A stretch of 64,000 bases of DNA from a bacterium. GTDB taxonomy: Bacteria; UBA8248. Position 1 is the first letter of the stretch; each line of letters opens with the position of its first letter. The position numbers and the translations under genes are program-made. The stretch covers positions 2,641,526 to 2,705,525 of the forward strand of contig OZ242260.1 in assembly GCA_965207065.1 (NCBI GenBank), in the 5' to 3' direction. Positions 1 to 64,000 of the stretch are shown here, piece by piece. The notes under the pieces were generated by a model. That model was not told the DNA's origin. It made no database searches and saw only the letters and a program-made list of their open reading frames with translations.

Positions 1-44
1 CTGACACAATTTTCATGGTCTTTTTCTTGTGAGGGTATTTAGAC

Positions 45-893
45 ATGACGCAAACCGATGGCTCCACGCTCGTTTCGACGGCGTGGCTCTCAGAAAACCT
101 GGAAAATCCGAATCTCCACGTCATCGAGGTTTCCTCGGCCAGTGACGACGCTTCCTACCGCGAAGCCCACGTACCGGGCGCGCACTGGTGGTTCTGGAAA
201 GGGGCGCTCTGGCACGAGACGGACCGCGCGTTCTCCGCGCCCGAGGCGCTGGCCGAGCAATTGGGCGGCATGGGCATAGGGCCGGATGATGAAATCGTCC
301 TGTACGGCGAGCCGGTGCAGTTCGGAACCTATGCGTTCTGGGTGCTGAAGATGGCGGGTTTTTCGAATTTGAAGCTCCTGGACGGCTCGAAGAAAAAGTG
401 GGTTGCCGACGGGATGCCCGTTTCGAGTGAGGCTCCGGTTACTGCGGCCGTCGCCCACTCCGCGCCGGATGGGGGAGAGATATTAAGTGTGGGCAGGGAC
501 GATATTCGCGAGAAGCTGGGTGCGCCGGGCAGGGTGCTGCTCGACGTGCGCTCGCCCGAGGAATACAGCGGCGAGCGGGTGATGCCGCCGCCGGGTTTCG
601 ACCACGGGGCCGAACGCGCCGGACGCATACCGGGGGCCGCGCATCTGTTCTTCCGCGAACTGCTGAACGAGGACGACACCTATAAGAGTACGGATGAACT
701 CGCGCGGATTCTCGGCGATGCGGGCGCCGCGCCCGACGATGAGATAGAACTCGTGCTTTACTGACGCCTCAGCCACCGGGCCAGTCTGGTCTGGTTCGCC
801 ATGCGGTATCTGCTGGGATACGAAGACGTGAAGATTTACGATGGCTCATGGACGGAGTGGGGGAGCATCGTCGGTTTTCCGATTGAAAAATAA
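45..893 (+). CDS. Tandem-domain rhodanese/sulfurtransferase with probable selenocysteine at the active site (282 aa with UGA read-through)
   Basis: The ORF track stops at TGA 762-764, but the frame continues as [42 protein letters not shown] to TAA 891-893. This includes the rhodanese C-terminal signature YDGSWTEW. The TGA falls on the catalytic Cys position (LY-U-RLSHR; compare YCRIGER in SseA/CysA). Confidence 0.9.
776..794 (+). promoter_or_regulatory. Putative bacterial SECIS hairpin
   Basis: CCGGGCCA-GTC-TGGTCTGG forms an 8-bp stem (two G-U pairs) with a G-led apical loop. It starts 11 nt after the UGA and its CAGTCTG apex resembles the E. coli fdhF SECIS apex. Confidence 0.7.
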
Positions 894-920
894 CGTGGTA
901 GATTGTTTCTGCAGTATGGA

Positions 921-1901
921 TTATTTTACGGGATAGCGCGGCTCCTCGCCTCGCAGGACGCGCAACACGTCGGTCGCCGCCTTTCGTCTCATGTCTTCCA
1001 GGGCGGCCGTGCTGTACCACGCGCTGTGCGGCGTGACGCGGCAGTTGGGGAGCCCGATCAGCGGGTGATTCGGCCTTGGGGGTTCTTCTTCGAGCACGTC
1101 GAGGCCCGCGCCCCGGATGGCGTTTTTCTGGAGCGCATCGGCCAGCGCCTTCTCGTCCACGAGTTCGCCGCGCGCCACGTTGATCAGAACGGCGTCCGTC
1201 TTCATGTGGTCGAGCGCTTCGGCGTTCACCATGCCGCGCGTCTCGGGCGTCAGGGGCGCGTGCAGGGAGATGTAGTCCGACTCCTCCCAAATTTGAGAAA
1301 GGGCGGCGTTTCGGGCTTCTGATTCCTCGAAAACCGATTCGGGCGCGAAGGGATCGTGCGCGATGATCCGCATCCCGAAGGCGCGCGCTTTTCCGGCCAG
1401 AGTCGCGCCGATCCTCCCGATTCCCACCACGCCCAGCGTCGCGCCCCGTAGCGGAGCTATCGGCCTCAAGGAGGCGATTCCCCAGCCGCCCTTTTTGACT
1501 TCCGCGATCCCCTGCTCCAGTTTTCTGGCGAAGTACAGGATGAGCGCCATGGCGTGGTCCGACACCTCATCGACGCAGTAATCCGGCACGTAAGTGACGT
1601 GAATCCCTTTGGCTGTTGCGGCTTCCATGTCGACGTTGTCCACACCCACGCCGCCGCGCGCGAGAATTTTGCAATGTTTCAGTTGCGCGATGACCTCGGC
1701 CGTGAAAGTAGGAATCGAGCCGATGATGACGCCCTCCGCCTCCGCGCAGAGTTCGACCAGGGATTCAGAGTCCGCCCCCATGCCCAGTCGCAAGCGGGGA
1801 CCCAGAGGCGAGAGTACCTCCTCCTCGACCATAGGGGGGCCGAAGCGCGTTCCGGCGACGGCGATGAGCGGGCCGTCTGTTGCGGGCGGGCTTAAGACCA
1901 T
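921..1901 (-). CDS. D-isomer-specific 2-hydroxyacid dehydrogenase (SerA/CtBP-like)
   Basis: GVGVDNVD, GIGRIG Rossmann motif, LINVARGELVDE, TPHSAWYS. Start set to MVLSPP at 1901. Confidence 0.9.
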   Translation of the reverse strand: MVLSPPATDGPLIAVAGTRFGPPMVEEEVLSPLGPRLRLGMGADSESLVELCAEAEGVIIGSIPTFTAEVIAQLKHCKILARGGVGVDNVDMEAATAKGIHVTYVPDYCVDEVSDHAMALILYFARKLEQGIAEVKKGGWGIASLRPIAPLRGATLGVVGIGRIGATLAGKARAFGMRIIAHDPFAPESVFEESEARNAALSQIWEESDYISLHAPLTPETRGMVNAEALDHMKTDAVLINVARGELVDEKALADALQKNAIRGAGLDVLEEEPPRPNHPLIGLPNCRVTPHSAWYSTAALEDMRRKAATDVLRVLRGEEPRYPVK

Positions 1902-1963
1902 GGCTTCCTCAGGGTGCTCCCGTTGCCGGAAGGTGAGGTGTATGAAAATGCGCCTGTGCGCAA

Positions 1964-1998
1964 TAAAAAACACCGCGGCCCGATGACCGCGGTGTTTG
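1964..1998 (-). terminator. Intrinsic terminator after the ferredoxin gene
   Basis: Minus strand AAACACCGCGG-loop-CCGCGGTGTTTTTT, directly after the fdx stop. Confidence 0.75.
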
Positions 1999-2014
1999 AA
2001 TCAGCAGGATGGAG

Positions 2015-2326
2015 CTAGCGCAGCGTGTTGTCTGCTCTTCGCGGCGGGTCGTTCGCCGGGCGCGGCTCGACCGGCTCGTTGTTCTTGAATTCATCGGTGA
2101 GTTCCGCGTTGATTTCCGCCCATACGGGATCGTCGTCTTCGCTCTCCAGGATGGCGTCAATCGGGCATTCCGGCTGACAAACGCCGCAGTCGATACATTC
2201 CTCGGGGTCGATGATCAGGAAGGGTTCCCCCTTGTACTCGCCTGGGTGCATGCAGTCCACGGGACACACGCTCACGCACGTCGCATAGCGCTCGCCCAGG
2301 CATTTTTCCCCGATGACAAATGTCAT
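2015..2326 (-). CDS. fdxA: 7Fe/8Fe ferredoxin (FdxA-like)
   Basis: C..CVSVCPVDC and CIDCGVCQPECP cluster motifs. Confidence 0.88.
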   Translation of the reverse strand: MTFVIGEKCLGERYATCVSVCPVDCMHPGEYKGEPFLIIDPEECIDCGVCQPECPIDAILESEDDDPVWAEINAELTDEFKNNEPVEPRPANDPPRRADNTLR

Positions 2327-2523
2327 GGATGATTCCCTCCTACAAAGATTTAAGATTTTTCCGGTTGGAATCCCGAGGGAACGACCCTTGGCGATTCGCG
2401 GTTATTAGATTCAAATTCACCTGGATACCCCAAGCGCAGTGCGATGCTAGCAGATGCCGCTCCCGAAAATCAAGGGTAGAGAAGCACAAAATCCGGATTC
2501 TTTTACCTGTTGGCGGGATTTAT

Positions 2524-3429
2524 TCAAGTTCCCGGTTTCGGCGAAGAGTCAAAGATATTTTCGAGTGCGTGGAGCATGGCTTCGACCGATTCGGGGGGCA
2601 CGCCACCGAGTTCTTCGTGAAAATCGAACCCCTGGAGCCATCGGAACTTCTCGAGCGAGGCGGCGCTGATGCGCGAGTCCACGCCCAGTGTTTCGAGGGT
2701 AGAGACGACGTCCTCCATCTCCTGCGCGCGCCTCTCTGCTACGATGAGGCTCGTGCCCGCGAGGCTCAGCGCCAGGTCTCTGAGAGGAAGGCCCTCCACG
2801 GTGCCCGCGATGGACTCGAGCATTTCCTCCACCAGCCCGCAGCGCCTCGCCGCCTCGATGGCTTCCAGAAAAGTCATCATTAGCCCCTTGGTGAACACGC
2901 TGCGCACGACCTTGAGGGCCGAGGCGTCTCCCACGCGCTCGCTGAGCACCTGAAGCTGCATCCCGTAGCGCGCCATGGACTCGCTCAGGCGCCTGGCCTC
3001 GGGCCCCGAGATGAGAGTGACGACCTCGTGACCGTATACTTCCGCCGGGTCGCATATCGCCCCGTCAACAGGTTGGCCTCCACCCGCCTCGATGACGCGG
3101 CCAATCTCCTTCTTGGTATCGGGCGTCGTGGTGTTCAAATCCAGATACACGGCATCCCGGACGAAAGAAGAGGCGCTGCGCGCCGTATCCAGCGCGCTTT
3201 CCGGCGTGACGAGCGAGAGAACGAAGTCCGAGCCGTCGAGCGCTTCTTCCATGGACTGCGTCATCAATATTGCCGGATGAGCGGAGGCGTCAAGGTGTTC
3301 CGGTCGCCAGGGTGCTCTTTTCCAGACGTGAACTTTCGCCGCGCCGGCCCCCGCCAGCCCCCGGGCGATGGGCCTGCCCGCCATGCCGAATCCCAGAACG
3401 CAGACGGTGGGAGGATTTTCCAGGTTCAA
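2524..3429 (-). CDS. NAD(P)-dependent oxidoreductase, 3-hydroxyisobutyrate/6PGDH family with DUF1932-type C-terminus
   Basis: GFGMAG Rossmann motif; GDASALKVVRSVFTKG. Confidence 0.8.
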   Translation of the reverse strand: MNLENPPTVCVLGFGMAGRPIARGLAGAGAAKVHVWKRAPWRPEHLDASAHPAILMTQSMEEALDGSDFVLSLVTPESALDTARSASSFVRDAVYLDLNTTTPDTKKEIGRVIEAGGGQPVDGAICDPAEVYGHEVVTLISGPEARRLSESMARYGMQLQVLSERVGDASALKVVRSVFTKGLMMTFLEAIEAARRCGLVEEMLESIAGTVEGLPLRDLALSLAGTSLIVAERRAQEMEDVVSTLETLGVDSRISAASLEKFRWLQGFDFHEELGGVPPESVEAMLHALENIFDSSPKPGT

Positions 3430-3696
3430 AAGGCTTCTCCGTACGACTTCATGTGGGTGTATGATTCCCGATCATATTCCACGCAAATGAGAGATTATGA
3501 AATGATTATAAATTATGGTGGCGTACGGCTCTAGCGCGTCCGGTATTATTCGGTTGGCTTTTTAGCATGATAACACGAGAAACGGATTTGGGGTGTGGCG
3601 TACGGTCGGGGGGGTTGGTGTTGAAGCCGAGTGGGGTGTCCCACCTACCCTCTAAAAGGGGACTTTTTCATCGGGCATTCCCCTTGGGATGCCCGA

Positions 3697-3752
3697 CCCC
3701 TCAAGGGGGGAATGGTTTTAAAATACTCCTTGATGGAGAGATATATCCGTAG
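3697..3752. repeat. Partial copy of the CCCCTCAAGGGGG repeat family with its AT-rich flank
   Basis: The reverse complement closely matches 52259-52312 (CTACG..ATATCTCTCCATCAAGGAG..TTT.AAA.CCA.TCCCCCCTTGAGG). Confidence 0.7.
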
Positions 3753-3791
3753 AGGTTTTATTCCGGTTTTTTCACCTACCCCGTACAGGTT

Positions 3792-4256
3792 CTAGTTCGT
3801 CACCTTCAGCCTGTAGTCGGGCGTCGGGTTCAGCGGGCATGAAAAATGATAGTCGCCCTCTTTGAGCGTGATGTGGTAGTCCCTCGATTTCCCCTTGACG
3901 AGGCCGCCTCCCGAGACCTTCGGCAGCGTGGGGCGTCCGACCCCTGCGCCTCTGAGATAAAACCCGAGCTGATACGGCACGTTCTTGTTCTTCACCCGGA
4001 AAATGTAGGCGCCTGGTTTCAGCGTGATGGTCCTGGCATTGGCGAGGCGCTTTTCCCCGCTTTGGGAGTTGATTTTCTTGCAATCGGCCGCCCCCATGGT
4101 CTTGTAGCCATGATCCTTGCCCTCGGGTTCGGTGAACTGGCAGCCCGTCTGGGTGAGGGTGATGACGGTCGGCTCGGCGGCGTTCACGGAAGACGGTGCG
4201 AGGGGAAGCAAAGATGCCGCAAGGAGGGTCAGGAGCATTCTGTGGACGTTTTCCAT
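3792..4256 (-). CDS. Secreted cupredoxin-fold-like protein
   Basis: N-terminal signal peptide (LLAASLLPLAPSSVNA), LKPGAYIFRVKN, C-terminal GDYHFSCPLNPTPDY. Confidence 0.6.
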   Translation of the reverse strand: MENVHRMLLTLLAASLLPLAPSSVNAAEPTVITLTQTGCQFTEPEGKDHGYKTMGAADCKKINSQSGEKRLANARTITLKPGAYIFRVKNKNVPYQLGFYLRGAGVGRPTLPKVSGGGLVKGKSRDYHITLKEGDYHFSCPLNPTPDYRLKVTN

Positions 4257-4415
4257 GGCCTTGTTCCTTTTTCGGGTGTGTTTTCGACTCTTCCCGGATT
4301 TGGATGATTATGGATTCATGAGCCGGCGGCTGATATAGATGATCGGTGTGACCCCTTACTCAAACCCGCTCCGAGGATCATACCAAAATGATGCGGTGAA
4401 TTCCTCAAAAAACTC

Positions 4416-4431
4416 TGAACAAATCGTGAAC
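4416..4431 (-). promoter_or_regulatory. Candidate OmpR-family direct-repeat operator upstream of the cupredoxin-like gene
   Basis: TGAAC-N6-TGAAC (11-bp period) lies between the kinase stop and the cupredoxin-like gene. Confidence 0.3.
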
Positions 4432-4438
4432 GAAGTGA

Positions 4439-5503
4439 TCAGGCGGTGAGGCTGAACCAGACGTGGATTACGCCGTCGTCATACGATGCGCCCACTTCGC
4501 CTCCATGCGCCTCGACGAGAGCCTTCACTATCGCCAGCCCGATGCCCGCCCCCCCGCTTTCACGCGAACGCGAATTTTCCGCACGGTAGAACCGCTCGAA
4601 GATGAGGCCCACGTCTTCCTTTTGGAAGTCTTTGCAGGTATTTGAAAAAATGAGCTTCACCCCGTCCTTGTGCTTCTCCGTTCGTACACGGAATTCCCCA
4701 TGCCCGGGTGTGTACCGGCACGCGTTCTGAACGATGTTTCCCAGAACCTGGATGATTTTGTCGCGGTCCGCCTGCACGGCGGGTACGTCACCGCCGATAT
4801 CCAATTTCACCCTGATACTCTTGGCTTCGAAATCGTGCCGGTAGAGTTCGATGACGCGCTCGACCAGAGTGGGCAACGCAATTTCTTCCCGCCGGAGATA
4901 TATCTTCGCGGCCTCGGCCCGGGTGAGTTGTTGAAGGTCCTGGGCCAGGCGCACGAGGCGCAAAATTTCCTCCTTCAACATGGAGAACATTTCCTTGGAG
5001 GGCGGGATGACGCCATCGGACAGTCCTTCGAGATAGCCGCGCACCGTGGTGAGCGGGGTCCTCAGCTCATGGGCGATATCCACGAGCATGGTTTTTCTTA
5101 AGTTTTCGATCTTCTCCAGATTGTCGGCCATCTGGTTGAACATCAGACCGAACTGGCCGACCTCGTCTTTTGAAGAGACCTCCGCGCGCGCGGTGAAGTC
5201 GCCCAGCGATACTTTTCTGGATACTTCCGACATTGCGTAGAGCGGGCGCAGCACCCTCCGGGTAAGGATGAAACTCAAGGTGACGGCCATGATCATGGCG
5301 AGCAGGCTCGCGTTGATGATGTAGCGATGCACGGCGTCCAGGAACATCTGGTGTATTTCATTGGGCGAGATGTTGTAATTGCGCATCAGGGCGGCGAAAT
5401 AATCGGCGGCGAGGAAATCGATTGACAGCCAGACAACCAGAATGACCAGAACGATGACCGGCAGGTTGACGGCGAGCAGTTTCCAAAGCAACCGGCTTTT
5501 CAT
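4439..5503 (-). CDS. Sensor histidine kinase (BaeS/CusS-like, HAMP-HisKA-HATPase)
   Basis: AHELRTPLT H-box, GGAGIGLAIV G2 box, two TM segments; AAGGAGG RBS before ATG 5503. Confidence 0.92.
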   Translation of the reverse strand: MKSRLLWKLLAVNLPVIVLVILVVWLSIDFLAADYFAALMRNYNISPNEIHQMFLDAVHRYIINASLLAMIMAVTLSFILTRRVLRPLYAMSEVSRKVSLGDFTARAEVSSKDEVGQFGLMFNQMADNLEKIENLRKTMLVDIAHELRTPLTTVRGYLEGLSDGVIPPSKEMFSMLKEEILRLVRLAQDLQQLTRAEAAKIYLRREEIALPTLVERVIELYRHDFEAKSIRVKLDIGGDVPAVQADRDKIIQVLGNIVQNACRYTPGHGEFRVRTEKHKDGVKLIFSNTCKDFQKEDVGLIFERFYRAENSRSRESGGAGIGLAIVKALVEAHGGEVGASYDDGVIHVWFSLTA

Positions 5504-5504
5504 G

Positions 5505-6215
5505 CTAGCTACCTCCTTGTTCTTCACTGTCAGCAAATCGATACCCCACGCCGCGCACTGTAAGGATAAGATGGGGGTTGGCGGGGTTACACTCGATTTT
5601 TTGACGGAGCTTTCCGATGTGGACGTCCACCACCCGGGCGACGACGGCGTCCGATGTTTGGTAGAGCCTGGTGAGCAGTTCGTGGCGGGAAAAAACGCGA
5701 CCGGGCGCGCTCATGAGCGTCAGGAGCAGTACATATTCCGAGGGAGTGAGCGGTATGGGTTCGCCGTTTCGGGTGAGTTTGTGTTTTTCGGGCTCCATGA
5801 GAAGGTTGCCGAAAAAAAGTTTGGTTTTTCTGAGCATGGACGCGTTTTTCGTACGCCTGAGGATGGCCTTGATGCGCTCGACGAGTTCTCTCGGGCTGAA
5901 GGGTTTGACTACGTAATCATCCGCGCCGAGCGAGAAGCCGAAAAGCCTGTCGACCTCTCCTTCCTTGGCGGTGAGCATCAGAATGGGTACGTCGGATTCC
6001 TCCCGGAGCTGCCGGCAGACCTCCCACCCGCTCGTTTTCGGGAGCATCAGATCGAGCACGACGAAAACGGGCGCCCACTCGCGCGCCAGTTGCAGGGCCC
6101 GCTCCCCGTCATGAGCAATGATGGTGTGGAAACCTTCCCGGCGTATAGACTTGTCGATGAGCGATGCGATGTTCTTCTCATCCTCGACGATGAGAATGGA
6201 ATCTTTTTGAATCAC
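5505..6215 (-). CDS. OmpR-family response regulator
   Basis: ILIVEDE, LDLMLP, ADDYVVKPFSPREL, LTVRGVGYRF. Confidence 0.95.
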   Translation of the reverse strand: MIQKDSILIVEDEKNIASLIDKSIRREGFHTIIAHDGERALQLAREWAPVFVVLDLMLPKTSGWEVCRQLREESDVPILMLTAKEGEVDRLFGFSLGADDYVVKPFSPRELVERIKAILRRTKNASMLRKTKLFFGNLLMEPEKHKLTRNGEPIPLTPSEYVLLLTLMSAPGRVFSRHELLTRLYQTSDAVVARVVDVHIGKLRQKIECNPANPHLILTVRGVGYRFADSEEQGGS

Positions 6216-6393
6216 GCTATTGCTTCTCCCGCCTGAAAACCTGTTGATATGGTATCAACGAAGGCGGCGATGTAACGTTAAGATTTTGTAAGGAATTTAT
6301 TGAGGGAGTCAAGAAAAAAATCGAGACGAGGCGAGCAGAGGCGTAGCAACCCCCTTATACGTCATCCATCGGGGTGTGCTGCGCGAATGCTGT

Positions 6394-7284
6394 TTATTCT
6401 TCGAGGCCCATGAGCCGGGCGGGATTACGCTGCACCATCCAGCGAATCTCCTCGTCCTCGAACCCCAGGCGCAGCATCGTGGCGATGAACATGCGAAGCA
6501 TCTCCGTCGGCGGGGGATTGAGGTCGAGTTGCGCGTCGGTGCTCATCACGCATCGCTCGGGGCCGAGCGCGCGCGCGGTTTCGGCGACTTTCACCGGATC
6601 CAGGTCGCGCCACATGGGAAAAGCCGATATCCACGTGAATTCGACGATATAGCCCAAATCCGCCACCTCGCGCAGTTGGGCCTCGCTCGCGTTGACGATG
6701 AAGATGATCGGATGGGTGAAGATGAATTTTTTCACCCCGATCTCCTTCGCGCGCCTCGCCAGGGCGACGCCCTCCTTCGCGGAGAGATGTCCCGTGGCCA
6801 CGGCCACGTCCCCGTCGCGGGCGATTTCGAGTATGGCGTCCGCCTCGGGGCATACCGCGCCGTTTCCGTCGAGAATCGTCAGGCCCTGCGCAGGCGGGGG
6901 CTGGCTATAGGCCTCCGCGATGCGTTTGCTGTAGGCGCCCACCGCGATATCGTTCGCCGCGGAGTAGGTGGGCATCCAGATGACCTTCACGCCCAGGCGC
7001 ACCGCGCTTTCCGCCGCGAAGGGCGAAAGCCCGCCCACGTTGGCGTTCAGGGTGATGGCGCCGAAGGCCGTGACGCCCGGATAGACCTCGTTCAGAATCC
7101 GGGCCTGGGCGATGGTGGGCCACAGGTGGCTCTTCATCACGAAGCCGCGCATGCCGACGTCGCGCGCGAGTTCGGCCCATTCATGGTCCAGCACGCGCCC
7201 GGGTTCCTCTACGAATACCTGGGGGAAGATGTGGGCGTGAACGTCGATAGCGCCTTCGAGGAGATCGTCCGCCTTGGTGCGCAT
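6394..7284 (-). CDS. DUF6282-type amidohydrolase-like protein
   Basis: AIDVHAH, FVMKSH, ATGHLS, FTHP, MSTDAQ. Start set to MRTKADD. Confidence 0.7.
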   Translation of the reverse strand: MRTKADDLLEGAIDVHAHIFPQVFVEEPGRVLDHEWAELARDVGMRGFVMKSHLWPTIAQARILNEVYPGVTAFGAITLNANVGGLSPFAAESAVRLGVKVIWMPTYSAANDIAVGAYSKRIAEAYSQPPPAQGLTILDGNGAVCPEADAILEIARDGDVAVATGHLSAKEGVALARRAKEIGVKKFIFTHPIIFIVNASEAQLREVADLGYIVEFTWISAFPMWRDLDPVKVAETARALGPERCVMSTDAQLDLNPPPTEMLRMFIATMLRLGFEDEEIRWMVQRNPARLMGLEE

Positions 7285-7454
7285 GAGGAAAAACCCTCCG
7301 GATGCAAGAAAAAAATCGCCTGAGATCAGGAAAATCAATCATGCGCCATGAGGGGGCGGCGGGCAAGCCGGTTCCCGCCGCATCATTCAGGTGATATTCT
7401 TTCCAAAATGTTCTCACGGTGAAAAAGACGGTCTACCCTGGAGGAAGGTTTCCC

Positions 7455-8585
7455 ATGCCCCCCACCCAGAGCATCGGAACGCCGGTGCGTGAAATCGAAA
7501 CGCCCGCCCTGATAGTCGACCTCGACGTCATGGAGGAGAACCTCGCCCTGATGGCGAAGCGCCTGGAAGGCACGGGCGTGAGGCTCCGCGCCCACGCCAA
7601 GACGCACAAGAGTCCCTGGCTCGCAAGAAAGCAGATGGCGCTTGGCGCGGTGGGGGTGTGCTGCCAGAAGGTGAGCGAGGCCGAGGTGATGGTGGAAGGC
7701 GGGGTGGAGAACGTGCTCGTGAGCAGCGAGGTCACGGCCGTTTCCAAGCTCAAGCGTCTGGCCGCGCTCGCACGCCATACGAAGCTGATGGTGGTGGTGG
7801 ATCACCCTCAGGGGGTGGCGATGCTCGCAGAAGCCGTTACTGCGGCGGGGGCGGAAATCGGCGTGCTCGTCGACGTGGACGTGGGCCAGGGGCGCTGCGG
7901 CGTGGCGCCGGGCTCCCCGGCGGTGGAACTGGCCCGGCGCGTGGACGCGGCGAAGGGACTCGAATTCAAGGGGATTCAGGCATACCAGGGCGGAGCCCAG
8001 CACGTAGATGGATTCACCGAGCGGCGCGCGATTTACGCAGACGCCATAGCGCGGATGCGCGAGACCGTGGAGGCGTTCGGGGCCGCGGGGCTTCCACTGG
8101 AGATACGTAGCGGCGGCGGCACGGGTTCATGGCGCTGGGACGCGGAATCGGGCGTGCTGAACGAGCTTCAGGCGGGCAGCTATCTCTTCATGGATTCACA
8201 CTACGGCAGCATCGGCGGCGAGAATTCGGACACTTATGACGACTTCAGGCCCAGCCTGTTCGTGCTGACGACCGTGGTGAGCGCCCCCGGCCCCGGACAC
8301 GTGGTGATGGACGCCGGCCACAAGGCGCTTTCTTCCGACAGCGGGCTGGCGCCCTGCCTGGAACTCGAGGGCGCCGTGCACGCGCGGGCGTCCGATGAGC
8401 ACGGCGTGCTGGAACTCTCCCCGGCCTCGAGGCGTCCCGAAATCGGCGAGACGCTCCTGTTCCAGCCCAGCCACTGCGACCCGACCATCAACCTCTACGA
8501 CGTCTACCACGGCGTCCGCGGCGGTATGGAAGAGGGCGTCCTCGAAGCCGTGATCCCCGTGGCCGCGCGCGGCTGCGTCTGGTAG
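7455..8585 (+). CDS. DSD1/D-threonine aldolase-family PLP-dependent enzyme
   Basis: ETPALIVDLD, RAHAKTHKS (PLP Lys), SGGGTG, ELQAGSY, SDEHG, PSHCDPTINL. Confidence 0.9.
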   Translation: MPPTQSIGTPVREIETPALIVDLDVMEENLALMAKRLEGTGVRLRAHAKTHKSPWLARKQMALGAVGVCCQKVSEAEVMVEGGVENVLVSSEVTAVSKLKRLAALARHTKLMVVVDHPQGVAMLAEAVTAAGAEIGVLVDVDVGQGRCGVAPGSPAVELARRVDAAKGLEFKGIQAYQGGAQHVDGFTERRAIYADAIARMRETVEAFGAAGLPLEIRSGGGTGSWRWDAESGVLNELQAGSYLFMDSHYGSIGGENSDTYDDFRPSLFVLTTVVSAPGPGHVVMDAGHKALSSDSGLAPCLELEGAVHARASDEHGVLELSPASRRPEIGETLLFQPSHCDPTINLYDVYHGVRGGMEEGVLEAVIPVAARGCVW

Positions 8586-8606
8586 TTCAGCCCCGACCGA
8601 TGGGAT

Positions 8607-8774
8607 CTGTTGAAAAAATCCTCCTCGGTCGAAATTGACCACCGCCGGAATGACGATGCCTTTGCTCGGTTGATAAACAAGAATGTAGCGGACAGGCCCC
8701 TGTGCCTGTCCGAGGTCGCGACCTGTCCCTACGGAGCCCAGCTTCCCTTGTCAGGGGGGCTTTTTCAACAACCC
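8607..8774. mobile_element. MITE-like element with TGTTGAAAAA ends enclosing REP-type palindromes
   Basis: CTGTTGAAAAAA at 8607 and TTTTTCAACAACCC at 8761-8774. Inside are a GTAG...CCTAC palindrome and CCCTTGTCAGGGGGG. No clear TSD. Confidence 0.55.
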
Positions 8775-8811
8775 CGGGAAGATTGGATGCGGTCCCTACA
8801 AGACCGTACCC

Positions 8812-9336
8812 CTATGCCGGTTTTCCGAACGTGGCGACCCTGTCCACGCGGCACTCGAAGAGCACGCGCTTCTCGTCAATCACTGGGTCCCTGAGCGCGT
8901 AGGGCGGATCCGCGCCCGTGTATTTCGTCCAGATGCGGTCGAGCTGTTCGGTCGCCCGCTCGCCGCCCGGCGCGTCCTCTCGTATCTCGTTCACCACCGT
9001 GCACTTGATGCTCATCCAGTGGTAGGGGTTTTCGGGGTTCACGAGCAGGATCGTCAACTGTGGGTTGTTTCGTATCCATCCGCATTTTGCGCGATGTGCG
9101 GCGGTGTTCACCAGAATCGTGTCGCCCTCGTAGTCGAACCACATGGGCGTCATGTTCACGCGCCCGTCGGGGCCGATGAGGCCCAGCGTGACCGTAATCG
9201 GCTTATCGAGCAAATCTCTGTAAATCGGGTCCAGATCCGCCAGACCGCTTGCCTTCTTCCTCTCGCCGACTGCGAACTGGCCCTCTTGCAGACCCCCGGA
9301 TACGTCCCTGAAATTGGCTACGGTGAATTCCGCCAT
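8812..9336 (-). CDS. Pyridoxamine 5'-phosphate oxidase-like (PPOX/F420-dependent class) protein
   Basis: GRVNMTPMWFDYEGDTILVNT, KCGWIRNNPQLTILL. Confidence 0.75.
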   Translation of the reverse strand: MAEFTVANFRDVSGGLQEGQFAVGERKKASGLADLDPIYRDLLDKPITVTLGLIGPDGRVNMTPMWFDYEGDTILVNTAAHRAKCGWIRNNPQLTILLVNPENPYHWMSIKCTVVNEIREDAPGGERATEQLDRIWTKYTGADPPYALRDPVIDEKRVLFECRVDRVATFGKPA

Positions 9337-9536
9337 CGCTCACGTCCTCCTGAAAAGAATGGTTGGGTTTTTCAAAAAATTAGCAGAGGGGAGGCGACCC
9401 GGCAAGGGGAGGGACTCGTCTAACGACTTTCTCGGATCTCGCGCAATCTCCGTCCCCGTCGCCATGTCTTTGCATATAATGGAGGTTTTATGTAGGGTAG
9501 AAGGTAAGAATTCCTTTCTACCTTCGGGAGGCGGCG

Positions 9537-9794
9537 ATGGGTCTTAACATCAAGAATGACGAAACCTGCCGGCTCGCCGGGGAGTTGGCCCGACTGACCG
9601 GCGAGACAAAGACCGGCGCAATTACGGTCGCCCTGCGAGAACGTCTCGAACGCGAGAAACGTCTGCGCGGCGCAGACGTTCGCGCTCAAAAACTGCGCGC
9701 CATCGCGGAACGCTGTGCGAAGCTTCTGGGTCCGGGGCCGTCCGCCGTGGAGCACGGAGATATGCTCTACGATGAACGGGGATTGCCGAAATGA
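9537..9794 (+). CDS. vapB: VapB-type antitoxin
   Basis: MGLNIKNDETCRLAGELARLTGETKTGAITVALRERL; its TGA overlaps the PIN toxin ATG. Confidence 0.88.
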   Translation: MGLNIKNDETCRLAGELARLTGETKTGAITVALRERLEREKRLRGADVRAQKLRAIAERCAKLLGPGPSAVEHGDMLYDERGLPK

Positions 9795-10177
9795 TCGTCG
9801 ACAGTTCGGCTCTGCTTGCCATTCTCTACCGTGAGCAGGACGCGGAACGCTACGAGAGGGCGATCGCCTCGGCCGCGCACCCCCGGATGTCGGTCGCCAA
9901 CCTACTGGAAACTTCCATCGTCCTGGAAGGTCGCGGCGGTGAGTCGGCGGGCCATGAACTCGATTTGTTCCTGAGGGATGCCGAAATCGAATTGGCGCCC
10001 GTCACTGTCGAGCATCTGGAAGCGGCCCGGCGCGCCTGGCGGCGCTTCGGGAAGGGGAATCATCCGGCTTCGCTGAATTTCGGCGATTGCTTCGCCTATG
10101 CGCTCGCCGACCTCATGGACGAGCCGCTGCTGTTCAAGGGCGAGGACTTCGCCCAAACCGACATCGAGGCGGCTTGA
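9791..10177 (+). CDS. vapC: VapC PIN-domain toxin
   Basis: MIVDSSALLAIL, LNFGDCFAYALA, LLFKGEDF. Confidence 0.93.
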   Translation: MIVDSSALLAILYREQDAERYERAIASAAHPRMSVANLLETSIVLEGRGGESAGHELDLFLRDAEIELAPVTVEHLEAARRAWRRFGKGNHPASLNFGDCFAYALADLMDEPLLFKGEDFAQTDIEAA

Positions 10178-10411
10178 GCGCAAAAAATCTGGAATGCGCC
10201 AAGGAGCAGATGATGAAGAGCGCGCTCATCACGATTTTTTCGGGATTGGCATCGTCCATCAGAGGCGTGGCGTGGACGGCCCGGCAAGGAGAGGGAGCGA
10301 CTCGACGTGCGTCAAGCAGCGGGGCAAATCGAAATCCCCGTTTGTTTAATGCCCATATCAGGTATTATCATTCCCATTATGAGAAATTTAACGACAACAC
10401 ATCTCTCACGC

Positions 10412-11041
10412 ATGACTCGGCGTAAAGTATCCGGGTCCGACGCCGCATCTACCGGTCTTGCGGATGCCCTGTTCACCACCACGCAGCAACGGCTCCTGGT
10501 GCTGCTGTTCGGCCAGCCCGGGCGGAGCTTTTTCGCGAGCGAGTTGATCCGCTTGACGGGGTCCGGTTCCGGCGCCGTGCAGCGTGAACTGAAGCGCTTC
10601 GCATCCAGCGGTCTGGTGAGCGTTACTTCCATCGGCAGGCAGAAGCATTACCAGGCCAATCCGGAATGTCCGGTGTTCGAGGAGATGAGCGGCATCGTAC
10701 GCAAGACGCTCGCCCTGGCTCAACCTATCCGGCGGGCGCTGGAGCCGCTCGCCGGTCGCGTCGAACTCGCCCTGGTGTACGGGTCGGTCGTAGAGGGGAG
10801 CGATACGGCGGACAGCGACATCGACCTGCTCGTCGTCGCTGACGGCGTGATGCTGGAAGAGCTCTACGAGGCGCTCTCGCCGGTAGAGACCGGCCTTGCC
10901 CGGCGGATCAGCCCCACGCTTTATACGTCCCTTGAATACGATGAACGCAGAGCCGCCGGAAACCCTTTCGTGACGAACGTGCTGGCCGGTGAGCACATCA
11001 TCCTCATCGGAGAGGAAGATGACGCACCCGCAACTCGATAA
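10412..11041 (+). CDS. HTH plus nucleotidyltransferase (MNT) antitoxin-like protein
   Basis: LADALFTTTQQRLL wHTH region; YGSVVEGSDTADSDIDLLVV MNT motif. Confidence 0.82.
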   Translation: MTRRKVSGSDAASTGLADALFTTTQQRLLVLLFGQPGRSFFASELIRLTGSGSGAVQRELKRFASSGLVSVTSIGRQKHYQANPECPVFEEMSGIVRKTLALAQPIRRALEPLAGRVELALVYGSVVEGSDTADSDIDLLVVADGVMLEELYEALSPVETGLARRISPTLYTSLEYDERRAAGNPFVTNVLAGEHIILIGEEDDAPATR

Positions 11042-11438
11042 TCTGGTGCGCATCAGCAGGCTCAAGAGCGAGCCGGCTGCCGATGAGGAAATCGAGGGCC
11101 TGGTCCGCTCGGGGGTTCGCCGCCTGAGCGATGCCGAGCGCGAAGATCTGAGCCTGGAGAGCCGATTCGATCTGGCCTATAACGCCGCCCATTCGCTGGC
11201 GATTGCCGCATTGCGCATTCGGGGCTACCGTTCCGATTCGCGCTATCTGGTTTTTCAATGCCTCCAGCACACCGTCGATTTGCCGCAGGCTCAGTGGCGC
11301 GTGCTGGACAACGTCCACCGCAAGCGCAACCTCGCCGAGTATGAGTGCGCCTTGGACGTGGGTGAGGAACTCATCGCCGCATTGTTGCGGGTGGCGCGGG
11401 AAGTGGAGAAGCGCGTGCGCGACGGGATGATGTCTTGA
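11019..11438 (+). CDS. HEPN-like partner of the MNT protein
   Basis: Overlaps the MNT gene; FDLAYNAAH and HRKRNLAEYE (HEPN-like R..N..Y). Confidence 0.7.
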   Translation: MTHPQLDNLVRISRLKSEPAADEEIEGLVRSGVRRLSDAEREDLSLESRFDLAYNAAHSLAIAALRIRGYRSDSRYLVFQCLQHTVDLPQAQWRVLDNVHRKRNLAEYECALDVGEELIAALLRVAREVEKRVRDGMMS

Positions 11439-11590
11439 ACTGGAACCGTTTCTGGATGGCTTTGGAAAATCCTGCCCCTTCTTCTCTTTCGGCTTATGAT
11501 GAAGTTTAGAGGAACCGAAGGCGGAGCAAGCGCCCGTGGTGTGTTAGGATTTATCTGGTCGAACTTCATCGTATGTGGAGGGACGGGTTC

Positions 11591-12520
11591 TTGAACCGCG
11601 TCGTATCGCTTCTGCCGAGCAGCACGGAGATCATTCACGCCCTGGGGTGCGGCGAGCGCATCGTGGGCCGCTCGCACGAGTGCGACTATCCCGCCGGAAT
11701 CACGGCGCTGCCTCCCTGCACCGCGCCCAAGTTCGACACGAACGGCACGAGCCGCGAGATAGACGAGCGCGTGAAGGCGGTGCTGCAAGATGCCGTCTCG
11801 GTCTACAGCGTCGATACCGCTTTGCTCGACGAACTGGCGCCGGATCTGGTGGTCACGCAGTCACAGTGCGAACTCTGCGCGGTGAGCCTGGCGGACGTTC
11901 AGGCGGCGGTCCAGAAACTGGTGCGCTCCAGGCCTGAGGTTCTCTCACTCGAACCGAATGAACTAAAAGACGTCTGGCGAGATATCGCCTCGGTTGCTAA
12001 GGCGCTGGGAGTCAGCGAGAGCGGCGATGAGCTTCTTTCGGATTTGCATGAGCGGCTCGACGCCATTGCCGGGCGTGCACGTGAGATAGGCCGCAGGCCG
12101 CGAGTGGCCTGCATCGAGTGGTACGATCCGCTCATGGCGGCGGGCAACTGGGTGCCCGAACTCGTGGAGATCGCGGGCGGTGAGGACGTTCTGGGCGTCC
12201 GAGGCGAACACTCCGCCTGGCTCGAATGGGAGGCGCTGGAAGAGGCCAAGCCCGAGGCGGTCGTGCTCATGCCGTGTGGCTTCGACATCGCGCGTTCGCG
12301 CCGCGAGTTGGCAGCGCTCACCGGAAGGCCGGAGTGGATGCGCCTGGAAGCCGTGCAACGGGGAGCAGTGTTCGTCACGGACGGCAATCAGTTCTTCAAC
12401 CGACCGGGGCCGAGGCTGGTCGAATCCGCCGAGATACTGGCGGAGATTCTCCATCCCGACGCCATCTCCTTCGGCCACGAGGGCGCGGGCTGGGAGCGTC
12501 TTGAAGCGGATGCGGCCTGA
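11591..12520 (+). CDS. BtuF-like cobalamin/siderophore-binding-fold protein without signal peptide
   Basis: RVVSLLPSSTEI, GRSHECDYP, QSQCELCAV, MPCGF, FNRPGPRLVES. TTG start follows a GGAGG RBS. Confidence 0.8.
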   Translation: MNRVVSLLPSSTEIIHALGCGERIVGRSHECDYPAGITALPPCTAPKFDTNGTSREIDERVKAVLQDAVSVYSVDTALLDELAPDLVVTQSQCELCAVSLADVQAAVQKLVRSRPEVLSLEPNELKDVWRDIASVAKALGVSESGDELLSDLHERLDAIAGRAREIGRRPRVACIEWYDPLMAAGNWVPELVEIAGGEDVLGVRGEHSAWLEWEALEEAKPEAVVLMPCGFDIARSRRELAALTGRPEWMRLEAVQRGAVFVTDGNQFFNRPGPRLVESAEILAEILHPDAISFGHEGAGWERLEADAA

Positions 12521-12559
12521 TAGGCGCAAAGATGCCGTTTCCCGGACACCCTAACCATC

Positions 12560-13387
12560 ATGAACGAGAATAACTGGTCGACTCTCCATGAGCGCGCCTG
12601 CCGCGATGGGGAGGAGTTCTACGTCGACCCCGGGACGGGCTGGCGCGTTTTCACCGAGGTCGGTCTTCGCAATCGCGGGAGTTGCTGCGGCAGCGGCTGC
12701 CGCCACTGTCCCTATGCGCATGAAGCTGTCCCGGTGGAGGAACGCCCCCGCCTCGCCCGCCAGTCCACCTGGATGAGCGGCGTCCATCCTCCCACCGAAC
12801 CCGCCGACGTGCTCTTCTGGAGCGGCGGGAAGGACAGCTTTCTCACCTACCGGGCCTTGCAGCGCGAAGGCCGAAGGTCAATTGTTCTGCTCACCACCTT
12901 CGACGCGGCGAGCCGCAAGATCGCGCACCAGGAACTCGACGTCGAACTGGTGGCGCGACAAGCCGGGCACATGGGAGTCCCGCTGCTGGGCGTGCCCCTC
13001 CATCCGGGAGAGGCGTATGAGGTCCGCATTGGCGAGGCGGCCCGCATGATTCCGCGCATTGCCCGCTTCGTCTTCGGCGACCTGCACCTCGAGCACATTC
13101 GCGATTGGCGCGTGGAGGCATTCCGGGAACTGGCCGATCATCTAGGCGCATCGCTCCACTTCCCGCTTTGGGGCGCGCCGTATGAGGCGCTGATAAACGA
13201 TTTAGAGGCAAGCGGCGCCGTCTGCGAAGTATCAGCGGTGACGGAAGAAGCCCTGGGCGTCGTGCGCGTTGGACAGCGCTTCGACCGCGCGATGATGACG
13301 CGCCTGCCGGAGCGCATCGACCGGTTCGGGGAAAACGGGGAGTTTCACACCCTCGTCAAACTCTGGGCGGGGGATGAGAGAGCTTAA
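12560..13387 (+). CDS. DUF5522-like Cys-rich domain fused to a Dph6/diphthine-ammonia-ligase-like PP-loop ATPase
   Basis: N-terminal YVDPGTG..VFT..RGSCCGSGCRHCPY; WSGGKDS, FGDLHLEHIRDWR, DRFGENGEFHT. Confidence 0.78.
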   Translation: MNENNWSTLHERACRDGEEFYVDPGTGWRVFTEVGLRNRGSCCGSGCRHCPYAHEAVPVEERPRLARQSTWMSGVHPPTEPADVLFWSGGKDSFLTYRALQREGRRSIVLLTTFDAASRKIAHQELDVELVARQAGHMGVPLLGVPLHPGEAYEVRIGEAARMIPRIARFVFGDLHLEHIRDWRVEAFRELADHLGASLHFPLWGAPYEALINDLEASGAVCEVSAVTEEALGVVRVGQRFDRAMMTRLPERIDRFGENGEFHTLVKLWAGDERA

Positions 13388-13389
13388 GG

Positions 13390-13728
13390 CTAAGACTCCG
13401 GTAGTGCGAGCTGTTCGAGTTGGGAAATAAGTTGGGGGATGTCCTGTTGCACTGTTTCCCAAACGATATCCATATCGATATCATCGTAGGCATGGATCAT
13501 TCGATTACGCATACCCCGAATCTCGTTCCACGGAATTTCAGAGTTTTCATCTCGAAATGCAGATGAGATGCGCCCCGCCGCCTCACCGATAATTTCTATG
13601 CGGCGAACGACGGAATCTTGTAATTTCGTGTCGCGGAGGAATTCGTGTTGCATGACGCCTTCGACATAGGTTCGTGCCATCCGTGCTGAAGCTAGGATAT
13701 CCAGCAAATACTGAACGTCACGATCCAT
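13390..13728 (-). CDS. DUF86/HepT-like HEPN toxin
   Basis: LQDSVVRRIEIIGEAA, IRGMRNRMIHAYDDID (R-X4-H). Confidence 0.9.
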   Translation of the reverse strand: MDRDVQYLLDILASARMARTYVEGVMQHEFLRDTKLQDSVVRRIEIIGEAAGRISSAFRDENSEIPWNEIRGMRNRMIHAYDDIDMDIVWETVQQDIPQLISQLEQLALPES

Positions 13729-14029
13729 AAACGAGTTCCGCAGATTCGAGAATCGCCTTCCGGCGGATATAATTGGGGCTTCTCTCTATGCCGCGTCGGC
13801 TGACAAGATCGACCTCGCGACCGAATATGGATTTAAGTTCATCTTCCATACGAACCATGTCGAAGAGCGTATGGCGTGCATTCTCATCGAAGCTGACGAG
13901 GAGGTCGACGTCGCTCTCGGGCCCGAAGTCTTCGCGCAACGCCGAGCCGAATACGGCGAGTTGCGTGACTTGCCAGCGTTCGCAAAAGGCGGCGATCTCT
14001 TCTCGCGATGCCTCGACGTTCAGGCGCAT
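13718..14029 (-). CDS. MNT nucleotidyltransferase antitoxin
   Basis: LAVFGSALREDFGPESDVDLLV, FGREVDLV. The long N-terminal extension in the ORF track overlaps another gene and is not used. Confidence 0.9.
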   Translation of the reverse strand: MRLNVEASREEIAAFCERWQVTQLAVFGSALREDFGPESDVDLLVSFDENARHTLFDMVRMEDELKSIFGREVDLVSRRGIERSPNYIRRKAILESAELVYGS

Positions 14030-14115
14030 GATGAAACTCCCTGGAAACGGAGATTTCGGACAATGCGCGTATTTTCTCACAAACAACGCCCCGCGTCTCG
14101 CCCTGAAACGGGACC

Positions 14116-14544
14116 TTACGGCCGCTCCCAGTCGGCGACTCCGCCGGGCGTTACGCGGAAGAGGGGATGGGGCAGGGGAGCATCCACCGCCAGATATTTC
14201 CCGTATCGCTCCGGCGCGCGGGATTCGAGCTTTTTCATCAGATGCCGCCATTCGAAGTCGAGCTGGCCGCTCGTTACATCCAACTGAGCGGTAGTGCGGC
14301 TGCGGCCTATTTTCTCCGAGTCGAAACGATAACCCCGCTTTATGGATTCCGCGTATACGGCTCTCAGGTATTCGGCGATAAGGGTGGCAGGCCTGCCGCC
14401 TGCGCGGAAACGCTCCAGTTGGGGATGGCGGCGGTAGCCCTTCGTCTCGCCCGTCAGAACGGCCTGGGCGAGCAGGGCTTCCCTCCACAGGGCGACCAGC
14501 CCCCTGGCGTCCAGATATTCGGGATGCAGACTCCACAAGCGCAT
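14116..14544 (-). CDS. Pyrimidine-dimer DNA glycosylase / T4 endonuclease V-like protein
   Basis: MRLWSLHPEYLDARGLVALWREALLAQAVL..GYRRHPQL. Confidence 0.8.
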   Translation of the reverse strand: MRLWSLHPEYLDARGLVALWREALLAQAVLTGETKGYRRHPQLERFRAGGRPATLIAEYLRAVYAESIKRGYRFDSEKIGRSRTTAQLDVTSGQLDFEWRHLMKKLESRAPERYGKYLAVDAPLPHPLFRVTPGGVADWERP

Positions 14545-14594
14545 CGTTCATCGCTCCTCGGCGGCGGGAGCGGGTGCTGTTTCCGGCGTGCGGG

Positions 14595-15395
14595 CTATTT
14601 TTCCTTTCGCGGCTTTCCGTTGATGAACGCTTCCCGGACGTAGCGGACGACCGACCAGATATCCTTGTCATTCAGCAGGTGGCCGTAGGATTTCATGAAG
14701 TCGTATTTCTTAAGCTCCGTAACGTCGATGCGGCCGAGATTGATGTTCCAGAAGAGAAACCCGTCGTCGAAGCGCGCCATCTGCTCCTTCAGGTGATAGT
14801 TCATCGGCGGCGGCTGGATGTGGCTGATGAACGGCTTTTCGGGGTCCTGATCCTCCACGGGACGGGTCCCGTCCCCAAGGCCCTTTTTCCCGTGGCACTG
14901 GGAGCAGGCGTCGGCGAAGATTTTCCGGCTCTTCGCATCTTTCGGTTGTTCGCTTTTGCCGAAGCCGCGCACCCATTTGACGAGCTTCCTTATCTGAGCG
15001 TCTTCGAGCGCTTCGCCGAAGGAGGGCATGGCGGTGGGGACGCCGTTAATTACCTTGTGGCCCTTCGTCCGGTTTTTGAGCACGTTCATCTTGCCGAACT
15101 TGACGACGGAGAACATGTAGTCGTCCGTCATGCGCTTCATGTAGGGGCTGATGAACACCTGGGGTCTCGGCCTCACCGTCCGCCAGATTGGCCCCTTGCC
15201 GTCGCCCTTGACCCCGTGGCAGGAGAAGCAGATTTCCCCGTATATCTTCTTGCCCCGCCAGTAGTCCCCGCCGTTTTGTTTCGCCGTCTCGGGATTGGGC
15301 GGGATTCTCCTGGCCGCAAGGGAGGCGGGGGGTGCGATGAGACTCAAAGAGAGAGCAAGAACGATCCATACCCCCTTTTCCCTCATAAACTTCAT
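14595..15395 (-). CDS. Exported diheme c-type cytochrome
   Basis: Signal peptide; CFSCH and CSQCH; two internally similar class I domains with Met ligand candidates (AMPSF, FMKSY). Confidence 0.85.
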   Translation of the reverse strand: MKFMREKGVWIVLALSLSLIAPPASLAARRIPPNPETAKQNGGDYWRGKKIYGEICFSCHGVKGDGKGPIWRTVRPRPQVFISPYMKRMTDDYMFSVVKFGKMNVLKNRTKGHKVINGVPTAMPSFGEALEDAQIRKLVKWVRGFGKSEQPKDAKSRKIFADACSQCHGKKGLGDGTRPVEDQDPEKPFISHIQPPPMNYHLKEQMARFDDGFLFWNINLGRIDVTELKKYDFMKSYGHLLNDKDIWSVVRYVREAFINGKPRKEK

Positions 15396-15499
15396 TTCCT
15401 GTCCTCTTCCAGCGGTCTCGTCGATACGGGTTAGAGGGGCTTCTGAAACGCGGACGCGCGGGATGCCCACCCGATTATGTCGGCCAAGTCTCCGTTATT

Positions 15500-16498
15500 T
15501 TATTTCTTCGCGCAAGGATTTCTGGCGCACGGATTCTTGGCGGCGCACGGGTTTTTCGCTGCGCAGGGGTTCTTCGGCGCGCAGGGGTTGTTCGCACATG
15601 GGTTTTTGGCGGCGCATGGGTTGCTGGAAGCAGGCGGAATTTTTCCCGCGCAGGGATTCTTCGCAGCGGGCGGGCTTTGGGGTGCGCAAGGGTTCTTGGC
15701 GACGGGAGCATCCCCACCAGGAATTTTCGACTTGCCCGGATCGCTTACGCCGGGATTACCGCCACCGGCGACGGATTGCAGCGTTTTCATGAACCCCTTG
15801 CGCTTCGCCTCCCACTCGAGCATGCGCTTGTAGCGCGCGGGCGAGAGCGAAACCACATAAGTTTCCAGGTCCTTGTAGTCCTGAGATTTGGGGTCCATGG
15901 GCGGATTGCCGATGAACGCCGTGGCGCACCAGTCGTTGAACTGCCCGACGCTCACCACATGGTCCGCAGGGCTCAGGCGCGGGAAGTGCTCCGCCGCTCC
16001 GATGAGCGTGGGCACCGGAACGGGATATCTCGCGCCCGTTACGTCCACTACGGTGCCCCGGATGGTGCGTCCCCTGGGGTGGCAGCCCACGCAGCCGATG
16101 CTCCGGAAGATTTTCCTGCCCCGGGCGACGGCGTCCTTCACGCTTACGTCACGCTTCCGGGTGAAGGAATAAGGCGGATTCGTGATGCCCGCCGCCTTGC
16201 TCCCCGCCGGGGCCTTGCCGCCCGGAGAGGGGGTGAATGGTTTGACGATGCGCGGACTCTTCTCCGTCCTGGCGCAGGCGTTCTTCGCCGCGCATGGGTT
16301 TTTGGCCGCGCCCGGATTCTGGGCCGCGCATGGGTTACTCGGTGCGCAGGGATTCTGGGCTGCGCAAGGGTTTCCGGCGCACGGGTTCTTGGACGTGCAA
16401 GGATTCTTGGATTGATTCGCCGCATGGACAGAAATGACGGCCCATATCGAGACGCTCAGGAGCGCGCCGAGGAGGACGAACCTCGATTTTCTCAGCAT
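15500..16498 (-). CDS. Exported monoheme cytochrome c with SoxA/TsdA-like core flanked by Asn-Pro-Cys repeat arms
   Basis: Signal peptide; CVGCH at aa 136-140; LIGAAEHFPR...FNDWC(191)...YKDLETYVVSLS; 6 NPC before and 9 NPC after the core. Confidence 0.78.
   Translation of the reverse strand: MLRKSRFVLLGALLSVSIWAVISVHAANQSKNPCTSKNPCAGNPCAAQNPCAPSNPCAAQNPGAAKNPCAAKNACARTEKSPRIVKPFTPSPGGKAPAGSKAAGITNPPYSFTRKRDVSVKDAVARGRKIFRSIGCVGCHPRGRTIRGTVVDVTGARYPVPVPTLIGAAEHFPRLSPADHVVSVGQFNDWCATAFIGNPPMDPKSQDYKDLETYVVSLSPARYKRMLEWEAKRKGFMKTLQSVAGGGNPGVSDPGKSKIPGGDAPVAKNPCAPQSPPAAKNPCAGKIPPASSNPCAAKNPCANNPCAPKNPCAAKNPCAAKNPCARNPCAKK
15503..15697 (-). repeat. C-terminal (A/P)AKNPC repeat block, 15-18-bp units
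   Basis: 9 NPC plus 2 degenerate units in the last 65 aa. Confidence 0.9.
16271..16408 (-). repeat. N-terminal NPC repeat block
   Basis: 6 NPC plus NPG and NAC variants at aa 31-76. Confidence 0.9.
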
Positions 16499-16612
16499 GG
16501 TCTTCTCTCCCCTGAGGAATGGATTCGATGCGGCGGAAGGAAGCGGAACAGGGTCATGGATTCTGCCTCGTGAGGCGGCTGCTTCCTCCCGATTCTATCA
16601 GAATCGAGGGCG

Positions 16613-17035
16613 CTAGGGGAGCAGCCGCATCCCCAGAACGGCGACGAACAGGGCGATAAATACGGCCAGAAACCCGCAGTAGGAGTGAATCTGCCTTAAA
16701 TCCTCGTTCCCCAGGTTTCGCCTCAGCCTACGGCCCAGATACGCCGTCGTCCAGAAAAGGCCGAGCGCCAGGGTGGCGAAATAGCTGTGCGCCGTCTCGT
16801 AGAGAGGGCCTTCTAGGGCGAAGCGCATGCCGCCAAGACCCAGGGCGTAGCCCACAGAGAAAAGAGCGATAAACCAACGCCCGAGCCGCATGTGCAGGCG
16901 GGCGACCCGCACCGTCTCGGGGCCGGCTCCTAACTTGCGCGAGCGCCTCACGCGCAGGCCGTTCGCCAGCGTGATCAGGCCGAGCGAGAGCGTCGCGATC
17001 TGAAAAGCCGGATGAATGTAGGCCGCCAAATTCAT
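16613..17035 (-). CDS. DUF4079-like 4-TM membrane protein, possibly cytochrome b561-like
   Basis: Four hydrophobic segments with His8, His48, His83 and His117. Confidence 0.65.
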   Translation of the reverse strand: MNLAAYIHPAFQIATLSLGLITLANGLRVRRSRKLGAGPETVRVARLHMRLGRWFIALFSVGYALGLGGMRFALEGPLYETAHSYFATLALGLFWTTAYLGRRLRRNLGNEDLRQIHSYCGFLAVFIALFVAVLGMRLLP

Positions 17036-17180
17036 GCGTTCGCGCTCCGGGGGGTCAAGAAACCTCGCGTTCATCTCCACCCCTGTTTACCTTGCCCGAT
17101 GGGCAGACGCAAAGCTATAGTAGCCGAAACGCGAATCCGGCCATCGGCCGCAGTCCCTTGAATTATCGAGTGAGGGGACC

Positions 17181-17975
17181 ATGAACATAGAAGACGTACG
17201 CGCCATCGCGCGCGGCAGCAGAGTATTCGATCTGGGCGTCGAGCTTTTTCCCGGAATGCCCCACGTGCCGCTGCACGGCCCGTTCGGGTTCTCGATGATC
17301 AGGGAACACGGCGACCACATGTATTCAGGCGGGGCGTGCTCGGCGGTTGAGGCGATTTTCTGCACCGGCCACACCGGCACGCACATCGACGCCCTGGGCC
17401 ACGTCGCAAAGGACATGAAGCTCTACGGCGGCCTGGACGTCGCCGAGCACCAGAGCAAGACGGAAGGCATGAAAGCCCACGGGGTCGAGACCGTAGCGCC
17501 CGTGGTGAGGCGCGGCGTGTTTATCGACGTGGCGGCTTACTTGAAAAAAGACGTTTTAGAGGCGGGCCGGCCCATCACGAAAGAAGAACTCGAAGCCGCC
17601 GCAGCCGCCCAGGGGGTCAAGGTGGAAGAGGGAGACGTCGTCCTGGTGCGAACGGGCCACATGCAAAACTGGCCGGGCCGGAATTATTATTTCCAGAAAG
17701 GCGGCGTGCCCGGAATCGACCTGGATGCCGCGAAATGGCTCTCGGATCAGGGAATCTTCATGGTCGGGAGTGATACCTTCGCGGTCGAGGTGCTGCCCGC
17801 CCCCACGATGCCGGTGCACTGCCACATGCTGGTGGACTGCGGCATCCACCTGCTCGAGGTGTCCGTGCTCGAGGAATTGAGCCAGGCGCGCGCCCATGAG
17901 TTTCTCTTCGTCTGCCTGCCGCTCAAGGTGCGCGGCGGCACGGGCTCGCCCGTCCGTCCCGTGGCCATCCTGTAA
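17181..17975 (+). CDS. Cyclase / kynurenine formamidase-family metallohydrolase
   Basis: HTGTHIDALGH, GDVVLVRTG, VGSDT, H..LVDCGIHLLE, LKVRGGTGSPVRPVA. Confidence 0.9.
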   Translation: MNIEDVRAIARGSRVFDLGVELFPGMPHVPLHGPFGFSMIREHGDHMYSGGACSAVEAIFCTGHTGTHIDALGHVAKDMKLYGGLDVAEHQSKTEGMKAHGVETVAPVVRRGVFIDVAAYLKKDVLEAGRPITKEELEAAAAAQGVKVEEGDVVLVRTGHMQNWPGRNYYFQKGGVPGIDLDAAKWLSDQGIFMVGSDTFAVEVLPAPTMPVHCHMLVDCGIHLLEVSVLEELSQARAHEFLFVCLPLKVRGGTGSPVRPVAIL

Positions 17976-18006
17976 ACCCACCTTTTCTGAATCCGGTGAG
18001 ATAGTC

Positions 18007-19254
18007 ATGCCCCGCGTGTTCGAGGACAGGGCCAAAGCGCTTCTGAATAGCGCGGGCGTGCGCGTCCCCAAGGGACACTCCGTGACGACGCCCTTAGAGG
18101 CGGCGGAGGCGGCGCGCGCCATCGGCGGCCCCGTGATGGTGAAGGCCCTGGTGCCCGCGGGAAAACGCGGCAAGGCGGGGGCGATCCTCGCTGCGGATAC
18201 GCCCGATGAGGCGAAGGAAGCGGCGCGGAAACTCCTGGGCCGTGTGGTGCATCATTTCCCCGTGAAGCGCCTGCTGGTGGAGGAGAGGGTCTCGATCGCG
18301 CAGGAGTGGTATCTCTCGGTCGCCTTCGACAGCGCATCGCGCGGGCCGCTCGTCATGTTCAGCACCGAGGGCGGCGTGGAGATCGAGTCGCTTTTAGAAG
18401 AAAACCCGGACGCTCTTAAACGGCTGGAAGTCGATATTCTGGAGGGACTCACCGAGGAGCGGTGCGTCTCCTTCCTGCGCGCGATGGGCGTGCACGGGGA
18501 GGGCCTCTACCGCGCGGCCATGGCGCTCGAGGCCTGCTACGCGCTTTTTCGCCGGAGCGAGGCGCGGGTACTGGAGGTGAATCCACTCGTCCTGACTGAT
18601 ACGGACGAAGTGATCGCCGCCGCGTGCGTTCTCGATCTGGACGCGGACGCCCTGTTCCGCCACGCAGACCTCAAAGAACTGCTCGATGATGACTCGGACG
18701 GCGGCTGGCGTCCGCCGACGCCCGTGGAGGCGAGGGTCGCGGAGATCGACGCCATGGTCCCTCCGTTCAATACGGCGCGCTTCACGGAAATCGATGGCGG
18801 GGAGATCGCCCTCATGTGGAGCGGGGGCGGGGGCGGCCTGTATTTGCTGGACACGATGGAGCGCCTGGGCGGCAAGCCCGCGACGGCGTTCGACATCACT
18901 CCGGGCCCGCTTGAGGAGAAGTATTTCGAGATCACCAAAGAGATTCTCGCGATGCCGAACGTGAAGGGCGCGCTCGCGGGCAGCAACATCACGAGTTTCT
19001 CGCGCGTTCAGCTCAAGGTCCGCGCCATCGCCCGCGCGGTCGAGGAGACGGGGGTCGACCTCGCGAAATTTCCCTTCATCGTGCGCTTCGCGGGCGCGGG
19101 CGGGGAGGAGGCCAGGGAGATCGCCGCAAGCTGTCCGGGCCTTCAGTATCTTGGGGATGAGGTGACGCTCGAAGAAGCCGCCGAGCGTATCATCGCCCAG
19201 GTCGAGGCTGTGAAGCGCGGGGAGTCGTGGACGAGTATAGGAGGCGCGCCTTGA
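18007..19254 (+). CDS. Succinyl-CoA synthetase beta-like ATP-grasp subunit (divergent)
   Basis: VMVKALVPAGKRGKAG, LLVEE, EVNPLV, LDADALFRH. Confidence 0.82.
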   Translation: MPRVFEDRAKALLNSAGVRVPKGHSVTTPLEAAEAARAIGGPVMVKALVPAGKRGKAGAILAADTPDEAKEAARKLLGRVVHHFPVKRLLVEERVSIAQEWYLSVAFDSASRGPLVMFSTEGGVEIESLLEENPDALKRLEVDILEGLTEERCVSFLRAMGVHGEGLYRAAMALEACYALFRRSEARVLEVNPLVLTDTDEVIAAACVLDLDADALFRHADLKELLDDDSDGGWRPPTPVEARVAEIDAMVPPFNTARFTEIDGGEIALMWSGGGGGLYLLDTMERLGGKPATAFDITPGPLEEKYFEITKEILAMPNVKGALAGSNITSFSRVQLKVRAIARAVEETGVDLAKFPFIVRFAGAGGEEAREIAASCPGLQYLGDEVTLEEAAERIIAQVEAVKRGESWTSIGGAP

Positions 19255-20168
19255 GCATTCTGGTTGACGAGACAACGCGCGTCGTCGTGGCGGGCATCAC
19301 CGGCTGGCAGGCGCGCGCCCACACCGGCTTCATGCGGGCGTACGGCACCCGCGTGGTGGCGGGCGTAGTGCCCGGCCGCGCGGGCGAGGATTGCGACGGC
19401 GTGCCCGTGTATGACTCGTTCGCCTCCGCTCTGGGTGAACACCCGGCGGACGCGGCCGTCCTGTTCGTGCCGGCCGCCGCAGCGGCGGAATCGGCCATCG
19501 AAGCGGCGGTGGCGGGCGTCGGGATGATTCTCGTGTGCGCCGAGGGCGTCCCGCAGCACGACGTGGCGCGGATGATCGCCCATGCACGGCGCGCAGGGGT
19601 GCGGCTCGTGGGTCCCAACAGCCAGGGGGTCATCAGTCCCGGACGCGCGAAGATGGGCGGCACGGGCGGCGATCTGCCCGTCACGAACCTCCTGTTCCGG
19701 CGCGGGCCGGTGGGCGTGCTGAGCAGAAGCGGGGGCATGGGCAGCGAGACCTGCTGGCTCCTGAGCCGCGAGGGAATCGGCCAGAGCACCTACGTGAGCG
19801 TGGGGGGAGACGCCATGGTGGGCGCGCCCTTCTCTGAACTCTTGCCCATGTTCCAAGCCGATCCGGATACGGAGTGCGTCGTCCTGTTCGGCGAGCCGGG
19901 CTCGTGCGCCGAAGAGGACGCGGCGCGCCTGATGGGCGAGGGGGGATTCACCAAGCCTGTGGTCGCCTTCATCGCGGGGATGGTGAACGAGTCCGCTCCC
20001 CAAGGTGTGAGCTTCGGCCACGCGGCGGCCATCATCGAGCGCGGCGAAGGCTCTCCCGCACGGAAAAAGGCGCTGTTGAGAGAGGCGGGGGCCGCTGTGG
20101 TGGAGGATATGCGCGAGATTCCAGACGCCGTGCGCGATGCCTTGGGCGCTGGATTTTTCGCTCCTTAG
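19251..20168 (+). CDS. Succinyl-CoA synthetase alpha-like CoA-binding subunit
   Basis: GITG, GPNSQG, SRSGGM, GGD, FGEPG, SFGHAAAI (phospho-His). TTG start after AGGAGG overlaps the beta stop. Confidence 0.85.
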   Translation: MSILVDETTRVVVAGITGWQARAHTGFMRAYGTRVVAGVVPGRAGEDCDGVPVYDSFASALGEHPADAAVLFVPAAAAAESAIEAAVAGVGMILVCAEGVPQHDVARMIAHARRAGVRLVGPNSQGVISPGRAKMGGTGGDLPVTNLLFRRGPVGVLSRSGGMGSETCWLLSREGIGQSTYVSVGGDAMVGAPFSELLPMFQADPDTECVVLFGEPGSCAEEDAARLMGEGGFTKPVVAFIAGMVNESAPQGVSFGHAAAIIERGEGSPARKKALLREAGAAVVEDMREIPDAVRDALGAGFFAP

Positions 20169-20268
20169 CTGATAATTCTATCCGGTATTCCCTGAAAAAT
20201 CCGAAACTGGTGGTTTCGTATTTCATCGTCCCAAGAAAATATTGTGTAAAGACAAGGAGAAATTGCAA

Positions 20269-21948
20269 ATGCCGAAAATGACAGGCGCCCAGGTCATGGC
20301 CGAGATGCTCAAGGGCTATGGCGTGACTCACACTTTTCTGGTTCCCGCTGTTCTCAGGCGCTCGATGGCCGAGATGGAAGAGCGCACGAACATCGCCCGC
20401 ATCCAGACGCACGGCGAGAAATCCGCCGCCTACATGGCGGACGGCTACGCCCGCGCGGGCAAGAAGCCGGGCGTCTGCATGGCGCAGGTCATCGGCGCGC
20501 TGAACCTGGCGGCGGGCCTGCGGGACGCCTATCTGGCGAAGGCTCCCGTCCTGGCCTTCACGGGCGGGCGCGTGCCCGAGACGAAGTTCCGCAAGGTCTA
20601 CCAGGAGGTGGACGACGTTCCCGCCTTCGAGCCGGTGACGAAGTTCAACGCCACGGTGGACGACGTCTCGCGCTTCCCGGACATGCTCCGGCAAGCCTTC
20701 CGCGTGGCCACCTCGGGATGCCCGGGGCCGGTGCACCTGCAATTCGCAGGCAACGAGGGCCAGCTCGACATCGGAGAGGCCGAGATGGAGGTGGTCATCG
20801 AAGAAGATTTCAAGGAACTCCCTCCATATAGGCCCGAACCTGAAATGGCGCGCGTGAAAAAAGCGGTCGAGTTGCTGGAAAAAGCGGAGCGCCCCGTCAT
20901 CGTCGCTGGCGGCGGGGTTCGCTCATCGGGAGCGTCGAAAGAACTCATCGCCCTGGCGGAGAAGCTGAACATACCGGTGGCGACGTCGTTGAACGGCAAG
21001 GACAACATTCCGGGCAACCATCGGCTTTCCGTCGGCGTAGTGGGCACCTATTCGAGAAAGAGCGCGAACCGCGTCGTGAACGGAGCCGACCTGGTCTTTT
21101 TCGTCGGCACCGAGACGGGCGGCATGACGACGCACTTCTGGGCCGTGCCACCCATCGGCACGCCCGCCATCCAGCTCGACATCGAACCAGAGGCGCTTGC
21201 GCGGAACTATCCCCTGCAAGCCGCGGTTCTGGGCGACGCCAGGGTGAGCCTCCAGAAGATGACCGATGCGACGAGTGGAGATTCCGCCGCCTCGCGCGCG
21301 GGCTGGGTCGAGCGAGCACAGGGCTTCGTGCAGGGATGGCGCGATGAATTCAGCGAATATCTCGCATCGGACGCAGCACCCATGCGTCCCGAGCGCATCT
21401 GCCAGGAGTTGACGGATTCGCTGCCTTCGGACTGCGTCGTGCTGGGCGATACGGGCCATTCGGGCATGTGGATGGGCGGCATGTACGACCTCTCGCACCC
21501 CGAGCAGAGCTACATACGGAGCGCGGGCCACCTGGGCTGGGCCTTCTCGGCGGGTCTGGGGGCGAAGTGCGCGGTGCCCGACAGGCCGGTGCTCGCCTTC
21601 AACGGCGATTCGGGCTTCTGGTATCACCTGTCTGAAATCGAGACCGCCGTGCGCTGGAATATCAACGCGGTGACGCTGGTGAACAACAACGCCTCTGGGA
21701 ATCAATCGAAGCGCGGCTTCGATCGCGCCTACGGCGGCGAGCAGACCGAGCAGGCTCATGAACTCTGGAAGCTGAACGCGGTGAATTTCGCCGAGATAGC
21801 CGAATCCATGGGCGCATTGGGCATCCGGGTGGAAAAACCGGGTGAGCTGAAAAGCGCGCTCGACCAGGCCTTCAGCGCGAACCGGCCCGTCGTAATCGAC
21901 TGCGTGAGCGACATCGAGGCCATGGCGCCGTTGGCTGTTACGGAGTAG
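20269..21948 (+). CDS. Thiamine-pyrophosphate-binding protein (acetolactate synthase large-subunit family)
   Basis: HGEKSAAYMADGYARA, GGGV, GDSGF...NN TPP motif. Confidence 0.92.
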   Translation: MPKMTGAQVMAEMLKGYGVTHTFLVPAVLRRSMAEMEERTNIARIQTHGEKSAAYMADGYARAGKKPGVCMAQVIGALNLAAGLRDAYLAKAPVLAFTGGRVPETKFRKVYQEVDDVPAFEPVTKFNATVDDVSRFPDMLRQAFRVATSGCPGPVHLQFAGNEGQLDIGEAEMEVVIEEDFKELPPYRPEPEMARVKKAVELLEKAERPVIVAGGGVRSSGASKELIALAEKLNIPVATSLNGKDNIPGNHRLSVGVVGTYSRKSANRVVNGADLVFFVGTETGGMTTHFWAVPPIGTPAIQLDIEPEALARNYPLQAAVLGDARVSLQKMTDATSGDSAASRAGWVERAQGFVQGWRDEFSEYLASDAAPMRPERICQELTDSLPSDCVVLGDTGHSGMWMGGMYDLSHPEQSYIRSAGHLGWAFSAGLGAKCAVPDRPVLAFNGDSGFWYHLSEIETAVRWNINAVTLVNNNASGNQSKRGFDRAYGGEQTEQAHELWKLNAVNFAEIAESMGALGIRVEKPGELKSALDQAFSANRPVVIDCVSDIEAMAPLAVTE

Positions 21949-21965
21949 GGGCGCGCGGCGGTTTT

Positions 21966-22215
21966 GTATGTAGCGCTCCAAAGATGGGAGCGCTACATAC
22001 ACTAGGCTTACGACCAAAACGACGTACGGGGTGAGGACGTGACAGAGACGAAATGACAAAGTCCCTGGATTCCGGCATGCGCCGGAATGACGATCAAAAG
22101 CGCATTCACCCGTAGGGGCGGCCCCCCGTGGCCGCCCTGGTCGTATCCACCTTGACATAGGACAGGCACAGGGGCCTGTCCCTACGAGGCGGTGCGGTTA
22201 TGTTTGTCATTCCGA
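21966..22215. repeat. Mosaic of REP-like palindromes
   Basis: GTATGTAGCGCTCC..GGAGCGCTACATAC; TGGATTCCGGC..GCCGGAATGAC; GTAGGGGCGGCC..; AGGACAGGCAC..CCTGTCCCTAC. Confidence 0.75.
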
Positions 22216-22258
22216 GGTGGTCACGTGAAGACGTGTGGAAATAAGGGGCGTATCAGAT

Positions 22259-23131
22259 TCAGACCGTCCGGGATGCGCTCGGCTCACTGATTGAGGAAAT
22301 CTTCCTCGCCAGAAATTCGCGCGTTACGCGGATGAATGCCTCTGGTTCGTCCATGAAGACGTGGTGGTGCGCGCCGGGGATGACGGCTGTCTCCACATGC
22401 GGAACCTTCTCGCGGACCCATTCGAGGGAATCCGATTTCAGGCGGTCGGAGAGTTCCCCCGCCACGAGCAGGGCAGGGGTCTCGACCCGCTGCCAGCCCG
22501 CGCGCTGATCCGTCTCGGGACGCGCGGCGTGAAAACGCCTGTCCGCCTTGACCGTCCAGGTGCCGTCGCCGTTTTGCCTCACGGCGTGGCGCGCGATATG
22601 GGCGATTGTATCGGGGTTCACCTTGTCCGATGCGGGCAGTAGCCTGAATTTCTCCACGAAAAGCTCTCGCGACGCCCAGGGTCTGGCGGGCCGGTTCCCG
22701 AACGCGCGCACCTCGGCGAGAATCGCGTCCGTCGTCCGGAGCGGGGAATCCACGATGATGATGCCCTCGACGTCGGGCGGCTCCAGGGCGAAGAGGTTCA
22801 GCGCGATGACGCCTCCCATCGAGTGCGCCAGCAGCCAGGGCTTTCGTCCGCTCTCTTCTTTCGCCCATTCCACCCAGGCCGTCACGTCGCGCAGCAGGTC
22901 CTCGAAGACGTATTCATCCTGCCATCCGGTGTCCCCGTGGCCGCGGTGATCCGTCGCCACGGGCCGGAGCATGTCCGTGTAACCGGGGGCGATGTGATCC
23001 CACCAGCGCGCGTGGGCCGCAGCGCCGTGCAGCATCAGGATGATGGGCTTGTCCTCGCCCTCGTCCCCGTGGTCCAGGGCGTGCAGCCGCACGCCGTCTC
23101 TTTCGATGAATACGCTCTTTGGTTCCGACAT
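22259..23131 (-). CDS. Alpha/beta hydrolase
   Basis: LHGAAAHA, AHSMGG nucleophile elbow, GAHHH. Start set to MSEPKS. Confidence 0.88.
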   Translation of the reverse strand: MSEPKSVFIERDGVRLHALDHGDEGEDKPIILMLHGAAAHARWWDHIAPGYTDMLRPVATDHRGHGDTGWQDEYVFEDLLRDVTAWVEWAKEESGRKPWLLAHSMGGVIALNLFALEPPDVEGIIIVDSPLRTTDAILAEVRAFGNRPARPWASRELFVEKFRLLPASDKVNPDTIAHIARHAVRQNGDGTWTVKADRRFHAARPETDQRAGWQRVETPALLVAGELSDRLKSDSLEWVREKVPHVETAVIPGAHHHVFMDEPEAFIRVTREFLARKISSISEPSASRTV

Positions 23132-23254
23132 TCGTCTTGACTCCGGATATGATGAGGCCGTTTCAGATTTCGAGGGAGAATCCACCATCAGCGCGGGAAT
23201 GGCAAGCCTGCTTGCTCATTTGGCGGTGTTTCAGGGGAGTGGACAGTGCTTAGG

Positions 23255-23470
23255 AGGCTGTTGAAAAGCCCGAATAGGGCCCCTGCAAGTAGAGGGTTTG
23301 TAGGGACAGGCCCCCGTGCCTGTCCACGTGAAGCACAACCACGGGGTTGGACATATCCGATACGGGCGGCCACTGGGGGCCGCCCCTACGTCTCAAAACA
23401 TGGGTGGGTGTGTATACCCTCCCCGGTCGGCTACATACGCCGTTCACAAAATCAGGTTTCTTAACAGTCT
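23255..23470. mobile_element. MITE-like element with GGCTGTTGAAAA end enclosing a REP pair
   Basis: AGGCTGTTGAAAAG left end and degenerate TTTCTTAACAGTCT right end. The internal GTAGGGACAGG.. and ..GCCGCCCCTAC pair mirrors 22112-22185. Confidence 0.55.
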
Positions 23471-23496
23471 TTTGAAATGCGTTCGGGTTCCAGGCG

Positions 23497-24150
23497 TCAA
23501 CGCTCCTCGGGCCATACGGCGCGCGCCAGGCGCCAGCCCGCTAGCGCGCCTATAAACTGGGCGATGATGAAGGCGAGCGCGTCGAACGGCTGAATGCCCG
23601 AGAACGTGTTGGTGTAAACCCGTGCGACCGTGACCGCCGGGTTGGCGAAGCTGGTCGAGGCCGTGAACCAGAGGGCCGCCATGATGTATAGCCCGACCAT
23701 CGCGGGGATGAGGGCGGGGTTCGTGCGCAGCCCGCCCAGGATGACGAAGATCAGCCCCGCCGTCGCTATGACTTCCGCCGACCACTGGCCGATGCCGCTG
23801 CGCGTTTTCACCGAGACCTGGGCGATGTCCAAGTCGAACATCAGATGCGCGGCGAGCACGCCGAGGATACCCGCGAGGAATTGCGTGGCGACGTAGGGCG
23901 CGGCCTCGCGCTGTTCCATCTCCCCATTCAAGGCGAAGACCATGGTGACCGCGGGGTTGAAGTGCGCGCCGGAGACCGGCCCGAGCAGGGTGATCATCAC
24001 GAAGAGAATCGCGCCGATCGCCAGGGAATGCGGCAATAGCGCCGCGCCCGCCTGCCCGTTCGAGAGGGCGTCGCCCATGATGCCCGATCCTGTGATGGCG
24101 GCGAGGAGAAACGCGGTTCCAACGGCTTCGGCCAGGAGTTTACGGCTCAT
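23497..24150 (-). CDS. MIP/aquaporin family channel (AqpS-like arsenite channel)
   Basis: SGAHFNPAVT and SFANPAVT; immediately downstream of arsC. Confidence 0.88.
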   Translation of the reverse strand: MSRKLLAEAVGTAFLLAAITGSGIMGDALSNGQAGAALLPHSLAIGAILFVMITLLGPVSGAHFNPAVTMVFALNGEMEQREAAPYVATQFLAGILGVLAAHLMFDLDIAQVSVKTRSGIGQWSAEVIATAGLIFVILGGLRTNPALIPAMVGLYIMAALWFTASTSFANPAVTVARVYTNTFSGIQPFDALAFIIAQFIGALAGWRLARAVWPEER

Positions 24151-24162
24151 CGGGTTACCTCC

Positions 24163-24639
24163 TCATACTCGGGCGATGGCGTCCAGGCGCGTCTTGAGCG
24201 CCGCGCGGTCCATGTCTTCGAAGTCAAGGGCCAGAAAGGCGTTGATTCGGGCGCTCAGGCGGTGGTAGGCGACCCGGAACGCCCGGTCGATTTGGTCTTC
24301 CGGCGCAGCGGCGGGGTCGTCCACTCCCCAGTGCGCCTTGAGCGGCGCGCCGGGCCAGACGGGGCAGATTTCGCCCGCCGCCGAATCGCAGACGGTGACG
24401 ACGAGGTCCATTTTGGGGGCGCCGGGGGCGGCGAACTCATCCCAGCTCTTCGAGCGGTAGCCTACCGTCGGCAGGCCCAGCCTCTCGAGGAGGCGAACCG
24501 CGCCCGGATTGACCCGGCCCGTCGGGCGGGAACCCGCCGAATAGGCCCGCACCCTCCCCACGCCGTCGCGGTTCAGGACGGCTTCCGCGAGTATCGAGCG
24601 CGCCGAGTTGCCCGTGCAAAGAACGAGAATATGGCGCAT
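24163..24639 (-). CDS. arsC: Arsenate reductase (LMW-PTP fold)
   Basis: LCTGNSARSILAEA, SKSWDEF, VCDSAAGEICPVWPG, HWGVDDP. Confidence 0.9.
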   Translation of the reverse strand: MRHILVLCTGNSARSILAEAVLNRDGVGRVRAYSAGSRPTGRVNPGAVRLLERLGLPTVGYRSKSWDEFAAPGAPKMDLVVTVCDSAAGEICPVWPGAPLKAHWGVDDPAAAPEDQIDRAFRVAYHRLSARINAFLALDFEDMDRAALKTRLDAIARV

Positions 24640-24884
24640 GGAATCTCCCTCGTCTCGTCGTCTGGAACTCGACGATCCCCTCACTAGAAAACGCTCTCAG
24701 TTTCCGGGATTCGCCTCGCTCCAGTTTCAGGATGTCGTTTTGAATTTTGGATTATATCGGGGGGTGGAATCTCCACCGGGCCGCCCGGAAATCATGTAGC
24801 CCAATTCGGCGGCGAGATCAAATCAAGCGGCCCGTTTTCCGGGATTTCTTATTCCGTGCTCCGCAGCGCAAGCGCGATGGTTTT

Positions 24885-24961
24885 GCAGGGACTGGCCTCC
24901 GTGCCTGTCCTACCCTCCGTGGTTGTCCTTCGTCAGGATAGGCACGAAGGCCTGTCCCTAC
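24885..24961. repeat. Inverted pair of GTAG-type REP palindromes
   Basis: GCAGGGACTGGCCTCCGTGCCTGTCCT ... AGGATAGGCACGAAGGCCTGTCCCTAC. Confidence 0.65.
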
Positions 24962-25007
24962 AGGGTCCAATCGGGTTTACCAGGAATCCTGCGGGAGAGC
25001 GCTCCTC

Positions 25008-26096
25008 TCAACGCTCAAGGATGCGCACCTGCTCGCCGCGGAGGCCCACGGCGACATCATCTCCCACGGCGAAGGCGCGGCGGCCCGGATGGTGGGTGTC
25101 GTCGACCAGCAGGGTGTCCTCGCCGATGACGACGGAGTAGCGCAGCAGGTTGCCGAGGAACTCGCGGTGCTGCACCCGGCCGGTCAGGACGATACCGGGG
25201 AGCGTTTCGCCCGGTGCGGCGATGGCGATGTCCTGGGGCCGGAACACGGCGGTATGCTCCTCACCGGGCGCGTGGACCTCACCCGAAAGCGGCACGGCGA
25301 TGCCGCCGGCCGCGGCGAAGCGCGCGCCATCGGCCCCCGTCTCGATCCGCCCGTCCATGAGATTCGCCGTGCCCAGGAAGTGGGCGACGAAGCGGTTCAC
25401 CGGCTCGTCGTAGAGTTCCATGGGCGCTCCCACCTGCTGGAGTATGCCGTCGTCGAGCACGGCGATACGATCCGAGATGGTGTTGGCCTCTTCCTGGTCG
25501 TGGGTGACGAAGATGGTGGTCAGTTCCAGTTCGCGCTGCAAGTCCAGAATCTCGCGGCGCATCTGTACGCGCAGGTTGGCGTCCAGGTTCGAGAGCGGCT
25601 CGTCGAGCAGGAGCACGCGGGGTTCGACGACGATGGTGCGCGCCAGGGCGACGCGCTGCTGCTGTCCGCCGGACAGCTGCGAGGGGCGCCGCTCGGCAAG
25701 CTCCAGGAGTCCGACCATGTCCAGTGCGGCGTCGACGCGCCTGGGAATTTCGGCGGCGGGCGTCTTGCGCTCCTCGAGGCCGAAGGCGACGTTCCTGCGC
25801 ACCGTCATGTGCGGCCAGAGCGCATAGGACTGGAACACCATGCCGACGTTGCGCCGCCAGGGGGGGAGCCGCGTCACGTCGTCCTCGCCTATCAGGATGC
25901 GCCCCCGGGGCGCAGGGCCGAAGCCTGCGACGGCGCGCAGGAGGGTCGATTTGCCCGACCCCGACGGCCCCAGGAAGGTGAACAACTCGCCCGGTTCGAT
26001 GCGAAGGTCCACGTCTTTCAGCACGTCGGTCGTGTCGTAGGCGAGGCTCAGTTGTTCGATGACGACGCTTGCGGCGTTTTGCGATGCCATTCTCAT
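25008..26096 (-). CDS. ABC transporter ATP-binding protein (FbpC/PotA type)
   Basis: GPSGSGKST, LSGGQQQR, LLLDEP, TOBE-like tail; ATGA overlap with the permease stop. Confidence 0.93.
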   Translation of the reverse strand: MRMASQNAASVVIEQLSLAYDTTDVLKDVDLRIEPGELFTFLGPSGSGKSTLLRAVAGFGPAPRGRILIGEDDVTRLPPWRRNVGMVFQSYALWPHMTVRRNVAFGLEERKTPAAEIPRRVDAALDMVGLLELAERRPSQLSGGQQQRVALARTIVVEPRVLLLDEPLSNLDANLRVQMRREILDLQRELELTTIFVTHDQEEANTISDRIAVLDDGILQQVGAPMELYDEPVNRFVAHFLGTANLMDGRIETGADGARFAAAGGIAVPLSGEVHAPGEEHTAVFRPQDIAIAAPGETLPGIVLTGRVQHREFLGNLLRYSVVIGEDTLLVDDTHHPGRRAFAVGDDVAVGLRGEQVRILER

Positions 26097-27808
26097 ACTC
26101 CCGCGACGATGGCCATGTCCGGCGTCTGGCGCGTCTCTTTGCGCTGGATGAAGCGGTGCGAGACGTAGGTGGCGACGCCGACGATGACTACGGCGATGAT
26201 GCCGAGCGCGGCGCCCGGGCCGCGGCCCGCCGCCGACTGCATGAACTCGTAAATCCCGAAGGCGAGCGGAGCGTCCGATTCCTGCGAGACGAGCATGATG
26301 GTCGTCGACAGCTCGACCGCCGCGGTGGCGAAGCTGGTGATGAAGCCTGCGACGATGCCGCCCGACATGAGCGGCACGACGACCCGGTAGATGGTGCGGC
26401 CCTTGGTCGCCCCCAGATTCTCGGCGGCTTCTTCGAGCATGACGCTCAGCTGCTGCAGCGCCGCCATGCAGGCGCGCAGCGCGTAGGGCAGGCGCCGGAT
26501 GGCGAGGGCGACGACGATGATGACCCACCACGAGGCCAGGGGTTTATCTATAATCGGCACGTTGAACGCGTAGAAGGTACGCAGATAGCCGATGCCGAGC
26601 ACCACGCCGGGAATCGCCACCGCCCCCATCGCGGCGTAATCAAGCCACTGCCGGCCGGCCAGCCCGGTGCGCAGGACGATGTAGGCGATGGCCGTGCCGA
26701 ATACGACGTCGATGCCCGCGGCGAGGCCCGCGTAGAGCAACGTGTTGGTGATGAATTCCGATGAGTCCGAGATCACCCGCAGGTAATGCGCGTAGGTGTA
26801 GGCGTCGGGCAGCACGCTGAAGGACCAGACCGTGCCGAGAGAGAGGATGGCGAGGCCGAAGTGCGGCGAGAGAACCAGCAGCAGTATGAAGACGACGACG
26901 CCGTAGCAGGCGGCCTTCTCCCAGGGCCTCAGGTCGCGCTTCATCAGCCCGCCCCCGCCCTTTTGCACGGTCGCGTAGTCCTTGTTCCGAAGCGCCAGAA
27001 ACGAGGTCCAGAGCGCCAGCAGGGAGAATATGACCAGGATGACCGAGATCACGTAGCCCATGGGGTCCGAGATGCCGATGGAGGCGATGCGCAGGTAGGC
27101 CTGGGGCGCCAGCATGTTGTTGATGTTGAGCAGCAGCGGCGTGCCGATGTCGTCGAACACCTTCAGGAACACCAGTGATGCGCCCGCGACGTAGCCGGGC
27201 ATGGCCAGCGGGAACACGATGCGGCGGAACAGGCGCACCCCGCTGGCGCCCAGGTTCTGGGCGGATTCCTCCATCGACCGGTCGATGTTGTTGAGCGAGG
27301 CCGAGAGATTCATGAGAATGAAAGGGAAATAGTGGATGCTCTCGACCAGGATGACGCCGTTCAACCCCTCCATGAAGGGGACCTTAAAGCCGAACCATTC
27401 ATCCAGCAGCAGGTTGACCGATCCGTTCTCGCCGAGGAGCAGGAGCATCGCCACGGCGCCGACGAAGGGCGGCATGATGAGCGGGAGCACGCCCAGGGTC
27501 TGGATGAGGATGGCGCCGCCGAAATTGAAGCGTGTCGTGAAGTAGGCGAGCGGAAGCGCAAAGCACGACGCCAGCACCACAGACATCAGGGCGACGTAGA
27601 TCGAATTGATGGCGGATTCCTGGAACAGGTTGTTCCTGAAGAAATCCACGAAGTTGATGAGCGTCAGCGCGCCCGTGTTCGGGTCCTGGAAGGCGACGTA
27701 GATCACGTTCACGACAGGCACGACCAGGAAGGCGAGCAGGAACAGGCCGACAATGAGGCCCACCGCCGCCGGCCCCCACTGGCCGCGCGCCATCGCTTCC
27801 AGAGACAT
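26093..27808 (-). CDS. ABC permease, FbpB type (two BPD domains)
   Basis: Two EAA loops (EESAQNLGA, EEAAENLGA). Confidence 0.92.
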   Translation of the reverse strand: MSLEAMARGQWGPAAVGLIVGLFLLAFLVVPVVNVIYVAFQDPNTGALTLINFVDFFRNNLFQESAINSIYVALMSVVLASCFALPLAYFTTRFNFGGAILIQTLGVLPLIMPPFVGAVAMLLLLGENGSVNLLLDEWFGFKVPFMEGLNGVILVESIHYFPFILMNLSASLNNIDRSMEESAQNLGASGVRLFRRIVFPLAMPGYVAGASLVFLKVFDDIGTPLLLNINNMLAPQAYLRIASIGISDPMGYVISVILVIFSLLALWTSFLALRNKDYATVQKGGGGLMKRDLRPWEKAACYGVVVFILLLVLSPHFGLAILSLGTVWSFSVLPDAYTYAHYLRVISDSSEFITNTLLYAGLAAGIDVVFGTAIAYIVLRTGLAGRQWLDYAAMGAVAIPGVVLGIGYLRTFYAFNVPIIDKPLASWWVIIVVALAIRRLPYALRACMAALQQLSVMLEEAAENLGATKGRTIYRVVVPLMSGGIVAGFITSFATAAVELSTTIMLVSQESDAPLAFGIYEFMQSAAGRGPGAALGIIAVVIVGVATYVSHRFIQRKETRQTPDMAIVAGV

Positions 27809-27837
27809 TCTTTCCCCTTCTCCGCGCAGGCTTCAGG

Positions 27838-29187
27838 CTAGAGCATGGACGCCGCCTTCTCGGCCAGCGCCCTGGCCTTGGCGTAATTCGCCTTGACCTG
27901 CGCGTCCCATTCACGTTCGACCTCGGCCTGGCGGCCCGTCACCTTCGTGGTCGCCTTCTTGCGCTTCTTCTTGAAGATCGCGTTGAATTCCTTCTTGCTC
28001 GCCTGGGCCGCGGTGATCGGCACCTTGGCCACCAGCGCCTTGGCCTCGTCGATCAGCTTCTTCGCCGCCATGTTCTTCTTGCCGCCCATTTGCGCCTCGG
28101 CGGTCTGGATGGCCTTGGTCGCCGCGCGCAGGTCGTTCAGGCGGTAGGTGACCATCACGTCGAACAGCGAATTGATGACGTTGTAGCGGTTTTTCGAGAG
28201 CTGGAGGTCGAACTTGACCGCTGAGCCGATGGACTTGTCCTTGAACGGATTCGGGAAGTCTTTGGGCGCTTTGGCGTACGTCGCCGGGTTGACGGGCAGG
28301 CGGCGGATTTTCTTGTCGAGCAGCACTTCCTGTCCCGCAGGCGAGAGCAGGAACTCGATGAACGCAGCCGCGGCCTTGGGGTGCGGCGCGTTCTTGACGA
28401 TGGCGATGTTCGCGGGCACCAGCGTCGTCACCGGCGGGTAGATGAATTTGACGGGGAAGCCCGAAGCCTCGGACGACAGCCCGAAGAAGTCGATGACGAT
28501 GCCGAGGCCGAACTGGCCCGAGTTCACGCCGTCGGGCACGCCGAAGCTGCGCTCGGTGACGGTCTTGAAGTTGCCGGCGATGGCCTTCCACTCGGCCCAG
28601 CCCTTCTCCCAGCCCTTGCCCTGCAGGAGGGTCTCGACGGTGAGGTGGGTGGTGCCCGAACGCGAAGGCGCGCTCATGCCGACGTGGCCGTGGTAGACGG
28701 GCATGGCCAGATCGGCCCAGGTCTTGGGCGCGGGCAGCTTCTTGGCCTTCAGGTAGCGGGTGTTCCACATGATGCCGTAGCCCGAAGCCGCGAAACCCTT
28801 GTAGTAGCCCTCGGGGTCGTTGATCGGGAAAGCGCCGACATTCTTGGGAATGCCCTTTATCTTGACCTTGTATTTCTGGAGAAGGTTGTCGCCCTTGAGC
28901 ACTTCGAAGGCGTCCGGCGCGGATGCCCAGAACATGTCGGAGCGGTTGTTGGAGGCGGTCTCCTGGAGATACTTGATGCCGGCGGTGGTCTTTTTCTTGA
29001 GCATCTCGACCTTGACGCCGGGGTGTTTCTTCTCGAAAGCCTTCTTGACGGTGGTCGTCGTGTCCGGCGGGTAGGACGTGACGATGACGAGCTTCTTCTC
29101 GAGCGCGATTGCGCCGAGGGGCGCCGCCAGGACGGCGAGAGCGAAGCCGAAGACGATGGTCCAGAAAGTGGTTTTCCTGATGGTCAT
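27838..29187 (-). CDS. ABC substrate-binding protein (FbpA/PgtC-like)
   Basis: Signal peptide, SAPSRSGTT, ERSFGVPDGV, IVIDFF. Confidence 0.85.
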   Translation of the reverse strand: MTIRKTTFWTIVFGFALAVLAAPLGAIALEKKLVIVTSYPPDTTTTVKKAFEKKHPGVKVEMLKKKTTAGIKYLQETASNNRSDMFWASAPDAFEVLKGDNLLQKYKVKIKGIPKNVGAFPINDPEGYYKGFAASGYGIMWNTRYLKAKKLPAPKTWADLAMPVYHGHVGMSAPSRSGTTHLTVETLLQGKGWEKGWAEWKAIAGNFKTVTERSFGVPDGVNSGQFGLGIVIDFFGLSSEASGFPVKFIYPPVTTLVPANIAIVKNAPHPKAAAAFIEFLLSPAGQEVLLDKKIRRLPVNPATYAKAPKDFPNPFKDKSIGSAVKFDLQLSKNRYNVINSLFDVMVTYRLNDLRAATKAIQTAEAQMGGKKNMAAKKLIDEAKALVAKVPITAAQASKKEFNAIFKKKRKKATTKVTGRQAEVEREWDAQVKANYAKARALAEKAASML

Positions 29188-29381
29188 TGGTTTATTCCTC
29201 CTCGTTTTCCCTAAGGGGAGTTGTGTGTTGAGGCGTCAATGATACCCGATGGATCAGAGATATACTGGAACATAATATTATACCACAAATCATGCGAATC
29301 AAGCGGCGAAAACTATGCTGTAGACGCAAGCGTGACGCGCGCCGTCAGGCGGCTCGCGAGAGTTCAAAGAGCGCCCTCGCG

Positions 29382-29981
29382 CTAGAGCTTGTTCAACTCC
29401 ACGTCGATGGTGATGCGCACCTCGTTCCCAACGACGAGCCCGCCCGCTTCGAGCAGGCGGTTGTACTTCACCCCGAAATCCTTGCGGTTTATCCGCGTGG
29501 TGGCGCTCGCGCCCATCTTGACGGTCCCGCGCCCCGTTCTGACCTCCCCGCTGATGTCGGCCACCTTCAGCACCACTTCTCTCGTGACGCCGCGGATGGT
29601 CAGGTCGCCGACGAGTTCGAGGCCCTCCGCGCCCGCATTCTTCACGGCCCTGGACTTGAAGGTGATGGAGGGATGCTTCTCGACGAGCAGGAAATCGTCG
29701 GTCCGCAGGTGGTTGTCGCGCCGCGCGTTGCGCGTATTGATCGAGTCGGCGTCGATGACGATGTCCGCCGCCGCGGCGCCGGGGTTCTTCCGGTCGTAGC
29801 GGACCGTGCCCGACACTCTTTGGAATTCCCCCTGCACCCAGGTGACGCCCAGGTGCCGCACCTTGAAGGAGACCGTCGTGTGGGTGGGGTCGATTCTCCA
29901 CTCAGCGGCGTGTGCGAGGGCGGGAGCTACCAGCCATGACGCCGCGATTATCATCGCTGCAAGTTTCACAAATCGTTTCAT
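29382..29981 (-). CDS. YceI-family lipid/polyisoprenoid-binding protein
   Basis: WRIDPTHTTVSFKVRHLG, RDNHLR, GDLTIRGVTREV, INRKDFG. Confidence 0.92.
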   Translation of the reverse strand: MKRFVKLAAMIIAASWLVAPALAHAAEWRIDPTHTTVSFKVRHLGVTWVQGEFQRVSGTVRYDRKNPGAAAADIVIDADSINTRNARRDNHLRTDDFLLVEKHPSITFKSRAVKNAGAEGLELVGDLTIRGVTREVVLKVADISGEVRTGRGTVKMGASATTRINRKDFGVKYNRLLEAGGLVVGNEVRITIDVELNKL

Positions 29982-30047
29982 GAGTCTCGTTCTCCGAATG
30001 AATAGGTGTGAAAACGGCGGCGATTCTTTCCAATCTGCGATGTTCTG

Positions 30048-30419
30048 CTATGCGTCGCCATACCTTTCCGGGGACTCCTCCTCCGCCTTCTGCCCCTCCA
30101 GGTACTTTCCGTACTCATCGTGCGTGGTCTCGGCGCAGAGGTCGGGCCCGCGCTTGTAGGCCGCCCTCGATATGAGGTGCGCGGCGACGGGCGCGGTCAG
30201 GAACAGGAAGAAAATGGCCAGGAGCGCCTGCGTCGTGACGGCGGCGCTTTGGAAGATGATGCTCGCGCCCAGGAGGATGCCGCCCATGCCGAAGGTCGTC
30301 GCCTTGGTGGCGGCGTGCATGCGGCAGTAGACGTCGGGCAGGCGGATGAGGCCGATGCTGGCGACCAGCATGAAGAACGAGCCTCCCAGCAGCAGGACGG
30401 CGGCGAGTGCGTCACTCAA
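30048..30419 (-). CDS. mrpG: Mrp Na+/H+ antiporter subunit G
   Basis: PDVYCRMHAATKATT, TAPVAAH; TTG start. Confidence 0.9.
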   Translation of the reverse strand: MSDALAAVLLLGGSFFMLVASIGLIRLPDVYCRMHAATKATTFGMGGILLGASIIFQSAAVTTQALLAIFFLFLTAPVAAHLISRAAYKRGPDLCAETTHDEYGKYLEGQKAEEESPERYGDA

Positions 30420-30681
30420 TGATCTTCCCCCTCTCGAGGAACTTCGCATACACCGTCGTGCCGACGAAGCTCAGAATGGCCAGGGCGAGCACGGCGATGA
30501 TGAACAGCTTGTTGTGCGTCTGGATGGCGAATAGCGCGATGACGCCGAGCACGTTCGTGGCGAGGGTGTCCGCCGCCACCACGCGGTCCGACGTCGTGGG
30601 TCCCTTGGCGAGGCGGATGAACGCCAGGAGCACCGACGCGCCCATCATGACGAGGCTTATCTGAACGGCGATCTCTATCAT
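30412..30681 (-). CDS. mrpF: Mrp antiporter subunit F
   Basis: RLAKGPTTSDRVVAAD. Confidence 0.9.
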   Translation of the reverse strand: MIEIAVQISLVMMGASVLLAFIRLAKGPTTSDRVVAADTLATNVLGVIALFAIQTHNKLFIIAVLALAILSFVGTTVYAKFLERGKIIE

Positions 30682-31151
30682 TCCACCGCTCCTACGATGG
30701 GTTCTTCCAGCCCCTTGCGGATGCCTTCGGCCACCTCGTCGGGGTGGTCGATATCCAGCGTGTGGACGAAAATCGTCTCATCATCATCCGACACGTCGAT
30801 GCTCAGCGTGCCGGGCGTGAGCGTGATGGAATTCGCCAGCATCGTCACGCCCAAAGGCGTCTTGCAGACCGTCTTGTAGGGGATGATGCCCGGGCGGATC
30901 GACAGCCGGGGCGAGAGCACGATCTTCAGCACCTGGACGTTGGCGATCAACAGCTCCCAGGTGAAGCTCCGCAAGTATTTGAAATAGCTGCCGATGCGGA
31001 AGAACGTCCTGTCCTGGTAGTAGGATTTCTTTAAGAAGCGGATGATGAACAGCGCCATGACGAGGCCGACGAAGAAGTGCCCCGGCGTCGCGCTCCCGTG
31101 CAGGAATATCCAGATGGTGGCGATGGTGAATGCGAGCGTGGCGAGCGGCAT
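30678..31151 (-). CDS. mrpE: Mrp antiporter subunit E
   Basis: LANSITLTPGTL. Confidence 0.92.
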   Translation of the reverse strand: MPLATLAFTIATIWIFLHGSATPGHFFVGLVMALFIIRFLKKSYYQDRTFFRIGSYFKYLRSFTWELLIANVQVLKIVLSPRLSIRPGIIPYKTVCKTPLGVTMLANSITLTPGTLSIDVSDDDETIFVHTLDIDHPDEVAEGIRKGLEEPIVGAVE

Positions 31152-31161
31152 CGTGCGTCTC

Positions 31162-32637
31162 CTAGCCCAAGTCCCGCATGGCGGATATGTAGAGTTCGGG
31201 CTTCGTGATCTGGGCGGCCACGAGCTGCGCCCACTCGAAGAGCCAGTACGCGCCGAGTCCGAAGATGACCGCGAAGGCCGAGAGAAAGGCGACCGAGCCG
31301 TATATCCCTGCGCCCGCCGCGCCGACCTCGCCGCCGCCCGTCCCCCAGGCGTAACGCTGGTACGTCGTGAAATTATAATAAAGCGATATGACGCCGAATC
31401 CCAGGGCTATTCCCGTCGCAAGTATCGCGCCCTGCGAGAACCCCGCCTGGAGCACGAAGAGTTTGGCGAAAAAGCCCGTGAACGGCGGAAAGCCCGCCAG
31501 GGAGAGGAACCCCACGAGCATGAGCAGGCTAGCGAAGGGCGCCTTGCCCATCATGCCGCCCATTTCTTCGAGGTCCACCGTGCCGGTGAGCTTCTGGTTC
31601 AGGCCCGCGCCGAGCAGCATCGCGCTTTTTAAGTACGCGTGGCCAACGATGTAGAAGACCGCCGCCGCGAGTCCGGCCTGTGAGAGCAGGGCGATCCCGA
31701 AGGCGATGTAGCCCAGCTGGTTGATGGTGCTGTAGGCGAGGATGCGCTTCAGACTCGTCTGGGGCAGGGTGCCGAGCGCGCCCATGGCGATGGTCAGGAG
31801 GCACAGCAGTATCAGCCCGGGTTGTAGTATCAGGAAAGCGGCCGGGAAGATGAGCGTGGCGCAGCGGATGATGGAGTAGATGCCCACCTTGACGAGCACG
31901 CCCGCCAGGATGGCGCTGATGGGAGTGGGCGATATCGAGTGCGCGGAGGGCAGCCACAGGTGCATCGGGAAGATCGCCGCCTTGACGCTGAACACGAAGA
32001 CGAAGATGAGGGCCGTCACCACGATGAGCGGCGTGGGGCCCAGGAGCTTTATCTTCACGGCCAGGTCGGCCATGTTCACGGTGCCCACCTGGGCGTAGAG
32101 GAGCGCGACGCCCAGCAGGAAAAGCGCCGATGCGATCAAGTTCATGCAGGTGTACTTGAAGGCCATCTCGAGCTGGTCGAGGTTGTAATAGAAGCCCAGC
32201 AGCGCGTAGGTGGCCATGAGCATGACCTCGAAGAAGACGAAGAGGTTGAACAGGTCGCCCGTGATGAAACAGCCCTGCATCCCCATGAGCAGGAAGTGCA
32301 GCAGGGGGTGAAATGCCTCTTTCCGCTGCGCATCCGTGAGATAGCTCCCCGCGAAGACGGCGCACGCCCCCACGATGGAGGAGGAGAGGCACAAGAGCGT
32401 GGCGGTGAGCCTGTCCGCCGCCAGGACGATGGCGTACGGGAAGGGCCAGAGGCCCATCCGGTGGACGAATATCGTCCCGTCCGCCGTCGCGCTCAGGAGT
32501 ACGCCCGCCAGGATGAGGTTCACCAGCAGGGCGATCATGCTCACCGATTCCTGGATCGCGCGGTTCTTCCTCACCAGGAACAGGAACGTGCCCGTGGCCA
32601 GCGGCAGGACGACGAAGAGCGGGAATACGGCGTTCAT
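31162..32637 (-). CDS. mrpD: Mrp antiporter subunit D
   Basis: DLFNLFVFFEVML, PMHLWLP, GFPPFTGFFAK. Confidence 0.93.
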   Translation of the reverse strand: MNAVFPLFVVLPLATGTFLFLVRKNRAIQESVSMIALLVNLILAGVLLSATADGTIFVHRMGLWPFPYAIVLAADRLTATLLCLSSSIVGACAVFAGSYLTDAQRKEAFHPLLHFLLMGMQGCFITGDLFNLFVFFEVMLMATYALLGFYYNLDQLEMAFKYTCMNLIASALFLLGVALLYAQVGTVNMADLAVKIKLLGPTPLIVVTALIFVFVFSVKAAIFPMHLWLPSAHSISPTPISAILAGVLVKVGIYSIIRCATLIFPAAFLILQPGLILLCLLTIAMGALGTLPQTSLKRILAYSTINQLGYIAFGIALLSQAGLAAAVFYIVGHAYLKSAMLLGAGLNQKLTGTVDLEEMGGMMGKAPFASLLMLVGFLSLAGFPPFTGFFAKLFVLQAGFSQGAILATGIALGFGVISLYYNFTTYQRYAWGTGGGEVGAAGAGIYGSVAFLSAFAVIFGLGAYWLFEWAQLVAAQITKPELYISAMRDLG

Positions 32638-32984
32638 CCCTTGAGCCTCCGGATCTCGTCGATGTCGTCGGTGCCGAACTTTTTGTAGGTGAAGAACGCG
32701 AGCACGAGCAGAAAGGCCGTCACGGCCAGGCTGATGACGATGGCAGTCAGTACCATGGCCTGGGGCAGGGGGTCTACGTAGGCGAACGGGTCGAGCGGGC
32801 CGCCCGTCTTGGGAACGATGGGCGCCTTGCCGTCCCCCACCCAGCCTGAGGCGACGATCATCAGGTTCGCGGCGTGGCTCAGCACCGCCATGCCGAGCAC
32901 GACCTGTATGATCCTGCGCTGCATGATGAGGTAGGAAGCCACCGTCACCAGGGCGCCGATTATGATCGCCAGTATCCAGAGCAC
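32634..32984 (-). CDS. mrpC: Mrp antiporter subunit C
   Basis: DPLPQAMVLTAIVI; GTG start after AAGGAG. Confidence 0.92.
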   Translation of the reverse strand: MLWILAIIIGALVTVASYLIMQRRIIQVVLGMAVLSHAANLMIVASGWVGDGKAPIVPKTGGPLDPFAYVDPLPQAMVLTAIVISLAVTAFLLVLAFFTYKKFGTDDIDEIRRLKG

Positions 32985-33010
32985 GTTAATATCTCCTTGC
33001 CGCTTCTGCT

Positions 33011-33101
33011 GTAGGGGTCGCATATATGCGACCCGGCCTTTTACACCTGCCGACTATGGGCCGCATATATGTAGCGTTCCCAAGAAGGGAGCGCTACATA
33101 C
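33011..33101. repeat. REP-like palindromes between mrpB and mrpC
   Basis: GTAGGGGTCGCATATATGCGACCC, plus TATGTAGCGTTCCC..GGGAGCGCTACATA which matches 21966-22000. Confidence 0.7.
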
Positions 33102-33127
33102 AGTTACAGCCGCTTCTGCGAGACTCC

Positions 33128-33559
33128 TTAACCTTCCGGCTCCTGCGTTTCCCTTTCGTACAGGTTGGTGAAGATGCACATCACCACCCCGACCACCACG
33201 CCGTACACGCCCACGTCGAAGATGAACGCGGTGAACAGTTCCACGTCGCCGATGAAGGGCAGGGCGAAGTGGTAGATCGAGCTTTTGAGATACGCTCCCT
33301 TGATGTAGCCCCACACCCCCGTCAAGGTGGAGAGCGCCAGCCCCGCGAGGAATATCCCCTCGTAGGGCCAGTTGAACCGCCTGCGGCCTTCTTCGGCGTC
33401 CACCGCCACCCACTGGAGCACGATGCCCACCGACGTCATGAGGCCCGCGATGAAGCCGCCGCCCGGCTGGTTGTGGCCGTAGATGAGCAGGAACATGGAG
33501 AAGAGCAGCGTCAGGTGCAGCACGGCGGGCGCTATGGTCTGCAAGATCAATGATCGCAT
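33128..33559 (-). CDS. mrpB: Mrp antiporter subunit B
   Basis: [19 protein letters not shown]. Confidence 0.93.
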
Positions 33560-35892
33560 TTCATCTCTCCCACCAGCCGCAATAGGGCGTAGACGGCTAT
33601 CCCTGCGATGACCAGCACGGTGATCTCGCCCAGCGTGTCATACCCTCGGTAATCGACGATGATGGCGTTGACCACGTTCTTGAAGCCCGCCACGGGCTTG
33701 CTCGTGCGCATGAAGTAGTCCGCAATGGTGCGGAACTTGTGCGTGTTCATGGCGGCGGCCATGACGAGCGTCGTGCAGACGCCGAGACCGATAGCGATTC
33801 CCCAATCCCGAATCTTCTTCGCGGTCGATGACGGTACGGGCTTGAGCTCGGGCAGGTAGTAGAACACGAGCAGGAACAGCACGACCGAGGCCGATTCGAC
33901 CATGATCTGCGTGAGGGCCAAATCCGGCGCTTTTAAGAGCAAATAAAGCCCCGCGATGCCGTAGCCCATCGTGCCGAGGGCCAGGATGGCGGCGATCCTC
34001 CGCTTGAAGAGCGCCGTGGCGAGGGCTGCGCTCGTGATCATGAGCGCGATCACGACGAGCAGGAACGATGCGCCCGCGAAATTCTCAGGAAATACCTTCG
34101 TCCCCCAGTCCATCCGCCAGACGAGGTAGAGCGCGGCGGCGGTGGGGAGCACCATCATCCAGCGCATGTAGCGCCTGAGATTCCCGTCCTGAATGAGGAG
34201 AAGAATCTCCCAGGTGCCGTTTCTCAGCCAGTCGATGGAGCCGTCGTATATCCTGTTGGGAGAGGGGGCATTGCCCCAGGCGCGGGCGACCGTGTCCAGT
34301 ACGGTCTTGACGTGCGCGAAGCCGAAGTAAAGCGCCAAGCCCAGTGCCATCGTGATGATCGACATGATGAGCGGCATGTTCACCCCGTGCCAGAGGCCCA
34401 AGTGGAGTTCCAGGTGCGCCTTGCCGCCCAGAGTGGCCTGCGCCGCGGGCGCGACGATGGCGTTCTCGATGAGACCGGGCGCGAGACCGAAAGCCAGTGC
34501 CAAGAGAACGAGGATCGCGGGCGCCGCCAGCATCCCGAGGGGCGGGTCGTGGGGATGCTTGGGCGCTTCGCCTTCCGCCGCCTGCCAGTAGGGTTCGCTC
34601 AGGAACCTTAAGTGATAGAGCGCGGTGAACACGCCCGCGAATACGGTGATGTAGGGCCAGAACCAGCTCCAGTTCCCCGGGCCGCCGGGGTGGAGGCTGA
34701 CTTCGTAGAGCATCTCCTTGGTGATGAACCCGCCCATGGGCGGTATGCCGATCAAGCTCAGCGCTGCGATGACGGCCAAGATGTGTGTCTTCGGCATGAG
34801 TTTTCTCAGGTTGCCGAGCAGACGCACGTCGCGTGTGCCCGCCTCGTGGTCGATGATGCCCACCGTCATGAACATCGCCGCCTTGGCCGCCGCGTGGTTG
34901 TAGAGGTGAAGCGTCGCGCCGATGATCGCCCCCTTGCCGCCGTAGCCCAGGAAGGTGACGATGAGGCCCAACTGGCTGATGGTGCCGTAGGCCAGAATGG
35001 CCTTTAAGTCATACGCGCGCAGGGAGAGCAGGCCGCCCGCTATCATCGTCGTCATGCCGAAGCCCGTCACCACGTAGCCCCAGGCGGGGTGCGCGCCGAG
35101 GATGGGATAGAAGCGCGACAGGAGATAGATGCCCGCCTTCACCATGGTGGCCGAGTGCAGGAACGCGCTGATGGGCGTGGGCGCTTCCATGGCGTTCGGC
35201 AGCCAGATGTGGAAGGGCCACTGCGCGCTCTTCGTCACCGCGCCCAGGATGATGAGCAAGAAGACACCGAACGATATCTGGCTCGCGATTCCGGGCATGA
35301 GTACGAGTTGGGAGAGCCGCCACTCGCCCGCCACGTCGCCTAAGAGCAAAAATCCCCCGAGCATGGCGAGGCCGCCGCTGCCCGTGATGAGGATGGCCTT
35401 CGTCGCGCCGTAGTTCGAGGCGTCCCTGTCCGACCAGAAGCCGATTAAGAAGAACGAGGTGATGCTCGTGAGCTCCCAGAAGATGAACAAGGAGATTAAG
35501 TGGTCGGAAAACACGACGCCCAGCATCGAGCCCATGAACGCGATGAGAAAGCCGTAATAGCGGCCGAGCGCTTCGTGCTCGTGCAGGTACCAGTGGGAGT
35601 AGAGGACGATGAGCGCGCCCATGCCCGCCACGAGGAGGCCCCACATGAGGCTCAGGCCGTCCACCATGAAGGAGATTTCGACGTTCGCGGCGGGGACCCA
35701 GGCGATGGCGCGCGTAAAAGTCTGCCGGCCGCCGGCGGCCCATTCGCCGTAAAGATTAAAGAGCGCCCATGTGCTGACGAGGGGCGCGACCATGGCGAAC
35801 CACGCGGCGTTTTTGCGGAAACGTTCTGCAAACCAGGGGATGATGAGGGCGGCTGCGAACGGGAAGAACACGATGATGAAGGTGTTGTCCAA
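33547..35892 (-). CDS. mrpA: Mrp antiporter subunit A
   Basis: [52 protein letters not shown]. Confidence 0.95.
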
Positions 35893-36031
35893 AACGAGCG
35901 CCCTTCGGGAATGGTTTTCTGTGAACCGAATACCGAAATTTACGTTTTGAGCTTCGGTGATAATGGCATAATCTCACCCTTCGGACAACGAAGCGCCGCA
36001 TCGTCATGCACACTGTCGCCTGGGTTATCGG

Positions 36032-36216
36032 GGTTGTTGAAAAGGATCTTTTTTATGGGGCAGAGGGGACGCCCCTCTCGACTGGAAAACCAACCCCCCC
36101 TACCCCCCCTTAACAGGGGGGTAAAGGCAATACCCCCGACGAGGGAGTGGAAGAAAAGCCCCCCTGACAAGGGGGGTTGGGGGGTTAATCTCTTGGCAAA
36201 GGCTTTTTCACCAACC
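36032..36216. mobile_element. MITE-like element (GGTTGTTGAAAA...TTTTTCACCAACC) with CCCCCT-N-AGGGGG palindromes
   Basis: Interior is a near reverse complement of 46357-46473 (GGGGACGCCCCTCTCGACTGGAAAA, CCCCCTGACAAGGGG). Confidence 0.65.
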
Positions 36217-36249
36217 CCCATCCGAACGGGAAAACACGGAGGTATCATC

Positions 36250-37020
36250 TTGAGCGAGACGACCTACAATCTTTACGCCCTGTGCCAGGGCTCGCGCGCG
36301 TGCGACGCCTCCTGGCTCCTTTACTTGAGCGAATCGGGCCGGACGCGCACGCTCCCCTATTTCTTCTGGGTGCTCAAGCCCGACGATGGCGGCGCGCCGG
36401 TCGTTATCGACACCGGCTTCAGCGAGGATGCGCAGAAGGCGCGAAACCCCGATTACGCGGACTACCGCCCGCAGCATGAGCTTCTGAAGCATTTCGATCT
36501 CAAGCCGTCAGAGGTCGAGACGCTCATCGTGAGCCACCTGCATTGGGATCACTTTATGTCTCCCCGGCTGTTCACAGGGGCGCGGTTTTATCTCCAGAGT
36601 CGCGAGCTCGATTTCTGGCGGAGCGACGCGGCGGAATACCACTTCATCAACCATTTTCTGGGCGATTTGGAAGAAGCCGAGAAGCTGCTTGAAGCAGGCC
36701 GTATGAATCTCGTGGACGGGGAGGCGGAGATAGCTGAGGGCGTACACGTCCACTGGACGGGCGGCCACACGCCGGGCCACCAGATAATCCGTTTCCGCAC
36801 GGCGCGGGGCTGGGCGGTGCTGGCCGTGGACGCGGCCTATCTCTACAGGAGCCTCGAATCCATGATACCGCCGGGCATCCACATCCACGTGGACGACGCC
36901 CTGCGCGCCCTCGAGACCGTGAAGGACCTCGCCGACGCGCCCGACCTCATCTTCGCCGGACACGACGAGACGGATTTGAGAAGGGAGGAGGTGTATCCGG
37001 GGGTTAGGTTGTTTGTGTAG
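36250..37020 (+). CDS. Metallo-beta-lactamase fold, N-acyl-homoserine lactonase family
   Basis: VIDTGF, SHLHWDH, GHTPGH; TTG start after GGAGG. Confidence 0.87.
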   Translation: MSETTYNLYALCQGSRACDASWLLYLSESGRTRTLPYFFWVLKPDDGGAPVVIDTGFSEDAQKARNPDYADYRPQHELLKHFDLKPSEVETLIVSHLHWDHFMSPRLFTGARFYLQSRELDFWRSDAAEYHFINHFLGDLEEAEKLLEAGRMNLVDGEAEIAEGVHVHWTGGHTPGHQIIRFRTARGWAVLAVDAAYLYRSLESMIPPGIHIHVDDALRALETVKDLADAPDLIFAGHDETDLRREEVYPGVRLFV

Positions 37021-37131
37021 CTGAAATGCTCTTGCCGGGGACGTATAGGCTGGGTATGTTGGCGGTATCCGAGGAGGAGTTATTGATTAGTAGAAATTCG
37101 GGCAATAAAACTTCTTGATTAAGAGGGTAGG

Positions 37132-38946
37132 ATGACTGAACTGAACTTCAAGGGGAAGGAATTCGTTTACAACCACCATTTATCCGTGCCGTTCCATCCG
37201 CTTGAAATGCACTCGGATAAGGGAATTGGTGAAGCAAGTTTAGACGGTAACCTGATCATTCATGGAGACAATCTGAAAGCGCTGAAAGCATTAATGCCAC
37301 TCTATGCTGGCAAGGTGGACTGTATCTTCATCGACCCACCTTACAACACCGGCAACGAAAGCTGGTGCTACAACGACAATGTGAACGCACCAATGATCAA
37401 AGAATGGTTGGAAGCGAACCCGGTTGGGATCGAGGATGGTCTCCGTCATGACAAGTGGTGTGCGATGATGTGGCCGAGGCTACGCTTGTTGCATGATTTG
37501 CTTGCCGATACGGGGAGTTTTTGGGCAACTATTGATTACATAGAGGTTAACCGGTTCAAGCAAATTTTGGATGAAATATTTGGCGAGAATAACTATATAG
37601 GTATGATTTCTTGGGAAAAAACCTATACACCAAAGAGTAACAGCAGAGTAATAAGTGCCGATACAGACTATATATTTTGTTATGCTAAAAATAAATCTGT
37701 ATTCGAGTCGGATGGTTGGAATTTGATAACTAAGGATAGTGAACAACTTGGAAGATATTCCAATCCAGATAATGATCCCAAAGGACCTTGGCGGACTTTT
37801 CCAATAGATGTTCGCACCGAAGATGCCGGGAAACGTGAGAAATATCGATATCAAGTTGAATTGCCGTCGGGTCGTACGGTACGACCTGCCGCTGGGCGTC
37901 ATTGGTCTCTCCCTGAAGATGTGTTCAATGCTGAGAGAACAGCCGGAAGGATCTACTTTGGCATGAAAAATGATGCAATACCAACAGTCAAAGCATATCT
38001 TTCTGACGGTCGGGATAAAATCATAGCGAGAACGTGGTGGCCATACAGTTCTGTCGGAGGTAATCAGGATGCAAAGAAGCAAATTTTGAATATTCTTGGC
38101 AGTGATTGCGATTTTCTTACACCTAAACCTACAAGCCTGATTCGTAGAATATTAGATATTGCTACTCATCGACACTCGATAGTTCTAGATTCGTTTTCTG
38201 GTTCGGGATCGACAGCACATGCTGTTCTCGAAGCGAATCGGGACGATGACGGAGAACGCCGCTTTATTCTTGTTGAGATGGAGGACTACGCGAACCGGAT
38301 AACTGCCGAGCGAGTCCGTCGTGTTATCAATGGCTATGACTTCACTGGCACTCTGCGTACGGAATTGATGCGGGAAAAAATCACTTGGTCCAAGCTGAAG
38401 AACTCCCGCAAACTGACGGAGTCGGTAGAGGTAATCGAGAATCTGCATGGCCACGAGTACGACCGAATTAAGAAGGAAGTCAAGAACGGCGAATTGATTG
38501 TCACTGGCGAAGAGTCGATAGCGGAATGCGTCGAGGGGCTTGGCGGTTCCTTCACCTATTGCACCCTTGGCGATCCTGTGGAACTCGACAAGCTGCTTAG
38601 CGGAGAAACTTTACCACCGTATGAGGGAATTGGCGCGGCGCTCTTCCACATGGCGACCAATTACGCAATTGACGCCGAGATCGTGCGCAAGGCGGAATAC
38701 TATCTTGGCGAGGCCGACGGCCAACATGTATGGCTGATCTACAAATCCGATTTGGATTGGCTGAAATCGCCTGAAGCAGCGCTGACATTGGACCGCGCTA
38801 GGACATTCGCATCGGCGGACCCAGAGAAGCGCCATCTTGTTTTCGCTCCGGTCCGCTATGTCAGTCAGAAGATGCTGGAGGAACAGAACCTTCCCGTCGA
38901 GTTTGTGCCGCTACCCTTCGCGCTCTACCGCATTGACCGGGGTTAA
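37132..38946 (+). CDS. mod: Type III restriction-modification DNA methyltransferase (Mod)
   Basis: IFIDPPYNTG, TPKP..LIRRIL, LDSFSGSGSTAHAV, FILVE. Confidence 0.93.
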   Translation: MTELNFKGKEFVYNHHLSVPFHPLEMHSDKGIGEASLDGNLIIHGDNLKALKALMPLYAGKVDCIFIDPPYNTGNESWCYNDNVNAPMIKEWLEANPVGIEDGLRHDKWCAMMWPRLRLLHDLLADTGSFWATIDYIEVNRFKQILDEIFGENNYIGMISWEKTYTPKSNSRVISADTDYIFCYAKNKSVFESDGWNLITKDSEQLGRYSNPDNDPKGPWRTFPIDVRTEDAGKREKYRYQVELPSGRTVRPAAGRHWSLPEDVFNAERTAGRIYFGMKNDAIPTVKAYLSDGRDKIIARTWWPYSSVGGNQDAKKQILNILGSDCDFLTPKPTSLIRRILDIATHRHSIVLDSFSGSGSTAHAVLEANRDDDGERRFILVEMEDYANRITAERVRRVINGYDFTGTLRTELMREKITWSKLKNSRKLTESVEVIENLHGHEYDRIKKEVKNGELIVTGEESIAECVEGLGGSFTYCTLGDPVELDKLLSGETLPPYEGIGAALFHMATNYAIDAEIVRKAEYYLGEADGQHVWLIYKSDLDWLKSPEAALTLDRARTFASADPEKRHLVFAPVRYVSQKMLEEQNLPVEFVPLPFALYRIDRG

Positions 38947-38954
38947 AGCGCGAC

Positions 38955-41561
38955 ATGTTCCGCCAACTGGAATATCAGGATCGAGTTCTTGCGACGCTCG
39001 ATACTTATATTGACCAACTTAGGGCTAGGAAACTGGAAGCCGATGAGATTGCGGAACTGGCGGCAAGCAAGCCGCATTTGGCCGTGCCGATCCCCGATTT
39101 CACATATGAGGCATGGGAAGCTTTAAAAGCAGAAGGCAAGTTGCCTACCTCGCGTGCTGCGATCCCGTTTTCGCCACGTGAAGACGGGTGTGGTCGTCCG
39201 GTTCCGAACGTGGTGCTTAAAGTACCGACAGGCGGCGGCAAGACTTGGTTAGCCGTCTCCGGACTCTCACACATCATGGGCCGCTATCTCGAAAGGAACA
39301 CGGGCTTTGTGTTGTGGGTCGTGCCGAACGAAGCGATATACAGCCAAACACTTAAGCATTTGAAAGACCGACAGCATCCTTATCGACAAATGCTCGACCG
39401 CGCGGCAGCCGGGCGTGTTCGAGTCATGGAGAAAATTGACCGCCTCGATGCGCGGGACGTGGAAACTAACCTCTGTGTCATGCTACTGATGCTTCAATCG
39501 GCAAACCGGAAGTCTCAGGAATCACTAAAGATGTTTCAGGATCGGGGAGACGTGCACGGCTTCTTTCCGCCCGAAGGCGAACAGCAGGCGCACAGGGAAG
39601 TGCTGGAGAGGACGCAAAACCTCGCTGCTTATAGCGGTATCTTCCAGATGGTGAAAGATTCACTCGGCAACGCTTTGCGGATCATTCGCCCTGTTATGGT
39701 GCTGGATGAGGGACATCGGGCGATCTCCGATCTGGCATTTAAGACGCTCTATGGGTTTAACCCATGTTTCGTACTGGAACTGACGGCGACCCCGCAAGAC
39801 GTGCAGCCGCGCGGCGGTCAGAACCCGAGGGAGGGGCGCTATGCCAACCTGCTTGTTGAGGTGTCAGGTCGGGAACTGGACCGCGAGGGCATGATTAAGA
39901 TGCCGCTTAATCTTGAGCCCAGGCAGGGTACCGATTGGCGGTCAACCCTCAACGCTGCGCTCGCGAAGTTGGACACACTCCATAACAAAGCAAAAAATTT
40001 ACGTGCCAATACCAATCGTTTTATTCGCCCGATCATGCTGGTTCAGGTCGAACGCACCGGAGCAGATCAGAGGGAAAGCGGTCATATTCACGCAGAGGAT
40101 GTTAGCGACTGTCTCTTGGCAGCCGGATTCGATGACGCGGAGATTGCCATCAAAACGGCTGAGCAGAATGACCTGAAACAACCGGAGAACCAGAACCTTC
40201 TTTCGCCTACCAACCGTGTGAGAGCGATCATCACGAAGCAGGCGCTCCAGGAAGGCTGGGACTGCCCGTTTGCCTACGTGCTTTGCGCATTGGCAGCAAA
40301 CACGAACCTTAATGCCATGACCCAACTTGTGGGTCGTATCCTTCGCCAGCCAGGCGCAATCAAGACTGGCGTCGAAGCGCTTGACGAGTGCCATATCATC
40401 ACACACCACGCCGAAACCGCTTCTGTAGTGGAAGCGATCAAGGCTGGGTTGGAACAAGACGGACTTGGCGATCTCGTGCTTCAGGTCTCTCAGGATGATA
40501 CAAGTGAACCAAAGAGCGAGTCGCGAAAGATCAAACGACGCTCCGACTTCGAGTACACGGAAATCTACCTACCAAAAGCTATGGTCGTGGAGAATGGCGA
40601 GTCGCGGGAACTAGATTACGAGACCGACGTTTTGTCCCGTATCGACTGGCGCGATTTCAACCCTAAGGAGATCGCGGCTCGCATTCCCGAGAACGCACAG
40701 GCGGTTGAGAACCAATTGCAACGCATCGGGTTGGCCGAGGATGGGGATGAGCCCTTTGTCGGCGAAATTGTTTCGAGAAACAGTGAAGTTTTGACATTCG
40801 ATCCGGTACATGCGGTGCGTATGATACTAGATATCATACAGAACCCCTTTGTGGGGCACGAAATCGTAGATCGGCTTCTTGCAGAGCTTTCTAGCCGCGG
40901 ATTCGACAACAAGAAATTAGGACAACTTGACGGGCTAATCGTTGAAGAACTACGTAAAAGATTGAATATCGAGCGTGACGCACGTGCCGAAGCTCTGTTC
41001 AAAGACAGTGTGACGACAGGGCACATCCAGTTCCGACTGCGTTTGGACGGCAAAAACTGGCGAATGCCCTTCCAGATCGAAACGACCGAATCGGACACGG
41101 CACGTCAGCTTGTGAGCAAGACAGGTGGTCCTTTGGAGAAGAGCCTGTTCGCACCAATCTATGAGAACGAGTTGAACAGCGACGAGCGAGAAGTAGCTGT
41201 CTATCTCGACAGCGAGGAGACATTGACCTGGTGGCACCGTAACGTCGCACGCAAGCAGTATGGAATACAGGGCTGGAAAAAGGGGATAATCTATCCTGAC
41301 TTCATCTTTGCTGGGAAAATGGTGGATGGTAAATCAAGATTGTTTGTTCTGGAAACAAAAGGCGACTATCTCGATAATTTGGATACAAAGTACAAACGCA
41401 AATTGCTAGATCTTATGTCCGAGAATTTTTCATGGGACAATACGATACAAGCTGGAGAACTGGCACTCGTTCAAGAAAATGGCGAAACTGTTCAGTGCGC
41501 ATTGGTGTTGATGAGCGAATGGAGAACGGAATTGCCGGAACTATTAAATCAAACTAAATGA
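38955..41561 (+). CDS. res: Type III restriction helicase/endonuclease (Res)
   Basis: VPTGGGKT, DEGH, LTATP, ALQEGWDCP, C-terminal PDF..LETKG nuclease motif; 8 bp after mod. Confidence 0.92.
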   Translation: MFRQLEYQDRVLATLDTYIDQLRARKLEADEIAELAASKPHLAVPIPDFTYEAWEALKAEGKLPTSRAAIPFSPREDGCGRPVPNVVLKVPTGGGKTWLAVSGLSHIMGRYLERNTGFVLWVVPNEAIYSQTLKHLKDRQHPYRQMLDRAAAGRVRVMEKIDRLDARDVETNLCVMLLMLQSANRKSQESLKMFQDRGDVHGFFPPEGEQQAHREVLERTQNLAAYSGIFQMVKDSLGNALRIIRPVMVLDEGHRAISDLAFKTLYGFNPCFVLELTATPQDVQPRGGQNPREGRYANLLVEVSGRELDREGMIKMPLNLEPRQGTDWRSTLNAALAKLDTLHNKAKNLRANTNRFIRPIMLVQVERTGADQRESGHIHAEDVSDCLLAAGFDDAEIAIKTAEQNDLKQPENQNLLSPTNRVRAIITKQALQEGWDCPFAYVLCALAANTNLNAMTQLVGRILRQPGAIKTGVEALDECHIITHHAETASVVEAIKAGLEQDGLGDLVLQVSQDDTSEPKSESRKIKRRSDFEYTEIYLPKAMVVENGESRELDYETDVLSRIDWRDFNPKEIAARIPENAQAVENQLQRIGLAEDGDEPFVGEIVSRNSEVLTFDPVHAVRMILDIIQNPFVGHEIVDRLLAELSSRGFDNKKLGQLDGLIVEELRKRLNIERDARAEALFKDSVTTGHIQFRLRLDGKNWRMPFQIETTESDTARQLVSKTGGPLEKSLFAPIYENELNSDEREVAVYLDSEETLTWWHRNVARKQYGIQGWKKGIIYPDFIFAGKMVDGKSRLFVLETKGDYLDNLDTKYKRKLLDLMSENFSWDNTIQAGELALVQENGETVQCALVLMSEWRTELPELLNQTK

Positions 41562-41611
41562 TTATTTCAGACGTCATAAAGTTATTCTTCGCATATCCTT
41601 TCCCATAAAAT

Positions 41612-42073
41612 CCGCATTTCCCCGCAATTGCCGTACTCCCCCCAATCCCGCCCTGCGCTATCGTGCGCGCGTCGCGGGAAAACGATTTCTCCCGCATGAG
41701 TCGGCATTGAACTGGCGGTAGAGGGGTAATCATGGAATCAGGTGCAGGGGCGAAAATGATGACGGCAATTTCAACCGCATTGGCCTGGTTCGGCCTCGAT
41801 TCTCTCTCGGGTTTCATCACCATGAGCAGGGGAGGGGTATTCGTGGACCTGGGGCTCGCAATGAATATGCAAATAATCATATTTTCCGTAAAATTAGATA
41901 AATTCACGGGGTTTTTCGATAAATATCTGAAAGCGAACGGCAAGGAAATCGAGGGAGTAACCGATATTATTTCAGTCGGTTACGAGAATGGATTCAAGCA
42001 GAAGGTGAATAGTTTTTCGAATTTTATCGAATAAAAAAAGTTTTTTCGGACCCCGCATTTCCCCGCAACTGCC
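41612..42073. repeat. 21-bp direct repeats bracketing an AT-richer 420-bp segment
   Basis: CCGCATTTCCCCGCAATTGCC at 41612-41632 and CCGCATTTCCCCGCAACTGCC at 42053-42073 (1 mismatch); a related motif at about 44279. Confidence 0.7.
41867..41924 (+). repeat. AT-rich element, copy 1
   Basis: ATGCAAATAAT...AGATAAATTCACGGGGTTTTTCGATAAAT; inverted copy at 44394-44458. Confidence 0.75.
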
Positions 42074-42172
42074 CACATTTCCTCACGCCCAAAAGCGCTG
42101 TTAGCATAGCGGCGTCCTGCCCCTTGCGGTATGGTGGCCCCCAACCATCCACTTACATATAGGGAACGCGAC

Positions 42173-43186
42173 ATGAAAGTAGGGCTCTTCATCACCAACC
42201 AGCAGCACCTGGAAACCGACATGGTCAGCGCCCTGGACGAGCAGTACGCCATGGTGCGCCTCGCGCGCGACAAGGGCTGGGATTCGCTCTTCACCGGGCA
42301 GCACTACCTGAACGAGGGCGACAACAAGCAGCTCCAGATCGTGCCGTTCCTCGCGCGCCTGCAGGCCGAAGCGGGCGAGATGACGCTCGGGCTCGGCATC
42401 CTGCTCATCAACCTGCACAACCCGGTCTACGTGGCCGAGACGGTGGCGACGATGGACGTGCTCTGCCGGGGGAACTTCGTGTTCGGCATCGGGCTGGGCT
42501 ACCGCAAGGCGGAGTTCGACGCCTTCCAGGTGCCGAAGGGCCAGCGCGTGCGCCGCTTCGAGGAGTGTCTCGAACTCGTGAAGCGCCTCTGGACGGAAGA
42601 GGAGGTGACCTGGGAGGATGAGATCTGCAAGCTCGACGGCGTGCGCATGAACATCCGCCCCGTGCAGAAGCCATATCCACCGATATGGGTGGCGGCCAAT
42701 AATGACAAGGCCATCGAGCGCGCCGCGCGCATCGGCGACAACTGGTTCATCAACCCGCATTCGACCACGGCGACCATCAAGCGGCAGATGACGCTCTACC
42801 GCGCGGAACTGGAGCGGTGCGGCAAGCCGTTCCCGGCGGATTTCCCCTGCATGAAGGAGATTTTCTGCAGCCGCGACAGGAAGACCGCCCTCGAGATGGC
42901 GGGGCCGTATCTGTTCGGCAAGTACCAGGATTACGCCAAGTGGGGGCAGGACGACGCCATGCCCGATGATGAGAGCTTCGATCAGGAATTCGACGATTTG
43001 CTGAAAGATCGCTTCATCATCGGCTCGCCCGAGGAGTGCTACGAGCAGCTTCGCCCCTACTGGGAGGAGGTGGGCATGAGCCATCTCATCATCCGTACGC
43101 ACTGGGCGGGAATGCCGCTCTCCACGGCGCTCCACAGCATGCGGATGATCTCGGACGAACTTATCCCGGAGCTCAGGAAGATTTGA
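42173..43186 (+). CDS. LLM-class flavin-dependent oxidoreductase
   Basis: WDSLFTGQHY, HNPVYVAETVATMD, GIGLGYR, PPIWVAA. Confidence 0.9.
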   Translation: MKVGLFITNQQHLETDMVSALDEQYAMVRLARDKGWDSLFTGQHYLNEGDNKQLQIVPFLARLQAEAGEMTLGLGILLINLHNPVYVAETVATMDVLCRGNFVFGIGLGYRKAEFDAFQVPKGQRVRRFEECLELVKRLWTEEEVTWEDEICKLDGVRMNIRPVQKPYPPIWVAANNDKAIERAARIGDNWFINPHSTTATIKRQMTLYRAELERCGKPFPADFPCMKEIFCSRDRKTALEMAGPYLFGKYQDYAKWGQDDAMPDDESFDQEFDDLLKDRFIIGSPEECYEQLRPYWEEVGMSHLIIRTHWAGMPLSTALHSMRMISDELIPELRKI

Positions 43187-43270
43187 GGGATTCCGTGCAC
43201 GCCGGGCGGAATCATGGTATAGTGGAAGCATAGAAAAACAGCGCATGACCGCAAAAAGTGGGGGATCGAA

Positions 43271-43792
43271 ATGTCTGAAAAAAAGATGATATCCTTCGTT
43301 CTCAACGGAGAGCCCGTCGAGGTGATGGTTCCCGTAAACCGCTATCTGGTGGACCTCATCCGCGAGGATTTGGACATGATGGGCACCAAGCGCGCCTGCG
43401 ATCAGGGCGCGTGCGGGTCCTGCTCGATCATCATGGATGGGGATCTCATCAGTGCCTGCCTCGTCCTGGCGGTGCGCGCTGACGGCGCGAACGTCGAGAC
43501 CATAGAAGGCCTCGGCGGCCTCGAGGACTTGCATCCCTTACAAGCCGCATTCGCTTCCTACGGCGCCACGCAGTGCGGCTATTGCACGCCGGGGATGATC
43601 ATCTCGGCCAAAAAGCTGCTCGATGAAAACCCCGACCCCTCAGAGTCCGAGATTCAGCACTGGCTCACCGGAAACCTCTGCCGCTGCACGGGGTATCGCC
43701 AGATCATCTCGGCGATTCGCGCCGTGGCCGAGGGCAGAACCGAACCCGAATCCCCCATCACGGTTCCCACGGTGAAGGCCTACGACGACTGA
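43271..43792 (+). CDS. [2Fe-2S]-binding protein (CoxS/XdhC small-subunit family)
   Basis: GTKRACDQGACGSC, QCGYCTPG, GNLCRCTGY. Confidence 0.93.
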   Translation: MSEKKMISFVLNGEPVEVMVPVNRYLVDLIREDLDMMGTKRACDQGACGSCSIIMDGDLISACLVLAVRADGANVETIEGLGGLEDLHPLQAAFASYGATQCGYCTPGMIISAKKLLDENPDPSESEIQHWLTGNLCRCTGYRQIISAIRAVAEGRTEPESPITVPTVKAYDD

Positions 43793-43820
43793 TCCCTCAC
43801 CTCCGGTAAAGGAGGCCGCC

Positions 43821-44276
43821 ATGAAACAAATGATCGAACACGTCGCCCTGCGCGTCACGAATCTCGATAAATCCATCGCGTTCTACCGAGACGTGATGGG
43901 CTTCAAGCCCGTCGGACGCCGGCTCATCCACAATGGGGAGATCGATCAGGTTGTCTTCCGCGTGGGGGAGGACATTCTCGTCCTGTTTCACGCTAAGGAT
44001 TTCGTGTCCGATGACGTCGAGGTGAAAGGCGGGATGGACCATCTCGCGTTTTGCATGGACGATGCCGAATACAACAATGTAATCAATCGTTTACGAGAGA
44101 GCGGCCGGGAACCTCACCGGGGCGAGGAGAAGAACCTGGGCGCTTTCGGCGTAGGCTACGCCACCTATTTCTACGATCCCGACAACGTCGAACTCGAGAT
44201 CAAGCGCTATGACGATCCTCCCGAACAGCCTGGTCCCGAGTGGTACGAGAGCGGGCGGAAGATGAGCGTCTCCTAG
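43821..44276 (+). CDS. VOC/glyoxalase family protein
   Basis: IEHVALRVTNLDKSIAFY, DHLAF, YFYDPDNVELE. Confidence 0.88.
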   Translation: MKQMIEHVALRVTNLDKSIAFYRDVMGFKPVGRRLIHNGEIDQVVFRVGEDILVLFHAKDFVSDDVEVKGGMDHLAFCMDDAEYNNVINRLRESGREPHRGEEKNLGAFGVGYATYFYDPDNVELEIKRYDDPPEQPGPEWYESGRKMSVS

Positions 44277-44393
44277 GCGCAACTCCCCGCAGTTCCGCGC
44301 ATTTGCCGTCATCGCAGAAGGCGCGGAACATGGCAGAATCCTCATGCGTCGCGGTTCTGCGGCGTCATGTCCCAGCAAAATAAATTGTCGGTA

Positions 44394-44458
44394 ATTTATC
44401 GAAATACCCCGTGAATTTATCTGAATTTATCGATATTTCCGGAAATTATTATTTGCAT
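44394..44458 (-). repeat. AT-rich element, copy 2 (inverted)
   Basis: The reverse complement matches 41896-41924 at 28 of 29 nt and also contains ATGCAAATAAT. Confidence 0.75.
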
Positions 44459-44599
44459 TATCAGCTTCTCCACATCGCTTGAGTGTACGACCGCAGCCGT
44501 CTATCCGCATCGTCCTCAGTCCTGAAAAAACGAGGGCTTCGGACGGTTTCTCCGGCATGTCCGTCGCCGCGTAAAAAACCATGACGCCGATTACAAGGA

Positions 44600-44745
44600 A
44601 ATGCGTTGGTCGAATCCGACCGAGGAGGTAGGTCGCACCTGATCGAGAAGGGAGGACGAACCCGACTGAGCAAGGAGGGTTCGCCGACTGAGCAAGGAGG
44701 GTTCGCCGACTGGGGAGGGTCAGGCTTTTCCGGGGAGGGGATGGC
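44600..44745. ncRNA. Candidate sRNA: array of short hairpins with GGAGG (plus) / CCUCC (minus) loops, including a 22-bp tandem repeat
   Basis: CGACC-GAGGAGGTA-GGTCG at 44617-44635; CCGACTGAGCAAGGAGGGTTCG x2.3 at 44662-44712; GCCGAC-TGGGAGG-GTC(A)GGC at 44705-44724. Confidence 0.4.
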
Positions 44746-44803
44746 TGCGCATTAAGAGTGAGGAACAAGAGATCGCCGACCGGGGCGGCGACCTCCCGCG
44801 TCT

Positions 44804-45799
44804 TCAGGCTCGTCCGCCCGCCCGCTCGAAAATTTCCTGCAGCTCACCTGAATCCTGCGTGTGCGCCAGCGCCACCATCAGCAGTGTCCGGGCCTTGATG
44901 CCGCTCAGATAGCCTGCCGATATCGCCCCGCGCTCGATCAGGCTGCGGAAAGAGCCCTCGTGCGCCTTGGCGCGGTGTGGCGCGCCGGCGAAGATGCGCA
45001 CCCCGATCACCACGGGGATGCCCGCATCGAGTGCGTCGCACAGGGCGTGGTGGAAGGGCACGTTCACGTTGCCCGCGCCGACGCCCTCCACCACGACGCC
45101 GTCCACGCGCTCTTTGATGCACGCGCGCACGAGCATGTCGTTCACTCCCTGGGTCACGGTGAGGAACTGCACGTTTTCGCGCAAAGAATCCACGTCGAAG
45201 TGAAGACGCCGCTCCGGGCGGTAGTGGAAGAAGACGCCCTCATCCGAAACCACGCCGATGGGCCCGCCGTCTCTCGACGCAAAGGCATGGGGCCGCTGAC
45301 TGTGCACCTTGATGACGTCGCGCGCGGCGAATATCTCGCCGTCCAGCGCGACCATCACGCCCCGGCCCCGCGCCTCGGGGGAAGCCGCTATCTTCGCGGC
45401 GTAGAAGATGTTCCGGGGTCCGTCCGCATCGCGGGCGACGGAGTTGCGCATCGCGCCCGTGATCACGACGGGCTTCTCCCCGCCCAGTGTCAGGTCCAGG
45501 AGATAGGCCGTCTCCTCCATCGTGGCCGTCCCGTGCGTGACCACGGCCCCCGCCGTTTCCTCATCCGCCAGAATACCGCGCAGGCGGTCGCGGAGGCCGA
45601 AGGCGGTAGCCGTCTCCATCACGTCGCTGGTGACGTTCGAATGCTCGACGACGCGCACCTGGGCCGCACCCTCAAGTTCGGGAACGGACGCGATCAACTC
45701 TTCTGCGCTCGCCGCGGGTACGTTCTCGCCCCCGCGCGTGTCGTATTTCGATGAAATCGTTCCCCCGGTCGTCACTATCGCAATGGAAGGCTTGCTCAT
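44804..45799 (-). CDS. Asparaginase/glutaminase family amidohydrolase
   Basis: TTGGTI, HGTATMEETAY, ITGAMR, DGPRN, KVHS, GVGAGN. Confidence 0.88.
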   Translation of the reverse strand: MSKPSIAIVTTGGTISSKYDTRGGENVPAASAEELIASVPELEGAAQVRVVEHSNVTSDVMETATAFGLRDRLRGILADEETAGAVVTHGTATMEETAYLLDLTLGGEKPVVITGAMRNSVARDADGPRNIFYAAKIAASPEARGRGVMVALDGEIFAARDVIKVHSQRPHAFASRDGGPIGVVSDEGVFFHYRPERRLHFDVDSLRENVQFLTVTQGVNDMLVRACIKERVDGVVVEGVGAGNVNVPFHHALCDALDAGIPVVIGVRIFAGAPHRAKAHEGSFRSLIERGAISAGYLSGIKARTLLMVALAHTQDSGELQEIFERAGGRA

Positions 45800-45970
45800 G
45801 GCGTCTCCCTTTTCGTTTCTTGAAGTACGGTTCGTGAATGGCCGCTGTGTTCCTGAGATGAGGCGAGCGCATTGTGGCCCCGCAAGGGGACGACCGCAAG
45901 GCTGGGTGGAAGGTCGCTGGTCGCCTGTTCCAGATGGTCGTCATTCCGTTGTCAATTCCAACCTTGGAGG

Positions 45971-46473
45971 GGTTGTTGAATAAGCCTTTGTTAAGGGAGC
46001 GAACGCTCCCTCCCCGGTTGCGTTCGCCCCAACCCCCCTTGTCAGGGCTGTTGAAAAAGCCCCGATTTCTTGATTCCAAGTATGAAGCCGACTTGGGAGG
46101 GATGAAACTTTACTCCTTCCTTGTAAAGCGCCAACCAACCACTCCCCCCTTGAGGGGGAGTCGCAGAAGCCGAGCGGTTTGTGCGAAGGCTGATGCGGTG
46201 GGGGGTAAAATGCGTTTTCTTGCCATTCCGAATCATACCCCCCACCAGTTCACTTTCGGGCTTACGCCCTCAGTTCACTGACTCCCCCTCAAGGGGGGAG
46301 TGAACTTCAAAGGCGTTCGCGCAACCCAGATTCGCTGGTCGGGAGTTTTTCAACAGCCCCTTGTCAGGGGGGCTTTTTTTCTTACCCCCCTGTCAAGGGG
46401 GGTAGGGGGGGTGCTTTTCCAGTCGAGAGGGGCGTCCCCTCTACCCCCTGAAAAGAGGGGTTTTTCAACAACC
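45971..46473. mobile_element. Outer MITE-like element with 9-bp TSD CCTTGGAGG
   Basis: Ends GGTTGTTGAA and TTCAACAACC; identical CCTTGGAGG at 45962-45970 and 46474-46482. Confidence 0.8.
46046..46358. mobile_element. Inner nested MITE-like element with 9-bp TSD CCTTGTCAG
   Basis: Ends GGCTGTTGAAAAA and TTTTTCAACAGCC; identical CCTTGTCAG at 46037-46045 and 46359-46367. Carries the ACTCCCCC-palindrome element at 46141-46301. Confidence 0.82.
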
Positions 46474-46656
46474 CCTTGGAGGGAAGTCTTGCGGTTTTGC
46501 TTTTGTAGGGGCGGCTCGCGAGCCGCCCTTATGGTTTATGAATCGACCCTGTGCAGAGTCGCTTCTTGCTTATGTCCCCTCAATGGCGAAAAATGAGTAT
46601 GGGCGAGGCGGCCTATGAGCGACCTCGGCCCAACTCGCCGTCTTTGAGGAAGTGTA

Positions 46657-47148
46657 ATGTCGATGTCCTTTGGCTACTGGCTGCGTCTGGCCTGCGCCGT
46701 CTGGGTCGGCGTGATGGCCGGGTTTTTCTTCGCGTTCTCCTTCGTGGTGATGCCCGGCCTCTCGGTGATGGAGCCGCTTGCCGCCCTGGCTTCCATGCAG
46801 GCGATCAACCTGGCCGTCAGGAACGCCGTTTTCGCGCTCGTCTTTTTCGGCGCCTTGATACTTTGCATCGGCGTTGCGCTTCACGCGCTGATCCGCCGCG
46901 ACGCCCCCGCGTGGCGGCTCGCACTTTCCGCCGCCCTCATCTACCTGGTCGGCGCCTTCGGCGTGACAATGCTTTTCAACGTTCCCTTGAACGCCGAGAT
47001 CGCGCCTTTGGATCCCGCCCGGCACGAAAACGCCGGGGCGATGGTCGCCTATATCTCGCAATGGACGCTCTGGAACCACGTCCGCACCCTCGCGAGCCTC
47101 GCGGCGTTCGTTCTGCTGCTGTTGAGCCTGCGGTCTTGGAAAGAATGA
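46657..47148 (+). CDS. DUF1772 / anthrone oxygenase family membrane protein
   Basis: MAGFFFAFSFVVMPGL, MQAIN, FNVPLN, WTLWNHVRT. Confidence 0.88.
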   Translation: MSMSFGYWLRLACAVWVGVMAGFFFAFSFVVMPGLSVMEPLAALASMQAINLAVRNAVFALVFFGALILCIGVALHALIRRDAPAWRLALSAALIYLVGAFGVTMLFNVPLNAEIAPLDPARHENAGAMVAYISQWTLWNHVRTLASLAAFVLLLLSLRSWKE

Positions 47149-47329
47149 TGGGTACTGACCCGTGCCTGCGTGGTGAGTGGTTCCCGAACACAGGGACAAC
47201 TCTCTCGAGTTCTCCCGCCCGTGCCCGAAGTAAGCTGTGAGACCGGCGCAGTATACCTCCGGTGCGGCAGAATCACCCCACCCCTGCGCCCGGGCCGGTT
47301 TCCCGCCGCCGTCTCCACTGAGGTAACCC

Positions 47330-48640
47330 GTGCTGGATATCCTCGCCGACCGCACCTATCGCCATCTTTTCGCAGCACAGGTCACGGCCCTTGTGGGCAC
47401 GGGGCTCGCCACGATTGCGCTGGGCCTTCTCGCCTACGACCTCGCGGATGAAGAGGCGGCGATGGTGCTCGGCGCCGTCTTCACCATCAAGATGGTGGCC
47501 TACGTCGGGGTCGCGCCCATCGCAGGCGCCTTCGCCGGCCGGGTCCCGCGCCGGGCGCTGCTCGTGGCGCTCGATATCGTGCGCGCCGCCGCGGCCCTCG
47601 CATTGCCCTTCGTGACGCAGGTCTGGCAGCTCTACCTCCTGATCTTCGTCCTTCAATCGGCCTCCGCCGCCTTCACCCCGACCTTCCAGGCGACGATTCC
47701 GGACGTGCTGCCCGAAGAATCCCGCTACACCCGCGCGCTGTCGCTCTCACGCCTCGCCTACGACCTCGAGAACATCTTCAGCCCGACCCTGGCGGCGCTG
47801 CTTCTGGCGGTGATGTCCTATGACGCCCTGTTCATCGGCACGGTGGCCGGATTTCTCGCCTCGGCTTTGCTGGTCCTCTCGGTGATTCTGCCGAGTCCTG
47901 CGACTGCGGCCACACGAGGCGTCTACGAGCGCACGACCCGCGGGGTCCGCATCTATCTCGCCACGCCCCGGCTCCGTGGACTCCTGGCGCTGAATCTCGC
48001 TGCGGCGGCTGCGGGCGCGATGGTGCTGGTCAACACCGTTGTGCTGGTGCGAAGCGGCCTGGGGTTGGGCGAGAGCGCCGTGGCATGGGCGATGGGCGCA
48101 TTCGGAGGAGGTTCGATGCTCTCCGCGTTCGTCCTTCCGCGTCTGCTGGACCGGGCGCCGGAGCGGGTGGTGATGCTGACGGGCGCGGCGCTGATGATCA
48201 CGGGCCTGTGTGCGCTTGCCGTGATCATCCCGAGCGTCGGGCTCTCCTGGCCCCTCCTGCTCGGCGCATGGGTCACGGTAGGTATCGGCTATTCCGGCGT
48301 ACTCACGCCGTCGGGGCGGCTTCTGCGGCGCTCCTCGAATCCCGGGGACCGGCCCGCCCTCTTCGCGGCGCAGTTCGCGCTCAGCCATGCCTGCTGGCTG
48401 ATGACCTACCCGCTCTCGGGCTGGTTGATGACAGCCTTTGGAGCGTTCGCCGCACTCGCCGGATTGAGCGCGCTGGCTCTCCTCGGCGCGGTGCTCGCAT
48501 TGCGCCTGTGGCCGAACTCCGATCCGCTCGAGATAGCGCATCGTCATGACGACCTCCCGCCCGGTCATCCGCACCTGCGCGGCGGGCGCGAACACGTTCA
48601 TCCATATGTGATCGATGATTTGCACAGGCGCTGGCCATAG
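47330..48640 (+). CDS. nreB: MFS transporter, NreB-like with His-rich C-terminus
   Basis: LFAAQVTALVGTGLAT, AAQFALSHACWL, HRHDDLPPGHPHL...HVHPYVIDDLH tail. Confidence 0.8.
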   Translation: MLDILADRTYRHLFAAQVTALVGTGLATIALGLLAYDLADEEAAMVLGAVFTIKMVAYVGVAPIAGAFAGRVPRRALLVALDIVRAAAALALPFVTQVWQLYLLIFVLQSASAAFTPTFQATIPDVLPEESRYTRALSLSRLAYDLENIFSPTLAALLLAVMSYDALFIGTVAGFLASALLVLSVILPSPATAATRGVYERTTRGVRIYLATPRLRGLLALNLAAAAAGAMVLVNTVVLVRSGLGLGESAVAWAMGAFGGGSMLSAFVLPRLLDRAPERVVMLTGAALMITGLCALAVIIPSVGLSWPLLLGAWVTVGIGYSGVLTPSGRLLRRSSNPGDRPALFAAQFALSHACWLMTYPLSGWLMTAFGAFAALAGLSALALLGAVLALRLWPNSDPLEIAHRHDDLPPGHPHLRGGREHVHPYVIDDLHRRWP

Positions 48641-48683
48641 GTGATCCTGAGTTCATCCGAGGAACGCATCACGAATGGCCCCG

Positions 48684-48764
48684 GAAACCAACTAGGCGCT
48701 CGAAGATCGAAACAAGTCGCTCATGGAATTCATCCGCCGCACGTCTACGCGGGAGAACGGTTGA
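48684..48764 (+). pseudogene. Relic 3' end of a paralog of the downstream heptad protein
   Basis: Translates ETN*ALEDRNKSLMEFIRRTSTRENG* against ETMKALEGQNNALMELIRRTSAP in the intact gene. Confidence 0.65.
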
Positions 48765-48881
48765 GGAGCGCGCGCAGCGAACTCTCCCTCATCGGTTGGG
48801 TACGACTCTTTGACTTATCCTCCGCACTGGGCGAGACTGGCCGGACTGGCTGCTCCACGAGGACAGACAGGAGAGAACCGA

Positions 48882-49277
48882 ATGACGGAATACGAAGCCG
48901 CAAACCTCGCCGTGCAGCAAGCCGCCCTTGCCCTGCAAAAAGACACGCTCGCACTGCAACAATCTGCCTTTGCCCTGCAGAAAGCCTCCCTCGCCCTGCA
49001 AGAAGCCTCCCTCGCCGTGCAGCAAGCTTCCGTATGGGTCGCCGCCCTCGTCGGGGCTGCGCAATGCAGCCTCATCGGGTTTGGACTCTACATCATGCGC
49101 CAGGCCTCGATTCAACGCGACGCACTGCATCAGGAAACCATGGCGGCGCTCCAGGCTCAGCGTGATGCGCAAAGAGAACAGCATCGAGAAACCATGAAGG
49201 CGCTGGAAGGCCAAAACAACGCGCTGATGGAACTCATCCGCCGCACGTCCGCGCCTTCGGCGCAAGGAGATAGTTGA
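48882..49277 (+). CDS. Small single-TM coiled-coil protein with 21-bp heptad repeats, function unknown
   Basis: AGGAGA RBS; six A(L/V)Qxxx(L/F/V) heptads at about 48909-49034, a hydrophobic segment, then a second coiled coil. Confidence 0.65.
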   Translation: MTEYEAANLAVQQAALALQKDTLALQQSAFALQKASLALQEASLAVQQASVWVAALVGAAQCSLIGFGLYIMRQASIQRDALHQETMAALQAQRDAQREQHRETMKALEGQNNALMELIRRTSAPSAQGDS

Positions 49278-49322
49278 AGGGGGAGCGGAAATCCTCCTGG
49301 CGCAGGCTGTTCGTTTTTGAGC

Positions 49323-49588
49323 GTCATTCCGGCTGATGCCGGAACCCAGCGACTTTATCTTTGTTTTTTGTCTTTTCGTTTTATCGTTTTTGATGGTCCT
49401 TCTGCGATACGGCCGACCCGGTCGGTTCTGGATTCCGGCATCCGCCGGAATGACAACACGATAGATACATTACGGATGATGAGGAAAGATTCCGTAGGGG
49501 CGGCTCGCGAGCCACCCCTACAGGTTCATCCCAATGGGAATGAGAAGGAAATAGCGCCAACAGGACAGACACGCAGTTCCGCCCCTAC
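49323..49588. repeat. GTCATTCCGGC-type inverted palindrome pair plus GTAG-type REPs
   Basis: GTCATTCCGGCTGATGCCGGAACCC ... TGGATTCCGGCATCCGCCGGAATGAC; GTAGGGGCGGCTCGCGAGCCACCCCTAC. Confidence 0.72.
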
Positions 49589-49628
49589 CCAGGCAAGGCG
49601 AAAGACCGATTCGCGTCCCTTATGAAAA

Positions 49629-50072
49629 CTACTTCTTGATCGACAAGAACTTCAGCACCACGCCGTCGGGGTCTTTACAGAAGAATATCTTGGAGCCCTG
49701 TATGGGGCCGCTGGGCACCGTGGCGGGTTCCGGCGAGCACATGGTGGTGCCGTCCGCCTGGAGTTTCGCATAAAGCGCCTCGGCGTCGTCCACCACGAAG
49801 CCTATCTGCAGGCAGCCCGTGTTGTTGGGGTCGGTGTCTATCGCCTCGCCGGCAGCGCCCTTGTACTCCATGAGTTCGAGGTGAAGCCCGTGGCCGCCCA
49901 TGTGCACCACGCGAAGGTGCGCGCCGGGCACGCCCGTCACCTGGGCCGAGAACTCCGGCGTGCGCTCGGAATCGGATTCCACCTCGAAGCCGAAGTTCTC
50001 GGCGTACCATTTCGAGGATGCGTCCGCGTCTTTTACCGTAAGCGATACGTTATGAAAGCGTTGAATCGTCAT
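49629..50072 (-). CDS. VOC/glyoxalase family protein
   Basis: FHNVSLTVKDADASSKWY, LELMEY, FFCKDPDG. Confidence 0.85.
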   Translation of the reverse strand: MTIQRFHNVSLTVKDADASSKWYAENFGFEVESDSERTPEFSAQVTGVPGAHLRVVHMGGHGLHLELMEYKGAAGEAIDTDPNNTGCLQIGFVVDDAEALYAKLQADGTTMCSPEPATVPSGPIQGSKIFFCKDPDGVVLKFLSIKK

Positions 50073-50156
50073 GAATAAACTCTCCAGTCATTCGTGAAAA
50101 GGACGCTCCGCACCGCGCGTGAAGCGTCCCTGGTTGCATGCGTTTCCCGCCCTGCC

Positions 50157-50555
50157 TTAATCGGCTGCGGGCTTGGGTTTCAGGTCCAGCGATGCCGAGT
50201 TCATGCAGTAGCGAAGGCCGGTGGGCGCGGGGCCGTCCGGGAACACGTGGCCCAGGTGCGCGTCGCAGTTCGAGCACACCACCTCCACGCGGCGCATCCA
50301 GAAGGAGTTGTCCTCCTTCTCGCCCACGTTTTCGGGCTTGAGCGGCTGGTAGAAGCTCGGCCAGCCCGTGCCCGAGTCGAACTTGGTCTCGGCGTCGAAA
50401 AGCTCCGCTCCGCAGCACACGCACGTATAGATGCCGTCATCGTGGGAGTCGCAATATTTCCCGCTGAAGGCGCGCTCGGTGCCCGCCTCCCGGGTGACGT
50501 GGTACTGCTCGGGCGTGAGTTGCTCGCGCCACTCCGCATCCGTTTTCTCTATCAT
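50157..50555 (-). CDS. msrB: Peptide-methionine (R)-S-oxide reductase
   Basis: [43 protein letters not shown]. Confidence 0.96.
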
Positions 50556-50590
50556 TTCGATATTCCTCCCTTGCAGAGCGTCAACCAACC

Positions 50591-50773
50591 ACTCCCCCCT
50601 TGAGGGTCTGGCTTCCCGAGGGGAAAGCCAGACAGTGAGCTGAGGGCGTAAGCCCGAAAGTGAACTGGTGGGGGGTATGATTCGGAATGGCAATAGAACG
50701 CATTTTACCCCCCACCGATTCAGCCTTCGCAAATATCGCTCGGCTTCATCGACTCCCCCTCAAGGGGGGAGTG
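50591..50773. repeat. ACTCCCCC-palindrome element with inverted 117-bp core
   Basis: Flanks are in the same orientation as 46141-46301, but core 50634-50750 is the reverse complement of 46163-46279. Confidence 0.82.
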
Positions 50774-50957
50774 AACTTCAAAAGCGTGCGCGCAACCCAA
50801 AATCGATTCCGTATCTTTCTAGACAACCCTGTATGCGTCCCCTACGGATTTCAATATAGGCCGGTTTTCCAAAATACGCTCATCGGTTGAACACCTCTAA
50901 CGGACAGAATCCTCAAAAACCGCGCGAAAGACAAGAGGCGCGCAGTAGATGGATTCC

Positions 50958-52133
50958 TCACAGGTGGGGCAGGGCTTTCAGGACGTTCACCTGGTTCGTG
51001 TTGCCCATGTGGAATAGCTGAATCGCGTCGCGGTGCACTTTCTCGACCGGCGCGTCCTTCATCACGCCCATGCCTCCCCATATCTCCACGGTCCGCATGG
51101 TCATGTAATTCAGCATCTCGACGGTGAGCACTTTCGTCGCCCGCGCGAGTTTCTGGTCATTCAGCCCATTGTCGATGCCCCAGGCGGCGCGCCAGAGCAG
51201 CGTCCTCGAAGCTTCGAGCCGCGTGTACATATCAAGGAGGAGCGAGCCGATGAGGTCGTGTTCGATAATGGGTTTCCCGCCCTGCACGCGCTCGCGCGCG
51301 TAGCCCAGCGCCAGATCGTAAGCCCGCTGGGCGATTCCCAGAGCCGTGGACGTCGCCTCGAGGGTGCCGACGTTGACGACGCTCCTCCTGCCTTCCTGGA
51401 ACTTGTCCTCCTCGCCCAGGCGGTTCTCCAGCGGGACCCGCACGTCGCGGAAGATGAGGTCGTGCTGGGGATAACACCTGAGTCCCACCTTCTCGTGCAG
51501 CCTGCCGACCTCGAAGCCCTCGTGCGGCGGGAAGAGCATGAACCCCGTCACGCCCTTCGTCCACGGGACGCTCCTGTCGGTCCGGGCGAAGGCGGTGACG
51601 TACTTCGCCTGCGCGCCCATGGCGATGAACTGCTTCATCCCGTTCAGGACGTAGGAATCCCCGTCGCGCACCGCGCTCAGGGCGGGGCCGGCCGCCGGGT
51701 CCGCGTCGAAGGGGAGCGCGTTGTCGCTGCCGGCGTTGGGCTCCGTGATGGCGATGCCGATGCAATAGAGCGGGTCTTCCAGGTAGTCGGGGATAACACG
51801 GGCGAGTTGTTCTTCGCTCGCCACGGCGATGAGGCCCGCTATCGCCTTCCAGTTGTGGCTGTACACCTTGGAGACGGCGGGCGAGCCGGAGGAGAGTTCG
51901 CTCATCACGATGCACTGGGTGAGAACGCTGGCCCCGTCGCCCCCATGCGCTTGGGGCACGCCCAGGGAATGAAACCCGAGCGCGGCGCCGCGCTTCACCA
52001 GGTCGTAGGCGAACTTGTCCTCTCCGTCTGGCCGCTTTTCCAGTTCCGCCACGACGGGAAGCATTTCCTCCATCGCGAATTTCCGCGCGAGAAGCTGGAG
52101 GCTCTTTTGCTCTTCACTCAGTTCGAAATCCAT
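50958..52133 (-). CDS. Acyl-CoA dehydrogenase family protein
   Basis: IAITEPNAGSD, LNGMKQFI, EKVGLR, YARERVQGGKPI, GGMGVMKD. Confidence 0.9.
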   Translation of the reverse strand: MDFELSEEQKSLQLLARKFAMEEMLPVVAELEKRPDGEDKFAYDLVKRGAALGFHSLGVPQAHGGDGASVLTQCIVMSELSSGSPAVSKVYSHNWKAIAGLIAVASEEQLARVIPDYLEDPLYCIGIAITEPNAGSDNALPFDADPAAGPALSAVRDGDSYVLNGMKQFIAMGAQAKYVTAFARTDRSVPWTKGVTGFMLFPPHEGFEVGRLHEKVGLRCYPQHDLIFRDVRVPLENRLGEEDKFQEGRRSVVNVGTLEATSTALGIAQRAYDLALGYARERVQGGKPIIEHDLIGSLLLDMYTRLEASRTLLWRAAWGIDNGLNDQKLARATKVLTVEMLNYMTMRTVEIWGGMGVMKDAPVEKVHRDAIQLFHMGNTNQVNVLKALPHL

Positions 52134-52229
52134 GCGGGTTTCCTTATCGGTTTATTTCCCGGTACTCCGTTAGATGAGAGGTTTCCTTTTTCTCCGTAAT
52201 ATGATGCCTCACTATCCATATCCCTATGG

Positions 52230-52690
52230 GGCTGCTGAAAAAAGCCATTGTACAACCCCTACGAAGATATCTCTCCATCAAGGAGAATTTCAAATCCACT
52301 CCCCCCTTGAGGATCACTCCCGACCAAGGCGGGTTTGTTAAAAAATCCTGGAACTCTGGATTTGTCGTATGTAACCGACCGACGAGAGAGAAAAATCACT
52401 CCCCCCTGGAGGGTCTGGCTTCCCGAGGGGAAAGCCAGACGAGGAAGCCGAGCGGTTTGTGCGAAGGCTGAATCGGTGGGGGGGAAAATGCGTTTTATTG
52501 CCATTCCGAATCATCCCCCCCACCGAATCGCTTTCGGGCTTACGCCCTCACCTCTTCGACTCCCCCTCCAGGGGGGAGTGAATCCAATTCTTGTTTCCCT
52601 GGCAACGACCCTCAAGGGGGTAGTGATATTTCGTTTTTCCCCGGTCGGCTCCATACGCCGAATCACGATATCAGAGCTTTTTCAACAGCC
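52230..52690. mobile_element. MITE-like element with near-perfect TSD, carrying a third copy of the 117-bp core
   Basis: Ends GGCTGCTGAAAAA and TTTTTCAACAGCC; flanks TCCCTATGG and CCCCTATGA (7 of 9 identical); core at 52441-52557. Confidence 0.72.
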
Positions 52691-52693
52691 CCC

Positions 52694-53962
52694 CTATGAG
52701 CCGGCTTTCTCGCCGCAAATCGAGAGTGCTGCGGCGAGGTAGACTTTCGCTGCCGTCACCACGTCCTCGACGAGAACGTGCTCGCCTACGGCGTGCATCA
52801 GTCCTTTTTGTGCGGCGTCGGGGTGCATCCGCCCGCCGGGGCCGTAGCAGATGCACGGGATGCCGTAGCGGTTGAAGTGGGTGGAATCGGCCGCGGGCCT
52901 CCTGATAATGGGCGCGGAGGCCTCGCCCGTCACCTCCTCGTGCGCTGCAAGCGCAGCCTGTACGAGCGGGGCGTCCGCATCTAAGAGCGTGGGCGGGTCG
53001 TTCACATAGAACGAGAGAGCGGCGCGTCCGGTTTCATCCGCCGCCTCATCGAGCACACTGCGCAGCTCACGCTTGATGTCCTCGGTGCTTTGGCCCGGCA
53101 CGGTGCGGATGTCCAGGTAAAGGCTCGCCTCGGCGGGGTTTCTCGAAAGCCGCCAGGGCCAGCCGCCCCGCACGGCGGCTATCGTCACGTTGGGATGCTC
53201 GCTCATGCAGGAATGTCTGGCTTCATAATCGGGTATCCATCGCTCGACCGCGGTTTGTATCTTGTGAATGGCGCGCACGGCGTTCGTGACCCCCGGGCGG
53301 TTCGAGAAAACGCTGTGGCTTATCGTGCCGCTCACCGTGATCTTCGCCCACACGACGCCCATGTTCGCGTTCGAGACCTTGAGCCCCGTCGGCTCGGCCA
53401 GGATGGCGCAATCCGCCGTCACGCCGTGGAGAATAAGGTGGCGCGTGCCCGTCCCGTAGCCCGAGTAGGATTTGCCCGAGAATTCATCGATCGGCGCTTT
53501 TTCTATCTCGCCCACCACGCCCGCGAGGGTGAGGTCCCCGCGCAGGATGAGGTTTTCGCGGCAGATGGCCTCAAGCGCCGCCAGCGCGCCCGCAAGCCCG
53601 CTCTTCATGTTGTTCGCGCCCAGACCCCATATCCAGCCGTCCCGGTGGACGGCCCTGGGCTTGAATCCCTCGCCGCTCAGGTAGTCCTCGTTCCCGTCAT
53701 AGGAGGTATCCATGTGGCCGGTGAAGAGGAGGTTCGCGCCGTCGCCCGCGCCCTCGCGCACGCCGACCGCGTTCGGCCTGCCGGGGTCTACCTCCTGCAA
53801 GCGGGTTTCCATTCCCGCGCGCGCCATGCGCCCCTCCAGATGGCGCGCCATTTGCGCCTCACCGCCCGTGGGGCTTGCAATATCCACCATCTCGCTCAGG
53901 AGTTCGCGCACGGTCTCTGCGGTGATGTGGCGCGCGCAGCGCTCGAAGTCGGGGTGCGGCAT
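52694..53962 (-). CDS. M20/ArgE-family metallo-hydrolase
   Basis: GHMDT, GANNMKSG, VGEIE, AEPT, YGPG, HAVGEHV. Confidence 0.87.
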   Translation of the reverse strand: MPHPDFERCARHITAETVRELLSEMVDIASPTGGEAQMARHLEGRMARAGMETRLQEVDPGRPNAVGVREGAGDGANLLFTGHMDTSYDGNEDYLSGEGFKPRAVHRDGWIWGLGANNMKSGLAGALAALEAICRENLILRGDLTLAGVVGEIEKAPIDEFSGKSYSGYGTGTRHLILHGVTADCAILAEPTGLKVSNANMGVVWAKITVSGTISHSVFSNRPGVTNAVRAIHKIQTAVERWIPDYEARHSCMSEHPNVTIAAVRGGWPWRLSRNPAEASLYLDIRTVPGQSTEDIKRELRSVLDEAADETGRAALSFYVNDPPTLLDADAPLVQAALAAHEEVTGEASAPIIRRPAADSTHFNRYGIPCICYGPGGRMHPDAAQKGLMHAVGEHVLVEDVVTAAKVYLAAALSICGEKAGS

Positions 53963-54045
53963 CGGTGTATCTTTCTCCTTTAACGTATCGAGTGCCCTAG
54001 CGTATCATGGGCGCGTCGCATTCCGGTATCTCAGCTTTCATCGAA

Positions 54046-54159
54046 GTGCGCCTTCTGAATCCCTCCAAAATCACACGCAGATATGACTGTACCCGTGGCT
54101 CGGTCGGCCGGGTCATCTCGCGCCTCTCGATGCCCATCTAGGGCGAGCGCATCACGCGC
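54046..54159 (+). pseudogene. Relic 5' fragment of the MATE gene
   Basis: MRLLNPSKITRRYDCTRGSVGRVISRLSMPI*GERITR against MRLLKQATRTRGYDYTKGSVGWAITRLSVPICGERILR at 56541; in-frame TAG at 54139. Confidence 0.85.
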
Positions 54160-54232
54160 GCGGTGAATTGAAGCAAGCCGTTTTTCTATAAGAAATAAAT
54201 TCGGTTCATACGTTTGGCGGGGTCTTTTCCGA

Positions 54233-56428
54233 CTAGCCGCTTTCTGACTCGGTCTGGAAACGTGCGGCGAGCAGATAACGATACAGCTTGAGGGCAAGCC
54301 CCTCTTCATGCTCGTCCAACCAGTGCAGGGCCGTCAGCGGTAGCACCATCGTCCGGCAGGGTTGGTCTGCAACTACCGAGGTCGCTTTATCGTTCTGCGT
54401 ACCGGCCGGCCAAATTGCGTCGCCCGGACTGTAATCATGAAGACGCGCGCCCGCGGAATCGTAAGCGGAAGCCCGGCCCGCAAGCAACAATTGGAGTTCT
54501 TCGCCTGGCGCATCCGATCCTGCGAGGGCTTCGCCGGCGGCGTACTGACGAGAGTCCAGCCAGCTTTTGAGTTCTTCGATGAGTTCCTCGAAATGAATTT
54601 GCCGTTCCAGGTAGCGCTCGAGGTCATCGGCAGTGTGCGCCAGCAGCGAGGCGCGCCGCTTGTCCGACAAGTTCACGTCCGCCCTCCATGCCGCAATGAC
54701 GGTCTCCTCGCAGCGCTCCAGCGCACTGTCCGCATTCGGCTCAATCACCAGCTCCTGAAATATAGAAGGCGGTAGGTTGCGCTCCAGCCCCTGTCGCAAC
54801 TGTTCGTCCAATGCGCTCAGAACCACGGGAACTTCGGCCGCCTGCGCCGTCTGCAGGAACCTGGACAGGACGCTCACCGCCGAGTAGTCGAAGCCGGAGA
54901 CGGCGGCGAAGTCCAGCATCAGGCAGGCGGGACGCGAATCGCCACTGAGGGATTTTTTCAGTTGTTCGGCTAGTGGATAGGCGCTTCCGAAGAAAATGTA
55001 GCCGCGCAGCCGGTAGGCATGCACATGCTCGCCTTCGGCCAGCAGGATGGCTCGATCGGGGATGGGCCGGGTCTTGTTGCTTCTGCGTTCTCGTGCATTG
55101 AACCGGGATTCGACAAGGTCCACGCGACTGAGGCGCACGGCGAAGAACACGAGGGTGGCCAGCATACCGGCGCCGACGCCCTCGAACAGTCCGAAGGAGA
55201 TGATGACGACGAAGATCAACACGATAATGCCGTATTCCGACCAGGGGAGCCGCCTGCGGCTTCTCACGAGTCCTTCGTCTATCATGCCGAAGCCGGCAAA
55301 AAACAGAATTCCGCCTACGAGCGGCGTCGGAACCAGTTCCAGCATCCCGTCGCCCAGGAACAACGCGCCCCCGATGAGGAGGGCGGCGACGATGCCGGTC
55401 AGGCGGGTGGCGGCTCCGAGAAGCTTGCTGCGCAGCGAGGCGGGCACGATCGTGCTTGCCACCGTCCCGCCGCCCAGTCCTGCGACCACGCTCGCGAGCC
55501 CGGCCGTCCTGAACTCCAGGTCCCAGTCCAGTTCGTGATTTGCGGCCAATTCTAGGCCGGCGAAATTCATGATCACGACGATGAGCGCGATCAGCATCAA
55601 CGTCAGCATGTTGGGAACCTGTTCCGCCATCGCCGCCCAATCCAGATGCACCAAATCGGCGATCCCCACAACCGGCCAAAGGGTTCCCTCCGCGGTGCTC
55701 TTGAACAACAGACCTGCCGATCTCGCCTCGTCACCGGAAATATCGAGAGTGGCCAGGGCGAAGTGGTATGCGCCGACGGCCATCGCCACGCTCACCGGGA
55801 GGATCAGCGCATTTCCCCAGCGTTTTATGGCGAGGTACAGGGCGATTCCGAACGCTGCGCCGGGGGCCCACCTCCATAACGTGGATGGCTCCAGAAGCGC
55901 CGGGATCGCACGCCAATCAGGCTCCGCTCCCATCAGGGACATGGCCGCCAGGCACACGGCCCCCCCGATTCCGGCCACGAATCCGCCCGCCACCGGGTAG
56001 GGGATGAAGCGCACCAGGTTGGCGAGCCGGAAGTGGCCGATAACGAGACAGCAGACGCCGGTGGCCATGGCGCTGAGCATGAGCGCGCCCGCCGTGGTGA
56101 CGAACAGCGCATCGCCTTCGGCGTCCATCGTGGAGCCGATCAGCGCCATCACGATCACGAGCGCGGGAGAAAGCCCCGAAATCGCCCCGCGGTAGCCGCC
56201 TGCGAGGGCGATAATGAGGCAGGCGGCGAAGTTCCCGAACAAAATCAGGCCGACGCCCTGGGAGGTATATGGGGCCAATGCGCCCGAGAAAATGAAGCTG
56301 CCGAAGGCGATCTGGGCGACGAGCAGGCCCAGGCCAGAGGTGAATCCGGCGGAAAGCGCCGGAACTGTCTTTTGGGAGAGGACGTCCGCGCGAAGTTCGG
56401 ACGCAATATCTCGGAACAAGGATTTCAC
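54233..56428 (-). CDS. SulP/SLC26 anion transporter with STAS and cyclic-nucleotide-binding-like domains
   Basis: FIPYPVAGGFVAGIG, LRGYIFFGSA, LDFAAVSGFDYSA, C-terminal cNMP-like domain. Confidence 0.88.
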   Translation of the reverse strand: MKSLFRDIASELRADVLSQKTVPALSAGFTSGLGLLVAQIAFGSFIFSGALAPYTSQGVGLILFGNFAACLIIALAGGYRGAISGLSPALVIVMALIGSTMDAEGDALFVTTAGALMLSAMATGVCCLVIGHFRLANLVRFIPYPVAGGFVAGIGGAVCLAAMSLMGAEPDWRAIPALLEPSTLWRWAPGAAFGIALYLAIKRWGNALILPVSVAMAVGAYHFALATLDISGDEARSAGLLFKSTAEGTLWPVVGIADLVHLDWAAMAEQVPNMLTLMLIALIVVIMNFAGLELAANHELDWDLEFRTAGLASVVAGLGGGTVASTIVPASLRSKLLGAATRLTGIVAALLIGGALFLGDGMLELVPTPLVGGILFFAGFGMIDEGLVRSRRRLPWSEYGIIVLIFVVIISFGLFEGVGAGMLATLVFFAVRLSRVDLVESRFNARERRSNKTRPIPDRAILLAEGEHVHAYRLRGYIFFGSAYPLAEQLKKSLSGDSRPACLMLDFAAVSGFDYSAVSVLSRFLQTAQAAEVPVVLSALDEQLRQGLERNLPPSIFQELVIEPNADSALERCEETVIAAWRADVNLSDKRRASLLAHTADDLERYLERQIHFEELIEELKSWLDSRQYAAGEALAGSDAPGEELQLLLAGRASAYDSAGARLHDYSPGDAIWPAGTQNDKATSVVADQPCRTMVLPLTALHWLDEHEEGLALKLYRYLLAARFQTESESG

Positions 56429-56460
56429 CCTTTCGATCGTTCGTAATCGGTAGGCGGCAT
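56425..56460 (-). other. 11-aa upstream ORF (relic M20 N-terminus) whose TGA overlaps the sulP GTG
   Basis: MPPTDYERSKG* against M20 MPHPDFER; retains an AAGGGAGAG RBS; GTGA overlap with sulP. Confidence 0.65.
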
Positions 56461-56540
56461 CTGCGTCTCTCTCCCTTAACGTATCGGACGCTCTATCGTA
56501 TCATGAGCTGATCGCTTTCCGGTATTATTTTCAGTGAGAG

Positions 56541-57953
56541 GTGCGCCTTCTGAAACAAGCCACGAGAACGCGCGGATACGATTACACGAAAGGCTCGGTC
56601 GGCTGGGCCATCACGCGCCTCTCGGTTCCGATATGCGGCGAGCGCATCCTCCGCAATCTCGACGGCATTTTTGAGATTTACTGGCTCGGCCGGATGGGGG
56701 CCGAATTCCTGGCGGCGGCGTCTCTGGGTTTCATCACCCTGTTGTTCATCCGTTCGGCCCCTTTCGGAATCAGGATCGCAGGCCAGGCGCTCGTGGCCCA
56801 GCGCGTGGGCGCGGGCGATGGAGAGGGCGCCTCGGTCATGGCGGGGCAGACCATCTTCCTCGTCGGCGTCTTCAGTCTCATCGCCACGTTCCTGGGTCTA
56901 TGGTTCGCTCCCCTCCTGATGGACTTGATGACGCGTGACCCCGCGCTGGCCGCCCTGGGCGTCGTCTACATCCGCGCGGGCTTCGCCGTGCTGCTCGCCG
57001 CCGAGGCGATGTTCGTGGTCGGCCAGATATTGCGGGGAACCGGCGAGCCGGGCATCACCATTGCGGGCGTCGTGGCCTCCACCGTTTTGACGCTCATCTT
57101 CATCCCCCTCTTGATGTTCGGATGGGGGCCGATTCCCGCTTTGGGGATAGCGGGCAGCTTTCTCGGCATCGGCGTGGGGCGGCTGGGCGGATTCGCAACC
57201 ATGCTGACCTTCATCGTGAAGGGAAAATCGAGGCTCAGGCTGAGGTGGGCCGATTTGCGCCCGCGCGCGTCCGAGATATCCCGCGTCGCGCGTCTCGCCT
57301 GGCCCGCCATGGTGCAGAACCTCCTCGAGCGAAGCGCGCTCCTGCTCATGGTGCGGATGCTTTCTCCCTTCGGGGCGAGTGCGCTGGCCGCGTGGAGCAT
57401 CGGCAACCGCGTGACGATGATCGCCCGGATGCCGAGCTTCGGTCTGCAAAGCTCGGTGCGCACGCTGGTGGGCCAGAACATGGGCGCGGAGAAGCCCGAG
57501 CGCGTGACGCGCACGGTATGGCTTGCAGTCGCCGCGCTTGTGATGCTGATGGCGGCGGCGAGCATATTTTTATTCGCCTGGGCGCAGGAGGTCGTCTCGT
57601 TTTTCGGCATGGCGGGGAACGACACGGCCGTCATGGCGCTCAGAATCCTGTGCGCGGGCCTGCTCATGGAGTCCATCCGCCGGGTGATGGCGGGCGCGTT
57701 CCAGGGAGCCTCGCGCTCGAAGCCGCCCATGCTGGTGGAGGGCGTCGTTCGCTGGGGTGTTCAGCTTCCCGCCGCCTATCTGCTCTCGTTCTGGTTTGCC
57801 GTGGGAGCGGGCGGCGTCTGGTTAGCGGTGAGCGGGGGCCAGATCCTGAGCGGTGCGCTCCTCCTCGTATGGTTTTTCCGGTGGTCACGGAGCGGGGATA
57901 TCCGGGGTTTTATGGGCGTTCGGGGTTTGAAATCCGCGATCAAATCCACTTAA
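56541..57953 (+). CDS. MATE-family efflux transporter
   Basis: VAQRVGAGD, LRGTGEP, VGQNMGAEKPER, FQGAS. Confidence 0.9.
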   Translation: MRLLKQATRTRGYDYTKGSVGWAITRLSVPICGERILRNLDGIFEIYWLGRMGAEFLAAASLGFITLLFIRSAPFGIRIAGQALVAQRVGAGDGEGASVMAGQTIFLVGVFSLIATFLGLWFAPLLMDLMTRDPALAALGVVYIRAGFAVLLAAEAMFVVGQILRGTGEPGITIAGVVASTVLTLIFIPLLMFGWGPIPALGIAGSFLGIGVGRLGGFATMLTFIVKGKSRLRLRWADLRPRASEISRVARLAWPAMVQNLLERSALLLMVRMLSPFGASALAAWSIGNRVTMIARMPSFGLQSSVRTLVGQNMGAEKPERVTRTVWLAVAALVMLMAAASIFLFAWAQEVVSFFGMAGNDTAVMALRILCAGLLMESIRRVMAGAFQGASRSKPPMLVEGVVRWGVQLPAAYLLSFWFAVGAGGVWLAVSGGQILSGALLLVWFFRWSRSGDIRGFMGVRGLKSAIKST

Positions 57954-58064
57954 GCTGTCTGCGCCGCTTCGGGTGCTCTCTTGTATTTTCAATGAGAGAT
58001 GATGTGATTTGTGGAGCGCGCGATTCGGGAAGCGAAGACGCTCCCCATGAGGAGTTTGTGGACG

Positions 58065-58454
58065 ATGAACAGGGCGTTGGCGGCGGGGCTTTTTCTCATA
58101 GCGGGGTTTGGGTTGATCGTGACGTTGACGAAAAGGCCCGAGCCGCCGGGACGGGTTCCCGCAACCGAGGATATGGCGCAGATCAAGAAGGGGAAATCGC
58201 TGTTCTCGCGCAACTGCATGCGCTGCCACGGGCCCGAAGCCAAGGGTTCGCGAATCGGGCCGCCGCTGGTGCACAAGGTTTACGAACCCTCCCACCACGG
58301 GGACGCCGCGTTCTTCATGGCCGTTTCGCGCGGGGTGAGGAGCCACCACTGGAAGTTCGGCGACATGCAGCCCGTGCCGGGTGTGAAACCCGAGGATGTG
58401 GCCCTGATCGTGCAATACGTGCGCTGGCTGCAGCGGAAGGCCGGTATTTTTTAG
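58065..58454 (+). CDS. Monoheme c-type cytochrome
   Basis: N-terminal anchor, CMRCH, HHGDAAF..GVRSHHWKFGDM; start uncertain (58011, 58047 or 58065). Confidence 0.85.
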   Translation: MNRALAAGLFLIAGFGLIVTLTKRPEPPGRVPATEDMAQIKKGKSLFSRNCMRCHGPEAKGSRIGPPLVHKVYEPSHHGDAAFFMAVSRGVRSHHWKFGDMQPVPGVKPEDVALIVQYVRWLQRKAGIF

Positions 58455-58472
58455 GCGAGGGAGCAAGACCTG

Positions 58473-59813
58473 GTGAACGAACGAGACGCGTTGCACGAGT
58501 TGAGGAGAAAACGCCTGCAGAGAATGGTGGCTCTGTGCGGTCGGGCGCACCCGTTCTACAAGCGCCGCTTTGCAGAGGCGAACCTCATCCCCGAGGCGGT
58601 CAAGGAACTCGACGACCTCCAGAAAATTCCCCTCACGAAAAAAGAGGATTTCATGGCGGCGCCCGAGGATTTCAGCCTCGACCCCGCCTGGCTGCCCGAG
58701 CTTCCCTTCGAGGAGCGCACCATGTGGAACGTGGCCTACACCACGGGCACCACGAGCGGGCGGCCTTCTCCTTTTTTCAACACCACGCACGATCAGTACC
58801 ACATCATGCTCCAGGCGCGGGTGTGCAACGAGGCGGAGGGTCTCGGGGCCGGCGACGTCATCGCCAATCTCTACCCGCTATCGCCCATGCCCCTGGGCGG
58901 GTTCCTCTGCTGCGTGCGCTCGGCGGAAATCATGGGGCTTCCCGTGGTGAGCGCGCTCACGGGCAGCCCGCATCCCGAATACCCCGTAAGGCGCTCGCTC
59001 GATGAAGCCGTCGACGTGGTGGCTGCCTCGGGCGCCACCGTCATCTGGGGGGTGCCGAGTTTCGTCCGCCGCTTCCTGAGGAGGGCGCGTGAGCGCGGCG
59101 TCAAGCTCGACCGCGCGCGCATGGTGCTCACCACCGGTGAGGCGGTGAGCGACGCCCTGCGCGAGGAGTATATGGATCACCTGCGCTGGTTCGGGGCGGA
59201 TGACCCCCAAGTGCGGGTGCGCTACGCGGCGACGGAGATGCAGGGCGGCCTCGTGCAGTGCGCGAACGACGCGATGCCGCACAACGTCGTGCCCGAACTC
59301 TACCTGCTCGAAGTCGTCGACCCGGAATCCGGCGAGCGCGTGCCGGAAGGAGAAGAGGGCGTGATAGCCCTCACGCACCTGCATCGCCGCGGCACGGTGT
59401 TTCTGCGCTATCTCATCGGCGACCTCATCGCGCTCAGGTGGGAGCCTTGTCCGGGTTGCGGGCGCCTGGGCGAGCGCATCGTGCGTCTGCCTAGGCGGAC
59501 GGGCGACCTGCTCAAGGTGCGCGGGATGCTCATGAATCCGGATATCGTCTTCGACCTTCTCTCGAAAGAGCGCGCGATACGCGAGTTTCAGGTGAGGATC
59601 CGCAAGTCCGCGCCCGATGACGTGGATTCGATGGACGAGATGGTCATCCGCCTGGAAGCCGAGGATTCAGAGCGCGAGCGGCTCGGCGCCTCCGTGCCGG
59701 ACAGGGTGCGGGGAGCGGTGATGATACGGCCGGTCCTCGAATTCGTGGCGCCGGGCGTTATCCACGACCCGATGCGCGACGTGAAGGCCCGCCGCCTCGT
59801 CGATGAGCGGTGA
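58473..59813 (+). CDS. Phenylacetate-CoA ligase (PaaK)-like adenylate-forming enzyme
   Basis: YTTGTTSGRP, TTGE, YAATE, RYLIGD, DLLKVRG. Confidence 0.82.
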   Translation: MNERDALHELRRKRLQRMVALCGRAHPFYKRRFAEANLIPEAVKELDDLQKIPLTKKEDFMAAPEDFSLDPAWLPELPFEERTMWNVAYTTGTTSGRPSPFFNTTHDQYHIMLQARVCNEAEGLGAGDVIANLYPLSPMPLGGFLCCVRSAEIMGLPVVSALTGSPHPEYPVRRSLDEAVDVVAASGATVIWGVPSFVRRFLRRARERGVKLDRARMVLTTGEAVSDALREEYMDHLRWFGADDPQVRVRYAATEMQGGLVQCANDAMPHNVVPELYLLEVVDPESGERVPEGEEGVIALTHLHRRGTVFLRYLIGDLIALRWEPCPGCGRLGERIVRLPRRTGDLLKVRGMLMNPDIVFDLLSKERAIREFQVRIRKSAPDDVDSMDEMVIRLEAEDSERERLGASVPDRVRGAVMIRPVLEFVAPGVIHDPMRDVKARRLVDER

Positions 59814-59895
59814 GGCCAATCGCGATCGGGGCGGGGACTATTGAATAAGTCCTGATTTCGTGATTCGACGAATGAATCGAACCAGGGGAGGGTCC

Positions 59896-59923
59896 GTAGG
59901 GACAGGTCGCGACATGTCCCTAC
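59896..59923. repeat. GTAG-type REP palindrome
   Basis: GTAGGGACAGGTCGCGACATGTCCCTAC. Confidence 0.7.
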
Positions 59924-59972
59924 GAAACCGCAAGCAATCTTCCCGCATCGGTCGGTATTGACTCACCTCCCG

Positions 59973-60398
59973 CTACCAGGCGAAGTTTCCCTTATCATCG
60001 AGAGGTGAGAAGGGATTCCAGGCGACTTCCCAATAATGCCCGTCCGGATCCTTGAAGTATCCCGAGTGGCCGCCCCAGAAGACGTCCTGCGCATGCTTGA
60101 CGATTGTGCCGCCTGCGCGTTCGGCTTCGGCTAACACCACGGCGACGTCCTCACGCGTTCGGACGTTGTAGGCCAGGGTGATCGCGCCGGTCGCCGCGCC
60201 GCTGCCGGCCCGCGGCCCGATATCCTCGATGAGCTTCTCGCGGGGATAGAGGGCGAACCCGATTCCGTTGAGCGTGAAGCAGACGATGGAATCGGCTAAC
60301 TCCTCGCTCGCAACGCGCCAGCCGAGCGCCTCGTAGAACGCCCGCGCGCGCGGAAGATCGTCCACGCCCAGGGTGACGATGCTGAGACGCTGGTCCAT
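59973..60398 (-). CDS. VOC family protein
   Basis: LSIVTLGVDDLPRARAFYEALGW, VFWGGHSGYFKDPDGHYWEVAWNP. Confidence 0.9.
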   Translation of the reverse strand: MDQRLSIVTLGVDDLPRARAFYEALGWRVASEELADSIVCFTLNGIGFALYPREKLIEDIGPRAGSGAATGAITLAYNVRTREDVAVVLAEAERAGGTIVKHAQDVFWGGHSGYFKDPDGHYWEVAWNPFSPLDDKGNFAW

Positions 60399-60457
60399 AT
60401 CGTCTCCTCCTTGGTTGTCGAAAGGCGGGAAGGTTTGCGGGTTTTGCTGTATTTAGC

Positions 60458-61162
60458 CTAGACGCCGAGATACCTCATGCGGGTTTCCTGGTCTTCGAGC
60501 AGGTCGGCGGAGGCGCCTTCCCACTGGATGATGCCTTTTTCTATCAGGTAGGCGCGCTTGGTGATGCTGAGCGCCATGCGGAAGTTCTGCTCTACGAGCA
60601 GGATGGCGATGCCTTTTTTCTGGATCTCCACCAGCACATTCTCGATGGTTTCGACGTAGGCGGGCATCAGGCCCTCGGTGGGTTCGTCCACCATGATGAG
60701 TTTGGGCTCGGTGCCAAGGCCCCGCGCCATGGTGAGCATCTGCTGCTCGCCGCCGCTCAACTGGTTCCCCTTGTTGTTGATTCGCTCCTTCAAGCGCGGG
60801 AAGAGGGAGAAAATCCAGTCGAGATGCGTGTCCAGGTTCTTGGCACCGTCGATGGGGATGCGGCTGATCTTGAGGTTTTCGAACACTGTGAGGTTGGTGA
60901 ACACCTGGCGATCCTCGGGTATCCATGAAACCCCCGCGAGCGAGACGGTGTGCGCCTCGGCCTGCGTGATGTCGGCTCCCTCCATGGTGATTTTACCGCT
61001 TTGGGGCGTCAGAAGCCCCATGACGGTCTTCATGGTGGTGGATTTTCCCGCCCCGTTCCTGCCGAGGAAGGCCACCGCCTCGCCTTCGTCCACCTTGAGG
61101 CTCAAATCGTGAAGCACGTGGCTTAAGCCGTAAAACGTGTTGATGGAATCTACTTCGAGCAT
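60458..61162 (-). CDS. livF: Branched-chain amino acid ABC ATPase
   Basis: GRNGAGKST, LSGGEQQML, DEPTEGL, LLVEQN. Confidence 0.92.
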   Translation of the reverse strand: MLEVDSINTFYGLSHVLHDLSLKVDEGEAVAFLGRNGAGKSTTMKTVMGLLTPQSGKITMEGADITQAEAHTVSLAGVSWIPEDRQVFTNLTVFENLKISRIPIDGAKNLDTHLDWIFSLFPRLKERINNKGNQLSGGEQQMLTMARGLGTEPKLIMVDEPTEGLMPAYVETIENVLVEIQKKGIAILLVEQNFRMALSITKRAYLIEKGIIQWEGASADLLEDQETRMRYLGV

Positions 61163-61896
61163 TATTCCCTCAGGTATACGCGCTGCACTTCTGCGTTCGC
61201 GCGGACTTCCTCCACCGTGCCCTCGGCGAGAAAGGCGCCGTTGTGCAGCACGGTGATTTTATCTGAAATGCCCAGCACCACCTCCATGTCGTGCTCCACG
61301 AGCACGATGGTGAGCGGATCGGCCAGGCTCTTGATGAACTCGCCCGTCTGAATCGTCTCCTCGGGGCTCATGCCCGCCGTCGGCTCATCGAGCAGGAGGA
61401 GCTTGGGGTCGGTGGCGAGGGCGATTCCGATTTCGAGATATCGTTGCTCGCCGTGCGCGAGCGTACCGCCCAGCTCGCCGCGTTTCTCCGTCATGTTGAT
61501 GCGCTCGAGTATCTCGTCCGCCCTTTCGATCAACTCCTTGTGGTTACCTATCGTCGACCACAGGTTGAAAGTCATCTTCCGTGATTGCACGGCGATGCGG
61601 ATGTTCTCCAGCACGCTCAGTTTCGGGAAGATGTTGGTGATCTGGTAGGTGCGGCCAATCCCCAGGTGGGAGCGCTCATGAGCGGGGACTTCCGATACGT
61701 CTTCTCCATCGAAGAGCACCTGCCCCGACGTAGGCAGCAGATCGCCCGCGATCATGTTGAAGAATGTCGTTTTCCCCGCGCCGTTGGGGCCGATGATGGA
61801 GCGCAACTCGCCGGCGTCGACCGAATAATCCACGGCGTCCACGGCGACGAGGGCGTCGAAATGCTTGCTCAGGCTTCTGGTTTCCAGGATAGGCAT
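61162..61896 (-). CDS. livG: Branched-chain amino acid ABC ATPase
   Basis: GPNGAGKTT, LLLLDEPTAGM, VEHDM. Confidence 0.92.
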   Translation of the reverse strand: MPILETRSLSKHFDALVAVDAVDYSVDAGELRSIIGPNGAGKTTFFNMIAGDLLPTSGQVLFDGEDVSEVPAHERSHLGIGRTYQITNIFPKLSVLENIRIAVQSRKMTFNLWSTIGNHKELIERADEILERINMTEKRGELGGTLAHGEQRYLEIGIALATDPKLLLLDEPTAGMSPEETIQTGEFIKSLADPLTIVLVEHDMEVVLGISDKITVLHNGAFLAEGTVEEVRANAEVQRVYLRE

Positions 61897-61908
61897 TTTG
61901 TCTTTCCG

Positions 61909-63111
61909 TTATTCCGGGTCGGCGGCCGCCTCGGCCGCGGCTTGTTTCGCCAGATATTTCTTCTCGCGGTATTCGAGCGTCATGTTGCGGATGGTGCCCA
62001 GAATGCCCGAGGGCACGAAGAGCACGATCAGCACGAAGATGCCGCCCACCCACGCTTCCCAGTACTGGAAGATCGCCAGATACTTCACGAACTCCACGCT
62101 CATCAACTGCCTCAGGTACCAGTAGATGAACGACCCCACCGCAGGCCCCAGGAATGTCCCCGCTCCCCCGAAGAGGGTGATGATGACGATCTGACCCGAG
62201 GTGATGAAGTGGATGTTCTCGATCGGCACCGTCTCGCCGTAAATGATCGCCAGCGCGCCCGCGACTCCCGAGATGGCCCCGCTCATCGTGAACGCCATGA
62301 GCCGGACCTTCGCCACGTTGTAGCCGCAGATGCGCGCGCGGTCTTCGTTTTCGCGAATCGCTCTGAGCACGTGGCCGAACGGCGAGCGCAGTATCTGCCA
62401 GATGATGGCGATGAAGACGACGCTCAGAAAAAAGACGAAATAATAGGTGATGTTCGCGTCCATGATGCCCACGCGCAGGTTGATGGAGCCCAGCCGCATG
62501 TTTTCGAGGCCCCCCAGCCCGTCCGTTCCGCCGGTGAGGTCGTCGAACGTCTGCGCGGAGTAGTAGAAGATCATGCTGATGGAGAGGGTGACCATCGCGA
62601 AATACACGCCGCGCTTCGAACTGCAGATGGTGCCGATGAGCCAGGCGACGAAGGTGGAGACGATGACGCAGGTGATGAGCGAGATTTCCAGGGGCAGCAC
62701 CTTGAAGGCGCTGACCATCCAGTCGGGCGCGTAGGTGTCGGGTTTGATCCAGGCGTGCATGATGCCCACGGTGTAGCCGCCCACGCCGAAGAATGCGCAA
62801 TGGCCCAGGCTGAGCATTCCGGTGTTGCCGAGCAGGATGTTGAAGGCGATGCCGAATAAAGTGTAGATGAGAATCTGAATCATCAACGGCGTGCTCGGTA
62901 CGAAGCCGCGAATCTCCGCGAGAATCTCAGCGGATGTTTCCCAGTCGTTGTCCTCGAGCCAGATGATCGAATCGTTCAAGGTGGTGAAGAAAAACGGGTA
63001 CACCAACAGGAGACCGGCGAGTATCAGTATTCCGTAGTTGTCGAAAACTTCCGATATCCAGGCCCAGAATTCCTTGGGGGTGAATCGGTTTTTTGGAGCT
63101 GCAGAGTCCAC
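61909..63111 (-). CDS. livM: Branched-chain amino acid ABC permease
   Basis: GMLSLGHCAFFG, TGGTDG, SPFGHVLRAIRENE. Confidence 0.9.
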   Translation of the reverse strand: MDSAAPKNRFTPKEFWAWISEVFDNYGILILAGLLLVYPFFFTTLNDSIIWLEDNDWETSAEILAEIRGFVPSTPLMIQILIYTLFGIAFNILLGNTGMLSLGHCAFFGVGGYTVGIMHAWIKPDTYAPDWMVSAFKVLPLEISLITCVIVSTFVAWLIGTICSSKRGVYFAMVTLSISMIFYYSAQTFDDLTGGTDGLGGLENMRLGSINLRVGIMDANITYYFVFFLSVVFIAIIWQILRSPFGHVLRAIRENEDRARICGYNVAKVRLMAFTMSGAISGVAGALAIIYGETVPIENIHFITSGQIVIITLFGGAGTFLGPAVGSFIYWYLRQLMSVEFVKYLAIFQYWEAWVGGIFVLIVLFVPSGILGTIRNMTLEYREKKYLAKQAAAEAAADPE

Positions 63112-63142
63112 TTAAAAATCTCTCCCGAGACGATAAGGATCT

Positions 63143-64000
63143 TTAATCAAAAGCGCCTTCCTGGCCGAACAACCCTCTTGGTCTCAAGAGAAGGATTACC
63201 GCCATCACGATGAAGAGCAGGATGTCGGACGCTTTTTCCCAGAAGTCGGGGCCAATCACCGTGCCCGTCCAGTTTTGAACCACGTATTGGGTTCTGCCCA
63301 CCAGGGGCGTGAGCGCCCAGAGCTGACCCAGAATCAATCCCCCGATCACCGGGCCGATGAAGCTCCCCATGCCGCCGACGACGACCACGATGAAGGTCTG
63401 CACCAGAATCAGTTCGCCCATCGTGGCGTCCACCGCGAACAGGGGCGCTATCATGACGCCCGAGAATCCGGCCAGGGCTATCCCCAGACCGAACGTGAGC
63501 CGCCAGATACGCGACACGTTGATGCCCAGCACCTTCACCATCGTGTTGTTGTTGGTGCCCGCGCGGATCATCATGCCCAGGTTGGTTCTGTAGATGAGCA
63601 CCCAGAGGAGGGCGACGAGGACCGCCGCGGTGATGATGGTGAAGCTCCTGTAGGCGGTGATGTCGAGCGTACCCGTCTTCAGGAGCGAGAACTGAAACAT
63701 TGGCGGGATGTTGAAGGGTTTTCCCGGCCTGCCCCAGATTAAGCGGACGAAGTCCGGCAGGAAGATGGACATGCCGAACATGATGAGAACGCCCGAGAAT
63801 CGCTCGTTTTCCGTATTGTATATATTGCTGATGACGTATTTCTCGAAAACCATCCCGATTCCGAACATGACGACGGGTACCATGGCGATTGCCATGATGA
63901 AACCCACGTTCGGTCCGAAAATCGGCGTGAAAATGAGGTTCGAGACCGTGTACCCCACATACGCGCCCAGCATATAGAAGGCGCCGTGCCCGAAGTTGAT
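63143..64000 (-). CDS. livH: Branched-chain amino acid ABC permease (5' end outside the window)
   Basis: INFGHGAFYMLGAY at the window edge; VVVVGGMGS, RPRGLFG. Confidence 0.9.
   Translation of the reverse strand: MNFGHGAFYMLGAYVGYTVSNLIFTPIFGPNVGFIMAIAMVPVVMFGIGMVFEKYVISNIYNTENERFSGVLIMFGMSIFLPDFVRLIWGRPGKPFNIPPMFQFSLLKTGTLDITAYRSFTIITAAVLVALLWVLIYRTNLGMMIRAGTNNNTMVKVLGINVSRIWRLTFGLGIALAGFSGVMIAPLFAVDATMGELILVQTFIVVVVGGMGSFIGPVIGGLILGQLWALTPLVGRTQYVVQNWTGTVIGPDFWEKASDILLFIVMAVILLLRPRGLFGQEGAFD

Follow-up and report, generated by a model that had tools for sequence, protein, structure and literature searches.

A tandem-domain rhodanese gene with a predicted selenocysteine at the catalytic position in a sponge-associated bacterial clade

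When the reading frame of a rhodanese gene stops at the very codon where the catalytic cysteine is expected, the question arises whether the gene is broken or whether it encodes a selenoprotein. Such a case is found in the window, by which we mean the whole stretch of 64,000 nucleotides that was analysed. An open reading frame begins with the ATG at position 45 on the forward strand, and its first in-frame stop is the TGA of codon 240. When we translated conceptually through this codon, the frame continued for 42 sense codons up to a TAA. An earlier note on this DNA had proposed a rhodanese with selenocysteine (Sec) at the catalytic position. Based on the analyses described below, we consider it highly probable that positions 45-893 form one gene encoding a tandem-domain rhodanese of the COG2897 / SseA-CysA type, in which Sec240 is inserted at the UGA. 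The features of the locus are collected in Table 1.

Table 1. Features of the predicted Sec-rhodanese locus, in window coordinates.
Feature	Position	Strand	Description and basis
Putative ribosome-binding site	31..35	+	GAGGG, 9 nt 5' of the start codon; read from the sequence
Codons 1-239	45..761	+	N-terminal rhodanese domain, linker and the greater part of the C-terminal catalytic domain; 239-aa product of the ORF caller
In-frame UGA, codon 240	762..764	+	Predicted selenocysteine at the catalytic position; alignment with 1UAR and 3AAX; TGA in 22 genomes
Codons 241-282	765..890	+	Rest of the loop (R-L-S-H-R-A-S) and of the C-terminal domain (YDGSWTEWG); pN/pS 0.08
Constrained nucleotide block round the hairpin	771..803	+	Codons 243-253; invariance of synonymous sites
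Candidate SECIS hairpin	775..795	+	9-bp stem 775-783/787-795 with loop G784 U785 C786; RNAfold
True stop TAA	891..893	+	Same end point in all orthologues

The read-through product has 282 residues and is built as a two-domain rhodanese. With Cys written at position 240, the Pfam Rhodanese model (PF00581) matched two stretches of the product with an E-value of 1e-30, and the presence of two rhodanese domains in a chain of about 280 residues agrees with the tandem-domain definition (PF00581 twice, COG2897). A phmmer search against the PDB aligned the product over its full length with 1UAR from Thermus thermophilus (E = 4e-61; residues 7-282 of both proteins) and with two kinds of Mycobacterium tuberculosis protein, the CysA-type thiosulfate sulfurtransferases 3AAX/3HWI (E = 2e-56) and SseA 3HZU (E = 7e-47). 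All of these share two domains and a loop of equal length with the window protein, and the identity to them is about 45-50% as judged by eye from the alignment. In the C-terminal domain, a loop of six residues begins with the nucleophile, and a UGA stands here instead of a Cys codon: as had been claimed, codon 240 falls without gaps on the catalytic Cys of 1UAR (YCRIAERSS) and of 3AAX/3HWI (YCRIGERSS). Arg is kept at loop positions +1 and +5, as in 1UAR and the M. tuberculosis chains. However, these enzymes carry Cys in a CRI[AG]ER loop, while the corresponding loop of the window protein is U-R-L-S-H-R. The reading that the 42 codons behind the TGA complete the domain with YDGSWTEW was confirmed by both the read-through translation and the 1UAR alignment. 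The YDGSWTEWG motif is conserved in comparison with the solved rhodaneses, the M. tuberculosis chains having TEYG, and the N-terminus, MTQTD..., agrees with those of the orthologues. The window protein contains no cysteine along its whole length. Since 19 of the 20 Sec forms compared are likewise cysteine-free, Sec240 would be the sole chalcogen nucleophile of the enzyme, and the N-terminal rhodanese domain is probably catalytically inactive.

As the earlier note had anticipated, ORF callers hide this gene. Annotation pipelines lack a model for it, and both NCBI and every catalogue built on ORFs wrongly give it as a protein of 239 residues. An exact look-up of the 239-aa product of the window itself returned no record, and its NCBI orthologue MCY4382958.1 (239 aa) is named 'rhodanese-like domain-containing protein'. 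A protein search retrieved 22 clusters of 237-239 residues that were 74-100% identical to the truncated product. The full-length matches among the 120 best listed showed at most 64% identity, and they carried Cys wherever the sequence was inspected. The 239-aa product reported by ORF callers and NCBI, together with a window in which no sel genes were detected, is what would be expected of a pseudogene or a recent nonsense mutation, from which only a 239-residue fragment without the catalytic loop is made. However, a fragment ending at Tyr239 would miss the entire active-site loop, and the comparison with related genomes speaks strongly against this explanation. First, all 22 related genomes found among the GTDB species genomes have a stop at this same codon in spite of up to 24% protein divergence (76-93% identity to the window protein), and only TGA occurs there, neither TAA nor TAG. 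These genomes are labelled Nitrospinota, Nitrospinaceae or plain 'bacterium', and most of them are derived from sponges. Second, the peptide downstream of the TGA is essentially constant among them. Third, when 20 Sec genes were aligned by codons, the mean pN/pS was 0.25 upstream of the TGA and 0.084 beyond the hairpin (pS 0.41-0.47). Downstream of the TGA as a whole it was 0.079, with pS ranging over 0.35-0.47 for the downstream values, and the first synonymous changes appeared right after the UGA in codons 241-243. This low ratio, combined with synonymous changes from codon 241 onwards, indicates that the frame downstream of the UGA is translated and under purifying selection, and we regard a pseudogene as very improbable. 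Close relatives with TGC or TGT and no conserved hairpin, which the earlier note would have taken as evidence against its own proposal, were not found: the 22 relatives have TGA, and their hairpin is conserved to the nucleotide. In the homologue check that it had recommended, TGC or TGT at codon 240 appeared in 17 more distant homologues from Nitrospinaceae, Chloroflexota, Rhodospirillales and Phaeobacter, whose loop reads CRLSHRAT.

The TGA could also stand for a TGC or TGT that was misread in sequencing or assembly, a possibility that the earlier note had raised itself. Nothing favours such an error beyond the prior chance that any single base is wrong, whereas TGA is present throughout in assemblies made independently, from short and from long reads, of many sponges. 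The gene sequence occurs in many sponge metagenome runs, and Logan contigs from the source sample and from another sponge metagenome showed no alternative letter at 762-803. Two sponge metatranscriptome contigs in Logan, corresponding to 759-886 and 738-886, also carry the UGA and the hairpin unchanged over 762-803. The differences between these contigs and the window lie at third codon positions only and further downstream than 803. Since DNA and RNA contigs have the same letters, the gene or its close relatives are transcribed, and the UGA at 762-764 is neither an assembly error nor edited; the probability left for a misread base is negligible.

An in-frame TGA by itself might also mean that UGA is reassigned throughout the genome (code 4 or code 25) and that the gene is an ordinary ORF. 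On the contrary, TGA is the terminator of 13 of the 33 long ORFs with high GC3 in the window, which shows that UGA is an ordinary stop here and that the code has not been reassigned. When in-frame TGAs flanked on both sides by coding-like GC3 were collected, 32 were obtained, and all except that at 762 turned out to be off-frame artefacts or adjacent genes. The 64-kb window therefore offered no other convincing in-frame TGA and no convincing case of another selenoprotein gene, and there is virtually no likelihood that reassignment explains this codon.

We then examined the RNA downstream of the UGA. The earlier note had described a hairpin with a CAGUCUG apex, and this was reproduced: the apex lies at 782-788, and the first and second base pairs of the stem begin 10 and 11 nt after the UGA. 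RNAfold gave the stem an energy of -12.6 kcal/mol. The stem is unbulged and includes two G-U pairs, and the RNAfold structures show a possible 2-bp extension (G772-C799 and C773-G798). When the U of the UGA is counted as 1, the stem starts at 14-15 and the loop nucleotides G, U and C are positions 23-25. In the fdhF SECIS of E. coli, the upper stem-loop starts 11 nt from the UGA and presents G23 and U24 in its loop (PMC8659212). The claimed E. coli-type spacing is therefore sound, since the stem-loop starts at a matching distance from the UGA (10-11 nt) and its apical loop has G at 23 and U at 24, both in agreement with this element. Unlike the fdhF element, however, the window hairpin lacks the bulged U17 and has a perfect 9-bp stem with a 3-nt loop, GUC, and its lower stem is not conserved.

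The hairpin is also supported by its conservation. Nucleotides 774-803 (codons 244-253) are identical in all 20 Sec genes, and codon 243 deviates in one genome. All eight degenerate codons in the hairpin block are invariant, while 107 of the 127 elsewhere are variable (Fisher p = 1.4e-6; 20 Sec genes). A rare Ser codon lies in the invariant block; this AGT provides G23 and U24, and the Cys forms have Thr (ACN) at this place. These results indicate that the hairpin is constrained at the RNA level. Such a hairpin is also uncommon in the window: when stems of 7 bp or more were accepted, with a loop that starts at nt 20-27 and has GU near its beginning, one was found downstream of seven of the 1914 TGA trinucleotides on both strands, and the stem reached at least 9 bp in two of the seven. 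The hairpin at 775-795 belongs to the single TGA that aligns with a catalytic Cys. On the other hand, the folding energy of a 76-nt stretch was unremarkable when compared with shuffled sequences (z = -0.17), and several Cys forms fold at the same site, for which reasons folding energy was dropped as evidence for a SECIS. Because Cys-form genes also fold there, the hairpin alone is not diagnostic, and the case is built on its position and conservation rather than on energy alone. We searched for hairpin variants in genome and metagenome collections with scans that fixed only the amino acids (Y-U-R-L-S-H-R-A-x-L-[VA]-W-F-A-M) and let third codon positions vary. These scans retrieved the same 21 genomes and three JGI/GenBank metagenome contigs, all with an identical hairpin; as the hairpin never varies, covariation provides no evidence for its pairing. 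The Sec-rhodanese lineage is accordingly narrow and confined to one sponge-associated clade.

The residue inserted at position 240 is predicted from sequence, and this leaves some room for a hairpin-aided recoding of the UGA by another residue, either Cys, brought by a tRNA that resembles tRNA-Sec together with a SelB-like factor, or Trp or Cys through near-cognate read-through. A few bacteria are reported to insert Cys at UGA in a SECIS-dependent manner, and with another residue the gene would yield an ordinary Cys-rhodanese or an inactive enzyme. However, the hairpin has canonical SelB-binding features, its G23 and U24 being spaced as in E. coli, a TGC codon would give Cys without any cost, and a catalytic Trp would kill an enzyme whose gene is under purifying selection. 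In addition, genomes of the phylum UBA8248, to which the window gene may be connected as described below, have a published count of 48-54 selenoproteins. Taken together, we judge insertion of another residue to be improbable, and it is very likely that the locus is a genuine selenoprotein gene.

Here, we need to consider the Sec machinery of the host. Searches with phmmer using E. coli SelA, SelB and SelD found no selA, selB or selD among the six-frame ORFs of the window or in 45 related loci, and ARAGORN and Rfam found no tRNA-Sec, nor any other tRNA or RNA family, in the 64-kb window. The SelA motif GDKLLGGPQAG was also searched in the genome collection, and none of the at least 120 matches listed, which belonged to assorted unrelated taxa, was from this clade. 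Published data offer an indirect view. According to BSepDB (PMC13326102), three genomes labelled 'Nitrospinota' by NCBI and placed in the GTDB phylum UBA8248 are among the ten most selenoprotein-rich bacteria, UBA8248 genomes have 48-54 selenoprotein genes each, and a genome is counted only when it has at least two Sec-pathway genes. One of them, 'Nitrospinae bacterium bin107', has 48 selenoprotein genes in this database (PMC13326102), and it is the only Nitrospinae bin of the Aplysina aerophoba metagenome (Slaby et al. 2017), with 4.9 Mb and 59.5% G+C. In MKWU, an Illumina assembly of the same Aplysina aerophoba metagenome, a 420-kb contig carries the gene with TGA and hairpin unchanged, and the G+C content of the window is 60.9%. 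Because the metagenome is the same, no other bin of that study was labelled Nitrospinae and the G+C contents are similar, we infer that the lineage of the window gene is linked to bin107 and the selenoprotein-rich UBA8248 genomes. These published counts offer indirect support for Sec-pathway genes in the genome of the window.

Detailed comparison with the Cys homologues suggests how the Sec form originated. The loop CRLSHRA[TS] characterises a large subfamily of Cys homologues, with representatives in marine Chloroflexota, Nitrospinota (Nitrospinaceae), Rhodospirillales and others. Its members are 57-64% identical to the window protein among the best database matches and as little as 54% among the loci compared. 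The loop is the same except for Sec/Cys and for Ser/Thr at position +7. The loop U-R-L-S-H-R noted earlier is present, and it is not exotic, being the Sec version of this subfamily and close to CRI[AG]ER. The Cys genes differ from the Sec genes in that their catalytic codon is TGC or TGT and the nucleotides of the hairpin region are variable, and most Cys forms have one to five extra cysteines, which the Sec forms lack (19 of 20). In a neighbour-joining tree, the Sec forms make up a single clade, which lies within the CRLSHR subfamily and is nested among its Cys forms. In the Sec genomes, the rhodanese gene follows an amidase gene in the same direction, and genes for a 2-hydroxyacid dehydrogenase, a ferredoxin and a DUF1932 protein face it in this order from the opposite strand. 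The arrangement of the rhodanese with the converging 2-hydroxyacid dehydrogenase and ferredoxin genes downstream is also found at the Cys-form loci of pelagic Nitrospinaceae. Since this order of neighbouring genes is common to both, the Nitrospinaceae Cys forms are, as judged from synteny, positional orthologues of the Sec rhodanese. Based on the tree and the gene order, we suggest that a Cys ancestor was converted to the Sec form a single time, without a change of chromosomal locus, in a clade of sponge-associated bacteria that carries the NCBI label Nitrospinota.

The earlier note implied that such a protein would be novel, and this did not hold. As early as 2005, Sargasso Sea data led to the prediction of a COG2897 'rhodanese-related sulfurtransferase' that contains Sec, for which three sequences and a SECIS figure were given (PMC1088965; Zhang, Fomenko, Gladyshev), and it was found again in the GOS metagenomes (PMC2398784). 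A 2026 review lists five Sec 'rhodanese-like' forms, of which form 4 has the motif UxxG (PMC13188914). The window protein resembles the Sargasso/GOS proteins in its COG and Pfam assignment (PF00581 in tandem), in Sec at the place of the catalytic Cys, in a SECIS directly downstream, in widespread Cys homologues and in a marine bacterial source. Its loop, in contrast, is U-R-L-S (UxxS), and as judged by the published motif of form 4, the window protein falls into a different loop subfamily of the same COG and domain family. Form 3 of the same review corresponds to NF041203 (rhodanese_LYCAU; PMC13188914). This model matched weakly, over the C-terminal 50 residues only (E = 2e-9), and membership was rejected because 37.1 bits is far below the cut-off of 115; NF041203 is also a selenoprotein family with a rhodanese domain, but it describes a single domain of 126 residues with a CxU motif. 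None of the NCBIfam selenoprotein models matched the window protein. A Sec form of the CysA/1UAR loop (Y-U-R-I-[GA]-E-R-S-S-H) was also sought in the GTDB species genomes, and no real case was found, the three matches being rejected as random non-rhodanese sequence. The locus therefore opens no new category, as Sec-containing COG2897 rhodaneses have been predicted since 2005, and its assignment as a new lineage of this computationally predicted kind is well supported by the sequence comparisons.

Cys rhodaneses act by a double-displacement mechanism, and the window protein is expected to be a two-domain sulfurtransferase that works in the same way as its Cys relatives. In the proposed sequence of events, a ribosome reaching the UGA at 762-764 would meet the hairpin at 775-795, which, following the E. 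coli model, would expose G23 and U24 and recruit SelB.GTP.Sec-tRNA(Sec). Sec would be placed at residue 240, and translation would run on to the TAA at 891-893. In the finished enzyme, the selenolate in the cationic loop U-R-L-S-H-R, cradled by Arg241, His244 and Arg245, would accept the sulfane sulfur of an anionic donor, for instance thiosulfate or a persulfide. The resulting Se-S intermediate on the enzyme would then pass the sulfur to a thiol or cyanide acceptor. Compared with Cys, Sec would be more nucleophilic, would be a better leaving group and would resist irreversible over-oxidation, and selenium would lower the pKa and speed both half-reactions.

The genomic neighbourhood was also considered. 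The neighbours include the amidase, the 2-hydroxyacid dehydrogenase, the ferredoxin, the DUF1932 protein, a two-component system and a D-serine dehydratase-like protein, among others. No gene of sulfur or selenium metabolism was found among the neighbours examined, and gene context was set aside as a guide to function; the Se/S exchange that the earlier note had considered gains no support from it. One may still imagine, instead of a general sulfurtransferase, a dedicated carrier of selenium or sulfane sulfur, whose lone selenolate would hold selenium as a perselenide, or sulfur as a selenosulfide, until selenophosphate synthetase or a different acceptor takes it over. A demand for about 50 selenoproteins in the organism, and a protein without a single cysteine, would provide a setting for this role, which we nevertheless think unlikely, and we keep to a sulfurtransferase as the predicted function.

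We know of no natural Sec-rhodanese that has been biochemically characterised. The lineage described here is a well-replicated natural case with positional Cys orthologues for comparison, and it would be a good test of what selenium contributes to sulfane-sulfur transfer. The E. coli-like SECIS should permit direct expression in E. coli, and the importance of the finding would rise if biochemistry revealed a selenium-specific role.

Finally, the Cys genes give a hint on where the SECIS came from. Some Chloroflexota Cys-form genes fold a hairpin at the same place as the Sec genes, and in these genes it results from the sequence coding for R-A-T-L-A-W alone. It seems that the SECIS was derived from a hairpin that the coding of H-R-A-T-L-A/V-W already tends to form in the Cys forms, and if this is the case, the conversion from Cys to Sec would be unusually easy in this rhodanese family.

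When the cysteine content of the rhodanese proteins was compared, cysteine was absent from the entire protein in 19 of the 20 forms with selenocysteine (Sec) at the catalytic position (the window gene at 45-893 and its orthologues L001-L019 and L032), and most homologues with Cys at this position carried one to five extra cysteines. Loss of cysteines in the Sec forms may avoid intramolecular Se-S trapping. The structural examination of the Cys-form genes revealed that L030, L031 and L033 (Chloroflexota), as well as L021, L022 and L036, contain a hairpin with a folding energy between -8.7 and -14.1 kcal/mol exactly where the Sec forms have the SECIS (+13 to +36 nt downstream of the TGC codon in the three Chloroflexota genes), although its loop is CGC rather than the GUC of the Sec-form SECIS. 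This hairpin arises from self-complementarity within the GC-rich sequence that encodes R-A-T-L-A-W, and its prior existence in the Cys forms may have made the switch from Cys to Sec easier.

Two cases of irregular gene sequences were observed among the related loci. In L013 (CBDCMA010000008.1, 3001-4172), the rhodanese match covers 1172 nt versus 846. Here a seemingly complete copy, which retains the TGA and the hairpin, is preceded upstream by a fragment for residues ~46-72; this extra fragment reflects either a partial duplication, an insertion or an artefact of long-read assembly. L035 and L039 belong to one MAG (COS4_bin_23), in which two contig ends each carry a part of the gene and their overlap is aberrant (…SPEGSRGER). 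The two loci are not separate gene copies and represent an assembly break within one gene.

The other window genes considered here are listed in the table below. The GC3 of the restriction-modification pair is 0.50-0.58 compared with 0.75-0.90 in most window genes, indicating that this pair is probably a horizontally acquired island. Four long ORFs (350-688 aa) also show low GC3 values of 0.48-0.61 and gave no Pfam match at E <= 1e-5, and they may be more foreign or defence-related genes.

Window features outside the rhodanese gene
Feature	Position	Strand	Remark
Nucleotidyltransferase (Polbeta family)	10217-11041	+	
Long low-GC3 ORF	14382-16573	+	no Pfam match
Run of four same-strand genes	17124-21948	+	possible operon
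N6_N4 DNA methylase	37123-38946	+	type III restriction-modification pair
ResIII helicase/endonuclease	38937-41561	+	type III restriction-modification pair
Long low-GC3 ORF	42101-43537	-	no Pfam match
Long low-GC3 ORF	56939-59005	+	no Pfam match
Long low-GC3 ORF	61585-62859	+	no Pfam match

The four-gene run encodes a putative cyclase, beta-like (ATP-grasp) and alpha-like subunits of succinyl-CoA-ligase type, and a thiamine-pyrophosphate enzyme, which looks like heterotrophic carbon metabolism, unlike the metabolism of the nitrite-oxidising Nitrospina. Besides the nucleotidyltransferase of the window, another one was found in the relative L048 (19670-20720) together with a PSK_trans_fac/PIN toxin-antitoxin-like pair, ~9 kb from the rhodanese gene.

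Follow-up and report, generated by a model that had tools for sequence, protein, structure and literature searches.

An exported SoxA/TsdA-type cytochrome c of Nitrospinota with two arms of Asn-Pro-Cys repeats

Introduction

Cytochromes c whose heme is ligated by His and Cys are rare, and to our knowledge the only ones that are understood, SoxAX and TsdA, make or break S-S bonds. SoxA presumably has a heme-1 domain that is distinct from its catalytic domain. The SoxA residues that we take to be axial heme ligands are C114 and C222 (Bamford et al. 2002), and the axial ligand of TsdA is Cys96 (PMC6879331). The characterised SoxA and TsdA members all perform S-S chemistry through the ligand Cys (PMC4423706, PMC6879331), and TsdA-type enzymes are bidirectional (PMC6879331). 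The catalytic members have an invariant Arg at position -4 from the ligand Cys (Arg119 of TsdA, precursor numbering), and TsdA has in addition an invariant Ser at +4 (Ser127; PMC4423706).

Here we describe a protein in which a core of this superfamily is flanked by two arms of Asn-Pro-Cys (NPC) repeats. The window refers to the whole 64-kb stretch of DNA that was analysed. The organization of the locus and of its relatives is presented first, followed by models of what the arms may do.

The gene and its arms

The features of the locus are collected in Table 1. The original prediction had claimed a signal peptide, six and nine NPC repeats, a single CVGCH motif and about 16 extra Cys, and the open reading frame contains them all. 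Exact NPC units occupy residues 32-69 (six) and 269-329 (nine) of the 332-residue protein, 15 in total against 0.17 expected from its own composition, and CVGCH is found once, at residues 136-140. The protein has 19 Cys: two that bind the heme, C191 in the context GQFNDWC, and 16 in the arms. The arms are disordered and Lys-rich, and nearly all of their Cys lie within Asn-Pro-Cys. No other open reading frame of the window was found to have at least two NPC.

Table 1. Features of the cytochrome gene and its two operon partners, in window positions
Feature	Position	Strand	Basis or remark
Whole open reading frame, 332-aa exported NPC-armed monoheme cytochrome c	15500..16498	-	ATG start; stop codon 15500-15502; 26 homologs
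Signal peptide, residues 1-26 (MLRKSR...VHA, followed by AN)	16421..16498	-	Sec-type, by inspection; leader-homology test
N-terminal arm, residues 27-76, 6 NPC plus degenerate NPG61 and NAC73	16271..16420	-	
Pro/Gly/Lys-rich linker, residues 77-111, contains fusion junction	16166..16270	-	
SoxA/TsdA-type cytochrome c core, residues 112-235	15794..16165	-	AF2, Foldseek, profile against PDB
Heme attachment motif C136-V-G-C139-H140, H140 the predicted proximal ligand	16079..16093	-	Invariant in 54-sequence alignment
C191 codon, predicted distal thiolate ligand of heme	15926..15928	-	Invariant column
Gly/Pro-rich linker, residues 236-266	15701..15793	-	
C-terminal arm, residues 267-332, 9 NPC, KK at end	15503..15700	-	
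Downstream partner, diheme class I cytochrome c (CFSCH, CSQCH)	14595..15470	-	Pfam Cytochrome_CBB3/Cytochrom_C
Upstream partner, DUF4079 membrane protein	16613..17080	-	Pfam DUF4079 1e-12, Cytochrom_B561 2e-5

Across the 15 units, Pro is written with each of its four codons (4/4/4/3) and Asn with both of its own (10/5), and the mutual similarity of their DNA is only 69-83%. The mixed synonymous codons and the low DNA likeness indicate that NPC is kept at the protein level, and is the product of neither a recent DNA duplication nor a frame artefact. The reading frame is also anchored by the continuity of the arms with a core conserved in the 26 homologs. A promoter and terminator scan gave no signal exceeding shuffled expectation.

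The core and its heme ligands

Searches of the PDB with the sequence itself or with the A2 profile found no SoxA or TsdA; their matches were limited to the generic heme-binding helix of CCP, hydrazine synthase gamma and NorC, and so a deeper profile was needed. The A4 profile, built from 54 sequences, matches SoxA (1H31_A, 4.4e-15; 2C1D_A, 6.9e-13) and TsdA (4WQ7_A, 1.1e-11). The window protein alone scores below the cut-offs of PF21342 (15.3 bits against 27; E = 0.02, residues 165-219) and of the NCBIfam SoxA model TIGR04484 (15.8 bits against 110). The A2 profile reaches cytochromes carrying PF21342 at E = 1e-10 to 1e-23, and this domain is present in every parent-family protein that the A6 profile found; direct hhalign of A2 against A3 gives only E = 8.7e-4 and a probability of 23%. 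An AlphaFold model made from a shallow 22-sequence alignment (pLDDT 48.8) was set aside. The AF2 model of the core has a pLDDT of 94.8, and its top eight Foldseek matches in the PDB are TsdA or TsdBA, with probability 1.00, TMq 0.54-0.62 and an E of only about 5e-3. These results place the core in the SoxA/TsdA superfamily of cysteine-ligated cytochromes (PF21342). A SoxA/TsdA-like core had been predicted; the A4 profile finds both proteins, and the structural comparison puts TsdA first.

The CxxCH motif is invariant in the 54-sequence alignment, in which the only invariant residues are C136, C139, H140, P173 and C191. C191 shares its column with C96 of TsdA and C114/C222 of SoxA in the A4 profile, consistent with the earlier proposal that the segment GAAEHFPR..FNDWC191 supplies a Cys ligand. 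The conservation of H171, M201 and M226 is confined to the Nitrospinota clade, where M201 and M226 are invariant; M201 is replaced by Leu in most of the superfamily. This leaves C191 as the sole conserved candidate for the sixth ligand. From the alignment we infer a heme attached through C136 and C139, whose proximal ligand is H140 and whose distal ligand is predicted to be the thiolate of C191.

The residues around the predicted ligand differ from those of the catalytic enzymes. At -4, F187 takes the place of the Arg. This position is Phe (23) or Met (5) in the Nitrospinota loci and Met in most members of the parent and sister families described below, and is thus Phe or Met in all three groups studied. 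At +4, where TsdA has Ser, the window protein has F195, which is invariant within the clade. The replacement of the catalytic Arg makes thiosulfate an unlikely substrate, and the loss of both residues places the core nearer to the non-catalytic heme-1 domain of SoxA than to a proven active site. The original prediction of a catalytic domain with His/Cys ligation is therefore borne out only in part: superfamily membership and the alignment of C191 agree with it, but F187 at the Arg position does not favour TsdA-like catalysis.

The operon and the origin of the N-terminal arm

The gene lies in a conserved Nitrospinota operon that encodes a DUF4079 membrane protein, the cytochrome and a diheme cytochrome c. 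The DUF4079 gene is found upstream in 25/27 related loci, and the diheme gene directly downstream, also in 25/27. The DUF4079 protein, which likely starts at M16 (17035), has four near-invariant His (H23, H63, H98, and H132) and is weakly b561-like; a single passing mention of DUF4079 was found in the literature. The diheme protein likely starts at M26 (15395), giving 266 residues as in its homologs. In the PDB it comes closest to generic diheme and CcoP-type cytochromes rather than to TsdB or SoxX, and a TsdB-like identity finds no support in the sequence. The monoheme and diheme genes also remain paired in the arm-less parent family. The pair, conserved even without arms, has an enzyme-plus-electron-acceptor layout.

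The DUF692/MNIO enzymes and sox genes that the original prediction had raised as possible neighbours are not found nearby. MNIO/DUF692 is absent from every neighbourhood examined, and radical-SAM genes are likewise not nearby. The window cluster, the 27 Nitrospinota loci and the recurrent neighbours of the sister family contain no soxB, soxY, soxZ or soxX, the Pfam/NCBIfam search gave no SoxY or SoxZ match, and the Nitrospinota cluster has no YeeE gene.

A separate NPC carrier with a beta-core adjoins the cytochrome in 14 Nitrospinota loci. Neither Pfam nor the PDB gave a significant sequence match to the beta-core scaffold, in which no Cys, His or Met is conserved. The signal peptide of the window protein is homologous to the leader of this upstream carrier in related genomes: it is identical to the leader of the beta-protein of locus L009 at 19/30 positions (score 94, versus 20 for the leader of that genome's own cytochrome). 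From about residue 101, the window protein matches the mature N-terminus of unfused homologs. At the level of sequence, these comparisons establish that the N-terminal arm arose by fusion with the upstream NPC-carrier gene.

NPC arms in other bacteria

Asn-Pro precedes 95-97% of about 1400 arm Cys. The spacers between units vary (none, AA, AK, GG, and AAK), successive Cys are 3, 5 or 6 residues apart without CxC or CxxC, and the arms end in KK or RK. The copy number of NPC ranges from 2 to 44. The arms are carried by two or three cytochrome clades, small beta-barrel scaffolds and stand-alone peptides in at least five phyla, and also by a peroxiredoxin-type AhpC/TSA protein (P0113); SoxA-type cytochromes make up 10/13 of the Pfam-annotated matches. 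In a neighbor-joining tree, two NPC-armed cytochrome clades are set apart by arm-less relatives. The NPC arm is a selected, transferable module. In some lineages the arms have decayed to NPR or NPG while C191 persists, which indicates that the arms are not essential to the core. Many of the arm-less relatives have Met-rich flanks in their place, with a median of 19% Met.

The parent family comprises 378 proteins at E <= 1e-10 (best about 1e-47). A sister family, with 512 loci in metagenomes, includes NPC-armed SoxA-type cytochromes from the proteobacterial genomes of Motiliproteus (L004), Amphritea and Halopseudomonas and from metagenomes (P0038-P0138), one of which is annotated merely as "DUF1924 domain-containing". 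These have the same layout as the window protein (signal peptide, NPC arm, monoheme SoxA-like core with the conserved Cys, NPC arm), with arms on both sides in 71/83 loci, although core identity is only 14-23%. Their neighbours also differ, and include YeeE/YedE, DUF6969, DUF302, an NrfA/ExtKL-like pentaheme protein and a cupredoxin-like p15x; partner counts were taken from BLAST clusters, as regex counts under-count. YeeE/YedE sulfur transporters are near the cytochrome in 18 loci, and a stand-alone NPC peptide is encoded directly beside it in 13. Between a cytochrome and the NPC carrier gene next to it, NPC copy numbers co-vary (rho = 0.82). SoxT proteins, which are YeeE-like, act downstream of periplasmic Sox carriers as sulfur importers (PMC11582611).

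The NPC motif is absent from Pfam, NCBIfam and the literature that could be searched in full text, where NPCAAK-type strings, "Asn-Pro-Cys", "NPC repeats" and "Cys-every-fifth" retrieved no paper. This agrees with the earlier statement that the architecture has no assigned function. Together, the families define a large, uncharacterised branch of the SoxA/TsdA superfamily, with clades whose arms reach 31-44 NPC.

Models for the function of the arms

The original prediction had offered a metal sponge, a sulfur-carrying arm and a substrate for modification as roles of the tails, and each stays a candidate here. Our working model, which we hold tentatively, is that S-S bonds on the Cys of the arms are formed or broken at the heme-thiolate centre. 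The ligand Cys would leave the iron and form a covalent S-S adduct, passing two electrons to the heme as in SoxAX and TsdA, and the adduct would be resolved by thiol-disulfide exchange with an acceptor thiol. The acceptors would be NPC Cys of the protein's own arms and, in related genomes, also those of the adjacent beta-barrel carrier, so that the arms would do, within the protein itself and in many copies, what the swinging arm of SoxY does. The exit for electrons, or their entry should the reaction be reversed, would be the diheme cytochrome c and possibly the four-His DUF4079 protein. Candidate partners are sulfide or polysulfide, in which case persulfides would form, and a second arm Cys, in which case the product would be a disulfide; thiosulfate is disfavoured. 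Superfamily membership, the invariant C191, the strict NPC motif, the prominence of SoxA-type cytochromes among the globular partners of NPC arms, the adjacent NPC carriers and their co-varying copy numbers, the monoheme and diheme pair and the YeeE/YedE genes of the sister family speak for such chemistry. Against it are the lost Arg and Ser sites, the lack of soxB/Y/Z and YeeE in the Nitrospinota cluster and the decayed arms. Free thiols in the oxidising periplasm would moreover need protection, and the operon encodes no reductase.

A broader proposal, on which we are more hesitant, is that NPC arms are unrecognised poly-thiol swinging arms, which together with dedicated heme-thiolate cytochromes of the SoxA superfamily form a new periplasmic thiol/sulfur redox system. 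In this system enzyme and carrier would sometimes be fused, as in the window protein, and its range of at least five phyla would take in marine nitrite oxidisers and sponge symbionts. The window protein is small and soluble. If its arms are substrates or carriers, they would offer a self-contained alternative to the SoxAX/SoxYZ logic in Nitrospinota nitrite oxidisers and sponge symbionts, which are not considered sulfur oxidisers.

The main rival, which we consider rather unlikely, is that the arms bind soft metals (Cu(I), possibly Hg, Cd, Zn, and Ag) as a sponge or chaperone, with the heme domain altering or sensing the redox state of the metal; the protein would then be a new heme-linked periplasmic metal-handling device. 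Sixteen flexible thiols beside Lys recall metallothioneins, in which flexible thiols are juxtaposed with Lys, and a copy number of 2-44 suits a capacity function. The flanks of 16/25 arm-less relatives (at least 15% Met) resemble the "Mets motifs" of periplasmic Cu(I) proteins, which suggests that the superfamily repeatedly carries soft-ligand flanks; for such flanks, soft-metal binding or oxidant scavenging is an easier explanation than sulfur carriage. A Cox11/CtaG gene adjoins one NPC cytochrome (L029), a member of the parent family (L112) has a CusF-Redoxin fusion in its vicinity, CusF_Ec and DUF5666 are weakly matched by one beta-core relative, and ECF sigma and zf-HC2 anti-sigma pairs recur near the loci. 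However, cop, cus, multicopper-oxidase, Sco and PCuAC genes do not recur as neighbours at the 27 + 83 loci, and the beta-core lacks conserved Cys, His and Met. Periplasmic Cu(I) sites usually consist of Met and His rather than Cys, and a sponge needs no His/Cys heme. Asn-Pro strictly before each Cys, without CxC or CxxC, is unlike known metallothioneins, and strict NPC with variable spacers and codons is better explained by a motif for recognition or presentation than by a generic Cys-rich sponge.

It is improbable that the arms are instead a periplasmic thiol/disulfide buffer or sacrificial antioxidant, whose disulfides are re-reduced by the heme-thiolate domain with electrons from the diheme and DUF4079 proteins. 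TsdA can run as a tetrathionate reductase (PMC6879331), and N. gracilis is without SOD and catalase (PMC3578206). The AhpC/TSA protein with NPC arms, the TlpA-like and DsbD_TM/CcdA genes adjoining NPC clusters and the oxidisable Met-rich flanks of the relatives also fit a buffer. Its chemistry overlaps with that of our working model to a degree that sequence cannot separate; the Nitrospinota operon has no reductase, and the reaction would need low potentials, which the available electron donors may not supply.

Modification of the NPC Cys by a RiPP-like or FGE-like enzyme, so that the mature arms carry modified residues, is very improbable. Enzymes of the FGE, EgtB and OvoA family act on Cys thiols, and strictly conserved NPC resembles a recognition motif. 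A gene of the FGE-sulfatase fold directly follows the diheme gene in 11/14 Nitrospinota loci with a separate beta-core carrier, and occurs in seven sister loci, L116 and L117. It is, however, found neither in the window nor at any locus of the fused subclade. Its products are without the catalytic Cys pair of FGE, and their scores fall far short of the EgtB, SenA and GldK cut-offs. NPC also mismatches CxPxR, with no unit having Arg at +4, and MNIO/DUF692 and radical-SAM genes are missing from the surroundings. The Cys-every-fifth RiPP CefA (NF038108, cut-off 30 bits) matches below threshold only, at 16.2 bits for a 44-copy beta-protein and 6.9 bits for a 20-copy arm, and gives no match for the two arms of the window protein; it was rejected as compositional.

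Least probable of all is that the protein is a common cytochrome that transfers electrons through a His/Met201-ligated heme, with low-complexity tails that are tethers or neutral: M201 and M226 are invariant within the clade, arms have decayed in some lineages and repeat arrays grow and shrink easily, but it is C191 that the superfamily keeps where M201 is mostly Leu, and NPC is maintained with diverse codons, across phyla and on unrelated scaffolds.

Comparison with known systems

The best structural match to the core is the heme-1 domain of TsdA from Allochromatium vinosum (4WQ7; Foldseek probability 1.00, TMq 0.60-0.62), of which the profile matches residues 39-127 (1.1e-11). Both have an FP motif, and the His of CxxCH aligns with H53 of TsdA and C191 with its ligand C96. 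Unlike the monoheme window protein, TsdA is diheme with a fused electron-transfer domain; it is without Cys-rich arms, and its substrate is free thiosulfate. SoxA of Rhodovulum sulfidophilum (1H31) is the best match by sequence profile (4.4e-15), over both domains. Its heme-1 domain has a His/Cys heme and, as in relatives of the window protein, Met at -4 (M-I-N-A-C114). SoxA acts with SoxX and a separate carrier, SoxYZ, in a sox operon, whereas none of these is present at the window locus.

The working analogy for the arms is that of SoxY, which offers a reactive Cys on a flexible peptide to a heme-thiolate enzyme of the SoxA family. SoxY has one C-terminal GGCGG on a SoxY fold with SoxZ, whereas the window protein has many copies of NPC, and NPC arms are found in cis on the cytochrome or on a small beta-barrel, without SoxZ; the resemblance to SoxY that we infer is functional and not one of homology. 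The Met/His-rich periplasmic sponges of the PcoE/SilE type and the RiPP metallophores of the methanobactin/bufferin type, of which the bufferins bear signal peptides, are, like the NPC arms, exported, disordered and rich in sulfur ligands. They share no sequence similarity with the arms, which have neither an MNIO/DUF692 partner in the window nor CxC, CxxC or Met motifs and, unlike these metal binders, are attached to a heme protein.

Heme Core of the NPC Cytochrome

The original prediction placed a single CVGCH core between Asn-Pro-Cys (NPC) arms, and this arrangement is borne out in a 332-aa ORF with 6 + 9 NPC units, which also contains C191 (see table). By inspection its leader is Sec-type (MLRKSR, a hydrophobic stretch and VHA|AN). 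The window protein alone matches PF21342 at 15.3 bits (cut-off 27) and the SoxA model TIGR04484 at 15.8 bits (cut-off 110), both over residues 165-219. Its close family comprises 26 proteins from 24 species-level loci, all in Nitrospinota-type MAGs, of which one carries the label Tectomicrobia. An exhaustive search by profile connected it (E = 1e-10 to 1e-23) with a large parent family of small periplasmic cytochromes, whose own profile search returned 378 proteins at E <= 1e-10, PF21342 being present in all among the matches listed.

Across 54 sequences aligned under the window core, only C136, C139, H140, P173, and C191 are invariant. H171, M201, and M226 are invariant within the Nitrospinota clade but not beyond, and the M201 position, for example, is Leu in most members. 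The 54-sequence profile matches the structures of SoxA (1H31_A, 4.4e-15, both heme domains; 2C1D_A, 6.9e-13) and TsdA (4WQ7_A, 1.1e-11). By position in the printed alignments, the invariant Cys corresponds to TsdA C96 and to SoxA C114 and C222, and the CxxCH His to TsdA H53; in TsdA the catalytic heme has His53/Cys96 as its axial ligands (PMC6879331). An AlphaFold model of the core from a deeper alignment (pLDDT 94.8, pTM 0.89) retrieves TsdA and TsdBA in places 1-8 of a Foldseek search of the PDB (probability 1.00, TMq 0.54-0.62), with bacterial peroxidases and SoxA ranking below. Profile, model, Foldseek, and the C191 column agree with the earlier structural reading of a SoxA/TsdA segment with a Cys ligand: the core belongs to the SoxA/TsdA type of cysteine-ligated cytochrome domains, and His/Cys heme ligation via C191 is strongly predicted.

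By its residues, the pocket beside C191 is not that of a canonical thiosulfate site. Catalytic TsdA and SoxA have an invariant Arg at -4 from the ligand Cys, and TsdA always has Ser127 at +4 (PMC4423706); the window protein has F187 and F195 at these positions. The -4 residue is Phe in 23 and Met in 5 of the Nitrospinota loci, and Met in most of the parent family and of a sister family of two-arm cytochromes, as it is in the SoxA heme-1 domain (M-I-N-A-C114). With F187, W190, and F195 beside C191, the pocket is hydrophobic and not anion-binding. An invariant cationic motif of the Nitrospinota clade, CH-PRGRT, lies immediately after the heme motif.

Features of the NPC cytochrome, its surroundings and related loci
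Feature	Location	Strand	Description
NPC cytochrome ORF	15500..16498	minus	ATG start, 332 aa
N-arm	residues 32-69		6 exact NPC; plus degenerate NPG61, NAC73
Heme motif	residues 136-140		CVGCH, single copy
C191	residue 191		within GQFNDWC
C-arm	residues 269-329		9 NPC
Spurious array ORFs	15477-15833; 16182-16415	plus	long ORFs produced by repeat arrays
HepT-like / MNT pair	13390-13728; about 13718-14030	minus	toxin-antitoxin, just downstream of operon
Mechanical ORF	13718-14671		317 aa, over-extended
142-aa ORF	14116-14544	minus	between diheme cytochrome and toxin-antitoxin pair
ATP-grasp_2 / CoA-ligase genes	17896-20168	plus	flank the cluster
Open frame with CxxCH	58008-58451	plus	148 codons; sole other in window of at least 100 codons
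FGE-sulfatase-fold gene	L001:4854-5609		Nitrospinota loci L001, L014, L015, L018, L020-L026
Rich NPC cluster	L117:550-10020		Methylomirabilales MAG

NPC Arms as a Module

NPC is observed 15 times in the window protein versus 0.17 expected from its own composition, and no second ORF in the 64-kb window has two or more units. All four Pro codons (4/4/4/3) and both Asn codons occur among the 15 units, and the 18-nt DNA repeats beneath them share only 69-83% mutual identity, so the tripeptide is kept by protein-level selection and not by recent slippage. The NPC-armed cytochrome is thus a real feature. The arrays also produce long spurious ORFs on the other strand and in other frames (GFLAAHGFF..., RKPLRSQ...), and several public homologs (P0010, P0022, P0025, P0026, P0155) are frameshifted in or near them, so automated gene calls are unreliable for this family. 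Short metatranscriptome contigs, 95-100% identical, map within the gene and are weak evidence of its transcription. All (100%) of the sampled words from window positions 15700-16300 were found in sequencing runs labelled with host organisms, with partial presence in one sponge metagenome; a sponge-associated symbiont is suggested as the source.

A search with pure-arm sequence matched 322 proteins from Gammaproteobacteria, Methylomirabilales, Tectimicrobiota, Acidobacteria, Deltaproteobacteria, and Nitrospinae. The bearers are of four types. SoxA-type cytochromes are the commonest (10 of the 13 matches having any Pfam domain); the others are NPC-only peptides behind a signal peptide (80-110 aa), small beta-barrel scaffolds between arms, and a TPR and an AhpC/TSA protein that have arms. 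Asn-Pro precedes 95-97% of about 1400 arm cysteines in 122 proteins. Spacers between units are absent or AA, AK, GG, or AAK, and successive Cys are spaced by 3, 5, 6, 7, or 8, so that what is conserved is the tripeptide and not a structural period; arm ends are KK or RK. The NPC arm is a transferable module under selection, and the motif has no match in Pfam, NCBIfam, or full-text literature searches.

The sister family is common in metagenomes, where 512 relatives were found. Arms stand on both sides in 71 of 83 sampled loci, with a maximum of 29 + 15 units; examples are Motiliproteus L004 (18 + 9 units), L029, and L030. Arm-less relatives lie between the Nitrospinota and sister clades in a neighbor-joining tree built without bootstrap, which suggests that arms were gained more than once. 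Recurrent neighbors across the 83 loci are DUF6969 (21), YeeE/YedE Sulf_transp (18), DUF302 (14), a stand-alone NPC peptide immediately upstream (13), an ECF sigma factor (10) together with a zf-HC2 anti-sigma, a cupredoxin-like 150-aa protein (9), and DsbD_TM/CcdA (5). An NrfA/ExtKL-like pentaheme is found in 12 sister loci by neighbor clusters, and by whole-locus phmmer in 24 plus L116 (Tectimicrobiota) and L117 (Methylomirabilales). YeeE/YedE, DUF302, DUF6969, the pentaheme, and the cupredoxin-like protein, uncharacterised and with the motif Y-x-C-P-L-N-x-T-P-D-Y, form the sister cytochromes' own conserved cluster in L004, L030/L031, and 80 metagenome loci (L032-L111). The L117 cluster encodes DsbD_TM, a zf-HC2 anti-sigma, an ECF sigma, diheme and multiheme cytochromes, FGE-like and DUF3179-like proteins, a truncated homolog of the window cytochrome (p121), a beta-core NPC protein, and a 10-copy NPC peptide. 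The DUF3179-like gene is a recurrent one, seen in 20 loci.

Among arm-less parent-family proteins, 16 of 25 have flanks with at least 15% Met (median 19%); an N-terminal example from the P0157-P0193 set is DGMDKMKMQMMENMKKVMSM. With Met-rich flanks in some clades and Cys-rich flanks in others, the superfamily repeatedly bears sulfur-rich flanks.

Operon Organization and Origin by Fusion

The window was compared with 27 related loci (24 species-level plus L001-L003, two being duplicates). The gene order is a cyclase (opposite strand), DUF4079, in some loci a beta-core NPC carrier, the NPC cytochrome, and a diheme cytochrome c that is absent only in L027 and L028. DUF4079, in which four His are near-invariant and the b561 match is weak, is probably a di-heme-b membrane protein. 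The monoheme and diheme pair also occurs in the arm-less relatives L114 and L115, and is thus the ancestral unit.

Fourteen loci have a separate carrier and a cytochrome lacking an N-arm; the window and 12 other loci lack the carrier, and their cytochromes have an N-arm. L005 is the exception, its ORF being truncated at the N-terminus. The leader and N-arm of the window protein match the L009 beta-core N-terminus (19/30 identical, score 94) versus a score of 20 against the leader of that genome's own cytochrome, and residues 101-134 align with the N-terminus of the mature, unfused cytochrome. Sequence comparison therefore identifies the two-arm protein as a fusion of the carrier leader and first arm with a mature cytochrome bearing a C-arm, the beta-barrel having been lost. 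C-arms have 2-31 units and carriers 4-44, and the two counts co-vary (rho = 0.82, n=12, without phylogenetic independence). In L009, L027, and L028 the arms have degenerated to NPR/NPG, with C191 retained.

In 11 of the 14 Nitrospinota loci with a separate carrier, the diheme gene is followed by a gene of the FGE-sulfatase fold, which is also found in 7 sister loci, L116, and L117; none occurs in the whole window or any fused-subclade locus. The encoded proteins have no FGE catalytic Cys pair and score well under the EgtB, SenA, and GldK cut-offs. The HepT/MNT pair (PF01934, PF01909) is known by synteny with annotated locus L003 alone, and the 142-aa ORF is syntenic with the L003 Pyr_excise (pyrimidine-dimer DNA glycosylase) gene. 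The ATP-grasp_2 / CoA-ligase genes, ATP-citrate-lyase or succinyl-CoA-synthetase-like by L003 synteny, are consistent with a Nitrospinota-type autotroph.

Proposed Function of the Arms

All characterised SoxA-family enzymes oxidatively couple a sulfur nucleophile and a thiolate, by way of an adduct, bound covalently to the ligand Cys, that is then resolved via thiol-disulfide exchange (PMC6879331; PMC4423706). The most economical reading, which we hold tentatively, is that the arm cysteines act as acceptor thiols for the heme-thiolate centre, the arms serving in cis as a multi-copy counterpart of the SoxY arm, and that electrons are exchanged via the diheme cytochrome. It is favored because the ligand Cys is conserved, NPC is strict and resembles a recognition motif, NPC carriers adjoin or fuse with cytochromes in several phyla, and the electron-transfer cytochrome partner is conserved. 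Without the Arg, thiosulfate is disfavored as substrate; candidate partners would be sulfide or polysulfide, with persulfides as product, or a second arm Cys, with a disulfide as product.

The main rival, that the arms bind soft metals, is rather unlikely: the Met-rich flanks of arm-less relatives and scattered Cu-related neighbors speak for it, but cop/cus genes are not among the recurrent neighbors, Asn-Pro strictly precedes the arm Cys, and the beta-core has no metal ligands. That the arms form a re-reducible thiol buffer is improbable, and their being a substrate for post-translational modification still more so. A plain His/Met cytochrome whose tails are neutral is the least probable of all. 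Compared with known systems, the window protein has a familiar SoxA/TsdA-superfamily heme domain; what is new is its previously undescribed NPC arms, acquired here by gene fusion.
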